Below are positions 1-64,000 of a stretch of DNA of 64,000 bases, one piece after another. This DNA comes from Flavobacteriales bacterium (GTDB lineage Bacteria; Bacteroidota; Bacteroidia; Flavobacteriales_D; CAJJDF01). How positions within the stretch are numbered: the stretch's first letter is position 1; every line of letters starts with the position of its first letter. A model generated the notes under the pieces. That model saw only the letters and a list, made by a program, of their open reading frames with translations. It was not told the origin of the DNA and searched no databases. Location: the NCBI GenBank assembly GCA_965655625.1, contig CBFHHA010000004.1:17710-81709 (forward strand), written 5' to 3'. Made by a program: the position numbers and the translations under genes.

Positions 1-648
1 CGGAATTCTATTTCCGCCTCCTACGCTTTTCATGTATTGCAATCCTTGTTCACCTTTCAGTTTTGCCTGATAAGCATCCTCAAGTCCCACTCCACTTCCT
101 TGTGCATTGATGTAGCCAACAGTTCGGGCAGCCAACATGCCAAAAGGTCTTTCTCTCTTGTTCTGTTTCAACACAATTCTTCCTCCTCTAAACTGACCTT
201 TTCTTAGTATTGGTGCATTAAGCACCGCTTCCATTTCGTTGTAAGACACATTTTTTTGAATCAAATGATACCTTCTTTTGTTCCGTTTGGCGTCAATCAG
301 CTCAGCTCTATACTGACCCTCTGTTTTATCTTTAAAAATCTGGGACAATACAAAAGCCAAAGAATCCACTTGTTCTGTGAACAACGCTTCTTTAACAGCT
401 ACTAAATCCATTCTAATTTCATAAATAGGAACAGAAATAGCTAAAGCACTCTTCTCTTTATCATCTGCAAAAATATTACCTCGAGAAGCATTGATTTCTA
501 TTTTAGAAATACTGGAAACGTAAGAGTTGTTCTCAGTATTTATTGTCATTTGAATAGAAAATATTCTCCATATCAACACCAAAGAAAACACGAGTACCGT
601 AAAGTACACGAAGTAGATTCTTCCCGATATGTTTTTCTTATTTTCCAT
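1..648 (-). CDS. ftsI: Cell division penicillin-binding protein FtsI/PBP3, 5' part (runs off window edge)
   Basis: ATG at 648 overlaps the ftsL stop; N-terminal TM segment, then a PBP-dimerisation-like segment (ASRGNIF...RTVGY); position after mraZ-rsmH-ftsL. Confidence 0.85.
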   Translation of the reverse strand, partial: MENKKNISGRIYFVYFTVLVFSLVLIWRIFSIQMTINTENNSYVSSISKIEINASRGNIFADDKEKSALAISVPIYEIRMDLVAVKEALFTEQVDSLAFVLSQIFKDKTEGQYRAELIDAKRNKRRYHLIQKNVSYNEMEAVLNAPILRKGQFRGGRIVLKQNKRERPFGMLAARTVGYINAQGSGVGLEDAYQAKLKGEQGLQYMKSVGGGNRIP

Positions 649-983
649 TAATTCTCTTTCTCTACACTTATAAGAATTGGAGCTTGTTTTAATTCTTTTA
701 TTCCTTGATCAGCCGTCATTTTCAATATATTTGACTGAAGACTAATTTGGTTCAATTCCTTGATAGAAGAATGAAGTTTAGAATTCAATTCTTCCATGTT
801 TTCTAATTCCGCAGCTAACTTCATTTGCTTATCTGCATAATATCCGTACCCGATATAAAGCACAACCAAAAAAGTGAAGTACACGACAAACCCCATGTTC
901 TTCTGAACAAACTCTTTCCCAAAGAAATTACCCGAGAGCAAATCAGTAATAGGTTTTAGTATGTTTATTCCCTTTTCAGCCAT
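648..983 (-). CDS. ftsL: FtsL-like cell division protein
   Basis: 111 aa, single TM plus coiled coil, between rsmH and ftsI. Confidence 0.75.
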   Translation of the reverse strand: MAEKGINILKPITDLLSGNFFGKEFVQKNMGFVVYFTFLVVLYIGYGYYADKQMKLAAELENMEELNSKLHSSIKELNQISLQSNILKMTADQGIKELKQAPILISVEKEN

Positions 984-984
984 T

Positions 985-1914
985 TTAATCTAACTTTTCA
1001 GCTATTCTCATTTTTGCACTTCGCGCTCTTGAGTTTAATTGTATTTCTTCTTCTGTTGGCACCACCGCCTTTTTTGTTACATCTTTTAGTTCTACCAGTG
1101 GATTTCCATAAAAATCTTTTTCGATCTCGCCTTCAAACTTTCCTTTTTTAATAAAGTTTTTCACCAGTCTATCTTCCAATGAATGGTAGGAAATCACAAC
1201 CAATCTTCCGGCTGGGTTCAACAACTCTTTTGCTGCGAGCAAAAACTTTTTAAGCACTTCCAACTCTTGATTCACCTCAATTCTTATTGCCTGAAAAATT
1301 TGAGCCAAAAACTGATTTTCTTTTTTGAAAGTTGTCAGCAACTTAACCACATCAATAAGCTGGGTAGTTGTCTCAATTTCTTTTTCGTTTCGAGCTTCCA
1401 CAATTTTTCGAGCAACTAACTTTGCGTTCCGTATATCAGCATAAGCTTTGAAAATAAACTCCAACCTATCCTCTTCGTAGTCATTTACAACTTGCTTAGC
1501 TGTGAGCTCTTGGTTTTGATTCATTCGCATATCCAATTCGCCTTCATAACGAATAGAAAAACCTCTTTCGCCCGAATCAAATTGGTGAGAAGAAACTCCC
1601 AAATCTGCCAAAATTCCATCCACTTTTTCTATTCCATGAAAAGCCAGGTAATTTTTTATGAAAGCAAAATTTTGATCTATCAGTTTGAATCGAGAATCCT
1701 CAAAAGCATTCTCATGAGCCTCGGCATCTTGATCAAACGCAAATAATTTTCCGTTTTCATCAAGGCTATCCAAAATTTTTTTTGAATGTCCGCCTCCACC
1801 AAAAGTTACATCTACATAGACTCCATCTGGTACAATGTTCAATCCTCGGACCGAACTATTTAAAAGAACTGGGATATGATAACCGTTTTCATTTTTCATC
1901 ATCTTTGCCATCAC
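985..1914 (-). CDS. rsmH: 16S rRNA m4C1402 methyltransferase RsmH
   Basis: YHIPVLL, DVTFGGGGHS, DLGVSSHQFD, ISYHSLEDR, NSRARSAK motifs. Confidence 0.97.
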   Translation of the reverse strand: MMAKMMKNENGYHIPVLLNSSVRGLNIVPDGVYVDVTFGGGGHSKKILDSLDENGKLFAFDQDAEAHENAFEDSRFKLIDQNFAFIKNYLAFHGIEKVDGILADLGVSSHQFDSGERGFSIRYEGELDMRMNQNQELTAKQVVNDYEEDRLEFIFKAYADIRNAKLVARKIVEARNEKEIETTTQLIDVVKLLTTFKKENQFLAQIFQAIRIEVNQELEVLKKFLLAAKELLNPAGRLVVISYHSLEDRLVKNFIKKGKFEGEIEKDFYGNPLVELKDVTKKAVVPTEEEIQLNSRARSAKMRIAEKLD

Positions 1915-2347
1915 TCATAACTTCTTCGGCCAGAGTTGCAAAATCGCCCATTTCTTCATTCATCACTTCGTCATACTTCGCTTTGTCCCAAATCTCAATT
2001 CTATCGGCATATGCAAAAAGGACAACCTCTTTGGATATTCCAGCAAAGTCTTGTAGATCTTTTGGAAGAAGAACCCTTCCATTTCCATCCATATCAAGTT
2101 TGGTGGCACCATTTTGAAATTTTCGAACAAACGCTCTGTTTTTGATCGTGAATAAATTCAAATCATTCAGCTTTTTCGAAACCTCTAACCAGTCTTTGTG
2201 AGGATACAAACCCAAACACCCTTCGAACCCACGGTTCAGCACAAACCCCTCTCTTCCTTCATTGTCTATTTGTTTTTTTAGACCTGACGGAACAGTGAGT
2301 CGCCCTTTGGCATCCAGTTTACATATGTATTCTCCTAGATAAGACAT
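1889..2347 (-). CDS. mraZ: dcw cluster transcriptional repressor MraZ
   Basis: LDAKGRLTVP and DGNGRVLLP duplicated AbrB-like motifs. Confidence 0.97.
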   Translation of the reverse strand: MSYLGEYICKLDAKGRLTVPSGLKKQIDNEGREGFVLNRGFEGCLGLYPHKDWLEVSKKLNDLNLFTIKNRAFVRKFQNGATKLDMDGNGRVLLPKDLQDFAGISKEVVLFAYADRIEIWDKAKYDEVMNEEMGDFATLAEEVMSDGKDDEK

Positions 2348-2363
2348 TGTTATTGTTAATTAG

Positions 2364-2417
2364 CAAAGATATTTATTATATCCCACATTTCTCCACATTT
2401 TACCACGATGTGAATAA
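2364..2417 (-). promoter_or_regulatory. mraZ/dcw promoter: -7 element, three MraZ-type GTGG boxes and a DnaA-box-like 9-mer
   Basis: TATCTTTG (2364-2371, minus) fits Bacteroidota TAnnTTTG; CCAC at 2383, 2393, 2403 (10-bp period); TTATTCACA at 2409-2417. Confidence 0.65.
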
Positions 2418-2651
2418 CTTTAGAACGAATGTAAACAAATTTCGTTTTAATCAAAACAAAAACCATTGATTTTAAAGAGATTTGAGAAAAATAAATGTTG
2501 ATAACTACGGTGGGAGAGATTCCCATTCTATTAACAATGCAATGTTGATTAACTCAGAAACACTGAGTTCTTCAGATCCAATCTTAACTAGGTGGAACAT
2601 AGTGGGTGTAGTGAGATTTTCTTGTATCTTTGCCGAAACATTGAGCACAAA

Positions 2652-3263
2652 ATGAAAGTAAAAACTGCAGAATTTGTTATTAGCAATACGCGTGTAGACA
2701 TGTGTCCAAAACCTGTACTTCCAGAGTACGCCTTTATTGGCAGATCCAATGTGGGAAAATCGAGTTTGATAAATTCGATTTGCAACAACAAAAAGCTAGC
2801 AAAAACCTCCTCTACCCCTGGTAAAACTCAGTTGATCAACCATTTTATCATCAATAACGAGTGGTACTTGGTAGATTTACCCGGATATGGATTCACCAAA
2901 ACTCCCGTTGCCTTGAAGGAGAAATGGATGAATTTTACGCGGAACTATTTGAGAAATAGAGAGAACCTGATGTGTGTATTTGTGTTGCTTGATTCTAGAC
3001 ACAACGTACTGAAAGCGGACGATGAATTCATGGAGTGGCTTGGCGAAAATGGCATTCCGTTTGTGATGGTTTTTACAAAAATGGATAAGCTAGACCCGAG
3101 AGATGTAGAGGGAAACATCAAAGCCTATCAAGATAAAATGAGCGAAAAGTGGAGCTTTTTGCCTCAACACTTCCTCACTTCTTCCGACAAGAAAACCGGA
3201 AACGAAGAAATTCTGGAATTTATAGAGAAAACAAGCAAAGGATTCTCTCCAGTTTATGAATAA
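2652..3263 (+). CDS. engB: Ribosome biogenesis GTPase EngB/YihA/YsxC
   Basis: GRSNVGKSS, TPGKTQ, DLPGYG, TKMDK motifs; start moved to ATG 2652. Confidence 0.95.
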   Translation: MKVKTAEFVISNTRVDMCPKPVLPEYAFIGRSNVGKSSLINSICNNKKLAKTSSTPGKTQLINHFIINNEWYLVDLPGYGFTKTPVALKEKWMNFTRNYLRNRENLMCVFVLLDSRHNVLKADDEFMEWLGENGIPFVMVFTKMDKLDPRDVEGNIKAYQDKMSEKWSFLPQHFLTSSDKKTGNEEILEFIEKTSKGFSPVYE

Positions 3264-3300
3264 AAAAAGGGTTCAAATCAATTGATTTGAACCCTTTTTT
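3262..3300. terminator. Bidirectional intrinsic terminator
   Basis: AAAAAAAGGGTTCAAATC-aatt-GATTTGAACCCTTTTTT between convergent genes. Confidence 0.85.
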
Positions 3301-3318
3301 AATGAATAGTTTTGGCTA

Positions 3319-3831
3319 TTATTTTACTAGTCTAAAATCAAATTTTATCACCGCATCAATCGGTTGCTCCATCTCATTGTCTTCGCTAAAATTAGCATCC
3401 AAGACTAAATAAATCTTTCCGTTTGAGAGGTACTCAGCTATATCTACTTCCTCAATAATTTTCAATTCCACCGATTTTGAATCTTCGGCAATTTCGGTAA
3501 TCACTGCCACAGTAACCATTGGCAAATCTTCGCTTTCGCTCATAATCTGCAATTTCGAGCTTGTAACTTGAGACAACCCTGCAGAGTCCTCTTTTGTGAG
3601 AGTCACTCCTGAAATAAATACTGACTCCATTTTATCCGAATCGATAGATTCTTGTTCCTCTATCATCGCCTTAGAATCCATCTCTACAGTAGCCGAATTA
3701 CTTCCTTCGTAAATATCTTCAAATGTAAAAGTCTTCGCATCCATAGTTACTTCAGTTGATTCTGTCTCTGGCGAGCAAGAAGCCATAAACAATGCACTTA
3801 GGATTCCTACTGCTATCATTTTTATTTTCAT
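3319..3831 (-). CDS. Hypothetical acidic lipoprotein
   Basis: Signal peptide with lipobox-like FMASC; 170 aa. Confidence 0.65.
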   Translation of the reverse strand: MKIKMIAVGILSALFMASCSPETESTEVTMDAKTFTFEDIYEGSNSATVEMDSKAMIEEQESIDSDKMESVFISGVTLTKEDSAGLSQVTSSKLQIMSESEDLPMVTVAVITEIAEDSKSVELKIIEEVDIAEYLSNGKIYLVLDANFSEDNEMEQPIDAVIKFDFRLVK

Positions 3832-3901
3832 GTTGTTCTGTTTTTTTATTAATTAATAAGCCTAAATATACTGAAAGTTTTAGTAAAAAATTGTTCTCCG
3901 A

Positions 3902-5242
3902 TTAAACTGTGTAATACTTTTTTCTGAATTTATAAATAAGTGAACCTCCCCGAAACACATTCCACAGAAGAAATGCTATCCAAATTGCGTAAAGTTTGAG
4001 ATCAAGCAAATCGAGGAAATAAATTACTGGAACGAAAAGGACTAAAGTAGCAACAATTAATGTATTCCGGAGGTAAGCAGTCTCGCCTAACCCTTTGAAG
4101 ACACCATCGTACGTAAAAGTAACACCGCTGACAAATTGCGCAACAATTATCAACCAAAAAACAGAATAAAAGTGAGCTACAACCTGAGAATCATTACTAA
4201 AAATTCGTCCTAAAAACGGGTACAACGCGACAAAAATTAGAGCCAAAACGCCTGCTACAATTAAATTGTATTTCACTAAGTCTTTGGACAACGAAGTGAG
4301 CGCTTTGAAATCCTTTTTTCCAAGTAACTTTCCTGATATTGCATTTCCTGCATTCGAAAATCCATCAATAAAAAAGAAAGAAAACACCCACAAATTAATG
4401 AGTATAGTGTGTGCCGCCAAGTAGCTTTTTCCGTAGCTTGTGGCGTATCTATTTGCAAGGAAAAAGGCCAAATTAAGCGCCAAAGTTCGAATCAGCATAT
4501 TGGCCGACATAAGCAACATGGTTTTAAACTCAGGATTGGGTTTTGTCCAAGAAGGAAGAATAGAAAAATCAGTTTTTCGTTTCACAATAATTGTTATAAT
4601 TACCATCATGGTGAATTGAGCAAATACACTCGCCCAAGCTACGCCTTCTATGCCCATATTAGGCTGAAAATCTCCCACACCGAACACCAAAATATAATCA
4701 AGAATGACATTCATGATTGCACCAAAAATGCTCGCCTGCATAATCCAGACCGTGTTCTGCATTCCTCTAAACACTCCAAAGGCGGTATACACAATCATCG
4801 ATATAGGAAGTCCAATAATACGAATATTAAAATAGTGAATTGCTTTTTGCAACAGCTCTTTGTCCGCTGGATCAACCCCATAAAAATCGAGAAAAATACT
4901 GGGAGAAAACAAAAACGAAACACCTCCAACAATGACTCCGAGCATGGCTCCAAACAAAATAGTTTGAGGGATTAACGTTCTAATCTCTGAGACTTTCTCC
5001 GCTCCCACATATTTAGAAACTATTGAAGATATGGAAGTTCGTATTTGAGAAAGACACCACAACAAAAGAGTATAAAAAGCAGCTCCTAGTCCAACAGCAG
5101 CCTGAGAAACCTCAGAATTACTTCCCAAATTTCCAATAACAGCCGTGTCAACCAATCCAATAATGGGCTCGGCAATTCCTGCAAAAATAGCAGGTATTGC
5201 AAGCACTCTAATCTCCTTAAAACTTATTTTTATTGAATTCAC
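3902..5242 (-). CDS. MATE family efflux transporter (DinF-like)
   Basis: LAIPAIFAGIAEPIIGLVDTAVIG start, ~12 TM segments, FRGMQNT motif. Confidence 0.9.
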   Translation of the reverse strand: MNSIKISFKEIRVLAIPAIFAGIAEPIIGLVDTAVIGNLGSNSEVSQAAVGLGAAFYTLLLWCLSQIRTSISSIVSKYVGAEKVSEIRTLIPQTILFGAMLGVIVGGVSFLFSPSIFLDFYGVDPADKELLQKAIHYFNIRIIGLPISMIVYTAFGVFRGMQNTVWIMQASIFGAIMNVILDYILVFGVGDFQPNMGIEGVAWASVFAQFTMMVIITIIVKRKTDFSILPSWTKPNPEFKTMLLMSANMLIRTLALNLAFFLANRYATSYGKSYLAAHTILINLWVFSFFFIDGFSNAGNAISGKLLGKKDFKALTSLSKDLVKYNLIVAGVLALIFVALYPFLGRIFSNDSQVVAHFYSVFWLIIVAQFVSGVTFTYDGVFKGLGETAYLRNTLIVATLVLFVPVIYFLDLLDLKLYAIWIAFLLWNVFRGGSLIYKFRKKYYTV

Positions 5243-5389
5243 GTTGCAAAGATACTCTTTAATGAATTGAAGTCAACGAAGACGAAGTATTTTAGCTTAA
5301 TTGCCCAAAATTCAATTAATAGAAGACTTTTTATTTCCAAGTAATCACCATTTTTGTTATTTTCGACAAACAAAAATTTAATTGAGTTT

Positions 5390-6004
5390 ATGCACGTTGC
5401 AATTTCAGGAAATATCGGAGCAGGTAAAACCACTCTCACCAACTTACTAGCAAAACATTACAAATGGGACACACACTTTGAAGACGTGGAGAACAATCCT
5501 TATTTAAATGATTTTTATGAAGACATGCAGCGTTGGTCTTTTAACCTTCAAATCTTCTACCTGAATAGCAGATTTACTCAAATCCAAGAAATAAAAAGCA
5601 ACGACAAAACAGTAATTCAAGACAGAACTATTTACGAAGACGCCTTTATTTTTGCGCCCAACCTCCACAAAATGGGATTAATGTCTACCAAAGACTTCGA
5701 AAATTATTTTTCGCTATTTTCGTTAATGGAGAATTTCATTTCGGCTCCAGATTTATTGATTCATCTTAGAGCTAGTGTTCCTACATTGGTCAACCAAATC
5801 TCACAAAGAGGAAGAGAATATGAAGAAAGCATTAGAATTGACTACTTGAAAAGATTGAATGAACGGTATGAATCTTGGATTAGCAGTTACAACAAAGGAA
5901 AGGTAATAATTGTAGATGTTGACAACAACAACTTTAAAGAAAATCCTGAAGACCTTGGTAAAATCATTACCGATATTGACGCAGAAATAAATGGATTGTT
6001 TTAA
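5390..6004 (+). CDS. Deoxynucleoside kinase
   Basis: GNIGAGKTT P-loop, DRTIYED, RGREYE motifs. Confidence 0.92.
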   Translation: MHVAISGNIGAGKTTLTNLLAKHYKWDTHFEDVENNPYLNDFYEDMQRWSFNLQIFYLNSRFTQIQEIKSNDKTVIQDRTIYEDAFIFAPNLHKMGLMSTKDFENYFSLFSLMENFISAPDLLIHLRASVPTLVNQISQRGREYEESIRIDYLKRLNERYESWISSYNKGKVIIVDVDNNNFKENPEDLGKIITDIDAEINGLF

Positions 6005-6069
6005 TCCTTATTGATACCGAAACGAAAGTTTCAAAACACCTACCCGTTCTTAGACAAAGTAAAACCAAC

Positions 6070-9000
6070 ATGATGACAAAAAAAATACTCTTAGGATTTA
6101 TCCTAGCCAGTACTCTTGGCTTTGGCCAAATGAAAAATGACAATGGAAGAATACAAGCTATACTTTCGGAGTCTAGTCGCGAATTATCGAATTCTGAATC
6201 TACAATACCTGGATTCATCGAGTTTAAATCTGGACTTTCTCCGTCATTGTCAGAAATCACAGCGTTGGTAAATTCGTTTTCAAAAAATAAGTTTACTCTA
6301 AGAGAAGTGAGCCGAGAAAATGACCAATTGGGCTACACTCATATTAAATTTCAACAAATCGCGAATAACATCCCATTTGAATTAAACTTCCTAACGATTC
6401 ATCAAAAAAATGGAGAGATAACCAGCATAAGCGGAAATTTAGCCTCACAATTTTCCGGGATTATTTCAGCTTCTGTTTCAGAAAGTGATGCCTTAGCATC
6501 GGCCCTGCAAGTCATAAATGCCGACACCTACAAATGGGAGTTGCCAGAAGAAGAAGATTTTATCAAAGAAGACTTAGAAGACCCTTCAGCAACCTTTTAC
6601 CCCGCAGGGGAATTCGTGTATTTACAAACAAAAAAAGGAATATCACTGTGTTACAAATTCAATATTTACGCTCATAAACCTGTAAGCAGAGCAGATTATT
6701 ACGTTGATGCAAACCTGGGCAAGGTTATTTTCAAAAACGACTTCATTCACCACGCAGATGCGATTGGAACTGCTAATACTGGATACAGTGGAACCCGGTC
6801 AATAACTACCGACTCGACTTCTACAACTAACTACAGGCTGAGAGAGTCTGGAAGAGGAAATGGCATCGAAACCTACGACATGAACACCGGAACTACCTAC
6901 GGAAGTGCTGTTGATTTTACGGACAATAACAACATCTGGACCTCAACCACAAATGACGATCAATACGCATTGGATGCGCACTGGGGAGCTGAAATGACTT
7001 ATGACTATTTCTGGAATGTACATGCTAGAAATAGTATTGACGGATTAGGTTTCAAACTTATTAGTTACATTCATTACGACAACAATTATGTCAATGCATT
7101 TTGGGACGGGAGAAGAATGACCTACGGAGATGGAAATGGAACTTCAATTACTGCTTTGACAACAATGGCTATTGCGGGTCACGAAATATCCCACGGTCTT
7201 ACCTCAAACACGGCAAACTTGGTTTATTCTTATGAATCTGGCGCACTGAACGAATCTTTTAGTGATATTTTTGGAGTCGCAATAGATTTTTGGGCAAGAC
7301 CAGCTCAAGCAGATTGGGAAATGGGGGACGAAATTTACACCTCGGGAACAAACTATTTTCGCTCCATGTCGAATCCAAAAGCCAAAGGAGATCCTGACAC
7401 ATATCTGGGTACAAACTATTACCTGGGTACAGCAGACAATGGTGGGGTTCACACAAACAGTGGGGTTCAAAACTACTGGTTCTATTTACTTACAAATGGT
7501 GGCACCGGAACAAATGACAATGGAGACACTTATTCTGTAAATGGTTTAGGACTGGATACAGCAGCAAGAATAGCGTTTAGAAATCTAACTGTTTATTTAG
7601 GAAGAAACTCTCAACATTCAGACGCAAGATTTTATGCAATCAAATCAGCAACCGACTTATATGGCCCTTGCTCTCCAGCAGTAATAGCTACAACCAATGC
7701 TTGGCATGCCGTAGGGGTTGGACCTGCTTATGTTCCGGGTGTAAAAGCAGAGTTTAGCACATTGGACTCTGTAGGGTGTAAATTTCCTCACACAGTTTCT
7801 TTCGTTAATAATAGCAACAATGCATCGGCTTACGTTTGGAATTTTGGAGATGGTACAACTAGTACGGCAACAAACCCAACTCACACCTACACAGCGGGTC
7901 CTGGTCCTTTTGATGTTACTTTACTCGCGGATGGTGGAGTTTGTGGAAGAGACACGATACTTAAAATAGCAAATGTAACAATCGATACACTACTTCGATG
8001 CCCTACCATATTAGCTAGGAATACAGCGATGAGTACCACCGATTGTTCTGGAACATTAATGGATGATGGGGGTGCGACAGGCAATTATACGCCAAACCAA
8101 GTAAGCACATTCACTATATCACCTACAGGAGCAACAAATGTTGTGCTCAATTTCAATTTATTTGACGTAGAAGCTGGATCAACTGCATCCAACTGCAACT
8201 ACGATTATTTAGAAATATACGAAGGCACTTCAACCGCAGGAACTCTAATCGGACGATACTGCAACAACAACCTACCACCTTCAACTATTACATCAAGCTC
8301 TTCCAGTTTGTTTTTGAGATTCAGAGTAGACGGAGGTTTAGAAGAAGCAGGATTTGATATTGATTGGAACTGTTTATACACTTATCCAGCGCCAGTTGCA
8401 AACTTTGTGGCTACTCCTAACCTAGTCTGTCAAAATGAAATCATTAACATTTCAAATACGAGTTCCTCGGCTACCAGCTACAGTTGGACCATGACTGGCA
8501 GCAGCTTATCATCATCTACTGCTTCGAATCCATCCGTGAGCTATTCTTCTGACGGTTCATATGTTGTTAGGCTTATCGCCACAAGCCCAGGAGGAAGTGA
8601 TACTGCCTTTCAAACTATAAACGTAAGAGGAGTTTGTCTACCAAATGGAGGTACAGCTGGGCCAATGACAGAATGTAACGGAAAATTATTGGATGACGGA
8701 AGTTATTCGAACGATTACTCCCCCAATCAAACTACCTATGTAACCATTGCTCCCTCAACAGGTGTTAATGTCACACTTACATTTAATACATTTGATGTGG
8801 AAGCAGACAATTGCATCTACGATTACATGTCAATTTATGACGGACCCAACACAACTTCTCCTCTCATTGGTAAGTATTGCAATTCAAGTATTCCACCATC
8901 TCCTTTAACCTCTACGGGTAACGCATTGACAATTAAATTTTATGCAGATGGAGGATTAGAGTTAGATGGTTTTGACATTGACTGGCATTGTTCACTTGTT

Positions 9001-9261
9001 GGACTTTCGGAATCAGAAAAAATAAATAGCTTAAAAATATACCCGAATCCTTCGAATAGTTTCGTAACGGTAGAGGCCATATTTAGTCAACAAAGCACAA
9101 GTAATATTGTGATTATGGACCTACTGGGAAAAGTGCTGTACGAAAACAATAACTCAATTGAGTCGCTTCAATTTACGGACAAAATTGATGTTTCTGGATT
9201 TGCAGCAGGCACCTATTTCATTATTGTAAATGGAGAAACCAACAAGTTTATAAAACAGTAA
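6070..9261 (+). CDS. M4 (thermolysin-like) metallopeptidase with PKD and CUB domains and T9SS C-terminal sorting domain
   Basis: NAFWDG, HEISH...ESGALNESFSD, DNGGVHTNSG; WNFGDG (PKD); two CxYDY...GxYC CUB-like units; IYPNP...KFIKQ CTD. Confidence 0.9.
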   Translation: MMTKKILLGFILASTLGFGQMKNDNGRIQAILSESSRELSNSESTIPGFIEFKSGLSPSLSEITALVNSFSKNKFTLREVSRENDQLGYTHIKFQQIANNIPFELNFLTIHQKNGEITSISGNLASQFSGIISASVSESDALASALQVINADTYKWELPEEEDFIKEDLEDPSATFYPAGEFVYLQTKKGISLCYKFNIYAHKPVSRADYYVDANLGKVIFKNDFIHHADAIGTANTGYSGTRSITTDSTSTTNYRLRESGRGNGIETYDMNTGTTYGSAVDFTDNNNIWTSTTNDDQYALDAHWGAEMTYDYFWNVHARNSIDGLGFKLISYIHYDNNYVNAFWDGRRMTYGDGNGTSITALTTMAIAGHEISHGLTSNTANLVYSYESGALNESFSDIFGVAIDFWARPAQADWEMGDEIYTSGTNYFRSMSNPKAKGDPDTYLGTNYYLGTADNGGVHTNSGVQNYWFYLLTNGGTGTNDNGDTYSVNGLGLDTAARIAFRNLTVYLGRNSQHSDARFYAIKSATDLYGPCSPAVIATTNAWHAVGVGPAYVPGVKAEFSTLDSVGCKFPHTVSFVNNSNNASAYVWNFGDGTTSTATNPTHTYTAGPGPFDVTLLADGGVCGRDTILKIANVTIDTLLRCPTILARNTAMSTTDCSGTLMDDGGATGNYTPNQVSTFTISPTGATNVVLNFNLFDVEAGSTASNCNYDYLEIYEGTSTAGTLIGRYCNNNLPPSTITSSSSSLFLRFRVDGGLEEAGFDIDWNCLYTYPAPVANFVATPNLVCQNEIINISNTSSSATSYSWTMTGSSLSSSTASNPSVSYSSDGSYVVRLIATSPGGSDTAFQTINVRGVCLPNGGTAGPMTECNGKLLDDGSYSNDYSPNQTTYVTIAPSTGVNVTLTFNTFDVEADNCIYDYMSIYDGPNTTSPLIGKYCNSSIPPSPLTSTGNALTIKFYADGGLELDGFDIDWHCSLVGLSESEKINSLKIYPNPSNSFVTVEAIFSQQSTSNIVIMDLLGKVLYENNNSIESLQFTDKIDVSGFAAGTYFIIVNGETNKFIKQ

Positions 9262-9279
9262 TCCTAGATTAACGACAAT

Positions 9280-9317
9280 AAAAAAGCCATTCATTTTTCA
9301 TAATGAATGGCTTTTTT
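9280..9317. terminator. Bidirectional intrinsic terminator
   Basis: AAAAAAGCCATTCATT...AATGAATGGCTTTTTT. Confidence 0.8.
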
Positions 9318-9394
9318 GATTGGGATATCTTCTGCAAACTGATTTTTGTACTATTTCGTGATAGAACTAGAAACTATAAGCATAGAGGAAACGA

Positions 9395-10051
9395 CTATAA
9401 TTTCATTTCCGGTATTTCTCCTTCAATGACCAAATTACCATCGGTAGCTGCTTTAATTTCCTCTACCGATACTCCTGGAGCTCGTTCCAGCAATTTGAAG
9501 CCACCCTTCACTATCTCTAAAACGGCTAAGTTGGTCACAATCTTTTTTACGCATCCAACTCCGGTAAGTGGCAAGGAGCATGATGTTAGCAACTTAGATT
9601 CTCCTGCTCTATTTGTATGCATCATGGCAACGATAATATTATCTGCCGATGCCACCAAATCCATTGCGCCACCCATTCCTTTTACCATTTTACCGGGAAT
9701 TTTCCAGTTGGCTATATCCCCCGTTTCAGAAACCTCCATGGCACCCAAGACGGTAAGTTGAACGTGCTGTCCTCGAATCATGGCAAAGCTTGTTGCCGAA
9801 TCAAAATAAACCGCGCCAGGCAATGCAGTAATCGTTTGCTTTCCGGCATTAATTAAATCTGCATCTTCCGTTCCATCTATTGGGAATGGCCCCATACCTA
9901 ATATTCCGTTTTCTGATTGAAACTCTACCTCTATTCCTTCTGGAATATAATTGGCAACTAAAGTTGGAATTCCAATTCCTAAATTAACATACCATCCATT
10001 TTGGAGTTCTTGAGCTATTCGTTGTGCTATTTGTTGTTTATCTAAAGCCAT
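9395..10051 (-). CDS. scoB: Succinyl-CoA:3-oxoacid CoA-transferase subunit B
   Basis: VNLGIGIPT, QSENG, KGMGGAMDL. Confidence 0.93.
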   Translation of the reverse strand: MALDKQQIAQRIAQELQNGWYVNLGIGIPTLVANYIPEGIEVEFQSENGILGMGPFPIDGTEDADLINAGKQTITALPGAVYFDSATSFAMIRGQHVQLTVLGAMEVSETGDIANWKIPGKMVKGMGGAMDLVASADNIIVAMMHTNRAGESKLLTSCSLPLTGVGCVKKIVTNLAVLEIVKGGFKLLERAPGVSVEEIKAATDGNLVIEGEIPEMKL

Positions 10052-10054
10052 GTT

Positions 10055-10753
10055 TTAGTTTTTTGGTCTCACCGTTCTTTGTTCAATTCTCTTTTCATAT
10101 CCTTTTCCTTGGAAAATTCGTTGAACAAAAATGCCCGGTGTGTGGATTTCATTTGGATCCAATTCTCCTAGTTCAACTAATTCTTCCACCTCAGCAATAG
10201 TAATTTTGCCAGCCATTGCCATCATTGGATTAAAGTTTCTTGCTGTTCCTTTAAAAACCAGATTCCCAGCCGTATCTCCTTTCCAAGCTTTTACTAGAGC
10301 GAAATCAGCAGTGAGGGCAGTTTCCAAAATATGTGGTTTTCCATTAAATTCTCGCACCTCTTTTCCTTCAGCAACTTCTGTTCCATATCCTGCTGGAGTG
10401 AAAAACGCAGGGATTCCTGCTCCGCCAGCTCTGCAACGTTCCGCCAGTGATCCTTGAGGAATCAAGTCAACTTCGAGTTCACCGCTCAACATTTGCCTTT
10501 CAAACTCATCATTCTCTCCGACATAGGAAGAAATCATTTTTTTAATCTGTTTTTTCTGTAGAAGTAAACCTAATCCAAAATCATCTACCCCTGCATTGTT
10601 GGAGATACAAGTCAACCCTGTCACATTCTTTTTTACTAACTCTGAGATTGAGTTTTCTGGAATACCACACAAGCCAAATCCCCCCAACATAAGAGTCATT
10701 CCATCTTGTATTCCATTGCAGGCCTGTTCTACGTTTGCTACTGTTTTGTTCAT
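10055..10753 (-). CDS. scoA: Succinyl-CoA:3-oxoacid CoA-transferase subunit A
   Basis: [31 protein letters not shown]. Confidence 0.93.
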
Positions 10754-10764
10754 ACTATTTGTCT

Positions 10765-13191
10765 TTAAAATAATCCACTATTCGAAAAATTATTGTAATC
10801 TATAGATTCATTCAAATCTTGTTCAGAACAATTGGTATAATCGTCTTGATAGTTCTCAGGCAGTTCAAAGTCGCCTTTCGATATCTTAATCGTTGAATCT
10901 TTGTAAATCTTATTCATGTAATATCCCCAAATTGGCAACGAGGTATTTGCACCTTGACCCAGTGCTGTACTCACAAAACGAACACCACGATCTTCGCAAC
11001 CTACCCAAACTCCTGATACTAAATCTGGCGTAAGACCAATAAACCATCCATCACTATTACTTTGTGTTGTTCCAGTTTTTCCGGCAATTGGGTATTTAAT
11101 ATTTCCATATTTTCGCCAAGAAGACCTCAATCTCATAGAAGTTCCTCCGTACTTTTTGGTTGCAGGATTGTAAACACCATCTACTACTCCTTTCATCATT
11201 TTTATCATAGTAGCAGATAAATTAGCATCAAATACTTGATCCGTTTCTGGTTGTGCTTCATAAATCACAGCTCCATTTTTATCCTCTATCCGAGTGATAA
11301 TCATTGGCTTTATATACACTCCATTATTCGCGAATGTACTCATAGCTCCTACCATTTCGTACACAGATAAATCAACGGCTCCAAGTGCTATGGAAGGATA
11401 TTCATTTATTTGGTTTCCATCTAGTCCCATTTTCAACGCGTTCTCTTTTACTTTTTTAGGTCCAATCTTTCTCATGATTGCAGCCGTTATGCTATTCATC
11501 GAGGAAGCAAGTCCAAACTTTACTTGGTAAGGCAATCCATTGAAACTTTCGCCAGCATTTTTGGGACACCATTGTCTATTCTCATTATCAGGTATTGGGC
11601 AACAGTGCTCAATATTCAAAATTTCTTCGCAAGGAGATGATACGCCAGCATCAATGGCAGAAGCATAGACTATTGGCTTGAAGGTAGACCCTACTTGTCG
11701 TTTTCCTTGCCTCACCATGTCGTACTGAAAGTAGTTAAAATTTGGTCCTCCAACCCATGCTTTTACAAATCCAGTTTTTGGATCCATTGACATCATTCCT
11801 GCCCTCAAAAAACTTTTGAGGTATTTAATCTTGTTCATGGGGGAGATAAGCGTATCTTTTTTGTAACCTGGGGCAGTCCAATCAAAAACTTGAGTTTCTA
11901 TGGGCTTGTTAAATATCGTATCTATTTCTGCCTTTGTGTAACTTGGGTTTATGTGATTTGGATTGTAATTACAAATGTATTTTCCCTTTTTCTTTTTGGT
12001 TCCTGGCCTTTCGCACTCGGCACAAGCAGCACCTGTCAATGTTTTGTACAACATGGTTTTTTTCTTGGCTCTTGTGAGTATTTGATCAGCTTCTTTCTCG
12101 TCAATTGCTCGCACAAACGGATAGCGAGGATAAGAATATTTCCTTTTCATTGCTTTATGCAAGTCGGCTTGCAATTCATTTCCTAGATGTTGCATGACTG
12201 CATATTCGGCATATTTCTGCATCCTAGAATCAATGGTTGTGTAGATTTTCAGCCCATCTTTTCTGATATTATAAGGTTTTCCTGTTTCTTTGTTTAGGTA
12301 GTTGAAATCGCCATTCTCATTCTTTTCCTTCATCATACGGTTGAGATCAGCTCGTAAACTTTCTCTAAAATAAGGAGCTATTCCTTCTTTGTGATCCACC
12401 GAAGTTAGGTTTAATCCCAAAGGCAAGACTCTAATTGAATCGTACTGAGTTCTGGTTAGATGATCATTGTTCATCATTTGTTTTAGCACAACCTCTCTTC
12501 TTTTGAGGGCAGCCTCCGGAAATCTTTTTGGGTTATATCCGTTTGGGTTTTTCACCATCCCTACCAGCATAGCCGCTTCCTGAACATTTAATTCTGAAGG
12601 TGTTTTGCTAAAGTACACTTTGGATGCCGAGTGAATCCCTACCCCTTGATTCAAAAAATCTACTTTATTGAAGTACATGGTAAGAATCTCTTCTTTCGTA
12701 TACCTTCTCTCTAGCTCGGCTGCGATTATCCATTCGCCTAACTTTTGCTTGACTCTATTGATAAATCCCGCAGCTCTTTCTCCGTATAAATTTAAGGCCA
12801 ACTGCTGAGACAACGTACTTCCACCTCCGTCTTTACCCATTCCTCTAATTGCTCTCGCCAAGGCTTCGACATCGATTCCAGAGTGATTATAAAACCTTTC
12901 ATCTTCGGTTGCAACTAGTGCTATTACCAAGTTCTTGGATAGTTCATGGTAATCTACATGAGTTCTGTTTTGCAGGTAATATTCGCCTATCACAACTCCA
13001 TCTGAGGTAATAACTTGGGAGGCCAAATTACTTTTCGGATTATCCAATTCTTCAATACTTGGTAAATCAGTAAAATAACGAACGATAAGCAATGCAAAAG
13101 CTAGAGCAACAAACGGACCTAAGATTAATACCCAGGCGAGCCTTTTCATCCACTTTCGGTTCTTTTTTGGTTTTGGTTTAGTTTGTCCCAT
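10765..13191 (-). CDS. Class A penicillin-binding protein (PBP1A, transglycosylase/transpeptidase)
   Basis: [31 protein letters not shown] motifs. Confidence 0.93.
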
Positions 13192-13663
13192 CTTTTTTCA
13201 TAATTTTCAACCCAACATCTTTAACCCCTTCAAGATTCTCCTCTCTCATTCCCTGGGTAAACACTAAGGAATAAACTCCTCTTGTGGGTAGTTTGGTTTT
13301 TAAAAAATACATACTATTTTCTATTACAGTTCCGCTTGCAGATTTACCCAACCATTGGCCATTTGGCTTTGCCAAAATAAATTGGGCAGTATCAGTTTTT
13401 GTTCTGCCATCAGGAGATTGTAACGACCAAAAAACAAACATATTCCCATAGCCGTAATCGTTGTTATTTCGCAAATTGAAATAAAACTCATACAGTTTTG
13501 TGGTATCGACAATATCAAAATCAAAAAACTTGGGGTCTTTAGCATTCCAAGAAACATCCTCAATTTTTTGAAATTTCTGAAAATAGATTTCCTCTCCATT
13601 ACATGAATAGAGAAGTAAATTCACAGCTATCAATGCACTAAAAAACCACCTACTTTTTGTCAT
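13178..13663 (-). CDS. gldH: Gliding motility lipoprotein GldH
   Basis: Lipobox LYSC; LRNNNDYGYGN, G.WLGK, QGMREE.L.GV.DVG; PBP1A-gldH-ricT synteny; start moved to ATG 13663. Confidence 0.85.
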   Translation of the reverse strand: MTKSRWFFSALIAVNLLLYSCNGEEIYFQKFQKIEDVSWNAKDPKFFDFDIVDTTKLYEFYFNLRNNNDYGYGNMFVFWSLQSPDGRTKTDTAQFILAKPNGQWLGKSASGTVIENSMYFLKTKLPTRGVYSLVFTQGMREENLEGVKDVGLKIMKKDGTN

Positions 13664-14837
13664 TAGATTTTGGTTTCTGGGTGTTCTTATTTCTTTTGTT
13701 TCTATTCTTGTTGTTGGGCTTTCTTTTTTTCTTTTTCTTCTTAAAATTATCATCAAATCGCGTCAAACTATCCTGAGCATCAACAGCGGCATATTTTTCT
13801 TCTTCAACCGGTTCAAAATCTATAAATTCTTTCAAACTAACTGGCTTCTTTCCCGCTTTATTCATGGCAATAATTTCTTTCACTCTATCTACCGACAATC
13901 CAATAAAATCATTGTTTCTATCTTTTGATTCTACCGTAAACCACATAGTTTGTGAAAAAACGTCTGTTTTCATGTGGCGAGCTTTCCCTCCTTCTGTCTG
14001 GAGTGTTGTATTTGGCTTAGGAAAAGTTTTCATCAATTCCATGTAGGCGTCCAATTCAAAATTCAAACAACACTTTAGTTTACCGCATTGCCCGGCAAGT
14101 TTTTGAGGATTGAGCGACAACTGCTGGTAACGAGCAGCCGAAGTATTCACCGACCTAAAATCAGTTAACCAAGTTGAACAACAAAGTTCTCTTCCGCAAG
14201 AACCAATCCCTCCTAGTTTACCCGCTTCTTGCCTCATTCCTATCTGCTTCATTTCTATCCTCACTTTGAATTCGGAAGAATATTTTTTAATCAACTCTCT
14301 AAAATCAACTCGTTGGTCGGCAGTGTAATAAAAAGTAGCTTTGCTCATATCTCCTTGAAACTCGATATCACTGATTTTCATTTTCAGTTTTTCCTCGATT
14401 GCAATGGTTCTGGCCCTTGGCATGATTCTTTTTTCTTCCTCTCTTCCAGCGTGCCAGGTTTTTATATCTTCTTCGGTTGCTTTTCTCAAGATTGCAGGAA
14501 GATTCCTGGTTTCGGTAATTTTCTTTTTGCTCAACTGCAACTTTACCAATTCTCCTTTTAGCGAAACTACACCCACATCAACCCCACTAGCTGTCTGCAC
14601 AGCTACAATATCCGTTTGGTACAAACTCAGGTTATCTGAATTTCTGAAATACTCCTTTCTGTCGTTCTTGAAACGAACCTCTACGATATCAAATGGTTTT
14701 TCTCCGGTTGGTATTTGCATATTCTCCAACCAATCAAAAACCGACATCTTATCGCAGCCGCCAGTCCCACACGATCCGTTACTTTTACAGCCATTTGGCA
14801 CTCCTGTTTTATTATTCGAACATGATGAACATCCCAT
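13650..14837 (-). CDS. PSP1-domain RicT/YaaT-like protein
   Basis: RVDFRELIK, GGIGSCGRELCC, KLAGQCGKLKCCL. Confidence 0.9.
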   Translation of the reverse strand: MGCSSCSNNKTGVPNGCKSNGSCGTGGCDKMSVFDWLENMQIPTGEKPFDIVEVRFKNDRKEYFRNSDNLSLYQTDIVAVQTASGVDVGVVSLKGELVKLQLSKKKITETRNLPAILRKATEEDIKTWHAGREEEKRIMPRARTIAIEEKLKMKISDIEFQGDMSKATFYYTADQRVDFRELIKKYSSEFKVRIEMKQIGMRQEAGKLGGIGSCGRELCCSTWLTDFRSVNTSAARYQQLSLNPQKLAGQCGKLKCCLNFELDAYMELMKTFPKPNTTLQTEGGKARHMKTDVFSQTMWFTVESKDRNNDFIGLSVDRVKEIIAMNKAGKKPVSLKEFIDFEPVEEEKYAAVDAQDSLTRFDDNFKKKKKKRKPNNKNRNKRNKNTQKPKSNDKK

Positions 14838-15051
14838 TTTTGTTGTCTATTTTATAAAGCTAACTGTTTGCAAATTAGCCGATTATTTAATGTATACACC
14901 CCCGATTTCTTTCACAGAATATGGGTATGTTATGAATATCAAATATACTGAAAACTATTAGTTTTTGTGGAATTTTAAAAGAGGTATTTTTGCCTAAATA
15001 TAGATTTTTAAGCCGCCCTTTGTTGGGATATTTGGCAAAACGAAAGGGAAC

Positions 15052-16170
15052 TTACTTTTTTATCAATTTGAATAAATCGAATGATAAATCCAAGAAAAGA
15101 ATTTTTGCATTTGCATTTCTATCAATGTGGTAATATGCTTCGGACATTATTTCATGCAAGTGGCTAATATTACGTTCGTGGATGTAAGGCATAAAATTCT
15201 GGATAAACTTTTTTTGTTCTTCGGTTGCTTTTACATTTTGCATCCCCACAAAATTTCCCATCAAACTTTTTTGAAACACGGAAAGCACAAACAACAAAAA
15301 TGCTTTTTGTTTTTCTTTTCCCATTTTTTGTACTTGGGCAACAAACTTTACTGCTCCTGCCACATCTTTTTTGAAGCAAAGCCTCATCCAACTTACGAAA
15401 TTATCGAAGTAAAAGCTTTTTTCTTCCCCCATTTCCATTTCGTTTAGCGCCAACGAGAAATCTCCATTTACGTAACTAGCAATTTCGGTAGCTCGCTGTT
15501 CATCTGCTCCTACTTTCTCTAACAAACCTTGCACAATTTGACTCTCTGGTAGTGGACTCACCTTGATCAATTGAGTTCTTGACAAGATGGTTGGCAGGAT
15601 GCTTTCGATGCTTTCTGCGACCAGAAAAATCAAGGTTTTTTCGGGCGGTTCTTCTATTAATTTGAGTAATTTATTGGCAGCTGCTGAATTCATGTTTTCT
15701 GCCAGCCAAAAAACGCTGACTTTGTAGCCTCCTTCATAAGATTTTAAGCTGATTTTCTCAGCTATTCTTTTGCTCTCGTCTACCCCAATTAGCCCTTTCT
15801 TATTTTCGTTGCCGGTGTGGTGATACCAGTCTTGCTCAGATGAGTAAGGCGATTTCTGTATCATTTCGCGCCAAGCTTGCAAAAAGTCGTCTGAAGTTTT
15901 CTTTTTAGCTTCGAGCTGAACGGGAAAAGAGAAATGGACATCTGGGTGAGAAAGTTGTGCAATCTTGCGGCATGAGGCACATTGTCCACACGAATCTTCG
16001 GGAGATTTATTGGTACAAAAAACATATTGGGAATAGGCCAATGCCAAAGCAAAGGAACCGTAACCTATTTTTCCGTGAAACAACTGGGCATGACTGATTC
16101 TGTCCGTTGCTACCGTTTGGATCAGGTTTTTCTTGACGGCATCTTGCCCTATAATTTCCTTGAATTGCAT
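15052..16170 (-). CDS. holB: DNA polymerase III delta' subunit
   Basis: CGQCASC zinc motif, HPDVHF, AANKLLKLIEEP, LPTILSR. Confidence 0.92.
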   Translation of the reverse strand: MQFKEIIGQDAVKKNLIQTVATDRISHAQLFHGKIGYGSFALALAYSQYVFCTNKSPEDSCGQCASCRKIAQLSHPDVHFSFPVQLEAKKKTSDDFLQAWREMIQKSPYSSEQDWYHHTGNENKKGLIGVDESKRIAEKISLKSYEGGYKVSVFWLAENMNSAAANKLLKLIEEPPEKTLIFLVAESIESILPTILSRTQLIKVSPLPESQIVQGLLEKVGADEQRATEIASYVNGDFSLALNEMEMGEEKSFYFDNFVSWMRLCFKKDVAGAVKFVAQVQKMGKEKQKAFLLFVLSVFQKSLMGNFVGMQNVKATEEQKKFIQNFMPYIHERNISHLHEIMSEAYYHIDRNANAKILFLDLSFDLFKLIKK

Positions 16171-16269
16171 GGTTCAAATGTAACTAAAATCGGAGAAATA
16201 AATACGGTTTGGTGCGGGAGAAAAATGCGGAATTTGTCACTCGGGTTGTTCCTCGTAATTCTTGTGTTA

Positions 16270-16335
16270 GCGATTGCAGCCATTGTTTGAGCTCTTCTCG
16301 TGAGCAACGAGAAAGCGAGGGCGGAAAGCGCGACC
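16270..16335. repeat. REP-like GC-rich intergenic element
   Basis: GCGATTGCAGC...GCGGAAAGCGCG frame with internal hairpin TTCTCGT-gagca-ACGAGAA; single copy in window. Confidence 0.4.
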
Positions 16336-16415
16336 TAGTGTTAAACTAGGTAACACCCAAAAAACAATGAATATGCAGAAATTCTTTGTTTCTTTGTAGC
16401 ATAAAGAAATAAATT

Positions 16416-17324
16416 ATGGCACACAAAGCAGGTTTTGTAAATATTGTAGGGAGTCCAAATGTAGGAAAATCGACCTTGATGAATGGATTGGTTGGGGCTA
16501 GAATGTCGATAATCACCTCCAAACATCAAACTACAAGACACAGAATAAGAGGAATTGTAAATGGTCCGGATTTCCAAATTGTGTATTCTGACACTCCGGG
16601 AGTTCTTGAACCAAAATACAAGCTGCACGAAAAAATGATGAATTTTGTGAGTGAATCATTGAGAGATGCCGACATTATTCTGTTGGTAACGGATATTTTT
16701 GAGGATTCCATGAATCATGCTGAAACATTGAGAAAAATTACGGAAATGGATGTGCCAAAATTTGTGTTGATCAACAAAATAGACTTGGCGAAAGACATGG
16801 AAACTGTGGAAAAAAAAGTAGAGTCTTGGGCTAAATTAATGCCGGGAGCACAGATTTTGCCTATTTCGGCTTTGGAGAAAGTGAATACCGATTTTGTGAT
16901 TCAGAAAATAAAAGAATTGTTGCCCGAATCGCCTGCTTATTTTCCAAAAGATGAATTGACAGATAAACCGATGAGGTTTTTTATCTCGGAAATTATTAGA
17001 GAAAAAATATTTACGACTTACAACAAAGAGGTTCCTTATTCGTGCGAAGTGTTAGTAGAAGAATACAAAGAAGATGTGCCAACTGAGGGAAAATCGAAGA
17101 AGACAATCACCAAAATTAGGGCGTTAATTTTGGTAAACCGAGAGACACAGAAGGGTATAATAATTGGACATCAAGGGAATAAATTGACGAAAGTGGGAAC
17201 TGAGGCAAGAAAAGACATTGAGGAGTTTATTGGGAAAAAAGTGTTTTTGGACCTTTATGTAAAGGTGGACAAGGACTGGAAAGAAAAGGACAATAAACTG
17301 AACCAGTTTGGTTATGATGGATAA
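16416..17324 (+). CDS. era: GTPase Era
   Basis: GSPNVGKSTL, QTTRHRI, DTPG, NKID, C-terminal KH domain (IIGHQG). Confidence 0.96.
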   Translation: MAHKAGFVNIVGSPNVGKSTLMNGLVGARMSIITSKHQTTRHRIRGIVNGPDFQIVYSDTPGVLEPKYKLHEKMMNFVSESLRDADIILLVTDIFEDSMNHAETLRKITEMDVPKFVLINKIDLAKDMETVEKKVESWAKLMPGAQILPISALEKVNTDFVIQKIKELLPESPAYFPKDELTDKPMRFFISEIIREKIFTTYNKEVPYSCEVLVEEYKEDVPTEGKSKKTITKIRALILVNRETQKGIIIGHQGNKLTKVGTEARKDIEEFIGKKVFLDLYVKVDKDWKEKDNKLNQFGYDG

Positions 17325-17327
17325 GAA

Positions 17328-18008
17328 ATGAGCAAGTTGAATTCTCTTATTCCGGAAGATTGGCAGACGGTTTTGGCAGAAGAATTAGCCTCCGACCGAT
17401 TTGACCGCTTAACGAAATTTGTAACGAACGAATACTCGGAATCTATTTGCTTTCCTGCCAAAAAAAATATTTTTAGGGCATTAGAAAAGTGCCCCTGGGA
17501 CGATATCAAAGTGGTTATTTTGGGTCAAGATCCGTATCACGGGGAAGGCCAAGCTCAGGGGTTGAGTTTCTCTGTTCCGGCAGGGGCAAAATTCCCTCCC
17601 TCGCTCCGCAATATTTTCAAAGAATTGAGTTCAGACCTAGTCATTCAAGTTCCTTTTCAAGGAGATTTAACACCTTGGGCAAACCAAGGCGTGCTGCTGT
17701 TGAATGCCACACTTACAGTGCGCAAATCTGCGCCCGGAAGCCATCAAAAACAAGGATGGGAGGAATTTACTGATGGTATTATTCGATCTGTTTCGGAGAA
17801 GAAAAGTGGGGTTGTTTTTGTTTTGTGGGGAAAATTTGCTGAACAAAAAACAGCTCTTATTGATTCGGACAAACATTTAATTTTGACCTCTTCACATCCT
17901 TCTCCTTTCTCGGCTCACCGAGGTTTTTTGGGTTCTAAACCATTTAGCAAATCGAATGATTACCTGGTCTCGAAAGGAAAAAAGCCTATTGATTGGGACT
18001 TGGACTAA
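17328..18008 (+). CDS. ung: Uracil-DNA glycosylase
   Basis: GQDPYH, PPSLRNI, GVLLLN, HPSPFS. Confidence 0.97.
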   Translation: MSKLNSLIPEDWQTVLAEELASDRFDRLTKFVTNEYSESICFPAKKNIFRALEKCPWDDIKVVILGQDPYHGEGQAQGLSFSVPAGAKFPPSLRNIFKELSSDLVIQVPFQGDLTPWANQGVLLLNATLTVRKSAPGSHQKQGWEEFTDGIIRSVSEKKSGVVFVLWGKFAEQKTALIDSDKHLILTSSHPSPFSAHRGFLGSKPFSKSNDYLVSKGKKPIDWDLD

Positions 18009-18133
18009 AATTCGCTGATAAATCACCAAATTGATATAAAAAAAAGACCGTTTTGAGGTCGAGCCTAATGGAATATCAGAAGGGACAAAATTAGTAAGTA
18101 GAATTATTCTATTTTTATGCAAAATTGAACTAG

Positions 18134-19465
18134 TTGGAATACGCTATTGTAGACATAGAAACCACGGGAGGAACTCCCATAAATAGTAAGATAACCGAAA
18201 TAGCGATTATTATTACGGATGGAACCACGATTAAGGATTCGTACGAATCGCTCATAAACCCTGAGATTCCGATTCCGTATAACATCACTCGACTTACAGG
18301 GATAGACAACAGTATGGTGGCAGAGGCTCCACGATTTTTCGAAATTGCAAAAGAAATTTTATCGTTTTTGGAAGGAAGAATGTTTGTTGCTCACAATGTA
18401 AACTTCGATTATGGTCACATAAAGCGAGAGTTTAAAGAATTGGGCTACGATTTTGAAGCGGACAAATTGTGTACCGTAAGAATGTCGCGAAAAGTATTTC
18501 CTGGATTGCCCTCTTATAGTTTAGGAAAGCTTTGTAAATCGCTGGGGGTAACGCTAACAAGCCACCACAGAGCTATGGCTGACACAGCTGCTACCACCGA
18601 AATATTTCACCTGATTAAGGAACAAGATAAAAAAGCGGAGATCATTCAAGATTTTTCGATGAAGATTGGGATTGATAAACTACCTGGGAAACCGGGAGTA
18701 TATTACTTTAAAAATTATGAAGGGAAGATTATTTACATTGGCAAAAGCATCAACATAAAAAAAAGAGTGAAAAGTCACCTCAATAATTACCAGACAAAAA
18801 AAGGGCTGGCAATTATTGAAAATATTGATTCGGTAGATTTTGAAATCACGGGAAATGAAACACTCGCATTACTTTACGAAAATTTGGCGATAAAAACTCA
18901 CTTGCCAAAACACAATCGCAGACAGACGAAAACCAAGTTTCCGTTTGGAATAGTGGTGAACCGCCAAGGCAAATACCATTCGCTTGAGACAGTGAATGTT
19001 ACCAAAGACAAAAAAACGGTGATTGATTTTTCTTCGCGAAGAGAAGCGATGGAATTTATAAAAAAAACAATTGACCAATACGAACTTTGCCAAAAAATAA
19101 ACGGGCTTGAAAATCAAAATCGAGTAGGTTCTTGTTTTCGGTATCAACTGCATGATTGTCATGGAGCATGCATTGGAGAAGAAAGCCCAGAGGATTACAA
19201 CTTGCGCATAGAAAAATTTGAACAAAAGTACGGTTCGCCCAACGAAAGTGGAATTTTTGTGGCCAGGGGAAGAAAAACTTCTGAAAAAGGATTTGTTCTG
19301 TTGGAGAATGGCACGTTAACAGGTTTTGGATTTGTTTCTTCAAAAACTCCACTCAACTTTGGAACATTGAAACTCATGTCAGAGGTTTTTAATCCTGACA
19401 AGGATTACCAAGCTGTGATCAAAACTTTGTTCAGAAACGGGAATTTTGAAAAAGTGCAGGGTTAG
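18134..19465 (+). CDS. DEDDh 3'-5' exonuclease (PolIII epsilon-like) fused to GIY-YIG/UvrC-like nuclease
   Basis: DIETTG, AHNVNFD, HHRAMAD; PGVYYF...IYIGKSINIKKRV; C-terminal Cys cluster. Confidence 0.88.
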   Translation: MEYAIVDIETTGGTPINSKITEIAIIITDGTTIKDSYESLINPEIPIPYNITRLTGIDNSMVAEAPRFFEIAKEILSFLEGRMFVAHNVNFDYGHIKREFKELGYDFEADKLCTVRMSRKVFPGLPSYSLGKLCKSLGVTLTSHHRAMADTAATTEIFHLIKEQDKKAEIIQDFSMKIGIDKLPGKPGVYYFKNYEGKIIYIGKSINIKKRVKSHLNNYQTKKGLAIIENIDSVDFEITGNETLALLYENLAIKTHLPKHNRRQTKTKFPFGIVVNRQGKYHSLETVNVTKDKKTVIDFSSRREAMEFIKKTIDQYELCQKINGLENQNRVGSCFRYQLHDCHGACIGEESPEDYNLRIEKFEQKYGSPNESGIFVARGRKTSEKGFVLLENGTLTGFGFVSSKTPLNFGTLKLMSEVFNPDKDYQAVIKTLFRNGNFEKVQG

Positions 19466-19527
19466 TACTTTGGAACTGGACAAATGTTTTTTCTTGCTGA
19501 AAGACTTTTCTTTTGATAATCAATAAC

Positions 19528-20574
19528 TTATAGCTCCTCATTGAAATACACTTTGTAAAAGTGCATTTTCTTTTCATCATCGTATCCTCTTTCTACATTA
19601 TCTTTTACTGTATCTATTTCGTCCACATCAATTTTTATTTGAATTCGGGTATCCAGTAAAATTTCAGATTTTATCTTCTTCTTTTCTTTCTTGAGCGTTT
19701 GGGGCGAAATGGTAAAACTTTCTTCCAACTCCACTTGGTTTGCGAGTTTGTAATTCTCTTTATACTCGTCAAATTTATCTTTTATTTCGAACGGCTCAAG
19801 CAATTCTTCTTCTATTATTTCCTTGGTAATAAATAGGTTGTCATTAAAGACGCGAATCGTTTGATTCAAAAAGTCTTTTTGAGCATACGAATCATTTTCT
19901 TCCACCAAGTTGGATGAAAAATCTTTTATCAAATTTAAATAGTGCTTGGTTTGATAAGAATCATTCAACACCTCTTCCAGTCCCAAGAACGATTGTTTCC
20001 AATAGGCTGCATCGTATGAGTTATTGTCTACCGAAAACACTCTAAACCCTGAGTCTTTCTCGGTATTTAAAACCAGGCAACCTTTGTCAATTTTTTGGAG
20101 TCTCACTCCCTTTTCGATAATAAAATCTACTCCATCTGGGCGGTGATTGAAATTCAAATATTCTAGTTTTTTTTCAATTTTAAATATGCCAATTCCTGTC
20201 GTAATGATGTCTCCAAATTCAAGATCTTGAAATTCCACTACAAACAATTCTCCTGTTTTTATTTGAGGATGATTTGAATTCTCGTACAAATGATGCAAAA
20301 TAGAATTCGAGAAAGGAACAAATTCTTGTTTTCCAACAAAGTACTTTGCGCATAAGTCATACACAGTATTATATTCTAGCCCAATGTGATGACCAAATTT
20401 TTGTAGTTCCTGGCTTGCTCGTATCGAACTTACAAAAAGACCTTTGAGGGCTTTTTCTTCGCCTTCGGAAAGTTGCTGCTCTTGATGTGCAAGCACGTTA
20501 ATTTCTTCTCTCAATTTACTCCCTACTTTTTGTAGAGTTATTTTTTCGATAAAGGTTCTTTTGGTATTGAGCAT
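19528..20574 (-). CDS. Nucleoid-associated protein (NdpA/YejK-like)
   Basis: HPQIKTGELFV, KIDKGCLV, YWKQSFL, GYDDEKKMHFYKVYF as in the Bacteroidota family. Confidence 0.75.
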   Translation of the reverse strand: MLNTKRTFIEKITLQKVGSKLREEINVLAHQEQQLSEGEEKALKGLFVSSIRASQELQKFGHHIGLEYNTVYDLCAKYFVGKQEFVPFSNSILHHLYENSNHPQIKTGELFVVEFQDLEFGDIITTGIGIFKIEKKLEYLNFNHRPDGVDFIIEKGVRLQKIDKGCLVLNTEKDSGFRVFSVDNNSYDAAYWKQSFLGLEEVLNDSYQTKHYLNLIKDFSSNLVEENDSYAQKDFLNQTIRVFNDNLFITKEIIEEELLEPFEIKDKFDEYKENYKLANQVELEESFTISPQTLKKEKKKIKSEILLDTRIQIKIDVDEIDTVKDNVERGYDDEKKMHFYKVYFNEEL

Positions 20575-20715
20575 AATATTATTCTTGGAGTGCGAAGTTA
20601 AAAATAAATTCAGGACACATACAGCAGAACGCGTTCTTTATTAACACAAAAATCCTCCTGACAATTGGTCTCAAAGAGATTCTCGTCAAGAGGAAAAAAA
20701 ATTAGTTTGACGTAG

Positions 20716-21780
20716 TTATTTCTTAAAAATTCCGGCTTCTACCAGTACCTGAAAACTGTCTTCCATAGTTGTTTTTATGGGCCTAAATGACATTCCTAGC
20801 TCCGATTTTATTTTCGAATTATCTGCTTTCCAAGCTACATTCACGTTGTTTTTCACAAATTTTCTGGTCATTGATTTATTTACCATCGGTCCGATCAACG
20901 AGAGCAACCATTTGGGCAAGGCTTTCTTGGGAATTCCAAAATCGGCTCCGTACTTATCTTGTAAGGTTAGCGCCATTTCCAAAAAATCGGTATTGTGCCC
21001 CGAGGTGATGTACCTTCCTTTGGCTTCGGTTGTAAATCCTGCCAAATAATGAGCCTCCGCCACATCTCTCACATCTACAAACCCTACTCCCATTCTGGGT
21101 GCTCCGGCTTTCATGCTGCCATCACCCATTTGTTTTAGGATCGAAAAACTTTCTGAGGTAGTAAATGCTGGATTTAACATTGGGCCCAACACAAAAGAAG
21201 GATTAATCGTCACTAAATCAAATTGCTCCTGGGATTCGGTAATTTTCCAAGCTTTTTTCTCTGCCAAAGTTTTGGAATAGTAATAAGGCTGGTAGTGCAG
21301 CGAGGCTGTAGAATTCCATATTTCTTCGGTGAGAATGCCATTGGGAGCAGAAGCACATTCGGTAGCATCGGTGTATATTGCAGCGCAGCTACTTGTCACC
21401 ACCACTCTTTTTACCGAATCGGTCTTTTTAGCGGTTTCCAGCACATTGGCGGTTCCTTTTACTGCTGGGTCTATCAGTTCTTTTTGTGGATCTTTGAAGT
21501 CGCTTGTAAAAGGCGAGGCCGTATGGAACACAAGTTCGCAACCCGCCATTGCTTCTTGGTAGGATCCTTCTTGCAACAAATCCGATTTGAAATAGACAAT
21601 GCTACCAGGACTATTTTTCGCTAGTTCATTTAAGTGGGCAATTTTCTCCAATTTGTCTGGGTTTCTCACTGCGGCATGAACCGTAATTCCTTCTTCTAGT
21701 AATTTTTTTACGAGCCATCCGGCTACAAATCCTGTGGCTCCCGTAACTAATGCGGGTTTCGTTTTATCTATTTTGATCAT
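20716..21780 (-). CDS. NAD-dependent epimerase/dehydratase (dihydroflavonol-reductase-like SDR)
   Basis: TGATGFVA, HTASP, YYYSKTLAE, VDVRDVA. Confidence 0.9.
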   Translation of the reverse strand: MIKIDKTKPALVTGATGFVAGWLVKKLLEEGITVHAAVRNPDKLEKIAHLNELAKNSPGSIVYFKSDLLQEGSYQEAMAGCELVFHTASPFTSDFKDPQKELIDPAVKGTANVLETAKKTDSVKRVVVTSSCAAIYTDATECASAPNGILTEEIWNSTASLHYQPYYYSKTLAEKKAWKITESQEQFDLVTINPSFVLGPMLNPAFTTSESFSILKQMGDGSMKAGAPRMGVGFVDVRDVAEAHYLAGFTTEAKGRYITSGHNTDFLEMALTLQDKYGADFGIPKKALPKWLLSLIGPMVNKSMTRKFVKNNVNVAWKADNSKIKSELGMSFRPIKTTMEDSFQVLVEAGIFKK

Positions 21781-21900
21781 CGTTCTATATTTTGAACTAA
21801 AGGTCTTATTTATTTTCTACAATTGCTGATTTTCCGGAAAATTAACTCACAGATAAAGTATTTAGCTCGAAAACTATTGATTTTTTGAGAGATAACCCAT

Positions 21901-21930
21901 GCTGGCGCTCGTATGCAACGAGTGCCCACA
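21901..21930. repeat. REP-like palindrome at left edge of island
   Basis: GGCGCTCGT-atgca-ACGAGTGCC GC-rich hairpin in AT-rich context. Confidence 0.45.
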
Positions 21931-22603
21931 TTCTTTATTCGTTTGGAACGAATATAAATTTCAACTACTTCAACGGAATCATTTACAGCTTGTCCTAACT
22001 AATCAGTATTTAGCTTTTCATAACATGACTGAAGCAGCTTAGCTAATTCGGAGCTGGTTACCCAGAAATCATCAAGAGGTAGAAATAAGGTACAAAACCG
22101 ATCAATTTAGATGGTTTTTGCACAATTATTTTCGGTTGCCCTGTTTATTTTAGTTACTAAACTGTAACTCTTTTCTTTTCTAAAAAAACTTAATTCTCGA
22201 GATAAATTCGACTTGCAAAAATCGAATATTTACTAACTCACTTACTTCCCAATACAAAAAGTACATTGTATTGATTTACAGTGTTTTATACCTCTAAAAT
22301 ACAAATAAAAAACAAAAATTAAGGAATAAGAGAAGTAACAGAGAGAAAAGGCAATTCCGTTTTCATCTGACTCAGCAAAACAATCTTTTAGAATGATGTT
22401 TTTAAAGAATCATTGAAAATATCTGCTTTATTTTTTGGCTTTTAGACTTTGGAAGTATTGTAAATAAATTAATCCTTGAGTGACAACAGAGGAACTATGA
22501 AAAAAACCAAATACATTCGTTACCACTTTTCAAAAGATTCCCTGACACCATTTATTCTGCCAAAAACCTAAAAAATCTTAGCTATTTATCATTGACAAAA
22601 AAA

Positions 22604-23599
22604 TTACCAATACTTGTATTTTTCCGAAGAAATAATTTTTTCATCCCTATATTTTATTTCTTCTATTTTATTTCCCTTTGAATCATACTTGTATTTTATA
22701 GATTTATTTAATTCCCAGATTTCATCATACCAGCTTTCCTTTATCAAATTTCCATTTTTATCATAAGTTAGTGTTATTTCGATACCATAATTTCCACCCA
22801 CAAAAACTCTTACACTTTGAGAGCCCCTTGAATTATACTCAATTTCTGTTTCAGAAGTACCATCATGTTCATTTACTCTAATTGTTTTTGCTAAATTTCC
22901 ATGAGCATTGTAAAAATAAGTTTCAGAATCTATAGCCTCATCCTCATAGAATACAACAGATTCAATCAAATTTCCCAAAGTGTTATAGAGGTTTGTTGTT
23001 GTGCTTATTGTTCCATCCCAAAAGTAACTTATTTCTTCTATTACATTTCCTTTTGAATCATACTTGAATTTATTGGAAGACATAATTTTTTCATCCTCAT
23101 ATGTTATTTCCTCTGTTTTATTTCCCTTTGAATCATATTTGTATTTCCATGAATCAGAAACCTTTTCATCTCCTAACTCTATTTCTTCTTTTTCTATTAA
23201 TTTTCCCTCTGAATCATATTTAAAAAATATTGTGAATAAAACTTCTTCGCCTTCGCCATAAGAAGTTATTGATTCTAATTTGCCATCAAGAAGAGATAAA
23301 TATGATTTTTTTAAACTATTTGATTTTAAATTAAGTTCAGTAGATAATGATTTATTATATACCTTCAATGATTCAATTTCCTCATCTTTTGCGGAATTCT
23401 CTTTTTTTAAAGAGCTAATTTTAGACTCAAGATGTAACTTTGTTTCACTTAATTTTTCATTATCCTCAAGAGATCTTAGTAGGACTGAGCTAATACTATC
23501 TAGTTTGTATTCAAGTGTTTCTATTTGTTTTTTCTTACTTTGAGAAAAGGAGAAAGTTATACAAATAAGCAATAGAAGTAGAGTAATTATTTTTTTCAT
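22604..23599 (-). CDS. Secreted protein: shared SQSKKxQI coiled-coil N-terminus plus YD/RHS-like repeat C-terminus
   Basis: Signal peptide; N-terminus near-identical to 26628-27446; repeated KYDSKGN units. Confidence 0.75.
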   Translation of the reverse strand: MKKIITLLLLLICITFSFSQSKKKQIETLEYKLDSISSVLLRSLEDNEKLSETKLHLESKISSLKKENSAKDEEIESLKVYNKSLSTELNLKSNSLKKSYLSLLDGKLESITSYGEGEEVLFTIFFKYDSEGKLIEKEEIELGDEKVSDSWKYKYDSKGNKTEEITYEDEKIMSSNKFKYDSKGNVIEEISYFWDGTISTTTNLYNTLGNLIESVVFYEDEAIDSETYFYNAHGNLAKTIRVNEHDGTSETEIEYNSRGSQSVRVFVGGNYGIEITLTYDKNGNLIKESWYDEIWELNKSIKYKYDSKGNKIEEIKYRDEKIISSEKYKYW

Positions 23600-23790
23600 A
23601 ATCTAAATTTAAAAAAAATGAAGGTTAGTTTACGAAACTATAAAAAGTTACACAATAAAAAACAGTAAAGAATTTATTACAAATCACCTTGCAACTTTAA
23701 AGGCTAACAATGGGAGCAAAACCTTTGAACCATAATTGAATAGACTAAAATTATTAAAATATAAATTGCAAAATCAAAAAATAAGATGAA

Positions 23791-24706
23791 TCATTTTGAA
23801 ACTAATTCATGTGGGTATTTTGATTGAACAATTTCATATTTTATAAAACAAGAGAGATAACTTTCTATCACAATATAATTTGATGAAAGGCTTTTTAACT
23901 CAGTAATTAAATCTTTATCAAACATTTTATTATAAGTCTTTATAAATTCTAATGCTCTAATTTCAGATACTATTACACTATCAAGTAAATCTAAAATGTC
24001 AGATTTATTTTTATTTCCAAGAAAGCTCTTTTTTTATATTCCATAGATTCGTGCACAATTCTTAGAGTATATCGTTACTGATCTTATTTTATAGTCATTA
24101 GTTGTCATAACATTGACTTCCACTCTATTTCCATATTCATCCTCAAGGATAAATATCGTAACCAGTGGATAATCATGCCAGTATTCAAAATCAACTGTCC
24201 ACATTTTATGTAAAGTGGCATTAGATCCTACGTTGTCTTTAATTACTCCCTTAAGCTTCTTAACTATTTCAAGAGGGTCTTGAGATCTCGTTACATCAGT
24301 CATTGAACCTTCTAAGCATGAATTAATTGAAAGCTTTAGCTTAAAATCTTGATCAAAGAGGTCTGATAACTCAGTATCTGATGCAAACATAATATCTGAT
24401 ACGATATTATTAGACTTGGTAGTATCGATTTGAGCAAAAAGGCTACTAGATACAAAGATCGATAGTATAATTGCTGTTAATGACTTCATAATTTTCAATA
24501 TTAAGGATTACAAAAGGTAAAATTGAAAAAAATCCGCTACCGATGATAATTATAACATTTCTCTTATCAGCAGTCATTTCTGGGTAGCCAAAAACAATTA
24601 TTGTTGAAATTATTGTCACCGCAAGGATGGCAAGAAATGCATAACCTACATATTTTAAACTTTTACCCGCACTGTTAAATCTTTTTGTTAATTCTTCTTT
24701 TTGCAG
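23791..24706 (-). pseudogene. Disrupted copy of the 188-aa membrane protein gene at 27624-28190
   Basis: 23791-24035 matches 27624-27868 and 24507-24706 matches 27991-28190; ATG changed to CTG; middle replaced by unrelated ORF. Confidence 0.85.
24034..24489 (-). CDS. Hypothetical secreted protein inserted into the pseudogene
   Basis: MKSLTAIILSIFVSSSLFAQ signal peptide (Gln after cleavage, typical of Bacteroidota); alternative TTG start at 24498. Confidence 0.7.
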   Translation of the reverse strand: MKSLTAIILSIFVSSSLFAQIDTTKSNNIVSDIMFASDTELSDLFDQDFKLKLSINSCLEGSMTDVTRSQDPLEIVKKLKGVIKDNVGSNATLHKMWTVDFEYWHDYPLVTIFILEDEYGNRVEVNVMTTNDYKIRSVTIYSKNCARIYGI

Positions 24707-24850
24707 AAATACTAATTTTTGTAATTCTGAAAATCTATTTATCTAAATCGAACTAACAGAATCTTTTTCATATTGTCATTTAAAAATTTATGATATGAAG
24801 ATAAGATTGTTTTCATAACTTATAACAATTATTACAAAGGTGTTTTTATG

Positions 24851-24996
24851 AGTTCTGTCGCATTAGACTAAAGCCGACTGATTTTTGTCGTTTTTGATAA
24901 CAATTGAAAAATCTAAATCTTTGTTTGTGATTTAACTTTTGAACGAAGAGCAATTTTGGTAAAAAGTAGTTCTAAACTATTTAATACGACATAAAC
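24851..24996 (-). mobile_element. Degenerate MITE copy with IS6-like ends, inverted relative to 33949-34099
   Basis: Ends AGTTCTGTCGCATTAG and TTAATACGACATAAAC; internal GATTTTTGTCGTTTTTGA and GTGATTTAACTTTT align with the reverse complement of 33949-34099. Confidence 0.65.
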
Positions 24997-25033
24997 AAAA
25001 CGTAAACATATAATACTTAATGATTAGAGGAAC

Positions 25034-26062
25034 TCAATCCGGCAATTTAATTCCGATAAATTCAATGTTGTAATCAATCTCTCCCTCAATACCCCTTGAT
25101 TTATGCATTAATGCAACTACCGCATAATTATTTACATTATTTATAAAATGACCTGCATATTCAACACTACTCCATGAATCATAAAATTCATCATATTCTA
25201 AATTACCTCGATATTCTAACTTGATTGTATTTTCTGTTATTTTTGTTTTTAATTCGTAAGAATTACTTTTTGATTCAAGAATTATGTCTATTGATTTTTT
25301 TTCGTAGTTAATTGAGCGTTCTATAGTTTTTGAAGTGTTGTATTTTCCAAATCCAATTGGAATTATATTATAATTCTTTATGGTCTTAAAAACAGAATTA
25401 TAATAATCCTTATCGGTCCATAAAGCTCCTGCCTCCATATCCATTTCCTCTGCAGATGTACTTACTCGTTTTAAAGTTTGATTAGATTTTAAATCTATAA
25501 CCACTATATCCGAATTGCAACAACCACACATACCACCACAATAATCTATTTTATATGCAATATAGCCATTGTAATTCAATCCAATTGGGTATATAACAGG
25601 AGGGTTAAAACCATTACCATTAATGTATACATATTCAAAATCAAATTCAGTTTGAACCTCAAGAGGTTCTATATTTCCATCATCTCCATAGGAGAGATAA
25701 CTGGTTTGAACTTGTCTCGTCTTTAGTTTTTCTATACTATCTGATTTTAAAATTAAATCAGCAACTACTAATTGGTAGTCTTGCTCTAAAGACTTAACTT
25801 CTTTTATTAAAGATTCTATTTTCTCATTTTTCAAGCTTATCTCATCATTTTTAGAACCAATCTTACTGTTCAAAGAGCTAATTTTAGATTCAAGAGCTAT
25901 TTTATTTGAATTAAGTTCTCGATTATCATCAGTAGAGCTTAGTAGCACTGAATTAATACTATCTAACTTATATATAAGTATTTCTATTTGTTTTTTCTTA
26001 CTTTGAGAAAAGGAGATGCTTACACAAATAAACAATAAAGAGACAGTGATTAATTTCTTCAT
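25034..26062 (-). CDS. Secreted protein: shared SQSKKxQI coiled-coil N-terminus plus Cys-containing C-terminal domain of unknown function
   Basis: Signal peptide, same N-terminal block; CGGMCGCC motif in the C-terminal part. Confidence 0.75.
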   Translation of the reverse strand: MKKLITVSLLFICVSISFSQSKKKQIEILIYKLDSINSVLLSSTDDNRELNSNKIALESKISSLNSKIGSKNDEISLKNEKIESLIKEVKSLEQDYQLVVADLILKSDSIEKLKTRQVQTSYLSYGDDGNIEPLEVQTEFDFEYVYINGNGFNPPVIYPIGLNYNGYIAYKIDYCGGMCGCCNSDIVVIDLKSNQTLKRVSTSAEEMDMEAGALWTDKDYYNSVFKTIKNYNIIPIGFGKYNTSKTIERSINYEKKSIDIILESKSNSYELKTKITENTIKLEYRGNLEYDEFYDSWSSVEYAGHFINNVNNYAVVALMHKSRGIEGEIDYNIEFIGIKLPD

Positions 26063-26091
26063 AATCTAAATTTAAAAAAAAATTGAAGTTT

Positions 26092-26228
26092 AGTTTACGA
26101 AACCATAAAATATTTTTTATTTACCCAAAAAAAAGTAACTTATGCTGATTTACAGTTGTTTGTAAGTTTGAGGTATAAAAGACGTTCTATTAGCTAATAT
26201 TTCACCCTTTTTATGGTTTCCGTAAACT
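26092..26228. repeat. Inverted repeat pair upstream of 25034-26062
   Basis: AGTTTACGAAACCATAAAA (26092-26110) versus TTTTATGGTTTCCGTAAACT (26209-26228), one-base indel. Confidence 0.7.
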
Positions 26229-26305
26229 CCTACCATTTTTCTTTTTTTTGATTAGCATATCTATATTTCAAATAATTAAGTCTTACACTTCTTTATCGGG
26301 TTAAG

Positions 26306-26358
26306 AATGTATTAAAAATTAAATTTATTATCTTTAATGAAGTTAATGCGACAGAACC
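26306..26358 (+). mobile_element. Isolated IS6-like element end (type C)
   Basis: AATGTATTAAAAATTAAATTTATTATCTTTAAT..AGTTAATGCGACAGAACC, nearly identical to 31916-31968. Confidence 0.65.
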
Positions 26359-26479
26359 GAAACAATGATACAGATTGAAGAAGTTTTGTCTAATCAAAAG
26401 AAAAAATAAAATGGTTTATAAATCCTGAGCAAAACACTAAACAGATTTGCTAAAGGCTTACCGAGGGTCAACCTTTCTT

Positions 26480-26568
26480 CAAAAAGTTAAATAAACAAAC
26501 ATTTAGGTTTTTCAGTTTTTATCAAAAACGACAAAAATCAGTGGATTTTAGTTTAATGCGACAGAACC
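26480..26568 (+). mobile_element. Truncated MITE, right end (type B)
   Basis: CAAAAAGTTAAAT...CAAAAACGACAAAAATCA...TTTAGTTTAATGCGACAGAACC, as at 34004-34099. Confidence 0.65.
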
Positions 26569-26627
26569 AGAAAGTTTGCTTTTAATTGATTAATTGTATT
26601 TGATTTAAAATTTGTTTTTCTCATACT

Positions 26628-27446
26628 CTATTCAGAGCAACGTTGAATTTCACTTTCTATGTCTATTCCTATCCAAGATGGATCTGCTAGAAAGTCACAA
26701 CCCATTGGGCTTTGATATTGAAAAATTTTTACGAGCCTTTCTTCGTATGTTGGATTCCAGTTTTCCGGAAAACCTGTCTTTGACCCGAGGCTGAAATCCT
26801 TATCTAAATCTTTTTTAATGATCTTATCTGCTGCCTGTAGGCATTCGCATATTTTGTCATTGAATTTGACTACTCTTGATTTATGAATAAATCCGGTCGA
26901 AGAATCTGAGAATTTCACTTTTTTATGGTCTTTTTTCTCACCTATTATTTCAAACTTATCACCACTATATACTTGTCTTATAATAGTTCCGCCTGGTATT
27001 TCTCGTAAGTTAGAATAACCGTCTGGATCTTCAATGATGTAATATTCTGCCTTATTTTCTTTTTTAGTATTTTCAATAATTTCATGAAGTATATTAATGG
27101 AATCGTTTAAAAGCCTAATTACTGATTCTTTTTGATTGATTAACTCTTCATTTTTTGAAAGTTTCTCCAACTGATTTTGATTTTCCTCTCTGAGTTTATT
27201 TTGAAGTTCTTTTGAATTAAAATTTTCTTTTTTTAATGAATCATTCTCTTTTTTCAACAAGCTAATTTTAGACTCAAGGACTAATTTTGTATTGCTTAAT
27301 TTTTCATTATCATCAATAGACCTTAGTAATACTGAATTAACACTATCTAATTTAATAGTTAGTGTTTCTATTTGTTGTTTCTTGCTTTGAGAAAAGGAGA
27401 AAGTTATACAAATAAGCAATAGAAGTAGAGTAATTATTTTTTTCAT
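26628..27446 (-). CDS. Secreted protein: shared SQSKKxQI coiled-coil N-terminus plus SH3b-like domain
   Basis: Signal peptide; IEDPDGYSNLRE.PG...GFIHKSRV resembles bacterial SH3 domains. Confidence 0.75.
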   Translation of the reverse strand: MKKIITLLLLLICITFSFSQSKKQQIETLTIKLDSVNSVLLRSIDDNEKLSNTKLVLESKISLLKKENDSLKKENFNSKELQNKLREENQNQLEKLSKNEELINQKESVIRLLNDSINILHEIIENTKKENKAEYYIIEDPDGYSNLREIPGGTIIRQVYSGDKFEIIGEKKDHKKVKFSDSSTGFIHKSRVVKFNDKICECLQAADKIIKKDLDKDFSLGSKTGFPENWNPTYEERLVKIFQYQSPMGCDFLADPSWIGIDIESEIQRCSE

Positions 27447-27623
27447 AATCTAAATTTAAAAAAAATGAAGGTTAGTTTACAAAACTATAAAAAGTTACAC
27501 AATAAAAAACAGTAAAGAATTTATTACAAATCACCTTGCAACTTTAAAGGCTAACAATGGGAGCAAAACCTTTGAACCCTATTTGAATAAAATATAAATT
27601 GCAAAATCAAAAAATAAGATGAA

Positions 27624-28190
27624 TCATTTTGAAACTAATTCATGTGGGTATTTTAATTGAACAATTTCATATTTTATGAAACAAGAGAGATAACTTTCTA
27701 TCACAATATAATTTGATGAAAGGCTTTTTAACTCAGTAATTAAATCTTTATCAAACTTTTTGTTGTAAGTCTTTATAAATTCTAATGCTCTAATTTCAGA
27801 TACTATTAAACTATCAAGTAAATCTAAAATGTCAGATTTATTTTTATTTCCAAGAAAGCTCTTTTTTTGTGAACATATCAAATCGTTGAGTAAATCTGCA
27901 CTTTCGCTAATGGTTTCTGTTTTTTCTATTTGAAGATTTTTAATTCTTATTTTCATTAAGAATCCACCTGCTTCAATCAATTTAATGGCAATTACAAAAG
28001 GTAAAATTGAAAAAAATCCGCTACCGATGATAATTATAACATTTCTCTTATCAGTAGTCATTTCTGGGTAGCCAAAAACAATTATTGTTGAAATTATTGT
28101 CACCGCAAGGATGGCAAGAAATGCATAACCTGCATATTTTAAACTTTTACCCGCACTGTTAAATCTTTTTGTTAATTCTTCTTTTTGCAT
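27624..28190 (-). CDS. Hypothetical membrane protein (2 N-terminal TM segments)
   Basis: 188-aa ORF; intact counterpart of pseudogene 23791-24706. Confidence 0.7.
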   Translation of the reverse strand: MQKEELTKRFNSAGKSLKYAGYAFLAILAVTIISTIIVFGYPEMTTDKRNVIIIIGSGFFSILPFVIAIKLIEAGGFLMKIRIKNLQIEKTETISESADLLNDLICSQKKSFLGNKNKSDILDLLDSLIVSEIRALEFIKTYNKKFDKDLITELKSLSSNYIVIESYLSCFIKYEIVQLKYPHELVSK

Positions 28191-28320
28191 AAATACTAAT
28201 TTTTGTAATTCTGAAAATCATATTTCTAAACATTTAATTTACGAGAAATTCACGAAAACCAAAAGAAAATAGAAATTTTCGTCTAATTTAGAAGGCTAAT
28301 GATTTAAAATCATTTGGAAA

Positions 28321-28575
28321 ATGAGATTTAAAAGAAAATTAAAATATAAAAAGAAATTACTCATAATTTTATCCATCATTCTAGCTATAATTGCTATTGG
28401 CATAGTTGTCCTAGTAAGTCTAAATTTACTGCCTTTGTCGCTTATTTTCACATTCCCTCTTTTTGTGCTAATCATATACAAAATGGGTAAAGATGTTGAT
28501 GTCATAGTTGATAAGTTGTTACTGTCAGACGTTATGGAGTTTTTTGATGAAATGGAGGAAGAAGTTAAAGATTAA
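28321..28575 (+). CDS. Small membrane protein
   Basis: 84 aa, basic N-terminus, two hydrophobic stretches, acidic tail; followed by a degenerate paralog. Confidence 0.55.
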   Translation: MRFKRKLKYKKKLLIILSIILAIIAIGIVVLVSLNLLPLSLIFTFPLFVLIIYKMGKDVDVIVDKLLLSDVMEFFDEMEEEVKD

Positions 28576-28639
28576 GAAAAATGTAATCTATTTAGTACAA
28601 ACTAAACCACAATTAAACGAATTTAGAGAGGCAAATTAA

Positions 28640-28885
28640 TCTTCATAAAGCCAAAATCAAGAACGGATCCATACATACCTCTATCTATTATATTAGCTTT
28701 TATTGCAGGTATTATGGTTGTTCGGGTGATTTTGAATTTATTACCATTATCTTTTATTTTTATCTCCCAGTTAATTCTTTTAACCATATTCAGGACAGGC
28801 AAAAATGTGAACATAATTGTAACGAACGTAGGTTAAAAAAATTAATTTAATCATTTAATAAGATGGAAGAGAAGGTGATAGATTA
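28640..28885 (+). pseudogene. Degenerate tandem paralog of 28321-28575
   Basis: Plus strand reads LSIILAFIAGIMVVRVILNLLPLSFIFIS...GKNVNIIV* versus LSIILAIIAIGIVVLVSLNLLPLSLIFT...GKDVDVIV; no start, early stop. Confidence 0.6.
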
Positions 28886-29280
28886 AAATTAATAACACAA
28901 AATGATTAACCTGTTTCTTTCACTTTAATCAAGTAACAATATACGTTATCTACCTTCAATTTATTACCTGATTTTAAACTATTTTGAAGTGATTTAGATT
29001 CAAAAAAGCATTGCATATTTCAATACAAGGAACAACAGTTAAATCTACATCAGATAGAGGGCTATAATTTCTTAATCTAAAATTCGTAAAATTATCTTTT
29101 TGCCAACCAATTTCAGTTTTAGTTAAAACAACTTCTAACTTAAGATCATACCAATAGGCACCTTGCTTTATTATTTTAACACTGACTATAGAACTTAAGA
29201 AGTGATTTTTGTTAAATCTGAAATTAAAATGGAAAATTTTAAGTTTTAAATTATTATTGCTTTAAAAGTATAAAGGTCAT

Positions 29281-29538
29281 TTAAGGATTAAGTTTAGGAT
29301 AATGACTACATACATTTGATGGTTCAGTTAATACACAATGTGTTAAATACGGTAAATCATATATTTCACATATTTCAGATTCAATCATGAGATCAAAAAA
29401 TTCACCGAAAGTTTCGCATTCCTCAATTTCATAGCTAAACTCAGTTTCTACCTCTTTATCTCTGTAGCTAGTCACTATAGCTTCCAAATTAGTTATAAAC
29501 TGCTCATCGAGCGTTTTCATAATATTCTCAATATCCAT
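29281..29538 (-). CDS. Hypothetical acidic protein
   Basis: 85-aa ATG-initiated ORF, co-oriented with upstream cluster. Confidence 0.55.
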   Translation of the reverse strand: MDIENIMKTLDEQFITNLEAIVTSYRDKEVETEFSYEIEECETFGEFFDLMIESEICEIYDLPYLTHCVLTEPSNVCSHYPKLNP

Positions 29539-29604
29539 AATTACTTTAATTTTAATGATTAATACTGTAACAATCCGTTCTGATGCAAACTAACAACATT
29601 CAGG

Positions 29605-30090
29605 CTATAGAAGCCGTCTTAATATTGACTCCCAATCAGGATATTCGTTCCATTTTTCATTTTCATAGTCCCAACCAAAATGCAGATGAGTTCCTTTAAA
29701 ATTTTCAGCACCATTTGCAAGCCGGTCATCTATCAAAAATTCCCCAACGAGTTTATCTTTTCGATGAGATATAATAATTTTCTTTTTAAAAATTTCACCA
29801 AATTTTTCTTCAATCCATAATCGCTTGTCAATCCATGCAGAAGGATTTCCCCAAGGTGCAGTAGTTAAAACAAATAGATCGTACTTTTGACTTTCATACA
29901 ACTGAATTACTGATTCAACGGCTTTAGAAATTTCAGGTAATGTTCGGAAAACACCTTCAATTTCATCAGGTCTATTATGATACACTCCATCAATATTCTT
30001 AGGATGTAAAGCAGCCCCCTTAGCTAAATCAGCCAACACCCCATCCATATCTATATAAACAACTGGTCTTTTTTCCTTGTTCATTTCCAT
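29605..30090 (-). CDS. 5'(3')-deoxyribonucleotidase, NT5C/HAD family
   Basis: YIDMDGVLAD motif I, LTTAPW, KRLWIEE, LIDDR. Confidence 0.85.
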   Translation of the reverse strand: MEMNKEKRPVVYIDMDGVLADLAKGAALHPKNIDGVYHNRPDEIEGVFRTLPEISKAVESVIQLYESQKYDLFVLTTAPWGNPSAWIDKRLWIEEKFGEIFKKKIIISHRKDKLVGEFLIDDRLANGAENFKGTHLHFGWDYENEKWNEYPDWESILRRLL

Positions 30091-30112
30091 GTAAACTTGT
30101 TTTCTACTATTT

Positions 30113-31027
30113 TTAATTCAGGAAGAAAACCTCCACTCGTCTATTTTTCTTTTTATTTTCCTCTGTATCATTTGCAAAAATAGGCTCTGTATCACCTTTT
30201 CCAGAGTATTGAATCTGCTCTTGACTTATCCCATTAGCAAGTAAATAATCATAGATAGCTTTTGCCCTAGATATACTTAATGACATATTAAACGAACTCG
30301 AACCTTCTGAACTTGTATGCCCGGTAAGTATAGCCTTCCTATTTCTATTAGATTTAAAATAGTTTAAAATTCCTTGGAGGGCATCAACGGAACCTTTCGA
30401 AATATTGGCACTATTAAATTCAAATTGAACCGCATCTAGGCTATTCTTTAAATCACATAATTCATTAAACTCATTGAGTTTTTGTAGTTTAAATGGATTT
30501 GAATTATTAGGATAAAAAAACAGTTTAGCTGTGTCATTTATAACTACTCCTCGAAATACATCAAGCGAAGATGTGTTATTTTTTGTTGCTTTGTAAGAAA
30601 GATCAAAAACAGAATCATTTTTCCATGTTCTATTCGTTAATTTTATATCATACCCGAAATCCGAATTCAACAAAAAGTATTTGATCGTTTCTTCATCATA
30701 ACATTCTGGATAATAGATAAATTTAATAAGTTTATCAAACTGATGAGTAATAAACAAGGCTTTTATATATTCACCCAAGTTTGCTCCAAATGGATTCATC
30801 ACTGGATTAGACCAATTTGCCGATGGAACAGATGCTTCTTTAATTTCATCAATGCCATTTTGAGATTGATCATTCACCGTTGCAATTCTCAATTCGTCTG
30901 ACTCCAATAGTATTTCAGCTCTTTGCCGTTCAGAGCTACTTTTAGTTTCAATGTTACAATTTTGAATTAGAAAAACTAATCCAAATAATTGTATTACGAT
31001 TAAAGTGTATTTCTTATTTTTTTTCAT
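30113..31027 (-). CDS. OmpA-like peptidoglycan-binding domain protein (possible lipoprotein)
   Basis: C-terminal FEFNSA...GHTSSEGS..FNMSLSISRAKAI...G.G...P...NRRVE. Confidence 0.85.
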   Translation of the reverse strand: MKKNKKYTLIVIQLFGLVFLIQNCNIETKSSSERQRAEILLESDELRIATVNDQSQNGIDEIKEASVPSANWSNPVMNPFGANLGEYIKALFITHQFDKLIKFIYYPECYDEETIKYFLLNSDFGYDIKLTNRTWKNDSVFDLSYKATKNNTSSLDVFRGVVINDTAKLFFYPNNSNPFKLQKLNEFNELCDLKNSLDAVQFEFNSANISKGSVDALQGILNYFKSNRNRKAILTGHTSSEGSSSFNMSLSISRAKAIYDYLLANGISQEQIQYSGKGDTEPIFANDTEENKKKNRRVEVFFLN

Positions 31028-31661
31028 CCCTAATTATTAACTCCATAATATCTATAATTTTGTCAAACCTATGATCTGAATCATATTCAAACTTATTAAA
31101 TTGAATTGAATTGAGCTTTAAAAAAGTCATCATTTCTTCAAAACTTAATAATTTATCAGATCTTGATAGGTGAATATTGTATTTATTGTTTGAGGAACTG
31201 GCAAGATTAGAATCAATAAATAATTCAAATTCGATCAAATCCTCAATGTACTTTTCGTTAAAAAACCACTTTTCCTGGGTTTTATAATTAGCAAGTTCTG
31301 TGTTTGCGTATTTCTGGAGTGTTTTAGAAGGACTCCAACTTGGATTTATTGCGTGAACGGTTAAAAATTCCTCTTTGAATTTAGCTCTGAAATAATTAGC
31401 ATAAAAACCACCCAAGGAAGTCCCAACCAAGAAAACTTTTCTTCCTTTATTTCCTCTTATAAGTCGATTTATTTCTCGAATTGAATTTCTTGGACTTTGG
31501 TCTAGAGCCGGGGCAATAAGTTTAAATTTATCCGTCAATTGATTTTGATAGATGAACTCAGAAATTTGCTCTGCTTTTTTTCCTGGTCCTGAATTAAACC
31601 CGTGAAGTAAAATTATCACATTTGGAACTGACTTTATTATTAACGCTGGTCTTGGTGTCAT
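31014..31661 (-). CDS. YqiA/YcfP-family alpha/beta hydrolase (esterase)
   Basis: LHGFNSGP, GTSLGGFYA nucleophile elbow, INP, DHRF. Confidence 0.85.
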   Translation of the reverse strand: MTPRPALIIKSVPNVIILLHGFNSGPGKKAEQISEFIYQNQLTDKFKLIAPALDQSPRNSIREINRLIRGNKGRKVFLVGTSLGGFYANYFRAKFKEEFLTVHAINPSWSPSKTLQKYANTELANYKTQEKWFFNEKYIEDLIEFELFIDSNLASSSNNKYNIHLSRSDKLLSFEEMMTFLKLNSIQFNKFEYDSDHRFDKIIDIMELIIRDEKK

Positions 31662-31776
31662 AATTTATTTTACCTAAAATAAATAAAAATATTAACTATT
31701 CAAAATCAGTGATTAACCTTGCACTTTCAAGAATAATTAGCGGAAAACCAAAAAATCATAAACAATTGAATCAATA

Positions 31777-31968
31777 TGAGTTAACTTTTTAAACATTCAA
31801 GGAATTTGATGAAAAATCGTCGAAAAATAATTAATGCGACAGAACCTATGTTTTTCCGCTTTTGTCAAAAACGACAAAAATCATTAGGTTTTAGTTTAAT
31901 GCGACAGAACCTAACAATGTATTAAAAATTAAATTTATTATCTTTAATTGAGTTAATGCGACAGAACC
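31777..31968 (+). mobile_element. Three stacked IS6-like element ends (types A, B, C) in direct orientation
   Basis: TTAATGCGACAGAACC at 31831, 31896 and 31953, each preceded by a different inner sequence also found at other copies. Confidence 0.7.
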
Positions 31969-32033
31969 ATATTTCATCCATTTTGATAATCCAGAACTTG
32001 CACCTTTCAAATTGATTAAAGAATAAAAAATCT

Positions 32034-32918
32034 ATGAAAACAAAAATATTAATTATCGTATTTGCACTATTTAACCTTGCTTCCTATTCACAGGTTTCAA
32101 CGGTAACGAATGCAATCACTGGCAGAACTTGGATGGACAGAAATTTAGGTGCCAGTCAGGTAGCTACATCTATTACAGATTCAGCATCTTATGGCTCTCT
32201 CTATCAATGGGGAAGATTAACCGATGGACACGAACTTAGAAATTCAAGCACAACAACAATTGTATCAACATCAAACAACCCTGGTCATTCTGACTTTATT
32301 ATTGGCTCAGATGATTGGATTACACCGTCAAATGATTTGCTTTGGCAAGGAGTAAATGGAATAAACAACCCATGTCCAAATGGGTTCCGTTTGCCTACAG
32401 AAGCAGAATGGGAAGCAGAGCGATTAAGTTGGACTTCTAATGATGCAGCTGGTGCTTTTGCTTCCGTTTTAAAATTACCCATCGCTGGTGCAAGAAGCAG
32501 AATGACTGGCGCAATTGGAAACGTTGGGACTTTTGTAGGATATAGAAGTAGTGATCTGAATGGCGTAGAGTCACGAAATCTAGGAATTAGTTTGAGTATT
32601 GCTATGATGGCAAATAGAGCACGAGCAGATGGTAATTGTGTTCGATGCATACAAGATAATTCACTTGGAATCAATGATGCTTCTGTGTACAATGAACTTA
32701 AAATATATCCAAACCCTTCGAATGGTTTTTTTACGGTAGCCTCAGAAAAACAGCTTAGCAATATTGAATTTGAATTAATAGATTTATTTGGCAGAAAATT
32801 GAAAACAGGAACACTAAATGGATTGAATTCAGTCATCGATATTAATGACCTTCCAGATGGAATATACTTGTTGAGATTGGAAAATCTCACTCTTCAAAAA
32901 ATAATCAAGGGAAAATAA
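32034..32918 (+). CDS. FISUMP (Fibrobacter succinogenes major paralogous) domain protein with T9SS C-terminal domain
   Basis: WMDRNLGA, YGSLYQWGR, PCPNGFRLPTEAEW, G.CVRC; IYPNP...KIIK CTD. Confidence 0.82.
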   Translation: MKTKILIIVFALFNLASYSQVSTVTNAITGRTWMDRNLGASQVATSITDSASYGSLYQWGRLTDGHELRNSSTTTIVSTSNNPGHSDFIIGSDDWITPSNDLLWQGVNGINNPCPNGFRLPTEAEWEAERLSWTSNDAAGAFASVLKLPIAGARSRMTGAIGNVGTFVGYRSSDLNGVESRNLGISLSIAMMANRARADGNCVRCIQDNSLGINDASVYNELKIYPNPSNGFFTVASEKQLSNIEFELIDLFGRKLKTGTLNGLNSVIDINDLPDGIYLLRLENLTLQKIIKGK

Positions 32919-32921
32919 AAC

Positions 32922-33052
32922 TCATAACAAAATGTATAAATCATTGGGCAGAAAGTAATTAAATAAAAGTTGGATCATATAAATAAAGTAAGTGACAAAC
33001 CGAAAGTGCGCTGCTTTTAATCGCCCAACGATTCATACACAAACCGTTGTGG
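32922..33052 (+). repeat. attC-like cassette recombination site (long imperfect hairpin)
   Basis: TCATAAC..TGTATAAATCATTGGGC ... GCCCAACGATTCATACA..GTTGTGG, beginning 3 bp after a stop codon. Confidence 0.65.
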
Positions 33053-33084
33053 CTCATTCAATAGAAACTAGAGAATACAGAAAC

Positions 33085-33822
33085 ATGAAAAAAACAAACA
33101 AATTACTAATAACATTAATACTTGTTTTATTTTATAACACCTCTCTTTCTCAATGTAAATCCGATCTAGAACAACAGAATATCAAAGGAAAAGTTAAAAC
33201 TATTAAAGAAACAGGCATATATTCAAAAGGTGGTGCAAATGAAATTAATCATATTAAGACAACCAAATATGACAAGAGAGGCAAAGAACTTGGCTATAGT
33301 TTCGCATCAAAATATAATGATTTAAAACCTACTGACAGAATTTTTGAATTTGATAAAGAAGGAAATAAAATCAAAGAGAATAGATACGATTTGTCTGGTA
33401 AGATTAAAAATTATTTAAATTACGAATATGATTCACTGGGCAATGTAATTAAATGGAGTTACTTTACTTCAAGTGGTAGTTTGGATTCCTATACCACTTA
33501 TAAATATAATTTAACATGTGATAGAATTGAATCAAAGTATTATTATTCGGATAGTAGTATTTGGCTTTGGTATAAGAGTACATACAAAAAAGGAAGACTT
33601 ATTGAGGTTTTTAGCCCATTAGATTCTATTACTGTAAAATATTCATATGACAATCAAAATAACTACATTAAATATATAGAATATGACGAACTTGGTGAAG
33701 AGAAAGAAGTCAGAACTTATATTTATGAATATGATGACAAATCAAACTGGATAAAGAAGACGGAATTTCAAAGTGGAGAAATTTATTGGGTTGATGAAAG
33801 GCAATACGATTACTATGATTAA
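33085..33822 (+). CDS. Secreted YD/RHS-like repeat protein (cassette gene)
   Basis: Start moved to ATG 33085 (MKKTNKLL signal); KGKVKTIKE, YEYDSLGN, YEYDDKSNWIKK. Confidence 0.75.
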   Translation: MKKTNKLLITLILVLFYNTSLSQCKSDLEQQNIKGKVKTIKETGIYSKGGANEINHIKTTKYDKRGKELGYSFASKYNDLKPTDRIFEFDKEGNKIKENRYDLSGKIKNYLNYEYDSLGNVIKWSYFTSSGSLDSYTTYKYNLTCDRIESKYYYSDSSIWLWYKSTYKKGRLIEVFSPLDSITVKYSYDNQNNYIKYIEYDELGEEKEVRTYIYEYDDKSNWIKKTEFQSGEIYWVDERQYDYYD

Positions 33823-33843
33823 AAAATGCATTGTAATTTAACT

Positions 33844-33948
33844 AGCCATAACAATGTATATAAAATAGGCGAAACAGTATTATAAACAATAATTTGGGAT
33901 CGTATAAAACTTGGTAATTACATGAAAATTTGATGCTATGCCATCGCC
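33844..33948 (+). repeat. Second attC-like site, truncated by the MITE
   Basis: AGCCATAAC..TGTATATAAAATAGGCGA...TCGCC; right arm stops exactly at the TIR at 33949. Confidence 0.6.
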
Positions 33949-34099
33949 GGTTCTGTCGCATTAATTATTTTTCAAACGTATTTCAATAGAATTCTTGTTC
34001 CCACAAAAAGTTAAATCACTAATAAACATAACTTTGGAGTTTTAAATTTTTGTCAAAAACGACAAAAATCATTAGGTTTTAGTTTAATGCGACAGAACC
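33949..34099 (+). mobile_element. 151-bp MITE with perfect 16-bp terminal inverted repeats (IS6-like)
   Basis: GGTTCTGTCGCATTAA...TTAATGCGACAGAACC; resembles IS6-family ends (GGTTCTGTTGCAAA); no ORF, no target duplication. Confidence 0.75.
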
Positions 34100-34116
34100 C
34101 AACAAACTTGTATTAC

Positions 34117-34170
34117 AAAAAAAGCCTTCCAAAAGGAAAGCTTTTTTATTCTTGTGACCTCGACAGGATT
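34117..34170 (-). other. Degenerate tRNA 3'-end copy plus terminator hairpin (att-like scar)
   Basis: TTGTGACCTCGACAGGATT versus TTGTGAGCGCGAAAGGATT at the tRNA 3' end (16/19); adjacent AAAAAAGCCTTCC-aaaa-GGAAAGCTTTTTT. Confidence 0.55.
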
Positions 34171-34278
34171 ACTTCATGATCCTATCTTGTACGTTTTGCA
34201 AATAGAAGTCCTTCCTCTTCGAGGCTTAGACTTTTTATTTGATATACTCATTCAAGCGAGCTTGATTCGTTCAAAACA

Positions 34279-34309
34279 AAAAGTCCCTTCATAACTATGA
34301 AAGGACTTC
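34279..34309 (-). terminator. tRNA terminator
   Basis: AAAAGTCCCTTCATA-ac-TATGAAAGGACTT hairpin just downstream of the tRNA. Confidence 0.65.
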
Positions 34310-34319
34310 TGCTTGTTTG

Positions 34320-34393
34320 TGAGCGCGAAAGGATTCGAACCTTTGACCGCCTCCTTAGAAGGGAGGTGCTCTATCCAGCTGAGCTACGCGCCC
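34320..34393 (-). tRNA. tRNA-Arg(TCT)
   Basis: GGGCGCGTAGCTCAGCTGGATAGAGCACCTCCCTTCTAAGGAGGCGGTCAAAGGTTCGAATCCTTTCGCGCTCA; cloverleaf, anticodon TCT, CCA not encoded. Confidence 0.96.
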
Positions 34394-34501
34394 GATATGT
34401 TTCTGTTTTCACTGAAAATTCAGGTTTAGGTTACTCTCAAAACAAGGGATTGTTTGTTTGAGTGGTGCAAAGATAGTAGTCCAATTTAATTTACCAAAGT
34501 T

Positions 34502-35728
34502 TTAGGAAAGACTTTTTGAAAATTTCTCTAAACTCTCAAAGCACTTGTCCGAGAGTGAGGAAATTTCTTTAGAAATCAATACCGTTTTCATATTTTTTCT
34601 TTTTCCAAACTCAATATCCGTGGGGGAATCTCCTACAATTATAGCTTTGTTGAAATCAATTTCTGGGAACTCCTGAACTGCCATTTCCGCCATTCCAGTA
34701 TTCGGTTTTCTCAATAGATTCTCCTTTGAGGCAAGATCAGGTGCAAAGTAAATTTGATTTATTTTTCCGCCATGTTTTTCAATCACATTTTTCATGTAAT
34801 CATGAATGGCAGTCAGTTCGTTGAGCCCAATTATTTTTTTTCCAATGCATTGCTGATTGGTAACAACTACAATCCTACCAAATGTGCGAGTTAATTTGGA
34901 AAAACAATCCAAAACTCCTTCCAAAAACTGAAATTCATCCACCGAAGTGACGTAACCATTTGTTATTTGTTGATTAATCACACCGTCTCGATCAAGGAAA
35001 AGAGTCCAAGTTCTGTCTATTTTCCAATTCCCAAATTCTTTGAAATCTTCGTGAGCTCTGTGATAATCGGATGGAATTCCAATATCTAAAAAATAACTCT
35101 TGCTCACAAATCCCGAAATTGACAAAGTGGAGTAGTGGTTCTCCAAAAAATCTTGCTCAAAGGAATAAGCTTCTTGAAGGTTTAGTTTTTTAAATTGAGT
35201 GGTGTTCAAGGCATACACACCACCATTGATAAGTCCAATTTGTTGGCGTTTTTTTTCTTCAAACCCAACTACTTTCTTGTCAGTATTGATGCGAACGACT
35301 CCGTATCGATCAAAATCTTCCATTTCTTTGAGTGCAATTGTCACAATAGAGTCATTCGATTCATGAAAATTAGCTAGCTCCGCAAAATTGGTGTGAAATA
35401 GAGTGTCGCCATTTAGCACGAATACATGTTCACCTATCGTATCCTTGAGCGCTTTCGAAATTGCGCCTCCTGTTCCCAAAGGTTTATTTTCGTGACTATA
35501 AGTTAGGCACATTCCTTTGTAAGTATCGCCATAAAACTCTTTGATTTTATGAGATAAATATCCCACTGCCAAATAGATAGTTTTGATATTGTGCTTGGCT
35601 AAATAATCTAGTTGATAGGACAAAAAGGGAATTCCATTGATCGGAGCCATAGTTTTTGGTAATTCCGAAACACTTGATTTCAGCCTTGTGCCTTTTCCTC
35701 CTGCTAATATGATGGCTTCTTCAATCAC
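34502..35728 (-). CDS. Fused sugar-1-phosphate nucleotidyltransferase (HddC-like) and heptose-bisphosphate phosphatase (GmhB-like HAD-IIIA)
   Basis: ILAGGKGTRL...PK, LGTGGA, LNGD; then LFLDRDGVIN, VTNQ, RKPNTGM, VGDS..D; GTG start overlaps gmhA stop. Confidence 0.88.
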   Translation of the reverse strand: MIEEAIILAGGKGTRLKSSVSELPKTMAPINGIPFLSYQLDYLAKHNIKTIYLAVGYLSHKIKEFYGDTYKGMCLTYSHENKPLGTGGAISKALKDTIGEHVFVLNGDTLFHTNFAELANFHESNDSIVTIALKEMEDFDRYGVVRINTDKKVVGFEEKKRQQIGLINGGVYALNTTQFKKLNLQEAYSFEQDFLENHYSTLSISGFVSKSYFLDIGIPSDYHRAHEDFKEFGNWKIDRTWTLFLDRDGVINQQITNGYVTSVDEFQFLEGVLDCFSKLTRTFGRIVVVTNQQCIGKKIIGLNELTAIHDYMKNVIEKHGGKINQIYFAPDLASKENLLRKPNTGMAEMAVQEFPEIDFNKAIIVGDSPTDIEFGKRKNMKTVLISKEISSLSDKCFESLEKFSKSLS

Positions 35729-36300
35729 GACCGAGGGAATAATTGTTCTTCCACCAACTGACAAATAATGTGACCAATAAGAATATGACACTCTTGTATT
35801 CTTGGAGTATCTTCTGAAGGAACGGGAATGAGAATATCACAGAATCTCTTCATTTTTCCACCCGTTTTGCCAGAAAAACCTACAACGGTCATGCCTTGTT
35901 TCTTTGCTTGTTCAATTGCATTTATCACATTTTCTGAGTTGCCCGAAGTAGAAATAGCAACCAATACATCGTCTTTTCTCCCTTTTGCTTTTACAATACG
36001 CGCATATATTTCTTGGTACGAATAATCATTACCCACCGCTGTTAAATAAGAAGTATTTACATGCAGTGCTTCAGAATACAAAGGTTCTCTATCAAAGTAA
36101 AATTTCCCTGATAATTCTGCGGCTAAATGTTGAGCATCAGCAGCGCTGCCACCATTTCCACAAAATAGAACTTTGCCATCTTGTTTGTAGCACGCCACCA
36201 TGGCTGCTACGATTTCGTGTAAATCGTCAATTAATTTTGGGTTATCAATGAGTTGACTTTTAATATCAATCGACTGCTGAATGATGTGTTGTATTTTCAT
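35725..36300 (-). CDS. gmhA: D-sedoheptulose-7-phosphate isomerase
   Basis: CGNGGSAADAQH, GNDY, ISTSGNS, RIQECH. Confidence 0.95.
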   Translation of the reverse strand: MKIQHIIQQSIDIKSQLIDNPKLIDDLHEIVAAMVACYKQDGKVLFCGNGGSAADAQHLAAELSGKFYFDREPLYSEALHVNTSYLTAVGNDYSYQEIYARIVKAKGRKDDVLVAISTSGNSENVINAIEQAKKQGMTVVGFSGKTGGKMKRFCDILIPVPSEDTPRIQECHILIGHIICQLVEEQLFPRS

Positions 36301-36306
36301 TGATAG

Positions 36307-39267
36307 TTATTTTTGTAAAAATGAATTGTAAATTACTTTTTCTATTCGGGTTCTGATGTCATTTTTCACCAACTTCCAGTTTTCTGCATCAGGATACACT
36401 CTATTAGACAAAAAGATGTACACTAAGTCATGTTCGGGATCTGCCCAGGCTCTTGTTCCGGTAAACCCAGAATGTCCAAAGCTCCTCATTGAAACCGCAT
36501 CGCAAGTCGGACCGTTTTTTAAATCACTTGTTGGTTTATCAAATCCAATTCCTCTTCTGTTTTTTGTTAGCGTGTTTAGATAGGGAGCAGAGGTAAATTC
36601 TTGGATTGTGGTATCGCCAAAGTATTGAATACCTCCATAGTTTCCTTCATTCAGGAACAATTGCATCATTGTGGCTAACTCGGTAGCATTTGAGAATAAT
36701 CCTGCATGACCGCCTATTCCGCCTAGCATTGCTGCCGCTTGGTCGTGCACGTAACCCTGCAATAATTGTTTGCGAAAAACAGCATCTGATTCAGTTGGAG
36801 CTATTTGCTCTTTCTTGAACTTGTGCAAAGGATTGTAGGTCGTGTATTGCAATCCTAATGGTTTGTAGAAAAGACTGTCCGCCACAACATCGAGACTTTT
36901 CTTCCATTTTTTTTCAATGATTTCTTTCAGAAAGTAATACCCCAAATCACTGTACCGATAGTTTTTCTTTGGCAGTAAGTCGGTACCCACTATTCTTTTG
37001 AGGATTGCCTTGTGGTAGTTTTTAAATATAAAAATGTTTTTGGCAACTTCAGTGTTGTAAAAATCTGTTTTTTGTGTTGAATAAAATCGCTTGTTAAGAT
37101 TTCCATTTTCGTCCAAAGTAGCACTGTAAAATGGAATCCAAGGTTTGAACCTCGCTTGGTGGGTCAGCATTTCTTTCAAGACTATTTTTTCGTAATCACT
37201 ACCTTTTACATATTCGGGTAAGTAATCGCCTAGTGTTTTATTTAGGTCAATTTCTTTATTTTCAACCATTTTCATTATGATTGCTGTAGTTGCTGCAACT
37301 TTGGTGATAGAAGCAAGATCGTATAGAGTTTCGTCATTCACTTTCTGAGAAGCGGCATGGTAAGTGAAATTTCCAAAATTTTCTTGATAAATGATTTTTC
37401 CTTCTTTGGCAACAAGTATCTGACAACCGGGGAACGCACTGTCTTTAATAGCTTCTCTTGCAATCCATCCAATACCACCTAATTTTTTACTTGGAATTCC
37501 CAATTCTTCGGGCATCGTGTATTTGAAACGTATAGGTTGTGTTTCAATACCAGTTTCTACAGGAAATTCAGCAGAGCCAGTAACGGGCAGTTTCCCCTTT
37601 GCACCTATTCCGCCAAATATAAGCTGACCTACTAAATCTTGGGTGTATGAATTGTCTTCGTATGAAACGATAATGGACTCGATGTTTTTCGCTTTACCTA
37701 ACTTAGCAAGTGCATAGGCATTGGTTGGGTAATTCAATATTACTTGGTGGTTCTTTGCTATTGCTTTGACGATAGCAATGTCGTTTTTGAACACTCCATA
37801 GCTTCCATTCATTTTAGTCCCATGTATGCTAACGATAACTTTGTCAAAGTTTTTTAGTTTTTTCAGCAGGGCAATGATGTTTTCTGAAGAGGCTTTTTTC
37901 GAAATTCCGAAATGGGATACTTTGGTATACCTACTCAATCCTTTTTGGAAGGCATTAGGCGATTTTTCACCAATAACTACTGAGGCAATATCTGTCGTAT
38001 CTAATCTTTTTAGAGGGATAAGATTTGACTTGTTTTTTACCAAAGTTAGTGCGTTTTCAAACAGTAATTTATTGGTTAGTTCAGATGATTTTGGATTTAA
38101 ATCAGCTGATAGGTTATTCTTAAAAATGGTATCAGTTGAGATGTTCATCCATTGTTTTGCATACAATATTTTCTTTACACTCTTCCAAACTCTTTCTTTA
38201 GAAATTTCACCCTTCGCTATTGCTTTTTTCACCTCTTGGATGGCAGTAGGAACGTCTTCCGAAAACAGCAATACGTCATTTCCTGCGATTAAGGCTTTTA
38301 CATCTACCACTCCTGGCTTATAATAGGAACTAACTCCTTTCATGTTGAGGGCGTCCGTAAATATTAATCCGTTGAACCCCATTTCGGTTTGGAGTAAGTC
38401 CGTCACAACTTTTTTGGAAAGAGTAGTGGCAGTATTAGGTGTGCTATCTAGGGCTGGAATGAACAAATGTGCAACCATCATACTCCCTATTCCTTCCTGT
38501 ATTAATCTCTTGAATGGGTAGAACTCGATAGAGTCTAATCTCTTGTAATTGTGGGTAATTACTGGCAAGGCTTTGTGAGAGTCTTTGTCGGTGTCTCCAT
38601 GTCCAGGAAAATGTTTGGCGCAAGCAAGAACTCCATTTTCTTGCATTCCTTTCATGTAAGCGATTCCCTTGTTTGCAACATTCTCGCGCTGTTCTCCAAA
38701 AGAACGATAATTGATTACGGGGTTTTTTCGGTTATTATTCACATCAATAACTGGAGCAAAATTCACATGAATCCCAATTCGCTTACAATGGTTAGCCATT
38801 TCTTTTCCCATTTCATAAATAAGAGAGTCATGCTGAATAGCTCCCAAAGTCATTTGTTTTGGAAACTTAAAGGTGTTTTGTAGCCTCATTGGAAGACCCC
38901 ACTCACCGTCAATTGCAATCATAAGCGGAGTTTTAGCTTTTGATTGATACAAGTTAGTCAGTTCAATTTCCTTTTGGGGAGTTCCTTGCATAAAAATTAA
39001 TCCGCCAATCTGGTAATTTGACACAAGGTTCGCAATGTAGTTTTCGTGGTTTTTTCCTTTGTTCGAATAGGCAGCTACCATAAAAAGCTGAGCAATTCTT
39101 TGGTCTTCTGATAGCGTGTCGAATACAGAATCGGCCCAAGCATGGTTTTGCTCCAGAAAGACAGGTTCGATTTTTGTCTTCGCTGGCTTTGTTAAAACTT
39201 GGTCAGAGTTAGTACTTAGCAAAAAGCTAGAGATTGCTACGACAGATAGATAAAATAATGATTTCAT
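36307..39267 (-). CDS. GH3 beta-N-acetylglucosaminidase fused to beta-lactamase-family serine hydrolase
   Basis: DGEWG, KHFPGHGDTDKDSH, FTDALNM; DLASITK, YSDLG, FGHSGFTG. Confidence 0.92.
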   Translation of the reverse strand: MKSLFYLSVVAISSFLLSTNSDQVLTKPAKTKIEPVFLEQNHAWADSVFDTLSEDQRIAQLFMVAAYSNKGKNHENYIANLVSNYQIGGLIFMQGTPQKEIELTNLYQSKAKTPLMIAIDGEWGLPMRLQNTFKFPKQMTLGAIQHDSLIYEMGKEMANHCKRIGIHVNFAPVIDVNNNRKNPVINYRSFGEQRENVANKGIAYMKGMQENGVLACAKHFPGHGDTDKDSHKALPVITHNYKRLDSIEFYPFKRLIQEGIGSMMVAHLFIPALDSTPNTATTLSKKVVTDLLQTEMGFNGLIFTDALNMKGVSSYYKPGVVDVKALIAGNDVLLFSEDVPTAIQEVKKAIAKGEISKERVWKSVKKILYAKQWMNISTDTIFKNNLSADLNPKSSELTNKLLFENALTLVKNKSNLIPLKRLDTTDIASVVIGEKSPNAFQKGLSRYTKVSHFGISKKASSENIIALLKKLKNFDKVIVSIHGTKMNGSYGVFKNDIAIVKAIAKNHQVILNYPTNAYALAKLGKAKNIESIIVSYEDNSYTQDLVGQLIFGGIGAKGKLPVTGSAEFPVETGIETQPIRFKYTMPEELGIPSKKLGGIGWIAREAIKDSAFPGCQILVAKEGKIIYQENFGNFTYHAASQKVNDETLYDLASITKVAATTAIIMKMVENKEIDLNKTLGDYLPEYVKGSDYEKIVLKEMLTHQARFKPWIPFYSATLDENGNLNKRFYSTQKTDFYNTEVAKNIFIFKNYHKAILKRIVGTDLLPKKNYRYSDLGYYFLKEIIEKKWKKSLDVVADSLFYKPLGLQYTTYNPLHKFKKEQIAPTESDAVFRKQLLQGYVHDQAAAMLGGIGGHAGLFSNATELATMMQLFLNEGNYGGIQYFGDTTIQEFTSAPYLNTLTKNRRGIGFDKPTSDLKNGPTCDAVSMRSFGHSGFTGTRAWADPEHDLVYIFLSNRVYPDAENWKLVKNDIRTRIEKVIYNSFLQK

Positions 39268-39393
39268 AATAGACTTCAAAAATAAAATACAATGGAAGAA
39301 TATGAGCAATTCTCATTCTTTTTTATCCCCATTTTAATTAACAAAAAAAAGTGACACAATATTGTGCCACTTCTTGTACTTTGGTAATTAAGA

Positions 39394-39903
39394 CTAGTCT
39401 TTTAACTTACTGTTTACAAAGTGGGTTAAGTTTCCTTGTTGTTTTTGATCAACAAATTCTTTGATTCCTTTGCCTTTTTTTATTTTCGACTGGTTTGCCA
39501 GGTAGTACTTGATAACTTGATTTGTAGCTCGTAGGGTAAATTCTTCTTTATTATTCACATAGTTTTGAGTCAAACAGCTTTTTGTCCAGGAGGCAATGTA
39601 AATAACTCCCAGTTCACCATTGAGTAAAAAAGGAAATTCTTTTTTGTCGAGATGAGGGTTTACTCTTTTGTTATCAATAGAATATGCGGCTAAAAAAGAA
39701 ACTGCTTTGTCTCTTTTTCTTACTTGCTTATTAATAGGTGACGTCATTAACCAATCTACACAAGCTAAAATTTCAGATTCGTACTTATCATAATCGGCTT
39801 CTGATTTAAATTCATAGTTTTTTGGGATTTCCAAGGACTGAGAGATTGCTAATGAATACATTAACAAAGAAGCGGTGAGTGAAAATATTTTTTTCATGGT
39901 CAT
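39394..39903 (-). CDS. Hypothetical secreted protein
   Basis: Signal peptide ending AISQ; 169 aa. Confidence 0.65.
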   Translation of the reverse strand: MTMKKIFSLTASLLMYSLAISQSLEIPKNYEFKSEADYDKYESEILACVDWLMTSPINKQVRKRDKAVSFLAAYSIDNKRVNPHLDKKEFPFLLNGELGVIYIASWTKSCLTQNYVNNKEEFTLRATNQVIKYYLANQSKIKKGKGIKEFVDQKQQGNLTHFVNSKLKD

Positions 39904-39976
39904 TTTTTTTGAAAACGTTGAATAGGAATTAAAGGTTGTGTTTTACAGCTTCTAATTTACCGAAAATAAACTAAAC

Positions 39977-41296
39977 TTATCTGAAAGATTCCAATCGATC
40001 TGAATCAAATTTTAACAAAAGAAAAATCATAATACTAAACGAGAGCAAAGAGGAACCACCATAACTAAAGAAAGGCAGTGGAATGCCAATAATTGGTGCT
40101 AGTCCCAACACCATTCCGATATTAATAGCAAAATGGATAAAAAAGATGCTTGCAATGGAATAAGCGAAAACTCTATGGAGGGTAGAGCGTTGCCGCTCGG
40201 CAATTGAAATAATTTTGAGAATTAGTGCCATGTATATTGAAAACAAGATAAATCCTCCGATAAATCCCCATTCTTCTGCAACGGTACAAAAAATAAAATC
40301 GGTACTCTGTTCGGGTACTTGGCTGTAGGTGTCATTTGCCAATGTGGCATTTTTATAACCTTTCCCTAAGAATTTTCCTGAACCAATAGCAGACAAGGCT
40401 TGGTGAGAATTATAACCAACACCACGTGGGTCTTGTTTTAGTCCAAGTATAATTTCTACTCTCACTCTTTGATAATGGTTCTCCGGGATTTTTTCAAATC
40501 CATATTTCATTGTAGGTACCAATACGATTGCCGTCAACGTTACCAGAATAATACTGATGTACTTACTTTTTCGGTATCGCTGATAGGTAGTTACGTTTAC
40601 ACCCAAAGTAACCAAAATAGCCATGAGTATTAAAGTGAAAATAAGCGTGTAATGGGAGTGTATGGGAAACCCAAAAAATAAATTGATGGTATCTTTTAGT
40701 AAGAGAGAAACCACTGAAACGACCACAAGTAGAAGTCCGTATAACAAGATATTTCCAATAATTCCTTCCCTGTAGAGCACCAAAATAAATCCGAGAAATA
40801 CCAATACCGTTCCCAAATCTGGTTGTTTTAGAATAAGTAATATAGGAATGAAAATAATAATAGAAAGCCAAATCCTTGTCTGTAACTTGAGTAAAGTAGT
40901 GTTTGTGTTAGCAATGAATAATGCAACCATCAAACTAACTGATATTTTAGAAAATTCGGCTGGTTGAATCCCAAAACTACCCACACCAAACCAAGCCTTT
41001 GCTCCATTTCTTTCTGTACCGATTAACAATACCAATACAAGTAACAGCACAGTGAATCCATAGAAAATAGGGATAGCTTTCTGAATAAATTCACGATCGA
41101 GTAATAAAATGATAATTCCGATACAACTGCTTATTCCAAACCACATTATTTGTTTTCCGTAAGATTTACTCAAAGAGAAAATAGAAGAATAATTCTCATC
41201 ATACGTGGTGGAGTATATGGTGAATATACCTAATAATACCAACAGAAAGTAGAGTCCAAGAAGTTGTTTGTCTATATTTTTAAAGATTTGAGTCAT
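39977..41296 (-). CDS. rodA: Rod shape-determining protein RodA (SEDS family)
   Basis: IQPAEFSK, QPDLGT, PEQSTDFIF, EEWG, SYGGSS. Confidence 0.95.
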   Translation of the reverse strand: MTQIFKNIDKQLLGLYFLLVLLGIFTIYSTTYDENYSSIFSLSKSYGKQIMWFGISSCIGIIILLLDREFIQKAIPIFYGFTVLLLVLVLLIGTERNGAKAWFGVGSFGIQPAEFSKISVSLMVALFIANTNTTLLKLQTRIWLSIIIFIPILLILKQPDLGTVLVFLGFILVLYREGIIGNILLYGLLLVVVSVVSLLLKDTINLFFGFPIHSHYTLIFTLILMAILVTLGVNVTTYQRYRKSKYISIILVTLTAIVLVPTMKYGFEKIPENHYQRVRVEIILGLKQDPRGVGYNSHQALSAIGSGKFLGKGYKNATLANDTYSQVPEQSTDFIFCTVAEEWGFIGGFILFSIYMALILKIISIAERQRSTLHRVFAYSIASIFFIHFAINIGMVLGLAPIIGIPLPFFSYGGSSLLSFSIMIFLLLKFDSDRLESFR

Positions 41297-41297
41297 T

Positions 41298-43100
41298 CTA
41301 AGGGATTAAATTTGCGTCAAGTATACGCCTTTCTTTGGCAGAGTTACTAATCGAGTCGGTTAGGTATTTTTCAACCATTAAACTGGCTACAGGAGCTGCC
41401 CAGGTTCCTCCAAAACCTGCATTTTCGATGTACACTGCAATTGCTATTTTTGGGTTGTACTTGGGTGCAAATGCAATGAAAACAGAATGGTCTTTCCCAC
41501 GGGAATTCTCTACCGTTCCTGTTTTTCCACATAATTCAATTCCTTCAATTTTTGCTCTACTAGCAGTTCCTCCTGCACCTTCCACCACCTGTTGCATGGC
41601 ATCAACAATAAGTTCGAATTTATCTGAACTTACTTTGGTGAATTGTTTATGATTGTACACAGAATCAATGGTGTTTCCTTCTATTTTTTTAATAAAATGG
41701 GGGAAATAGAAGAACCCCCGATTCGCAATGATACATGCCAAATTAGCCATTTGATAGGGCGTTACGAGCATTTCACCTTGCCCAATTGCCAGAGAATTGC
41801 AAGTCCTGAAGTTCCAGCGCATGTTATTCTTATAAATTTTATCGTAAGTAGCCGGTAACGGAATGTTTCCGATAGAATAGCCAGGGAAGTCGATGTGTAA
41901 ATTCATTCCTAAACCAAAAGAGGTAACATATTCATTCCAGATTTTTAGTCCTTTTCTGGATTTTTCGTGCATGTCTTTCCCTTCATTCATGGTGCTCATT
42001 CTCTTGAATGTTTCATAAAAATAAGGGTTGCAAGATACTTTTATCGCATCGGTTAGTCCTTGAGCGGGATTGTGGTTGTGGCAACCAACGAGATTTTTAT
42101 CGCAGTATATTTTTGTGGTTTTATTTATAATTCCGAGTTCCCAAGCAGATAAACCTTGCACCATTTTAAAAATAGATCCTGGCGAATATCTAGATTGTAA
42201 AGCACGATTAAAGAGAGGTTTAAGAGAATCGTTCCGATACAATCTATTCCAGTTTTTGCTCATTGTATCACCACTCAATAAATTAGGATCAAACGAAGGT
42301 GCGGAAATCATACTAAGTATTTCACCGTTAGAAGGTTCAATTGCCACAATGCATCCTATTTTGTTCTGCATGAGCTTTTCTCCATAGCGTTGAAGAGCCA
42401 GGTCGATCGAACTCACAAGATTGTTCCCTGATTTGGCAGTATCCGAGTCAGTTAATTGTTTGAGATTGCCATAAGCATCTCTCAGGAATTGATTTTTTCC
42501 TCTTCTTCCTCGTAGTTCGTCTTCGAAATACTTTTCCAAACCTGAAATTCCAATTCTATCACCTCCCCGGTAATAAGGTTTTTTTTTCACGATATCTCCG
42601 TCTACTTCACGAACATATCCAAGTAAATGAGCAGCAGCATGCCCCGGATAAGTTCTGGTAGATTTCTCTACCATAGCAAAACCAGGATATTTGTACATCA
42701 AGGAGGTAAATTTTGCTACATTTTGTTCCGGAATAGTTTTGATCAAAACTTGTTGCAACTTTCTGTATCTTCCTAGCTCTTTTAGCTTGGTTTTGAGAGA
42801 GTCTTTGGTCAGTAAAACTAGATTACATAATTCTGTTGTGTCAAATTCTTGAATCTTTGAAGGTGTAATTCTTAACTCGAAAATAGTTTTGTTGGCAGCA
42901 AGAATTTCCCCATTTCTGTCAAAAATCAATCCTCTTTCTGGTTCTACAATTCTTCTCGTTTCTGAGATTTTTTTTGATTCTTCGTCCCATTTTGGACTCA
43001 ATACCTGTACAAAAAGTAACCTCAACGAAAAAATGATTCCGATAGAAAGAACAATCGCTAGAATGACCATTTTTCTGCTTTCGAAAGATTGATTTGGCAT
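41298..43100 (-). CDS. mrdA: Penicillin-binding protein 2
   Basis: RGLIFDRNG, PGSIFK, SCN, KTGT; adjacent to rodA. Confidence 0.94.
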   Translation of the reverse strand: MPNQSFESRKMVILAIVLSIGIIFSLRLLFVQVLSPKWDEESKKISETRRIVEPERGLIFDRNGEILAANKTIFELRITPSKIQEFDTTELCNLVLLTKDSLKTKLKELGRYRKLQQVLIKTIPEQNVAKFTSLMYKYPGFAMVEKSTRTYPGHAAAHLLGYVREVDGDIVKKKPYYRGGDRIGISGLEKYFEDELRGRRGKNQFLRDAYGNLKQLTDSDTAKSGNNLVSSIDLALQRYGEKLMQNKIGCIVAIEPSNGEILSMISAPSFDPNLLSGDTMSKNWNRLYRNDSLKPLFNRALQSRYSPGSIFKMVQGLSAWELGIINKTTKIYCDKNLVGCHNHNPAQGLTDAIKVSCNPYFYETFKRMSTMNEGKDMHEKSRKGLKIWNEYVTSFGLGMNLHIDFPGYSIGNIPLPATYDKIYKNNMRWNFRTCNSLAIGQGEMLVTPYQMANLACIIANRGFFYFPHFIKKIEGNTIDSVYNHKQFTKVSSDKFELIVDAMQQVVEGAGGTASRAKIEGIELCGKTGTVENSRGKDHSVFIAFAPKYNPKIAIAVYIENAGFGGTWAAPVASLMVEKYLTDSISNSAKERRILDANLIP

Positions 43101-43246
43101 TTTAATTTGTCTGGTTTTGTGCTATTTGATTTGAGTTTCAAAGATACACGGTTTATTCCATATTTTAGTTTAGCGTGGTAGATAATTTAATTTTAGCATT
43201 AAAAAAGCTAACTTTGGGTTTTCATTTCAGAATTTTAACCATACTT

Positions 43247-44587
43247 ATGAAGATAATTATCACTGGAGCGGGAGATGTGGGTTACCATCTGGCAAAAATG
43301 CTTTCGAGTGAATTGCAAGATATTTATGTCATCGATGAGGATGAATCCCGGCTAGATTATGTTCAATCTCATATAGATATTTTCCCCATTTTAGGCGATG
43401 CAAAATCTTTTGATGTATTGAGTGAAGCTAAAGTAAATCAATGTGATTTATTAATTGCGGTTACCTCGTCAGAAGAAACCAATCTGTTGGTATCTATTAT
43501 GGCAAAAAAATATGGAGCTAAGAAGACGATTGCGCGAGTGAGTACACTAGAAAATCTGCAGGAAGATCGCCAAGAGATGTTCAAAGACTTGGGAATTGAT
43601 ACGCTAATTTCACCGGATATTCTGGCGGCAGAAGAAATAGAAAGATTAGTAAAAAAATCAGCTTTTACCGATAATATAGAATTTGAGGGAGGAAAACTTA
43701 CGGTGTTTGGAATAGCAATTGGGAAAGAATCAAAGCTCAAGGACCAAACAGTAGGTGAAAGCTCATATTTGAATCCTAATTTATCTTTCAAACCCATTGC
43801 TATTCACCGAAACGAGAGCACCATTATTGTGACCAAAGACACCACAATTCGCGAACACGATATTGTGTATTTTATTTCCACGCCCGAATCAATTGACAGA
43901 ATTACTGAGTTTTGTGACCAAAAATGTTTTGAGATTAAGAACATCATGATTTTGGGAGGAAATAGATTAGGAGAATTAACTGCCAGAATTTTTCAAGATA
44001 ATTACAAAGTAATTGTGATAGAAGGAGATGAAAAAAAGTGTGATATGTTGGCTAATAATTTGAACAATACATTGGTATTAAACATTGACGGAAGAGATGT
44101 GGAAACAATGAAGGAGGAGGGTCTAGGCGATATGGATGCTTTGATTTCTGTGACTCGTAATTCTGAAACAAATATCATTTCTTCGCTCGTAGCAAAAAAT
44201 CATGGAGTAAGAAAAACGATCGCTCGAGTAGAAAATATTGACTACATCCATTTGTCGCAAAACATTGGAGTGGATACACTCATCAATAAGAAAGTGATAG
44301 CAGCGAGCAATATATTTAAGCACATTAGAAAAGGCCATGTAGATGCGATTGCAAATTTACACGGAGTAGATGCCGAAATAATTGAGTTTACGGTTAAACC
44401 AAATTCTAAAGTGACCCAAAAGCGAATAAAGAATTTAAAATTTCCTAAAACAGCTAACATTTCTGGCGTGATACGAGGAGATGAAAGTCTTATTCCGTTT
44501 GGAGATTTTCAGCTGAATGAAGGGGACAAAGCAGTGGTATTTTGCTTAACCCAATCGATTCATCAAATAGAAAGATATTTCCAATAA
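43247..44587 (+). CDS. trkA: Trk potassium uptake NAD-binding subunit
   Basis: GAGDVG Rossmann motif, duplicated TrkA_N/TrkA_C; start moved to ATG 43247. Confidence 0.94.
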   Translation: MKIIITGAGDVGYHLAKMLSSELQDIYVIDEDESRLDYVQSHIDIFPILGDAKSFDVLSEAKVNQCDLLIAVTSSEETNLLVSIMAKKYGAKKTIARVSTLENLQEDRQEMFKDLGIDTLISPDILAAEEIERLVKKSAFTDNIEFEGGKLTVFGIAIGKESKLKDQTVGESSYLNPNLSFKPIAIHRNESTIIVTKDTTIREHDIVYFISTPESIDRITEFCDQKCFEIKNIMILGGNRLGELTARIFQDNYKVIVIEGDEKKCDMLANNLNNTLVLNIDGRDVETMKEEGLGDMDALISVTRNSETNIISSLVAKNHGVRKTIARVENIDYIHLSQNIGVDTLINKKVIAASNIFKHIRKGHVDAIANLHGVDAEIIEFTVKPNSKVTQKRIKNLKFPKTANISGVIRGDESLIPFGDFQLNEGDKAVVFCLTQSIHQIERYFQ

Positions 44588-44589
44588 AA

Positions 44590-46080
44590 ATGGGAGGAAC
44601 AAAAAAACTCATAAATTTTGGAGTAATTGGTTACGTAATTGGTTCATTATTACTTATCAATGGATTCCTGATGGCATTGCCGTTGGGCTTTTCCTATTAT
44701 TTCAAGGACGGTGCAGAAGTATCTTTTCTGTTGGCTAGCGGACTTACGTTTGCAATTGGATTTTCATTCCGTTATTTCCTAAGATCTTTCAAAGAAGCAG
44801 AAATCAAGAGGCGAGAAGGGTTTATTATCGTTTCTTTCAGCTGGATTGCAATGACTCTTTTTGGCACATTGCCTTATGTTTTGTCAGAATCAATACCCAA
44901 TTTCTCCAATGCATTTTTTGAAACAATGTCGGGATTTTCCACCACTGGAGCTTCTATTTTAGATAATATTGAAGTAATGCCCGAGAGTATTTTGTTCTGG
45001 AGAAGTATGACTCAATGGATTGGTGGAATGGGAATTATTGTACTCACGATTGCCATATTGCCACTTCTTGGAATTGGCGGAATGGAACTTTTTGTAAACG
45101 AAGCACCAGGACCTACAAAGGATAAAATTCATCCAAGAATCAAAGAAACTGCCAAACGGTTGTGGGTGATTTATTTGTTTCTTACCCTTGCCGAGACAGT
45201 CGTTTTGATGTGTTGCGGAATGGGATTCTTCGATGCAATTAATCATTCATTAACCACCACTTCCACGGGAGGTTTTTCAACTAAGCAGGCTAGTATAGCT
45301 CATTTCAATTCTCCTCTTATAGAAACCGTAATCGTAGTGTTTATGTTTTTGGCTGGAACTAATTTCACTCTAATATATTTTGGTTTTAAAGGAAAAATCA
45401 GTAGAATTTGGCAAAACGATGAATTCAAATGGTACCTCATGGCAGTTATCGGGTTTATTACATTGCTTACTCCAGCCGTATTTTTGGATGCAGAAAATAT
45501 GAACAATGGATTTTCGTTAGTCGAATCCTTTCGTTTAGTTGCATTTCAGGTAGTCAGTATTATTACCACCACCGGATTTGCAAGTGGTATTTTTACTGAA
45601 TGGGGAGTTTTTGCGTCTTTTATCTTTTTTCTTCTCCTATTTTCAGGAGCTTCGGCTGGATCTACCAGTGGAGGAATGAAAATCGTACGGATCGTTATTC
45701 TGATAAAGAATGGATTTTTGGAGTTCAAAAGAAGAATTCATCCCAACGCAATCGTACCTGTTCATCTCAATGGGAAATCAATAAACAATAAAGTGATTTA
45801 TAATTTATTGGCTTTCTTGTTTTTATACCTATTTATGTTTGTGATGGGAAGTATCATCATGGCAGCTATGCCGGGAGTAGATTTACTAACAGCCATCAGT
45901 TCCGTTGCGACTTCTATTGGTAACGTGGGGCCGGGAATTGCTTCTGTAGATCCTTCGCAGAGTTTTGCTCACCTTCCCGATGCTGGAAAATGGGTACTTT
46001 CTTTCCTCATGCTTTTTGGTAGATTAGAATTGTTTACTGTAGCAGTTCTGTTCTCTCCTTATTTTTGGAGGGTGAATTAA
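44590..46080 (+). CDS. trkH: Trk potassium uptake membrane subunit
   Basis: FETMSGFSTTG, QWIGGMG, TGGFS, GSTSGG.K, GNVGPG, GRLE. Confidence 0.94.
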   Translation: MGGTKKLINFGVIGYVIGSLLLINGFLMALPLGFSYYFKDGAEVSFLLASGLTFAIGFSFRYFLRSFKEAEIKRREGFIIVSFSWIAMTLFGTLPYVLSESIPNFSNAFFETMSGFSTTGASILDNIEVMPESILFWRSMTQWIGGMGIIVLTIAILPLLGIGGMELFVNEAPGPTKDKIHPRIKETAKRLWVIYLFLTLAETVVLMCCGMGFFDAINHSLTTTSTGGFSTKQASIAHFNSPLIETVIVVFMFLAGTNFTLIYFGFKGKISRIWQNDEFKWYLMAVIGFITLLTPAVFLDAENMNNGFSLVESFRLVAFQVVSIITTTGFASGIFTEWGVFASFIFFLLLFSGASAGSTSGGMKIVRIVILIKNGFLEFKRRIHPNAIVPVHLNGKSINNKVIYNLLAFLFLYLFMFVMGSIIMAAMPGVDLLTAISSVATSIGNVGPGIASVDPSQSFAHLPDAGKWVLSFLMLFGRLELFTVAVLFSPYFWRVN

Positions 46081-46182
46081 CATAGTCTTCAGTAGGAGTT
46101 TTCAGATTGTAAAAGAAACCTAAAACTTGTAACTTGCATCCCTATGTCCCGAGAATTCGGGAAGTAACCAGCTCACTAGAAC

Positions 46183-46974
46183 ATGGACTATTTAAAAATA
46201 AACAAAAACTCTTGGAATAAACGCACTGAAGTGCATTACGATTCGGAGTTTTATGACAACTCAAATTTTAAGAAAACGAGAAACTCACTGAATGAGATCG
46301 AGTTGGAGTTTTTAACCGATTTAAAAGGAAAGAAAATATTGCATTTGCAATGTCATTTTGGTCAAGACAGTATCTCGTTGAGTAAATTGGGAGCAGAAGT
46401 AACGGGAGTAGATTTATCGGATGTGGCGATTGAAAAGGCGCAAAATTTAGCCAGAGAAATGAACGCTGCCACCGAGTTTATTTGTTCCGATGTGTATGGT
46501 TTGCCAAACATTCATGAGAAAAAATACGATTACGTTTTCTCTAGTTATGGAACAGTAGGCTGGTTGCCCGATTCGGAAAAATGGGCAGCGGTAATTTCTC
46601 ATTTTTTGAAACCTGGCGGGAAGTTCATTTTTGCAGAATTTCATCCGGTTGTTTGGATGTTCGATAATGCGCTAGAAAAAGTGACTTACCGCTATTTTAA
46701 TTCCGATCCAATTGTAGAAGAAGAGGAGGGAACCTACACCGATACAACTGCCAATATCAAAGAAACCTGCGTAACTTGGAATCACGGGCTTAGCGAGATA
46801 TTTAATAGTTTGAAAAATAACGGATTGCAAGTTCAAGAATTCCGAGAATTCGATTATTCTCCTTACAATTGTTTCCAGAATTTGGAGGAAGTTGAAAAAG
46901 GGAAATATAGATTTAAAAAACACGGAGATAAAATCCCGATGGTGTATGCGTTGGTGGCGGAGAAAATCGATTGA
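46183..46974 (+). CDS. Class I SAM-dependent methyltransferase
   Basis: LHLQCHFGQD, GVDLS, LKPGG..EFHP. Confidence 0.88.
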   Translation: MDYLKINKNSWNKRTEVHYDSEFYDNSNFKKTRNSLNEIELEFLTDLKGKKILHLQCHFGQDSISLSKLGAEVTGVDLSDVAIEKAQNLAREMNAATEFICSDVYGLPNIHEKKYDYVFSSYGTVGWLPDSEKWAAVISHFLKPGGKFIFAEFHPVVWMFDNALEKVTYRYFNSDPIVEEEEGTYTDTTANIKETCVTWNHGLSEIFNSLKNNGLQVQEFREFDYSPYNCFQNLEEVEKGKYRFKKHGDKIPMVYALVAEKID

Positions 46975-46997
46975 CCTAAAAATTTAAAAAATCGTCA

Positions 46998-47078
46998 GTC
47001 ACCCTGAACTTGAATCAGGGTCTGTCTTCAAATATTGACTCAACTAATTTACAGATTCCGCATCAAATGTGGAATGAC
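46998..47078. repeat. REP doublet (REPIN-like)
   Basis: GTCACCCTGAACTTGAATCAGGGTCT and inverted AGATTCCGCATCAAATGTGGAATGAC; each is a GTCA-footed hairpin. Confidence 0.55.
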
Positions 47079-47321
47079 TTTCAGTTATTTTGTTCTGCTA
47101 GATTTTTTCTGTGTGTAAAAAGAATAATATTTGTTTAAATCACACTTCGATACTCTCTTCCGAAGTGCCAGGATCTAACTCAGGGTTCAGTTTAGCACAA
47201 TCCTCGGACGGAGCGCACAATTGTTAGGTACAGGCTTTATCTGAGGGAGTGGGAATTTAAATGCTTATTTCTTACTCAACGAATTTGGAGCTGCTTCCTT
47301 TAGGGAAGGTCAGGATTGGAT

Positions 47322-47398
47322 AATCTTCCAAATTGCCATTACATATCCCAAATGCAATCCTTCTTGAATGTTATGGCATTTTATGGCCTCTTTAATCA
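47322..47398 (-). pseudogene. Fragment resembling the C-terminus of a DinB-family protein
   Basis: Minus strand reads KEAIKCHNIQEGLHLGYVMAIWK, similar to the HEGLHLGY motif. Confidence 0.4.
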
Positions 47399-47654
47399 TT
47401 GAGTGAGTTTCATTTTAGCTCCTTGTTTAGTCTTTATTACTCAATAATATACATGTTTTTAAGCTACATCGAATTTGGTAACCAAATCGAGTGCCTTTGG
47501 TTTGAGTGAATTCAAATCTTTGTTCAAAATTGCTTCTTCGAATCTGTTTCATATTCTGATTTTATCCACTGATTTTGTTCATTTAAAATAAATGATAAAA
47601 CAAGGAAGTTGAGTTGAAACCATTATTTCAATAAATGAGTTGAGACGACTTTTT

Positions 47655-47951
47655 TTACAATTCAAATTTTCTTTCCATACTCCAAGCCTCTGGTTTGGCG
47701 CAGAACAGTGGTTTGACGGTTTTCCAAATTTTCAGAAAGAGTTCTGAGTTGCGATAAGTTTCGAGGTTCTCTTTTTTATCCCAATAGCTGTAGGTCATTA
47801 CCACATTGTTGTACCTTCCTTTTTCTTGAAGTAGCTCTAGCTTTTGGCAACCCTCGTGCTTTCTAATTAGGTGCATGTTTGATTCGTAAATTTCTTTAAA
47901 CTCCTCAACCTTATCTGGGTGAATAGTTAATTTTACAATCCGAATAAGCAT
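47655..47951 (-). CDS. Antibiotic biosynthesis monooxygenase family protein
   Basis: RIVKL...GC..LEL...TYSYW...YRNSELF..W...K.LF..KPEAWS. Confidence 0.85.
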   Translation of the reverse strand: MLIRIVKLTIHPDKVEEFKEIYESNMHLIRKHEGCQKLELLQEKGRYNNVVMTYSYWDKKENLETYRNSELFLKIWKTVKPLFCAKPEAWSMERKFEL

Positions 47952-47954
47952 AAT

Positions 47955-48752
47955 TTATTTATTAAATGATACGGTAACAATTTCATCTTCTTTTAATCCT
48001 AGTAACTGCGAAGCACTCCCTCCATATCCTTCAACTCCTCTGTTTATAGCAATCTCGAGGTTTCCTCCAGTATTAAAAAGCGCTAGCTTCATGCCATCTC
48101 CCACAATGGAGTAGGTAGAACTTAGCTCTTTTAATTCATAGTTTCTAAAACCGATAGTAAAGCTTCTTTTTTTACCAATTTCATCAAATAATTTTCGGGA
48201 AATATTAGTAATGGCATTTCCATAAGAATCTACGTGAACTACCGAACCTCGGATAAAAAATTCTTGAGTTTGTGGAATTGGCTTTTGGAAAGTGGCTATT
48301 TTTTCAATTCTTTTTCCAATAAATTCGGGAGTTCCTCCTCGCGCAATATGACAAGCCGCTTTTGCAAAAATATCTCTCGTTGGGAAAGTAAGTACGTTCG
48401 TATCAATGTCTAGGTTTAGTTCATAGAAACTAGTAGGTGCCGTGTCATAGATTAGAGAAAATAGCCCGTTGTCTGCTCCGATAAAAAAATGACCTTTGTA
48501 CTCCATCAATATCGCTTGGCGGGAGGTGGAAATTCCCGAATCTACTCCTATGATGTGGACGGTACCTTGCGGGAAATTTTCAAAAGCGTGTTTTACCGTG
48601 TAAGCCGCATTTCGAATATCGAAAATTTTTATTTCATTCGTAATGTCTACAATGGTAACATCACCATTTAGGGCTTTCAATATACTTCCCTTTACTGCAG
48701 ATACATAATAATCTTCAATTCCTAAATCGGTTGTTAAAGTGATTATAGCCAT
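47955..48752 (-). CDS. SAM hydroxide adenosyltransferase / chlorinase-fluorinase family protein
   Basis: ITLTTDLG, VHIIGVD, ADNGLF, TFPTRDIF, VDSYGNAITN, LEIAIN. Confidence 0.9.
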   Translation of the reverse strand: MAIITLTTDLGIEDYYVSAVKGSILKALNGDVTIVDITNEIKIFDIRNAAYTVKHAFENFPQGTVHIIGVDSGISTSRQAILMEYKGHFFIGADNGLFSLIYDTAPTSFYELNLDIDTNVLTFPTRDIFAKAACHIARGGTPEFIGKRIEKIATFQKPIPQTQEFFIRGSVVHVDSYGNAITNISRKLFDEIGKKRSFTIGFRNYELKELSSTYSIVGDGMKLALFNTGGNLEIAINRGVEGYGGSASQLLGLKEDEIVTVSFNK

Positions 48753-48884
48753 GCAGATAATTCGTGTTACTTAATTGTTACTAATCTAAGTCAAAAATAA
48801 GAATTAAATGCAGGTTTTAAATTATTTACTCCGAATTTATTTATATTTATTGAAGGAACTATAAACTGAAAAATAAACTCAAAC

Positions 48885-49820
48885 TTGACTGAAAAAATAT
48901 TTACCATTACCGACATTGAACCAATTGATTTATTGGGAGTAAACAATAAAATTTTAAAGACAGTGGAAGCAAAGTTTCCTTCATTAAAAATAGTATCGAG
49001 AGGAAGAACGCTTAAACTAGTTGGAGAGGAAGAATTAATTGATGAGTTTATTGAAAAAATAAAATTAATGACCACTTATTTCTTAAAATACAAAACACTG
49101 ACAGAAGGTGATATTGAAAATATTTTGGGAGAAAATGGACATGAAACGGTTAAAGATTCGAAAGGAGATTTAGTAATTGTACATGCCAATAATGGAAAAA
49201 AAGTAATTGCCCGAACGCATAATCAAAGAAGATTGGTAGAGGCAAGTTTTGAAAACGACATGGTTTTTTCTGTGGGTCCTGCTGGAACGGGAAAAACATA
49301 TACTGCGGTAGCTTTGGCGGTTAGAGCCCTCAAGAACAAAGAAGTGAGAAAAATTATCTTGACAAGACCAGCGGTCGAGGCAGGAGAGAATTTAGGTTTT
49401 TTACCGGGTGATTTAAAAGAAAAATTGGATCCTTATTTACAACCTCTTTACGATGCTCTCAGAGATATGATTCCTGCCGAAAAATTGGAAGATTTCATCG
49501 AGAACAACATTGTTCAAATAGCTCCTTTGGCGTTTATGCGGGGAAGAACTCTGGACAATGCTTTTGTAATTCTGGACGAGGCTCAAAACGCTACCGAAGG
49601 CCAAATAAAAATGTTCCTTACCCGAATGGGAAGAAATGCCCAATTTATTGTCAATGGAGATCCTTCGCAAGTGGATTTGCCAAGGAATCAAAACTCAGGG
49701 CTAATCAAAGCGCTTGCCGTCTTGCGAGACATTGAAGGAATTGCTATTGTAGAATTGGATGAAAATGACGTAATTCGTCACCGATTGGTTAAAAAGATTA
49801 TCAAAGCATTTAAACAATAA
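48885..49820 (+). CDS. phoH: PhoH-family ATPase
   Basis: GPAGTGKT, RPAVEAGE.LGFLPG, MRGRT, DEAQN. Confidence 0.95.
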   Translation: MTEKIFTITDIEPIDLLGVNNKILKTVEAKFPSLKIVSRGRTLKLVGEEELIDEFIEKIKLMTTYFLKYKTLTEGDIENILGENGHETVKDSKGDLVIVHANNGKKVIARTHNQRRLVEASFENDMVFSVGPAGTGKTYTAVALAVRALKNKEVRKIILTRPAVEAGENLGFLPGDLKEKLDPYLQPLYDALRDMIPAEKLEDFIENNIVQIAPLAFMRGRTLDNAFVILDEAQNATEGQIKMFLTRMGRNAQFIVNGDPSQVDLPRNQNSGLIKALAVLRDIEGIAIVELDENDVIRHRLVKKIIKAFKQ

Positions 49821-49824
49821 GAAA

Positions 49825-50223
49825 ATGAATATTGAAAGTATAAAAACGTCCATTGAGAATAGCCAAAAAGCTGTTTATGACTTCTTAATGGATTTGAATA
49901 ATGTAGAAAGTTTACTGCCCGAGGGAAAATTCACCGAATGGAAAGGCAGTTATGACGAATGTTCATTTAAAATGCAGGGATTTAGTTTGACATTGAAAAA
50001 AGACAGTTCCACACCAAATAGTGAGATAAAACTCACTTCGGGTGAGGATTCTCCAATTGATTTCGATTTGAATATTTTCATCGAAGAAAAGGGGGAGATG
50101 AGTGCAGAGGCATTCTTGATTTGTGAGGCAAGAGTAAATTCCTTTTTGAAAATGATGATCGAAAAGCCATTGACCAATTTATTCAACCACATGAGCGAAA
50201 AATTAAGCAGAGTTTCGCTCTAA
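49825..50223 (+). CDS. SRPBCC/CoxG-like hypothetical protein
   Basis: VYDFL.DLNN...LLP and MMIEKPLTNL pattern. Confidence 0.6.
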   Translation: MNIESIKTSIENSQKAVYDFLMDLNNVESLLPEGKFTEWKGSYDECSFKMQGFSLTLKKDSSTPNSEIKLTSGEDSPIDFDLNIFIEEKGEMSAEAFLICEARVNSFLKMMIEKPLTNLFNHMSEKLSRVSL

Positions 50224-50245
50224 ATTCTGGGTAGGATTTGGTTTG

Positions 50246-50959
50246 TTAAATCAGTCCTTCATCAGCAAAGCTCAAGTAATTTCCGTCACCAATAATAAGA
50301 TGATCCAATACTTTTAAGTCAAGTAGATTTGCTCCTTCAACTACTTTCTTAGTCAAACTAATATCGCTCGGGCTTGGTTTTAAGTTTCCCGAAGGATGAT
50401 TGTGGGCCAAAATGATTGCAGAAGCTAGTTTGTCTATCGATTTTTTAAATATCACTTTCACATCTGCAGTGGTTTGGGAAACACCACCTCTTCCAATGAG
50501 TTGTTTCCCAATAATTTTATTGGCTCTATTCAATATAACAATCCAAAATTCTTCGTGCGGTAAATCCGTTAGAACCGATTTAATGTATTCATACACTTGG
50601 TTGCTTGAGCTAACTTGAACTTTTTCAAGAATCTCTTCGCTTTTTCTTCTTCTACCCAGTTCCAAAGCAGCAACTATGCTTATCGCTTTTGCCTCGCCAA
50701 TTCCCTTAAATTTAGTGAGGTCCGAGACGGTAAGTTTTGCTAATTCATTTAAGTTGTTTTGCGATTCATTTAATATCCGTTTACAGAGTTCTATTGCGCT
50801 TTCCTCTCTGTTTCCACTTCCAATCAAAATAGCAATTAACTCAGCATCAGAAAGTATTTGCCTTCCTTGTGCCATGAGTTTTTCTCTTGGTTGATCTTCT
50901 TCAGACCAATTTTTTATAGAGAGTTTTTGATAAGTTTCAGAATCTTTTTTCACAAGCAT
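50246..50959 (-). CDS. radC: RadC/JAB-domain protein
   Basis: PREKL, LSDAELIAIL, GIGEAKA, HNHPSG, LDHLIIG. Confidence 0.94.
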   Translation of the reverse strand: MLVKKDSETYQKLSIKNWSEEDQPREKLMAQGRQILSDAELIAILIGSGNREESAIELCKRILNESQNNLNELAKLTVSDLTKFKGIGEAKAISIVAALELGRRRKSEEILEKVQVSSSNQVYEYIKSVLTDLPHEEFWIVILNRANKIIGKQLIGRGGVSQTTADVKVIFKKSIDKLASAIILAHNHPSGNLKPSPSDISLTKKVVEGANLLDLKVLDHLIIGDGNYLSFADEGLI

Positions 50960-51076
50960 TTTCGGTAAGGGCTGCACCAGAAAGATGCAGAAGAGTGTTA
51001 TTTTTTGTTAGATAGTTCTCTACAATTTACAAAAAAATCAACCCCTTAAAAATTCGCTTTTACGTATTTGTTTATT

Positions 51077-52309
51077 TTAAGCTGTTTTTAGTTTACTTAA
51101 TTTTGATTTACTAAACTTATTTTTAGCGTAAGATTCTGTGATTTTTAATTTTTTGATTTCTGCATTAGAAGGGATTTCAAACATTGCATCGGTGAGTATT
51201 GCTTCACAAATTGACCTCAATCCTCTAGCTCCTAATTTGTAATCTACTGCCTTGTCTACAATAAAATCGAGTGCTTTTTTGTCGAAAGTTAATTGAACAT
51301 TATCCAATTCAAACAACTTGGTGTATTGTTTTAGCAAAGAGTTTTTAGGTTCAGTCAGAATTCTTTTCAACGCTTCTTTGTCCAATGGATTGAGGTGGGT
51401 AAGAATTGGAAACCTACCAATTAACTCGGGAATTAGTCCAAATGATTTCACATCTTGAGGACTCAAGAATTCTAATAAATTGTCCTCTTCAATGTCTTCA
51501 GAACTGGAGCCAAAACCAAGAGGTTGAGTCTTTATTCTTCTTTCGATCAATCGCTCAATCCCATCAAAAGCTCCACCAGATATAAATAAGATATTTCGGG
51601 TGTCAATTTCTACCATTTTTTGGTCAGGATGCTTTCTTCCTCCTTGTGGCGGAACACGCACATCAGTTCCTTCAAGGAGCTTGAGCAAGGCTTGCTGGGT
51701 TCCTTCAGAAGTTACATCCCGGGTGATGGATGGGCTGTCGCCTTTTCTTCCTATTTTATCAATTTCATCCAAAAACACGATTCCTTTTTGTGCCGCTTCC
51801 ACATCGTAATCTGCAGCTTGCAATAATCTGGTCAACAAACTTTCTACGTCTTCTCCTACATACCCGGCTTGCGTAAATACAGTTGCATCCGCAATAGTAA
51901 AAGGAACATTTAGCATTTTAGCAATAGTCTTTGCGAGCAAAGTTTTCCCAGTACCAGTTCTTCCAACCAACAAAATATTCGATTTTTCTAATTCAACTTC
52001 CTCCGCATCACTTCCCGGGTTCAACAATCTTTTGTAATGATTATAAACAGCTACCGAAAGAATCTTTTTTGCATCTTCTTGCCCTATAACATACTCATCC
52101 AGTCGATTTTTTATTTCTTGTGGTTTTAAGAACTTAATGTCTTCTTGTAGGTCTAAATTTTGAGAATGAGTTTCTTCTTGAACCACGAGCTCATTTGCCT
52201 GCGTAATACAGTTTTCACAAATGTGACCATCCAATCCTGCAATTAGCATGGTTACTTCTTCTCTTTTTCTTCCACAAAATGAACAAGTTGAGTTCTCTTT
52301 TTTTGACAT
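51077..52309 (-). CDS. clpX: ATP-dependent Clp protease ATP-binding subunit
   Basis: CSFC zinc domain, GRTGTGKT, DEIDK, PPQGGRKHP, LGF loop, GARGLRS. Confidence 0.97.
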   Translation of the reverse strand: MSKKENSTCSFCGRKREEVTMLIAGLDGHICENCITQANELVVQEETHSQNLDLQEDIKFLKPQEIKNRLDEYVIGQEDAKKILSVAVYNHYKRLLNPGSDAEEVELEKSNILLVGRTGTGKTLLAKTIAKMLNVPFTIADATVFTQAGYVGEDVESLLTRLLQAADYDVEAAQKGIVFLDEIDKIGRKGDSPSITRDVTSEGTQQALLKLLEGTDVRVPPQGGRKHPDQKMVEIDTRNILFISGGAFDGIERLIERRIKTQPLGFGSSSEDIEEDNLLEFLSPQDVKSFGLIPELIGRFPILTHLNPLDKEALKRILTEPKNSLLKQYTKLFELDNVQLTFDKKALDFIVDKAVDYKLGARGLRSICEAILTDAMFEIPSNAEIKKLKITESYAKNKFSKSKLSKLKTA

Positions 52310-52603
52310 TAATCTTGATTTTATCACAAAGATAAGGAAGATATTAGAGTTTATTCTTCAAATAGTAATACGGATTTCTTTTATTCAACCTTTTTAAATC
52401 CCATGGCCTCATTTTGTTTAACATTAATTTATTTTATTTTTTGAAGATAAAGGCAAATTCTTGTTTTTAAGTAGTAAGGCTATACTTTATTTAGTTAATG
52501 TTTATGTGTTGATATACAATAATTAATAACCTTAACTTTTTTAATAATCAATTTTTGATAATTTAATTCAAAATAGATAGCCAAAACTTTTTTTATTTTA
52601 ACG

Positions 52604-52629
52604 GCAACCCTTTTGTTTTCATTCACGTC
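52604..52629 (+). promoter_or_regulatory. ECF-sigma-like promoter
   Basis: GCAAC-N17-CGTC. Confidence 0.4.
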
Positions 52630-52679
52630 TTTAGTTTAGAATAGTGAAATACTATCTCTTTTTTCTTTTTTACGTCAAG

Positions 52680-52720
52680 AACAGAACTCATTTTCAGACA
52701 ATGAGTTCTGTTTTTGTTTT
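52680..52720 (+). terminator. Intrinsic terminator upstream of ribD (possible sRNA 3' end)
   Basis: AACAGAACTCATT-ttcagac-AATGAGTTCTGTT followed by a T-tract. Confidence 0.7.
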
Positions 52721-52751
52721 AAGGCAGTTTTATTTTGGTTATTTTTGACCA

Positions 52752-53804
52752 ATGAGTCTTTCCGAATATTATATGAAACGTTGCCTAGAGTTGGCAAAAA
52801 AAGGCATACCAAGTACAAGGCCCAATCCTTCGGTGGGAGCTGTATTGGTGCACGATGGTGTAATCATAGGTGAAGGATATACAAGTCCTTTTGGAGGACA
52901 TCACGGTGAGGTAAATTGTATCAATTCCGTGAAACAGATAGAACTTATTCAGTACTCAACTTTATATGTTAGTTTAGAGCCTTGTTCTCACACCGGAAAA
53001 ACTCCACCTTGCGCAGATTTAATTGTGAAGAGTCAAATTCCAAAAGTGGTAATTGGATGTTTGGATACGTTTTCTGAAGTGTCGGGAAAAGGAATAGAAA
53101 GATTGAGACAGAATGGGGTAGAGGTAGAGGTAAACATACTTGAAAAAGAGTGCAGAGAATTAAATAAAAGATTTTTTACTTTTCACGAAAAACAAAGACC
53201 TTTTATTACCTTGAAATGGGCAGAAACAGCAGATAATTTTATAGCTCCAACTACTGAGTTACACGAAACAGAAAGATGGATAACGGGAGAGAAAGCCAAT
53301 CAATTTTCTCACTCTTTGAGATCCACTGAAATGGCAATATTAATCGGAAAAAACACAGTTTTTGCAGACAATCCCAGCCTAACTACCCGTAATTTTTCGG
53401 GTGGTAATCCTGTAAGAATTGTGATTGACAAACGATTAGAATCCTGGAAATCTCCGAGAGATTTTTTTATTTATCAGGAAGAGGCTCCCACTTGGATTGT
53501 GAATGAGGAAAGAAATTTTAGGGAGAATACTGTGGAAGGTATTCAAATTTCCTTTGAAGGCGACATTCTCGCTCAGCTTATGACAATATTGTACGAAAGA
53601 AACATCCAATCTTTGTTGGTTGAAGGTGGTCAAATCACTTTACAACAATTTATCGATACTGGAATGTGGGACGAAGCTTTCGTTATTTCTTCTACCAAAA
53701 CTTTCCAAAACGGAGTGAAGGCTCCTCGTTTTTCTGCAATGTCGCACACCGTTTTTAATACGGGTCATGATCGAGTTACTCATTACAAAAACACGGATTT
53801 TTGA
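52752..53804 (+). CDS. ribD: Riboflavin biosynthesis bifunctional deaminase/reductase
   Basis: PNPSVG, HGE, LEPCSH.GKTPPC, DNPSLT, VEGG. Confidence 0.95.
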   Translation: MSLSEYYMKRCLELAKKGIPSTRPNPSVGAVLVHDGVIIGEGYTSPFGGHHGEVNCINSVKQIELIQYSTLYVSLEPCSHTGKTPPCADLIVKSQIPKVVIGCLDTFSEVSGKGIERLRQNGVEVEVNILEKECRELNKRFFTFHEKQRPFITLKWAETADNFIAPTTELHETERWITGEKANQFSHSLRSTEMAILIGKNTVFADNPSLTTRNFSGGNPVRIVIDKRLESWKSPRDFFIYQEEAPTWIVNEERNFRENTVEGIQISFEGDILAQLMTILYERNIQSLLVEGGQITLQQFIDTGMWDEAFVISSTKTFQNGVKAPRFSAMSHTVFNTGHDRVTHYKNTDF

Positions 53805-54652
53805 TTCTTACAGTACTTCTATCAATCGCCTTTCCTGTGGTTTCTGTTTTGTTGTTCAAGGAGTTCGACAAAAGAGAAGTGGATACACTGCCCGCCATTG
53901 TTTTCAATTATTTAGGAGCCATCTTACTTGGGTCGGTTTTGTTCATTTCGCCCGTACAATTGATTCAAATTCATGCTCAAGATTGGTTTTGGTCTGCTAC
54001 CGTTGTGGGTGCTTTGTTTTTATTCAATTTTTTTTTAATTGCCAAAACAGCCGTAAATCAAGGTGTGTCGGTGGCAACTTTTGCCAATAAAATTAGCCTG
54101 GTTTTCCCTGTAATCTTCACCGTTTTGTATTTTGGTGAATCGGCCGGGATTCTCAAAATAATAGGAATTGCGTTGGCATTGTGTTCTGTTTATTTACTTA
54201 CTTTTAAGTCATCTTCCTTGCCAAAATCTCCCTTTGGGCTATTTCCACTTTTCATATTTGTATTCACGGGAATAGCAGAGTTGTTAATTAATTTTACTCA
54301 AAAAATATATTTCACATCGGATTCTGAAATCAGTTATTTTGTAATCGCTTGTTTTTCAATCTCCTTTGTTTTAGGGATAGGTATTCTCTTATTCCAAAAC
54401 AAAAGAATTAGGCGGAAAGAAGTAGCAGCTGGTTTTTTACTTTCTTTGCCCAATACATTTGGGTTGTATTTTTTTATCAAAGCACTCAATAGCTTTCAAG
54501 ACTCTAGTTCAATCTTGCCAATTACGAACATTGGAACCTTGCTGTTAGCAATTTTTGTGGGATTTATTCTGTACCAAGAAAAACCCACAAACCGCAATTG
54601 GCTTGGTGTTTTAGCAGCGTTTGCATCGATTCTAATTCTTACTCTATGTTGA
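53801..54652 (+). CDS. EamA/DMT-family membrane transporter
   Basis: ~10 TM segments, AIVFNY, two-fold repeat, YQEK..RNWLG. Confidence 0.75.
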   Translation: MILTVLLSIAFPVVSVLLFKEFDKREVDTLPAIVFNYLGAILLGSVLFISPVQLIQIHAQDWFWSATVVGALFLFNFFLIAKTAVNQGVSVATFANKISLVFPVIFTVLYFGESAGILKIIGIALALCSVYLLTFKSSSLPKSPFGLFPLFIFVFTGIAELLINFTQKIYFTSDSEISYFVIACFSISFVLGIGILLFQNKRIRRKEVAAGFLLSLPNTFGLYFFIKALNSFQDSSSILPITNIGTLLLAIFVGFILYQEKPTNRNWLGVLAAFASILILTLC

Positions 54653-55266
54653 AAGAAATCTACACATACCGAACCATCAAATCACCTTCTGAAAGCTTGT
54701 ACAAAGAAAAAGGAAGTAAGTTTTTTGGTTATGCTTTTGGAGTAGCCAATGAGGAAGAAGTAAAAGATAGATTGGCTCGAATAAGAGAAAAACACAACGA
54801 TGCGCGTCATCATTGCTATGCTTACCGCTTGGGTATAGGAAACGAAGAACGCTATCGGGCCAATGATGACGGAGAACCAACAAATTCGGCAGGAAAACCT
54901 ATTTACGGCCAATTGTTGTCAGCGGAAATCACCAATATTTTAGTGATTGTAGTTCGTTATTTTGGTGGAGTAAAATTAGGAGTAGGCGGATTAATTTCGG
55001 CTTATAAAATTACGACTAAAGAAACATTGGAAGCAACTAATATTATCGAAAAAGAAGAACAGAATTATTATCAAATTTTATTTGAATATCCTCAAATGAG
55101 CGAAGTCATGAATTTTGTAAAGTTGAACCGATTGGAGGTGATCGAACAAGTATTTGAAGTGGCTTGTTTTATTCAATTTAAGCACAATATTATGTCTTCT
55201 CATGGAATATTGTCTCAGCTCAAAGAAATTGAGAATGTAACCGTAGATTTTTTAAAAAAGGAATAG
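54646..55266 (+). CDS. YigZ/IMPACT family protein
   Basis: KGSKF, ARHHCYAY, DDGEP, VVRYFGGVKLGVGGL. Confidence 0.92.
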   Translation: MLKEIYTYRTIKSPSESLYKEKGSKFFGYAFGVANEEEVKDRLARIREKHNDARHHCYAYRLGIGNEERYRANDDGEPTNSAGKPIYGQLLSAEITNILVIVVRYFGGVKLGVGGLISAYKITTKETLEATNIIEKEEQNYYQILFEYPQMSEVMNFVKLNRLEVIEQVFEVACFIQFKHNIMSSHGILSQLKEIENVTVDFLKKE

Positions 55267-55340
55267 TTTTATTGCCTTGACAAATTCTTAAAAATTCCCG
55301 TTAATTGATGTACTTTTGTACAAATATCAAACAGAACAAA

Positions 55341-56459
55341 GTGAAAACATTTACAGACATAGGAGTAAGCAAAAAATTGGTGAAAGGGCTGAACGAAATG
55401 AATATCCTTCATCCTACCGAGATTCAAGAATTAGTCATTCCTATGTTGTTAAATTTTGATACAGATTTGGTGGGGCAAGCACAAACCGGTACAGGGAAAA
55501 CGGCTGCCTTTGGACTTCCATTATTAGAGAAAATAGATTCCAAGATAGACCACATTCAAGGATTGATTTTGTGTCCAACACGAGAACTGGGACAACAAAT
55601 AGCGAAGCAACTATTCAAGTTTACTAAATACTCCGATAAGGTTTTTACTGAAGCCGTTTTTGGAGGTCAGTACATTGATATTCAGATAGAAAAATTAAAA
55701 AGACCTACCCAAATAGTGGTGGCAACTCCTGGAAGATTAATTGATTTGGTGAAAAGAAAAGCATTGGATTTGAGTCAGGTTCACACAGTGGTGATGGATG
55801 AGGCAGACGAAATGTTGAGTATGGGATTCAAAAAGGAATTGGACGAAATTCTTGGGTTTATGACTTCGGTGAAGGCAAAATGGTTATTCTCAGCTACTAT
55901 GCCAGAGGGAATTAAACAAATTGTCAATCAACACATGGCGCCAGACGCAAAAAGAATTGAAACAAGCGGTGATGTGGTAAACAAAAAAATTGAACATCAA
56001 TACTTAGTATGTGACGATGCCGATAAATTCAATATTTTAATTCAGTTTTTGAAATCGGAACAAAAGAACAGAGGACTTATTTTTTGTAAGACGAAAAAGG
56101 CAACACAATTACTGGCTCAGCAACTCGAATCAAAGAATGTTTCTTCGGGAGCTATTCACGGTGATTTATTACAGAAAGAAAGAGACAAAGTCATGCGTGC
56201 TTTCAAGAACGAATCTACGCGTATGTTGGTAGCTACAGATTTGGCTGCCAGAGGAATAGATGTGCAAGACTTGTCATTTGTGGTACATTACGAAATGCCA
56301 GATAAAGAGGAGTATTACACTCACAGAAGTGGAAGAACGGCAAGAGGAGGAAAAGAAGGAGTTTCGATTTGCTTGGTAAATTCCAAAGAATTAAAATCGG
56401 TAAGATACTTTGAAAAAGCATTGGGCATTTCATTCAAACAAATAAGACCTCGAGGTTAA
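55341..56459 (+). CDS. DEAD-box RNA helicase
   Basis: PTEIQ, AQTGTGKT, PTREL, TPGRL, DEAD, SAT, ARGID, HRSGRTAR. Confidence 0.95.
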   Translation: MKTFTDIGVSKKLVKGLNEMNILHPTEIQELVIPMLLNFDTDLVGQAQTGTGKTAAFGLPLLEKIDSKIDHIQGLILCPTRELGQQIAKQLFKFTKYSDKVFTEAVFGGQYIDIQIEKLKRPTQIVVATPGRLIDLVKRKALDLSQVHTVVMDEADEMLSMGFKKELDEILGFMTSVKAKWLFSATMPEGIKQIVNQHMAPDAKRIETSGDVVNKKIEHQYLVCDDADKFNILIQFLKSEQKNRGLIFCKTKKATQLLAQQLESKNVSSGAIHGDLLQKERDKVMRAFKNESTRMLVATDLAARGIDVQDLSFVVHYEMPDKEEYYTHRSGRTARGGKEGVSICLVNSKELKSVRYFEKALGISFKQIRPRG

Positions 56460-56518
56460 ATATTCTTAAAACTTGAGGCAATAACTCAGAAATAACTCTC
56501 AATGAATATCTTTGTGAC

Positions 56519-57562
56519 ATGAAACGAGTAGGAATAATCATACTAAATTGGAATGGAAAAGAGCACTTAGCTACTTTTTTACCCTCAGTTCTGCGCCACT
56601 CGGGAAAGAATGATGTAGTGGTAATAGACAATAATTCTTCGGATGATTCGGTTGAGTTTTTATCTAAAGAATATCCGCAAATTAGACTAGTTCATAATAC
56701 CGAAAACGGTGGATTTGCGAAAGGTTACAACCAAGGTCTCAAACAAATAGAAGGAGAATACACGCAGTATGTGTTATTGAATTCGGATGTAGAAGTTACT
56801 GAAAACTGGATTGAACCTATTGTTTCTAAAATGGAATCTGACGAGAAATTGGTAGCTTGCCAACCAAAAGTTTTGGCCTACAAATCCAAAAATAAGTTTG
56901 AACACGCAGGTGCATCTGGAGGTTATTTAGACAAGAACGGATATCCTTTTTGCCGAGGAAGAATATTCAATGAAATAGAAGAAGACGAAGGACAATACAA
57001 TCAAGAAACCGAAATTTTTTGGGCAACTGGAGCTTGTATGTTTGTAAAAAGCAAAGTATTTCACTCTTTGGGAGGATTCGATGACACCTATTTTGCTCAC
57101 ATGGAAGAGATTGATTTATGCTGGAGAATGAAACTTCATGGGTATAGAATTATGGCGATTCCATCTTCTTTGGTATATCACTTGGGTGGCGGTACGCTCA
57201 ATTACATGAGTCCAAGAAAAGTATATTTAAACTTCCGAAACAGCTTATTTACTCTTTACAAAAACTACCGAGGAAGCTTTTTATTGGCTAAGATTGCTTG
57301 GCGTTTTTTGTTGGATTATATTGCCTTTGTTGCGTTCATTGCAAATGGCGAGTTCAGAGCGTCAGTTCAAATATTGAAAGCGCAAGTTCACTTTTTAGGA
57401 AGACTAGGAGAAATGAAACAAAAGAGAAAAGCGCTTAAGTTAGCGACAAAAGAAGTGGAGTTCAATGCCAGTGGTTTATATAAAAAAAGTATCGTGTTTA
57501 GTAATTTTATTAAAAGGAAAAAACATTTTTCAAACTTAGAATTAAGGAATTTTTATCGATAA
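56519..57562 (+). CDS. Family 2 glycosyltransferase
   Basis: ILNWNG, DNNSSD, GFAKGYN, LNSD, WATGAC, EEIDLCWR. Confidence 0.92.
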   Translation: MKRVGIIILNWNGKEHLATFLPSVLRHSGKNDVVVIDNNSSDDSVEFLSKEYPQIRLVHNTENGGFAKGYNQGLKQIEGEYTQYVLLNSDVEVTENWIEPIVSKMESDEKLVACQPKVLAYKSKNKFEHAGASGGYLDKNGYPFCRGRIFNEIEEDEGQYNQETEIFWATGACMFVKSKVFHSLGGFDDTYFAHMEEIDLCWRMKLHGYRIMAIPSSLVYHLGGGTLNYMSPRKVYLNFRNSLFTLYKNYRGSFLLAKIAWRFLLDYIAFVAFIANGEFRASVQILKAQVHFLGRLGEMKQKRKALKLATKEVEFNASGLYKKSIVFSNFIKRKKHFSNLELRNFYR

Positions 57563-57595
57563 GTACTATTTACAATTTTAACACGTTATTCGACT

Positions 57596-58669
57596 ATGTG
57601 TACCAAATTTTTATTTTTTCTTTGCTTTTTTTTCTTTTTTATTGGAAGCAATGTCTTTACACAAACCAATGCACCTAAGTACAGCAATGAATTTTTAACG
57701 ATTGGCGTTGGAGCTAGAAATTTTGGAATGGCAAATTCGGTTATTGCAGGAATTAAGGATGTAACTGCAGGATATTACAACCCAGCATCACTTCTCAATA
57801 CTAAGAAAGACATGGAGTTTGGGATTATGCACTCAGAGTATTTCAAAGGAATTGCTAAGTATGACTATCTTGGTTTTAGCAAAAGGTTGGATGAAAATTC
57901 AGTAGCTGGCATATCTTTGATTCGATTTGGAACGGATGACATTCCGAACACAACACAATTAATAGACAAAGAGGGAAATGTAAATTATGACGAGATTACT
58001 CGTTTTTCTGCTGCAGATTATGCCTTACTTCTTTCTTATGCTCGAAAACTAAAAAGTGGTTTAGAGGCCGGAGGAAACTTTAAAGTGATTCACCGAAGAA
58101 TTGGTGATTTTGCAAATTCTTGGGGATTTGGATTGGACTTGGCATTAAATTACAAAACCGAGAAATGGAAATTTGCGGGAGTAATTAGAGACGTAACAAC
58201 AACTGTAAATGCTTGGAGTTACTCGATTGACGAGGCAACAATCGAAATATTTGAAAGTACAGGAAACGAAATACCCGAAAACTCCACTGAGATTACCTTG
58301 CCAAGACTGATTCTGGGAGCTTCCAGAGAATTCAAAATGAATGAAAAGTTTCAGTTAAATACTGAAATGAATTTGAATACCACTGTTGATGGAAAAAGGA
58401 ATTCGATTATTCGCACTAAAGGGTTCAACATGGAACCAAGTTTGGGAGCTGAATTGGGGTTCAAAAAAATCTTGTTTGTGCGAGCTGGTTTTGGAAATGT
58501 ACAATGGATAAGACAGTTTGATGGCTCCGAAACAATATCCGTGATGCCAAATCTAGGGGTAGGAGTGGCATTCAACAAATTTAATATTGATTATGCAATC
58601 TCTAACGTGGGAAATGGATCGCTAGCGCTTTATTCTCATGTGTTTTCACTCAATTTCGGTATCCATTAG
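57596..58669 (+). CDS. PorV/PorQ-like T9SS-associated outer-membrane protein
   Basis: KYSNEFLTIGVGAR, YYNPASL, beta-barrel-like C-terminus SHVFSL. Confidence 0.72.
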   Translation: MCTKFLFFLCFFFFFIGSNVFTQTNAPKYSNEFLTIGVGARNFGMANSVIAGIKDVTAGYYNPASLLNTKKDMEFGIMHSEYFKGIAKYDYLGFSKRLDENSVAGISLIRFGTDDIPNTTQLIDKEGNVNYDEITRFSAADYALLLSYARKLKSGLEAGGNFKVIHRRIGDFANSWGFGLDLALNYKTEKWKFAGVIRDVTTTVNAWSYSIDEATIEIFESTGNEIPENSTEITLPRLILGASREFKMNEKFQLNTEMNLNTTVDGKRNSIIRTKGFNMEPSLGAELGFKKILFVRAGFGNVQWIRQFDGSETISVMPNLGVGVAFNKFNIDYAISNVGNGSLALYSHVFSLNFGIH

Positions 58670-59096
58670 ATGCCTTCCGCAAATTTCTTAAAATCTTCTA
58701 GGTATTTGATGGATTGCTTTTTGAACGCTTTCGGAAAAAAGAATCCGATTAATCGCATCGTTCCTTTGAATTTAAACTCTTGTACCGTGCGGTAAATCGT
58801 TTGGTTTCCTTTCTCTATAAATTCAGTAAAAATAATATTGTAAACTCCATTGGCATCGTAGGTTGTGACCATTTTATCGGGTAGTTCGTTTATCACGATA
58901 GTCTCGATCATCTCCATGGTTCGTTTCTTCGTCTCGAACACTATGTTAGTTTTAGCGCCTTTTTTCCCCTCTTCGCCACTTAGTAGTTCCACTGACTTCA
59001 GTCCTTCCATCCATTTATAAAATGAGGAATGTTATCATATAGGGTAACTACTTCTTTTTTTGGTTTGTTAATGGTTGTTTCAATTGTATATTTTAT
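58666..59096 (-). pseudogene. SRPBCC-family gene with ATA start and apparent frameshift near 59020
   Basis: Upstream frame IKYTIETTINKPKKEVVTLYDNIPHF is out of frame with the downstream KWMEGLKS... ORF (58666-59010). Confidence 0.6.
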
Positions 59097-59229
59097 GTTT
59101 GTTGTAATTAAAGGTAAGTAGGCCTATTCCATTTATGAACAATAATAACCATTTAACTAAAATAGGAGGAGATAAAATGATTTTTTCTTACTTTAGTGAT
59201 TCGAAAAAATCAATAAAACAAATAGAAAA

Positions 59230-61476
59230 ATGAAAAAGATACTCTCGTTATTTTTAGTCGTTTCCTTTATGTTTACGAACGTAAATGTGAAAGCAAACGA
59301 AGGAATGTGGTTGCCAATGTTTATCAAGAGATTGAACATAAAAAACATGCAAAGTCAAGGACTTAAGCTTTCTGCTGAAGAGATCTATAGTGTGAATAAT
59401 TCTAGCTTGAAAGATGCGATTATTTCACTTGGAGGATTTTGTACAGGAGAAATCATTTCTGATCAAGGGTTGATGTTAACAAATCACCACTGTGGATATG
59501 ATGCCATACAGCAGTTTTCTACTGTTGCAAACAACTACTTGCGAGATGGGTTTTGGGCGATGAAAAAATCGGAAGAGAAAAACGTTCCGGGACTTACTGC
59601 AACCTTCTTGGTAAGAATGGAAGATGTAACTGAACAAATTTTAGAAAGAATTTCTGGTATTGAATCGAATCAAGACAAAGCCAAAAAAATAAAGGAGATT
59701 CAAGCTGAATTGATTAAACAAGCAACGAAAGGAACGAATTATACAGCTTACATTAAAGATTTCTTTTACGGAAGTGAGTATTACATGTTTATCAATGAAA
59801 CTTACACAGATGTGAGATTGGTAGGAGCTCCACCAGAGTCTGTTGGGAAATATGGAGGCGATACCGACAACTGGATGTGGCCAAGACATACCGGAGATTT
59901 TACGTTGTTTAGAGTGTATGCCGGAAAAGATGGAAAACCAGCAGATTACTCTGCAGATAACATTCCAATGAAACCGAAACACCACTTACCAGTGAATATA
60001 AAAGGAGTAAAAGAAGGTGATTTTGCCATGATTATGGGGTATCCAGGAAGCACAGATAGATACTTGTCTTCTTTTGGTGTGCAACAAGCAATTGATAAAA
60101 AAGGACCTACCGTGGTTGAAGTGAGAGATGTGAAATTGGCAACCATGAAAGCTCAAATGGATAAAAAAGAAAGCGTAGATATTATGTATTCTTCTAAATA
60201 TGCACAAACTGCCAACTACTGGAAATATTTTCAAGGGCAAACGGAACAACTTCAAACAAATGGAGTGGTAAAAAGAAAGTCAAAATTGGAAAGAGAATTT
60301 GAAAACTGGTTTGGACAGTCGCCTGAACTTTCGGAGAAATATGGAGATGCACTGAGAATGATAAGAGAGTATTACGAATTGACAGACCAATACATCGTAG
60401 GAAATACTTACGTAATGGAGGCAGGATTGAGAGGTCCAGATTTCGTATTGTACACTTACAGAACCGATAGAATTATTAAAACAATAGCTCAAACAAGAAC
60501 TAAATTTGGCTCTAAAATAGAAGCTGCAACAGGTGAGGAAAAAGAGGCAATGATTGCAGAAAGAGACAAAACCATTTCTGGACTGATTGGTGCCTTGGAA
60601 AAAATGACAGAAGAACATTTCAAAAACTATGACGAAAAAACAGAAAAGAACTTAGTGGCAAACTTGTTCGATTTGTATTACAACAAAGTAAACAAAGAAC
60701 AACACCCTGCATTTTTTGCTGATGTAAAAAAGGCAAATTTCGACAGATTTGCTAAGAAATTGTTTTGTAAATCTCCTTTCATGAAAGAAAAGAAAATGAA
60801 CAAAGTGATTGCAAAATTGAAAGCAGGAAAGGCGATTGATATGGAAGATGACAAAGCGATAAAGGCTGCGACAGATTTTATTTCAATGTATTTTGGATCT
60901 TCAGCTAAATTTACTGAGGCTGAAGAAAATATGGAAGAGGGATACAGATTATTCGTTGAAGGAATTAGATTGATGCAACCAGAAAAAAGCTTTTATCCGA
61001 ATGCGAATTCTACACAAAGATTGACATATGGAAGTGTGATGTCTTACGAAGTAAGCGACAAGGTGAGAAACATTGTGAGAAGTGAAGACGGATTGGATAC
61101 ATATTTCACCACCATGGAAGGATTGATTGAAAAAGAAATTCCTGGAGATCAAGAGTTCAGCCTGCCTGCAAGGTTAAAAGAATTGTATGCGAAAAAAGAC
61201 TATGGACAATATGCCGATGCTGATGGAAAATTGAGAGTAAACTTCTTGACAAACAACGACATTACTGGAGGTAATTCTGGAAGTCCTGTAATTGATGGAA
61301 ACGGATACTTGATTGGTACTGCTTTTGACGGAAACTGGGAAGCAATGAGTGGGGATATTTCATTCGAAAACAGAGTTCAAAGAACTATTTCTGTTGACAT
61401 CAGGTACACCTTGTTCATCATCGATAAATACGCAGGTGCTGGTCACTTGGTAAAAGAAATGACAGTGATAAAATAA
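59230..61476 (+). CDS. S46 family dipeptidyl peptidase (DPP7-like)
   Basis: EGMWLP, TNHHC, DNWMWPRHTGDF, DITGGNSGSP, FDGNWEAMSGD. Confidence 0.93.
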   Translation: MKKILSLFLVVSFMFTNVNVKANEGMWLPMFIKRLNIKNMQSQGLKLSAEEIYSVNNSSLKDAIISLGGFCTGEIISDQGLMLTNHHCGYDAIQQFSTVANNYLRDGFWAMKKSEEKNVPGLTATFLVRMEDVTEQILERISGIESNQDKAKKIKEIQAELIKQATKGTNYTAYIKDFFYGSEYYMFINETYTDVRLVGAPPESVGKYGGDTDNWMWPRHTGDFTLFRVYAGKDGKPADYSADNIPMKPKHHLPVNIKGVKEGDFAMIMGYPGSTDRYLSSFGVQQAIDKKGPTVVEVRDVKLATMKAQMDKKESVDIMYSSKYAQTANYWKYFQGQTEQLQTNGVVKRKSKLEREFENWFGQSPELSEKYGDALRMIREYYELTDQYIVGNTYVMEAGLRGPDFVLYTYRTDRIIKTIAQTRTKFGSKIEAATGEEKEAMIAERDKTISGLIGALEKMTEEHFKNYDEKTEKNLVANLFDLYYNKVNKEQHPAFFADVKKANFDRFAKKLFCKSPFMKEKKMNKVIAKLKAGKAIDMEDDKAIKAATDFISMYFGSSAKFTEAEENMEEGYRLFVEGIRLMQPEKSFYPNANSTQRLTYGSVMSYEVSDKVRNIVRSEDGLDTYFTTMEGLIEKEIPGDQEFSLPARLKELYAKKDYGQYADADGKLRVNFLTNNDITGGNSGSPVIDGNGYLIGTAFDGNWEAMSGDISFENRVQRTISVDIRYTLFIIDKYAGAGHLVKEMTVIK

Positions 61477-61492
61477 TAAATTCATTGATAGT

Positions 61493-61527
61493 AAAAAAAG
61501 CTACTTGGAAACAAGTAGCTTTTTTTT
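61493..61527. terminator. Bidirectional intrinsic terminator
   Basis: AAAAAAAGCTACTTG-gaaa-CAAGTAGCTTTTTTT. Confidence 0.85.
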
Positions 61528-61532
61528 GTGGG

Positions 61533-62420
61533 CTAAAGATGAGCGCGTGCAGTTTCTGCCCAATGTTCTGCAAGTGATTTTGGATCTGCTCCTATAGACC
61601 GAGCAACCTGCAGCGCAACAGCCATCATGACAACAGAGGCTTGCTGAAGTTCTTCTAGTGATGCTATAGAGCCAAAGTCTGACTGAGCTTTGTTGAGGAA
61701 AAGTTGTAAGTGATGGGTGGCAAATTCTGTGGGATTATTCAGTGTTATTATCTCTGGATGCATCAATTCCTTTCGCCAATCTTGTGGTAGAAAAGAAAAC
61801 AATTCATCAGGCGAAGAGTCACCCAGAATCATCCATTGATTCAAGGTTTCTTTATTTCCAGATTCTGCCAATCCGCTATCGAGGTAGAGCTCAAAAGCAA
61901 TGTCGGCAAGTTGCTGCATCACTTCCAGATAATTGTCTTGTCCTTTTTCGTAGGTTTGAGTAGATTGATCTTGCAAATATTCTTCTACTGTAAATGAAGG
62001 TAGCTCGCTCACTACTGGACAACCTTCCAAACAAGGAAATTCTTTTCCTTCGTGAATGTATTCTACTTTTTCGTTTTGGATTTGTCTGCCCAGGGGATAA
62101 AGTCGACAAGCAAGTGGTCTTCCTGCGTGCACACTGCATCCAAAACCCTCGATGTATTGGCTGCAAGCGCGTTGGTTGTTGTATCCAATTTCTCCCTCAA
62201 ACTTTAGTTTGATTCCGCCCCAATCGCAATATTTCTCTACAAAATTTTGGGTAGAAAGTTGTTTTGATTTGGCAATCTTTGCCAATTCCCAGGGATTTAG
62301 ATGAACTGTTTTTCCATGGCAGCAAGTTCCCGTTCTTGAACAAGTGAGAGGAAGAGAGTCAGTTAATTTTAGTTTTGTTACAATCATTGGTGGTGATTTT
62401 TTGTCAACAGGGTTTTCCAT
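61533..62420 (-). CDS. YkgJ-family Cys-cluster (Zn/Fe-chelating) protein
   Basis: CSRTGTCC, CSVH..RPLACRLYP, CLEGC. Confidence 0.8.
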   Translation of the reverse strand: MENPVDKKSPPMIVTKLKLTDSLPLTCSRTGTCCHGKTVHLNPWELAKIAKSKQLSTQNFVEKYCDWGGIKLKFEGEIGYNNQRACSQYIEGFGCSVHAGRPLACRLYPLGRQIQNEKVEYIHEGKEFPCLEGCPVVSELPSFTVEEYLQDQSTQTYEKGQDNYLEVMQQLADIAFELYLDSGLAESGNKETLNQWMILGDSSPDELFSFLPQDWRKELMHPEIITLNNPTEFATHHLQLFLNKAQSDFGSIASLEELQQASVVMMAVALQVARSIGADPKSLAEHWAETARAHL

Positions 62421-62442
62421 TAAATTTACCGGTGCAATGGAT

Positions 62443-62748
62443 TCAATCGAGTTTGTATTTGTTTTTGTTGGAATTGATCAACAAATAAGAAATCCCAATG
62501 ATTAGGGCACCATAAAAAGAATAAAACTTGATTTCAGTAGTTTCCGTCCATTGTGCTGTGTAATATCCCAAACTGATTACAAATGCCATGAAGAACATCG
62601 CATTTCGGAACACGGAGGCAATTCCCTCTACATCATATTTTTTCTTTTCCTCCTCTGGCAGAGTGTTGTATCCAGCCATCAAGAAGTAGAGCTTTCCGTT
62701 TTTAATGGCAATCCCCAAAATCACAAAAAAGATAGAAATTCCGATCAT
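62443..62748 (-). CDS. DUF3784-like small membrane protein
   Basis: LMAGYNTLPEEEKKKYD motif, three hydrophobic segments. Confidence 0.7.
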   Translation of the reverse strand: MIGISIFFVILGIAIKNGKLYFLMAGYNTLPEEEKKKYDVEGIASVFRNAMFFMAFVISLGYYTAQWTETTEIKFYSFYGALIIGISYLLINSNKNKYKLD

Positions 62749-62904
62749 TAGTTGTTTGTTTCGTTTGGGAATAAAAGTAAAGGAAGTATTTCACATCTCA
62801 AAGAATCTCGGTTTCTTAGTTGTTCTCTTTTCCAAAAGATATAATTTGTAACAATTGTTCCTTTCATTCGTTCAAAAAGAAAGTAAATTTAACTAAAAAA
62901 GAAA

Positions 62905-63318
62905 ATGACACATACAATACAAACAGACTGGAAAGGCGAAATGGCTTATGAAGTAGAAACAGTGGGAGGAAAGCTGAAGTTGGATGCTACACCCGATGAA
63001 GATGGAAAGGCAAAAGGAATTACTCCTAAATACCTCATGTTGGTGTCATTGGCAGGTTGTACCAGCATGGATGTTACTTCTTTGCTCGATAAAATGAGGG
63101 CTCAGGTTCAGGATTTTAAAGTAGAAGTAGAGGGAAACCTGACAGAAGAACATCCAAAACATTACGACAAAGTAAAGATGCTGTATAAGTTTAGGGGTGA
63201 CGACCTACAAAAGGACAAAATAGAAAAAGCTGTGAAGCTATCCGTGGATAGGTATTGTGGGGTATTCGAGATGTTCAGACAATTTGCAGAAGTGACTTAC
63301 GAAATTCAATACAACTAG
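62905..63318 (+). CDS. OsmC/YhfA family protein
   Basis: G..PK..LAGCTSMDV...L.KMR, EEHPK, S..RYCGV. Confidence 0.88.
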   Translation: MTHTIQTDWKGEMAYEVETVGGKLKLDATPDEDGKAKGITPKYLMLVSLAGCTSMDVTSLLDKMRAQVQDFKVEVEGNLTEEHPKHYDKVKMLYKFRGDDLQKDKIEKAVKLSVDRYCGVFEMFRQFAEVTYEIQYN

Positions 63319-63489
63319 GATGAACACACCTTACCTTATAATAGGAATAGTGATTCTTCACTTTGTTGTGGGAATTGCTTTGTTGATTTGGAGAATGAAT
63401 AGAAAATAGGAGCCAATGTTCCAAACATGAATAATTCCCTAATAATTCTCAAGAGAGAATGGATTTGACAATCAGAAACGGAAATGTTT

Positions 63490-64000
63490 TTACAACACCA
63501 ATTCACCAATACCTTGGCGTACTATTTCTAAATCATCTTGTGTGCAATCTACTACTGTAGAGGGTTGGTTATTTCCAATTCCTCCATCCACAATGAGTTC
63601 AATTTGGTGCTGAAAATTCTGAAAAATTTGTTCGGGATCGGTAATGTATTCCACAATTTCATCTTCGTGATGAATAGATGAGGTGACCAAGGGAACACCC
63701 AAATGTTTCACTATTTCCAAACAGATTTCATTGTCTGGAATTCGGATTCCTATCTCTTTTTTATTGGAATCGAATAGTTTTGGGATTTTGTTGCTGGCAT
63801 TCAAGATAAATGTGTACGGACCAGGCAAGTTTTTGTTCAATGCTTTGAATACACTTCTGCTGAAAGGATTGGTGTACTCATCAATAGATTTTAAATCCGG
63901 ACAAACCAGCGAAAAGTTCGCTTTTTTGAGTTTTATTTGTTTCAGTTTTGCTAATTTTTCAATTGCCCGCTTGTTGTCAAGCGAGCAACCAAAATTGTAT
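63490..64000 (-). CDS. Sua5/YciO/YrdC family protein (5' end beyond window)
   Basis: LPGPYTFIL, IGIRIPD, TSS, DGG, PSTVVDC; frame stays open to the window edge. Confidence 0.88.
   Translation of the reverse strand, partial: YNFGCSLDNKRAIEKLAKLKQIKLKKANFSLVCPDLKSIDEYTNPFSRSVFKALNKNLPGPYTFILNASNKIPKLFDSNKKEIGIRIPDNEICLEIVKHLGVPLVTSSIHHEDEIVEYITDPEQIFQNFQHQIELIVDGGIGNNQPSTVVDCTQDDLEIVRQGIGELVL

Follow-up and report, generated by a model that had tools for sequence, protein, structure and literature searches.

Interchangeable heads on a constant N-terminal stalk in an unnamed protein family of Flavobacteriales

Polymorphic toxin systems include Neisseria MafB, myxobacterial SitA, CdiA, and Rhs. 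In shufflons, R64 pilV among them, a constant N-terminus is likewise combined with exchangeable C-terminal binding domains; these work by inversion, with a site-specific recombinase and a single site of expression. EnvC, PcsB/CwlO, and CpoB consist of a Sec signal, a long coiled coil, and a C-terminal functional head, and each exists as a single-copy fusion that is fixed and has a defined partner. For polymorphic toxins, a similar N-terminal trafficking part, a highly variable C-terminus swapped by recombination, and a location in hypervariable islands are given in PMC4287609.

The family described here shares features with each of these. Like polymorphic toxins, it has a constant N-terminus and a variable C-terminus (34 head clusters among 110 module proteins, from the best 120 of 240 that passed our search); unlike them, it comes without a downstream immunity gene or headless cassettes, its named heads are binding-type domains, and every copy forms a full gene with a leader of its own. 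The constant N-terminus and exchangeable C-terminus recall the R64 pilV shufflon, but here many complete genes lie as direct repeats and crossovers appear spread over ~370 bp, with no single site. The likeness to EnvC, PcsB/CwlO, and CpoB is one of signal, coil, and head, whereas the heads here are interchangeable and no model of those families scored above its cut-off. Three neighboring genes of a marine Flavobacteriales genome belong to this unnamed family, whose stalk is probably sugar-coated and probably stays in the cell envelope; it bears dozens of unrelated tip domains, combined differently in related strains and likely swapped by recombination across shared DNA.

Three genes and their shared module

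We analyzed a stretch of 64,000 nucleotides from a Flavobacteriales bacterium (the window). Its initial annotation reported three co-oriented genes with a common N-terminus and upstream leader, diverging into unrelated C-terminal domains. All three are present as open reading frames (ORFs), each starting with a copy of the shared module:

22604..23599, minus strand: g1, 331 aa; shared module and YD/RHS-repeat head; one D-S-I sequon, at residue 34
25034..26062, minus strand: g2, 342 aa; shared module and a beta-rich, unnamed head that contains CGGMCGCC; two sequons, at residues 34 and 108
26628..27446, minus strand: g3, 272 aa; shared module and SH3b plus four-Cys helical head; sequons at residues 34, 69, and 115
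23376..23645, minus strand: module DNA copy 1 (leader, signal peptide, start of coil); repeat families D1 and D6
25839..26110, minus strand: module DNA copy 2; the match to contig L057 ends within this copy
27223..27492, minus strand: module DNA copy 3; contigs L057 and L058 match from g3 nucleotide +47 onward

The N-terminal 70 residues are 83% identical between g1 and g3, 66% between g1 and g2, and 63% between g2 and g3. At the DNA level we found a 243-nt repeat in three copies (23376–23618, 25839–26081, and 27223–27465), 77–84% identical to the reference copy, and the leader upstream of the three genes is repeated too (repeat families D6 and D7). In the window's genome (G000), tblastn gave seven module copies, each with E ≤ 1e-16; as the next match reached only E 0.003, the shared module stands far above chance. 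Between them, g1 and g2 have more of the coil in common, as far as LKS[DN]S, a motif around residues 95–110, and past approximately residue 134 the heads show no mutual alignment. The IS6-type ends, segmental duplication, four further genome copies, and glycosylation sequons described below go beyond the initial annotation.

That annotation had recognized neither a T9SS C-terminal domain nor a lipobox, and both absences held. No module protein scanned, g1–g3 included, matched Por_Secre_tail or another sorting domain, while the gene at 32034–32918, encoding a FISUMP-like domain and a T9SS sorting domain, scored as a positive control; we thus rejected T9SS cargo adhesins as an identity. A lipoprotein was rejected because no lipobox cysteine is conserved at the end of the signal peptide: Cys13 follows Ile, and other alleles have Ser or Phe in its place (read by eye).

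Heads and spread of the family

The YD-like repeats annotated in g1 were matched above cut-off by RHS_repeat (36.8 bits, cut-off 22) and TIGR01643 (39.3 bits, cut-off 15.8). The SH3b-like domain of g3 stayed under the Pfam cut-off (SH3_3, 20.9 bits against 27) but agreed with structure comparison, as its five Foldseek matches at E ≤ 0.001 were all SH3-containing peptidase or endolysin chains. The CGGMCGCC head of g2 is present and remains nameless: no Pfam or NCBIfam family matched it, its model (pLDDT 66, built from 6 sequences) gave best Foldseek TM values of 0.12–0.22 and no clear match, and the best hit of a wide structure search (Z 7.7) was helix-dominated and scarcely probed the head. 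The Atlas offered DUF2259 as a lead (score 0.91, 71% of members), but Pfam gave no such match.

We found the module in 35 of 401 Flavobacteriales genomes and in none of 400 other genomes across the phylum; its spread is patchy, reaching 3 of 15 genomes of the same taxonomic family. Matches within the genus, in G007 and G009 (E 4e-4), were unrelated signal peptides and were dropped. The protein census scored 7,991 candidates, of which 240 passed and the best 120 were analyzed. Head types number 13 in module clade A, 12 in B, and 6 in C, and two or more types are found on two clades; the underlying tree, made by a quick method from 61 columns and mostly unresolved, served only to view clades. 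No Pfam or NCBIfam model matched the module above cut-off, its best Atlas score of 0.80 was uninformative, and one homologue (P0082) carries the automatic label "CwlO-like". In the main text of openly accessible papers, we found no publication on Flavobacteriales constant-N/variable-C coil proteins or on Crocinitomicaceae hypervariable islands; on IS6, MITEs, and passenger genes the search gave papers of a general kind. Judged by its sequences, the module is an unnamed, order-restricted family of Flavobacteriales with exchangeable heads.

Among 54 module proteins scanned, the named heads were FISUMP (7), FGE-sulfatase-like (1), F5/8-type (1), and LRR (1), with a TonB_C head also present, and a Pfam family was absent in 40. 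These 40 could harbor toxins, and the constant-N/variable-C architecture, hypervariable islands, and reshuffling by recombination all match a polymorphic toxin system of the MafB or SitA kind, with an N-terminus for trafficking and a toxic variable C-terminus. The initial annotation had suggested an analogy with toxin or adhesin systems; for toxins it does not extend to membership, and for adhesins it may hold. No nuclease, deaminase, or pore-forming family was found among the named heads; a co-oriented ORF lies within 150 bp downstream of only 4 of 19 genes, and those four are two module genes and ORFs of 212 and 414 aa. What follows a module gene is mostly an IS6 end and no paired immunity gene, identical heads are followed by different DNA, and no headless cassettes were seen at the loci inspected. 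We consider a toxin system very improbable. An anti-phage family was likewise rejected, as PADLOC gave no match for 17 of 18 proteins and two coil-type matches for the remaining one.

The heads themselves vary. Within one head type, two hypervariable aromatic patches assort independently, and head dN/dS was 0.76–1.56 in four heads and 0.23–0.44 in three, from 2–4 alleles each and with no significance test.

Reassortment and genomic setting

Between g3 +47 and g2 +35, contig L057 and the window are 99.2% identical along 1,373 bp. Before this block L057 has a different upstream gene, and after it, in place of the window's CGGMC head, a YD head. The same swapped junction is carried by L058, and L056 combines the upstream region and first 205 nt of g3 (97%) with a YD head and the downstream DNA of g1. 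Across 30 genes in 19 upstream contexts, drawn from metagenome loci that are not mutually independent, 3 of 7 shared contexts had at least two heads, and 7 of 9 heads had at least two contexts. The aligned loci show that heads and upstream contexts are reassorted between loci and strains. This bears out the earlier proposal of a constant export/stalk module with recombined variable tips: heads that proved homologous, or fusions fixed by descent, would have spoken against it, and we found unrelated heads, different heads in one context, and one head in up to four contexts.

As every source is a metagenome assembly, and the public-run contigs end at module copies with none spanning the array, the swaps could in principle be misassembled repeats. 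We hold this to be extremely improbable. Exact repeats shared by module copies of the genome reach 97 bp at most, and 54 bp or less in 18 of the 20 other pairs; the second signal peptide of L057 is a haplotype of its own and not a g1/g2 join; L057 and L058 share an identical swapped junction; and 34 head types with intact frames are beyond the reach of mis-joins. One public run (X1), a near-perfect match to the window and possibly its source, was not treated as independent. Joints from 23391 to 27242 (three public runs) and from 25852 to 27242 (one) are compatible with deletion forms; their sides measure 27–37 bases and may originate from paralogues, and they were left uncounted.

The boundaries of the high-identity blocks fall at -65, -50, +26, +47, +82 to +90, +204, +231, +273, and +305, and such scatter across the whole module fits homologous recombination. 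Site-specific recombination at the SFSQSKK-coding stretch was rejected, as boundaries are spread out and codons vary synonymously across genomes. A shufflon was rejected on the same range of boundaries, the direct repeats, and the lack of a recombinase-like ORF within 18000–37000 of the window, and a diversity-generating retroelement target on the lack of reverse transcriptase PF00078 in G000 (0 matches, genome 99.5% complete; control match in 3 of 14 genomes). Homologous recombination across the module leaves the first joining of new heads to the stalk unexplained.

The surroundings of the genes contain a segmental duplication of the g3 locus, which includes g1 and its upstream DNA, and several IS6-type ends:

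23396..24747, minus strand: duplicated 188-aa gene, leader, and module start, with the middle replaced; 92–97.5% identical to 27243–28230
24034..24498, minus strand: 154-aa ORF whose start resembles a signal peptide; it takes the place of ~110 bp in the duplicate of the 188-aa gene
24851..24940, plus strand: IS6-type terminal repeat and partial MITE (150-bp type), 168 bp downstream of g2
26301..26358, minus strand: second IS6-type end, of a 58-bp type; 281 bp upstream of g2
26482..26568, minus strand: IS6-type terminal repeat and partial MITE (I1); 59 bp downstream of g3, inverted relative to the 24851 copy
27624..28190, minus strand: 188-aa gene with hydrophobic N-terminal segments, upstream of g3; no family above cut-off

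The duplication is preserved in two blocks, 23396–24035 versus 27243–27868 (92%) and 24507–24747 versus 27991–28230 (97.5%). The repeats can be assigned to ends of IS6-family elements, being short, GG-tipped, and linked to an IS6 transposase: in G001 the same repeat is followed by such a transposase (NF033587, 175 bits, cut-off 125), and at C26 of G000 a PF13610 remnant adjoins an end. An IS6 end lies within 200 bp downstream in 17 of 23 complete clade A genes, compared with 15 of 1,673 ORFs of the genome and, among the ORFs lying no farther than 3 kb from an end, 15 of 67. The YD-headed g1 has no IS6 end downstream, and none occurred at the 29 non-clade-A loci inspected, so IS6 does not explain the family at large.

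Like IS6/IS26 translocatable units, these ends have GG-tipped terminal repeats with a cTGT motif and share their end with an IS6 transposase, and as in IS6/IS26 arrays, passenger genes lie between ends. Unlike such arrays, they are mostly nonautonomous 150-bp MITEs and lone ends in mixed orientation, and the passengers are exported proteins. Exchange points at IS6 ends fall inside the 15-bp end, with inner sequences unlike, whereas the IS26 targeted reaction requires extended identity according to PMC7885326. An 8-bp target duplication flanked none of 11 full MITEs in G000, as in IS6/IS26 arrays, and later rearrangement could have erased it. We saw one split 8-mer pair across contigs and, among 97 flanks, 3 pairs of split target duplications, a weak signal with two self-palindromes (shuffle P 0.05).

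The setting fits the description of hypervariable, apparently horizontally acquired islands. A sigma-70 promoter scan gave 33 versus 38.5, nothing above chance under a model that does not cover Bacteroidota promoters, and expression data comprised one RNA run with 7% of words and five short low-depth contigs, which speaks neither for nor against expression. Module copies lie in AT-rich islands (25–30% GC versus 36%) full of IS6 remnants; MITE insertions interrupt several of them, after codons 48, 33, and 68; and a foreign ORF has replaced the middle of an unrelated neighbor gene as well. Together with the patchy distribution, this would suit a portable expression/export cassette that is spread by duplication and IS6 and captures incoming genes, with a roleless stalk and many neutral fusions.

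The stalk and the cell envelope

Such a cassette is possible but unlikely, given the stalk itself. Over 23 alleles, dN/dS was 0.26 for residues 20–45, 0.36 for residues 46–68, and 0.52 for the signal peptide, and the mature N-terminus is by this measure under purifying selection, stronger than in the signal peptide. Q, I, D, and S are invariant and K, K, Q, and L nearly so in 33 of 33 rows, which a profile of the same motif had selected, while synonymous codons at conserved residues differ across genomes. A third argument against a roleless stalk is the enrichment along its entire length, in each of four module clades, of the sequon D[ST][AILVMT]. In 39 representatives and outside the HMM window, we counted 73 against 10.2 expected, approximately sevenfold, while the controls E[ST]h and [ST]Dh gave 15 versus 14.0 and 2 versus 10.4, and the heads 19 versus 15.4.

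In PMC12871550, D-S/T-A/I/L/V/M/T is the O-glycosylation sequon of exported Bacteroidota proteins, the purpose of this modification being unclear. Like other substrates, the stalk carries these sequons and is predicted to be exported; unlike them, it has one invariant site (Q+14 in 39 of 39 representatives, a site fixed by the search profile) and about three times the density of the genome's other exported proteins (~2.7–2.9 versus 0.8–0.9 per 100 aa in other exported proteins or coils). As the other exported proteins are enriched too (143 versus 56.9; 6 versus 1.8 in 10 exported coils), part of the stalk signal is phylum-wide background; g1, moreover, retains a single sequon. The stalk is likely O-glycosylated.

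The signal peptide ends in SFS-Q, with predicted cleavage at SFS|Q. AlphaFold predicted stalk helices of 94 and ~108 residues, with g2 forming a continuous helix across mature residues 2–95, and the hydrophobic period was 3.46–3.56 in six of six stalks. Among 21 full-length homologues of the g3 head viewed by eye, 15 begin with a signal of lipoprotein type and the other 6 with the module or a near variant of it; a pattern search of G000 did not find the lipoprotein leader. Because the SH3b head also occurs behind lipoprotein signals and the stalk is rich in sequons, the module is likely an envelope tether. Once the signal is cleaved no membrane anchor is left, and the loci inspected show no conserved partner gene next to the family; no docking site for such a tether is apparent. 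The joint claim, a recombined family whose O-glycosylated stalk holds a binding head in the cell envelope, is one we favor on balance, with reserve.

Alternatively, the glycosylated N-terminal helix could be a routing tag across the outer membrane or into vesicles, neither T9SS nor lipoprotein, for polymorphic surface adhesins or receptors. The surface-binding fold types among the named heads, the FISUMP-like domain paired with a T9SS sorting domain at 32034–32918, the lipoprotein forms of the SH3b head, and the independently assorting aromatic patches are consistent with this, but the TonB_C and SH3b heads suit the periplasm, no conserved translocator gene lies beside the family, and no sorting signal is recognizable. 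We regard such routing as quite unlikely.

For the envelope tether, the following course can be proposed. Starting from the repeated module with its reassorted heads and upstream contexts, crossovers anywhere in the ~370-bp shared arm (-65 to +305) would insert, delete, or replace DNA between module copies; in the clade A lineage, IS6-derived ends just downstream likely form a second boundary, moving units between loci. The product is predicted to be exported by Sec, cleaved at the signal peptide, glycosylated at D-S-hydrophobic sites, and folded into a parallel coiled coil of 8–16 nm. The stalk may replace the lipid anchor used by the same heads elsewhere, oligomerize, and place the head either within the periplasm or at a membrane, on its periplasmic side. 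Most tentatively, the heads could be strain-variable binding domains for peptidoglycan, glycan, or protein ligands, some of them diversifying under conflict at the envelope. More speculative still, and doubtful in our judgment, is that the QSKKxQIxxLxxxxDS helix is a hitherto unrecognized tag of Flavobacteriales that targets or anchors proteins depending on glycosylation, next to lipidation and the T9SS sorting domain as the two other means, and whose gene doubles as recombination arm and thereby sustains a shared mobile library of dozens of surface-displayed binding heads.

The module ties together a large share of the "hypothetical" island proteins of uncultured aquatic Flavobacteriales, and extends constant-N/variable-C shuffling beyond toxin systems. 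Its invariant, mutable sequon offers a clean test of the purpose of O-glycosylation in Bacteroidota. If the module turns out to serve as a targeting tag, the sorting of envelope proteins in this phylum would have a further route.

A shared module and its heads

The initial annotation described three co-oriented genes here, and all three were present on the minus strand, each with a module of shared leader, signal peptide and coiled-coil stalk followed by a variable C-terminal head:

22604-23599, minus strand: g1, 331 aa; module plus YD/RHS-repeat head
25034-26062, minus strand: g2, 342 aa; module plus beta-rich CGGMC head
26628-27446, minus strand: g3, 272 aa; module plus SH3b domain, then a helical four-Cys region

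As described there, the leader and N-terminus are common to the three (63–83% identity over the first 70 residues) and the proteins diverge in or after the coil. The YD-like repeats of g1 were borne out as YD/RHS repeats scoring above both family cut-offs. The SH3b-like domain of g3 is backed by structure comparison, which matched peptidase and endolysin chains that contain SH3 domains, although its Pfam score of 20.9 bits is under the cut-off. Family scans and predicted-structure searches gave no family and no clear fold match for the g2 head, for which DUF2259 is a lead. All six proteins found to carry this head have the module. Among full-length g3-head homologues, 15 of the 21 examined start with a lipoprotein-type signal and 6 have the module or a variant. 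The region forms an AT-rich island (25–30% GC versus 36%) in a genome of 2.38 Mb, and the two public runs matching the window best are marine metagenomes.

Four contigs of this genome hold seven module copies; six are complete genes, each with a different head, and the seventh is cut after codon 48 by a MITE, a 150-bp non-autonomous element with 15-bp IS6-type ends. An extra leader copy (C45:17863-17922) runs up to where its contig stops; an eighth gene may therefore be missing from the assembly. A module profile matched 240 proteins among 7,991 candidates scored; in the best 120 of the 240 plus the seven copies, some duplicating listed proteins, the motif was present in 125 of 127. The catalogue of head partners from this N-terminal profile, a check suggested in the initial annotation, comprised at least 34 head clusters among the 110 proteins of that set with at least 40 residues past the stalk. 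Head types numbered 13, 12 and 6 in three module clades and 8 among 19 proteins outside them; at least two types, SH3b among them, occurred on two clades. Domain scans of 54 module proteins found FISUMP heads in seven, FGE-sulfatase-like, F5/8-type, LRR and TonB_C domains in one each, coil-type matches alone in three and no match in 40. The module was found in at least 33 of 401 Flavobacteriales genomes (at least 35 after one iteration), spanning five families with 1–7 copies per genome, and in none of 400 further genomes sampled phylum-wide, the counts being lower bounds with at most 17 candidates scored per genome. No Pfam or NCBIfam model covers the module above cut-off, and no description was found in the open-access main texts searched; the module itself is new, the kind of architecture already known.

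Some related arrangements were seen. In another lineage, a tightly packed operon (L023:82-4643) without IS6 ends has two module pairs, one keeping its head and the other sharing the stalk, with a FISUMP head on one copy. A divergent module-like N-terminus that has lost the sequon opens a frame of >800 aa (L100:1459-3099) whose sequence appears to resemble a penicillin acylase. A second shared-leader family (P0126, P0128-P0131, P0133-P0137, P0139-P0143) joins lipoprotein signals that have LTSC or a similar sequence at their end to an SH3b head with variable inserts, and neighbours in L078 and L086 start with a similar leader.

Exchange of heads

A pattern scan of metagenome DNA for the module returned 23 stretches. 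One, L057, matches the window at 99.2% identity for 1,373 bp between g3 +47 and g2 +35; to the left lies a different upstream gene, at a junction recurring in L058, and to the right a YD head replaces the CGGMC head. L056 has the upstream DNA and first 205 nt of g3 (97%), then a YD head and the downstream DNA of g1, a layout equal to the window array minus the 3.85 kb that separate the g3 repeat from the g1 repeat, its YD head being just 82% identical to that of g1. Among 30 genes with enough flank we counted 19 upstream contexts; three of seven shared contexts carried different heads and seven of nine heads occurred in two or more contexts. Variable tips are thus recombined onto a constant module, as had been proposed, and the family of shuffled heads is real and well supported. 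That the swaps are assembly artefacts is very unlikely, as exact repeats between module copies are at most 97 bp, although no public-run contig spans the array.

Identity blocks start and end at scattered points from −65 to +305, a spread that favours homologous recombination over the shared arm against a site-specific reaction. A shufflon was rejected, its anatomy being absent and the boundaries scattered, as was a diversity-generating (DGR) system, there being no reverse transcriptase. Many head junctions follow an LKSDS-like motif, at which no DNA site was found. The family resembles polymorphic systems, as outlined in PMC4287609, in architecture and recombination, and to that extent the earlier analogy to polymorphic toxins stands; the expected downstream immunity genes were not found and no toxin family was recognised among the named heads, so a toxin system was set aside as very unlikely.

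Within the array, 23790-24706 is a duplicated copy of a 188-aa gene (27624-28190) in which ~110 bp mid-gene have given way to an ORF of 154 aa (24034-24498) whose start resembles a signal peptide; the junctions are clean, and neither a repeat nor an IS end lies at them.

IS6-type ends

The GG-tipped 15-bp end occurs ~50 times in this genome, concentrated in islands and either standing alone or forming part of a MITE. Its form agrees with the IS6 consensus in PMC7986276; an identical end precedes an IS6 transposase in the genus-mate genome G001, and a transposase remnant adjoins one end here. An end lies within 200 bp downstream of 17 of 23 complete clade A genes (six of nine head types; the loci are not independent); the corresponding figures are 15 of 1,673 for all ORFs of the genome and 15 of 67 for ORFs near an end. 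None of 11 full MITEs had a target duplication. Ends were absent at 29 inspected loci of other clades, which makes IS6 a lineage-specific vehicle and not the origin of the family. We consider it probable that heads move by exchange over the module, which would be of RecA type and aided in this lineage by IS6 ends.

In 5 of 24 groups of ends with a common outer flank, the members differ in the inner sequence that the 15-bp end connects to this flank, in one case through a MITE inverted in place (sites include C38:21621-21771, L061, L064, L069 and L013). The targeted reaction of IS26, according to PMC7885326, needs extended identity, whereas exchange here falls within the 15-bp end. Two end-flanked genes lie at 32025-33949, one for a FISUMP-like protein with a T9SS sorting domain and one for a stand-alone RHS-repeat protein. 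Both have counterparts of 98% identity in G001, located apart from one another, whereas the backbone matches at 66–79%; this points to recent exchange of end-bounded units. A tRNA-Arg(TCT) (34319-34393) at the right edge of the island adjoins a full 150-bp MITE (33949-34099) and is a likely integration hotspot. The motif TATAGTGT(C/A)ACTTTTT, with a near-palindromic core, stands once or twice 42–116 bp upstream of most clade A copies (in the window, 27489-27504), with a few further occurrences elsewhere in islands; it is possibly a regulator site.

The stalk and its proposed envelope role

AlphaFold predicted continuous N-terminal helices (mature residues 2-95 of g2; 2-55 and 60-109 of g3), and the stalks have a hydrophobic period of ~3.5. 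In clade A alleles such as P0023, P0035 and P0007, stalk length changes in steps of 14 residues (42 bp), with as many as four of these units in tandem. The signal peptide ends at SFS-Q, Gln at the new N-terminus being typical of Bacteroidota. As noted earlier, no T9SS sorting domain was recognised in the module proteins scanned and no conserved lipobox in the module. A rival reading, in which the module is a new surface-routing tag, is quite unlikely. The module is conserved at the protein level, key residues varying synonymously in their codons and dN/dS over 23 alleles being 0.52 in the signal, 0.26 in residues 20-45 and 0.36 in residues 46-68; a neutral export cassette is unlikely. Head values were 0.76–1.56 in four heads and 0.23–0.44 in three (2–4 alleles each). 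Some heads thus appear to diversify fast, one of them near-invariant save two hypervariable, independently assorting aromatic patches (L021, L054, L066, L067; P0003, P0039, P0040, P0052).

An invariant D-S-hydrophobic in the module fits the Bacteroidota O-glycosylation sequon described in PMC12871550. This sequon is fixed by the search profile, and sequons were therefore counted outside it: the stalk has 73 against 10.2 expected, with enrichment in each of four clades, while control motifs are not enriched (E[ST]h 15 versus 14.0; [ST]Dh 2 versus 10.4). With 19 versus 15.4 in heads, 143 versus 56.9 in other exported proteins of the genome and 6 versus 1.8 in ten other exported coils, the stalk is about three times denser in sequons than the genome background. 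g1 retains a single sequon.

After presumed Sec export and signal cleavage, the module may form a glycosylated coiled-coil oligomer that places a binding head in the envelope, a role we judge reasonably likely; exchange and envelope role together have slightly better than even chances. The stalk would then play the part that lipid anchors have where this type of head occurs in lipoproteins.
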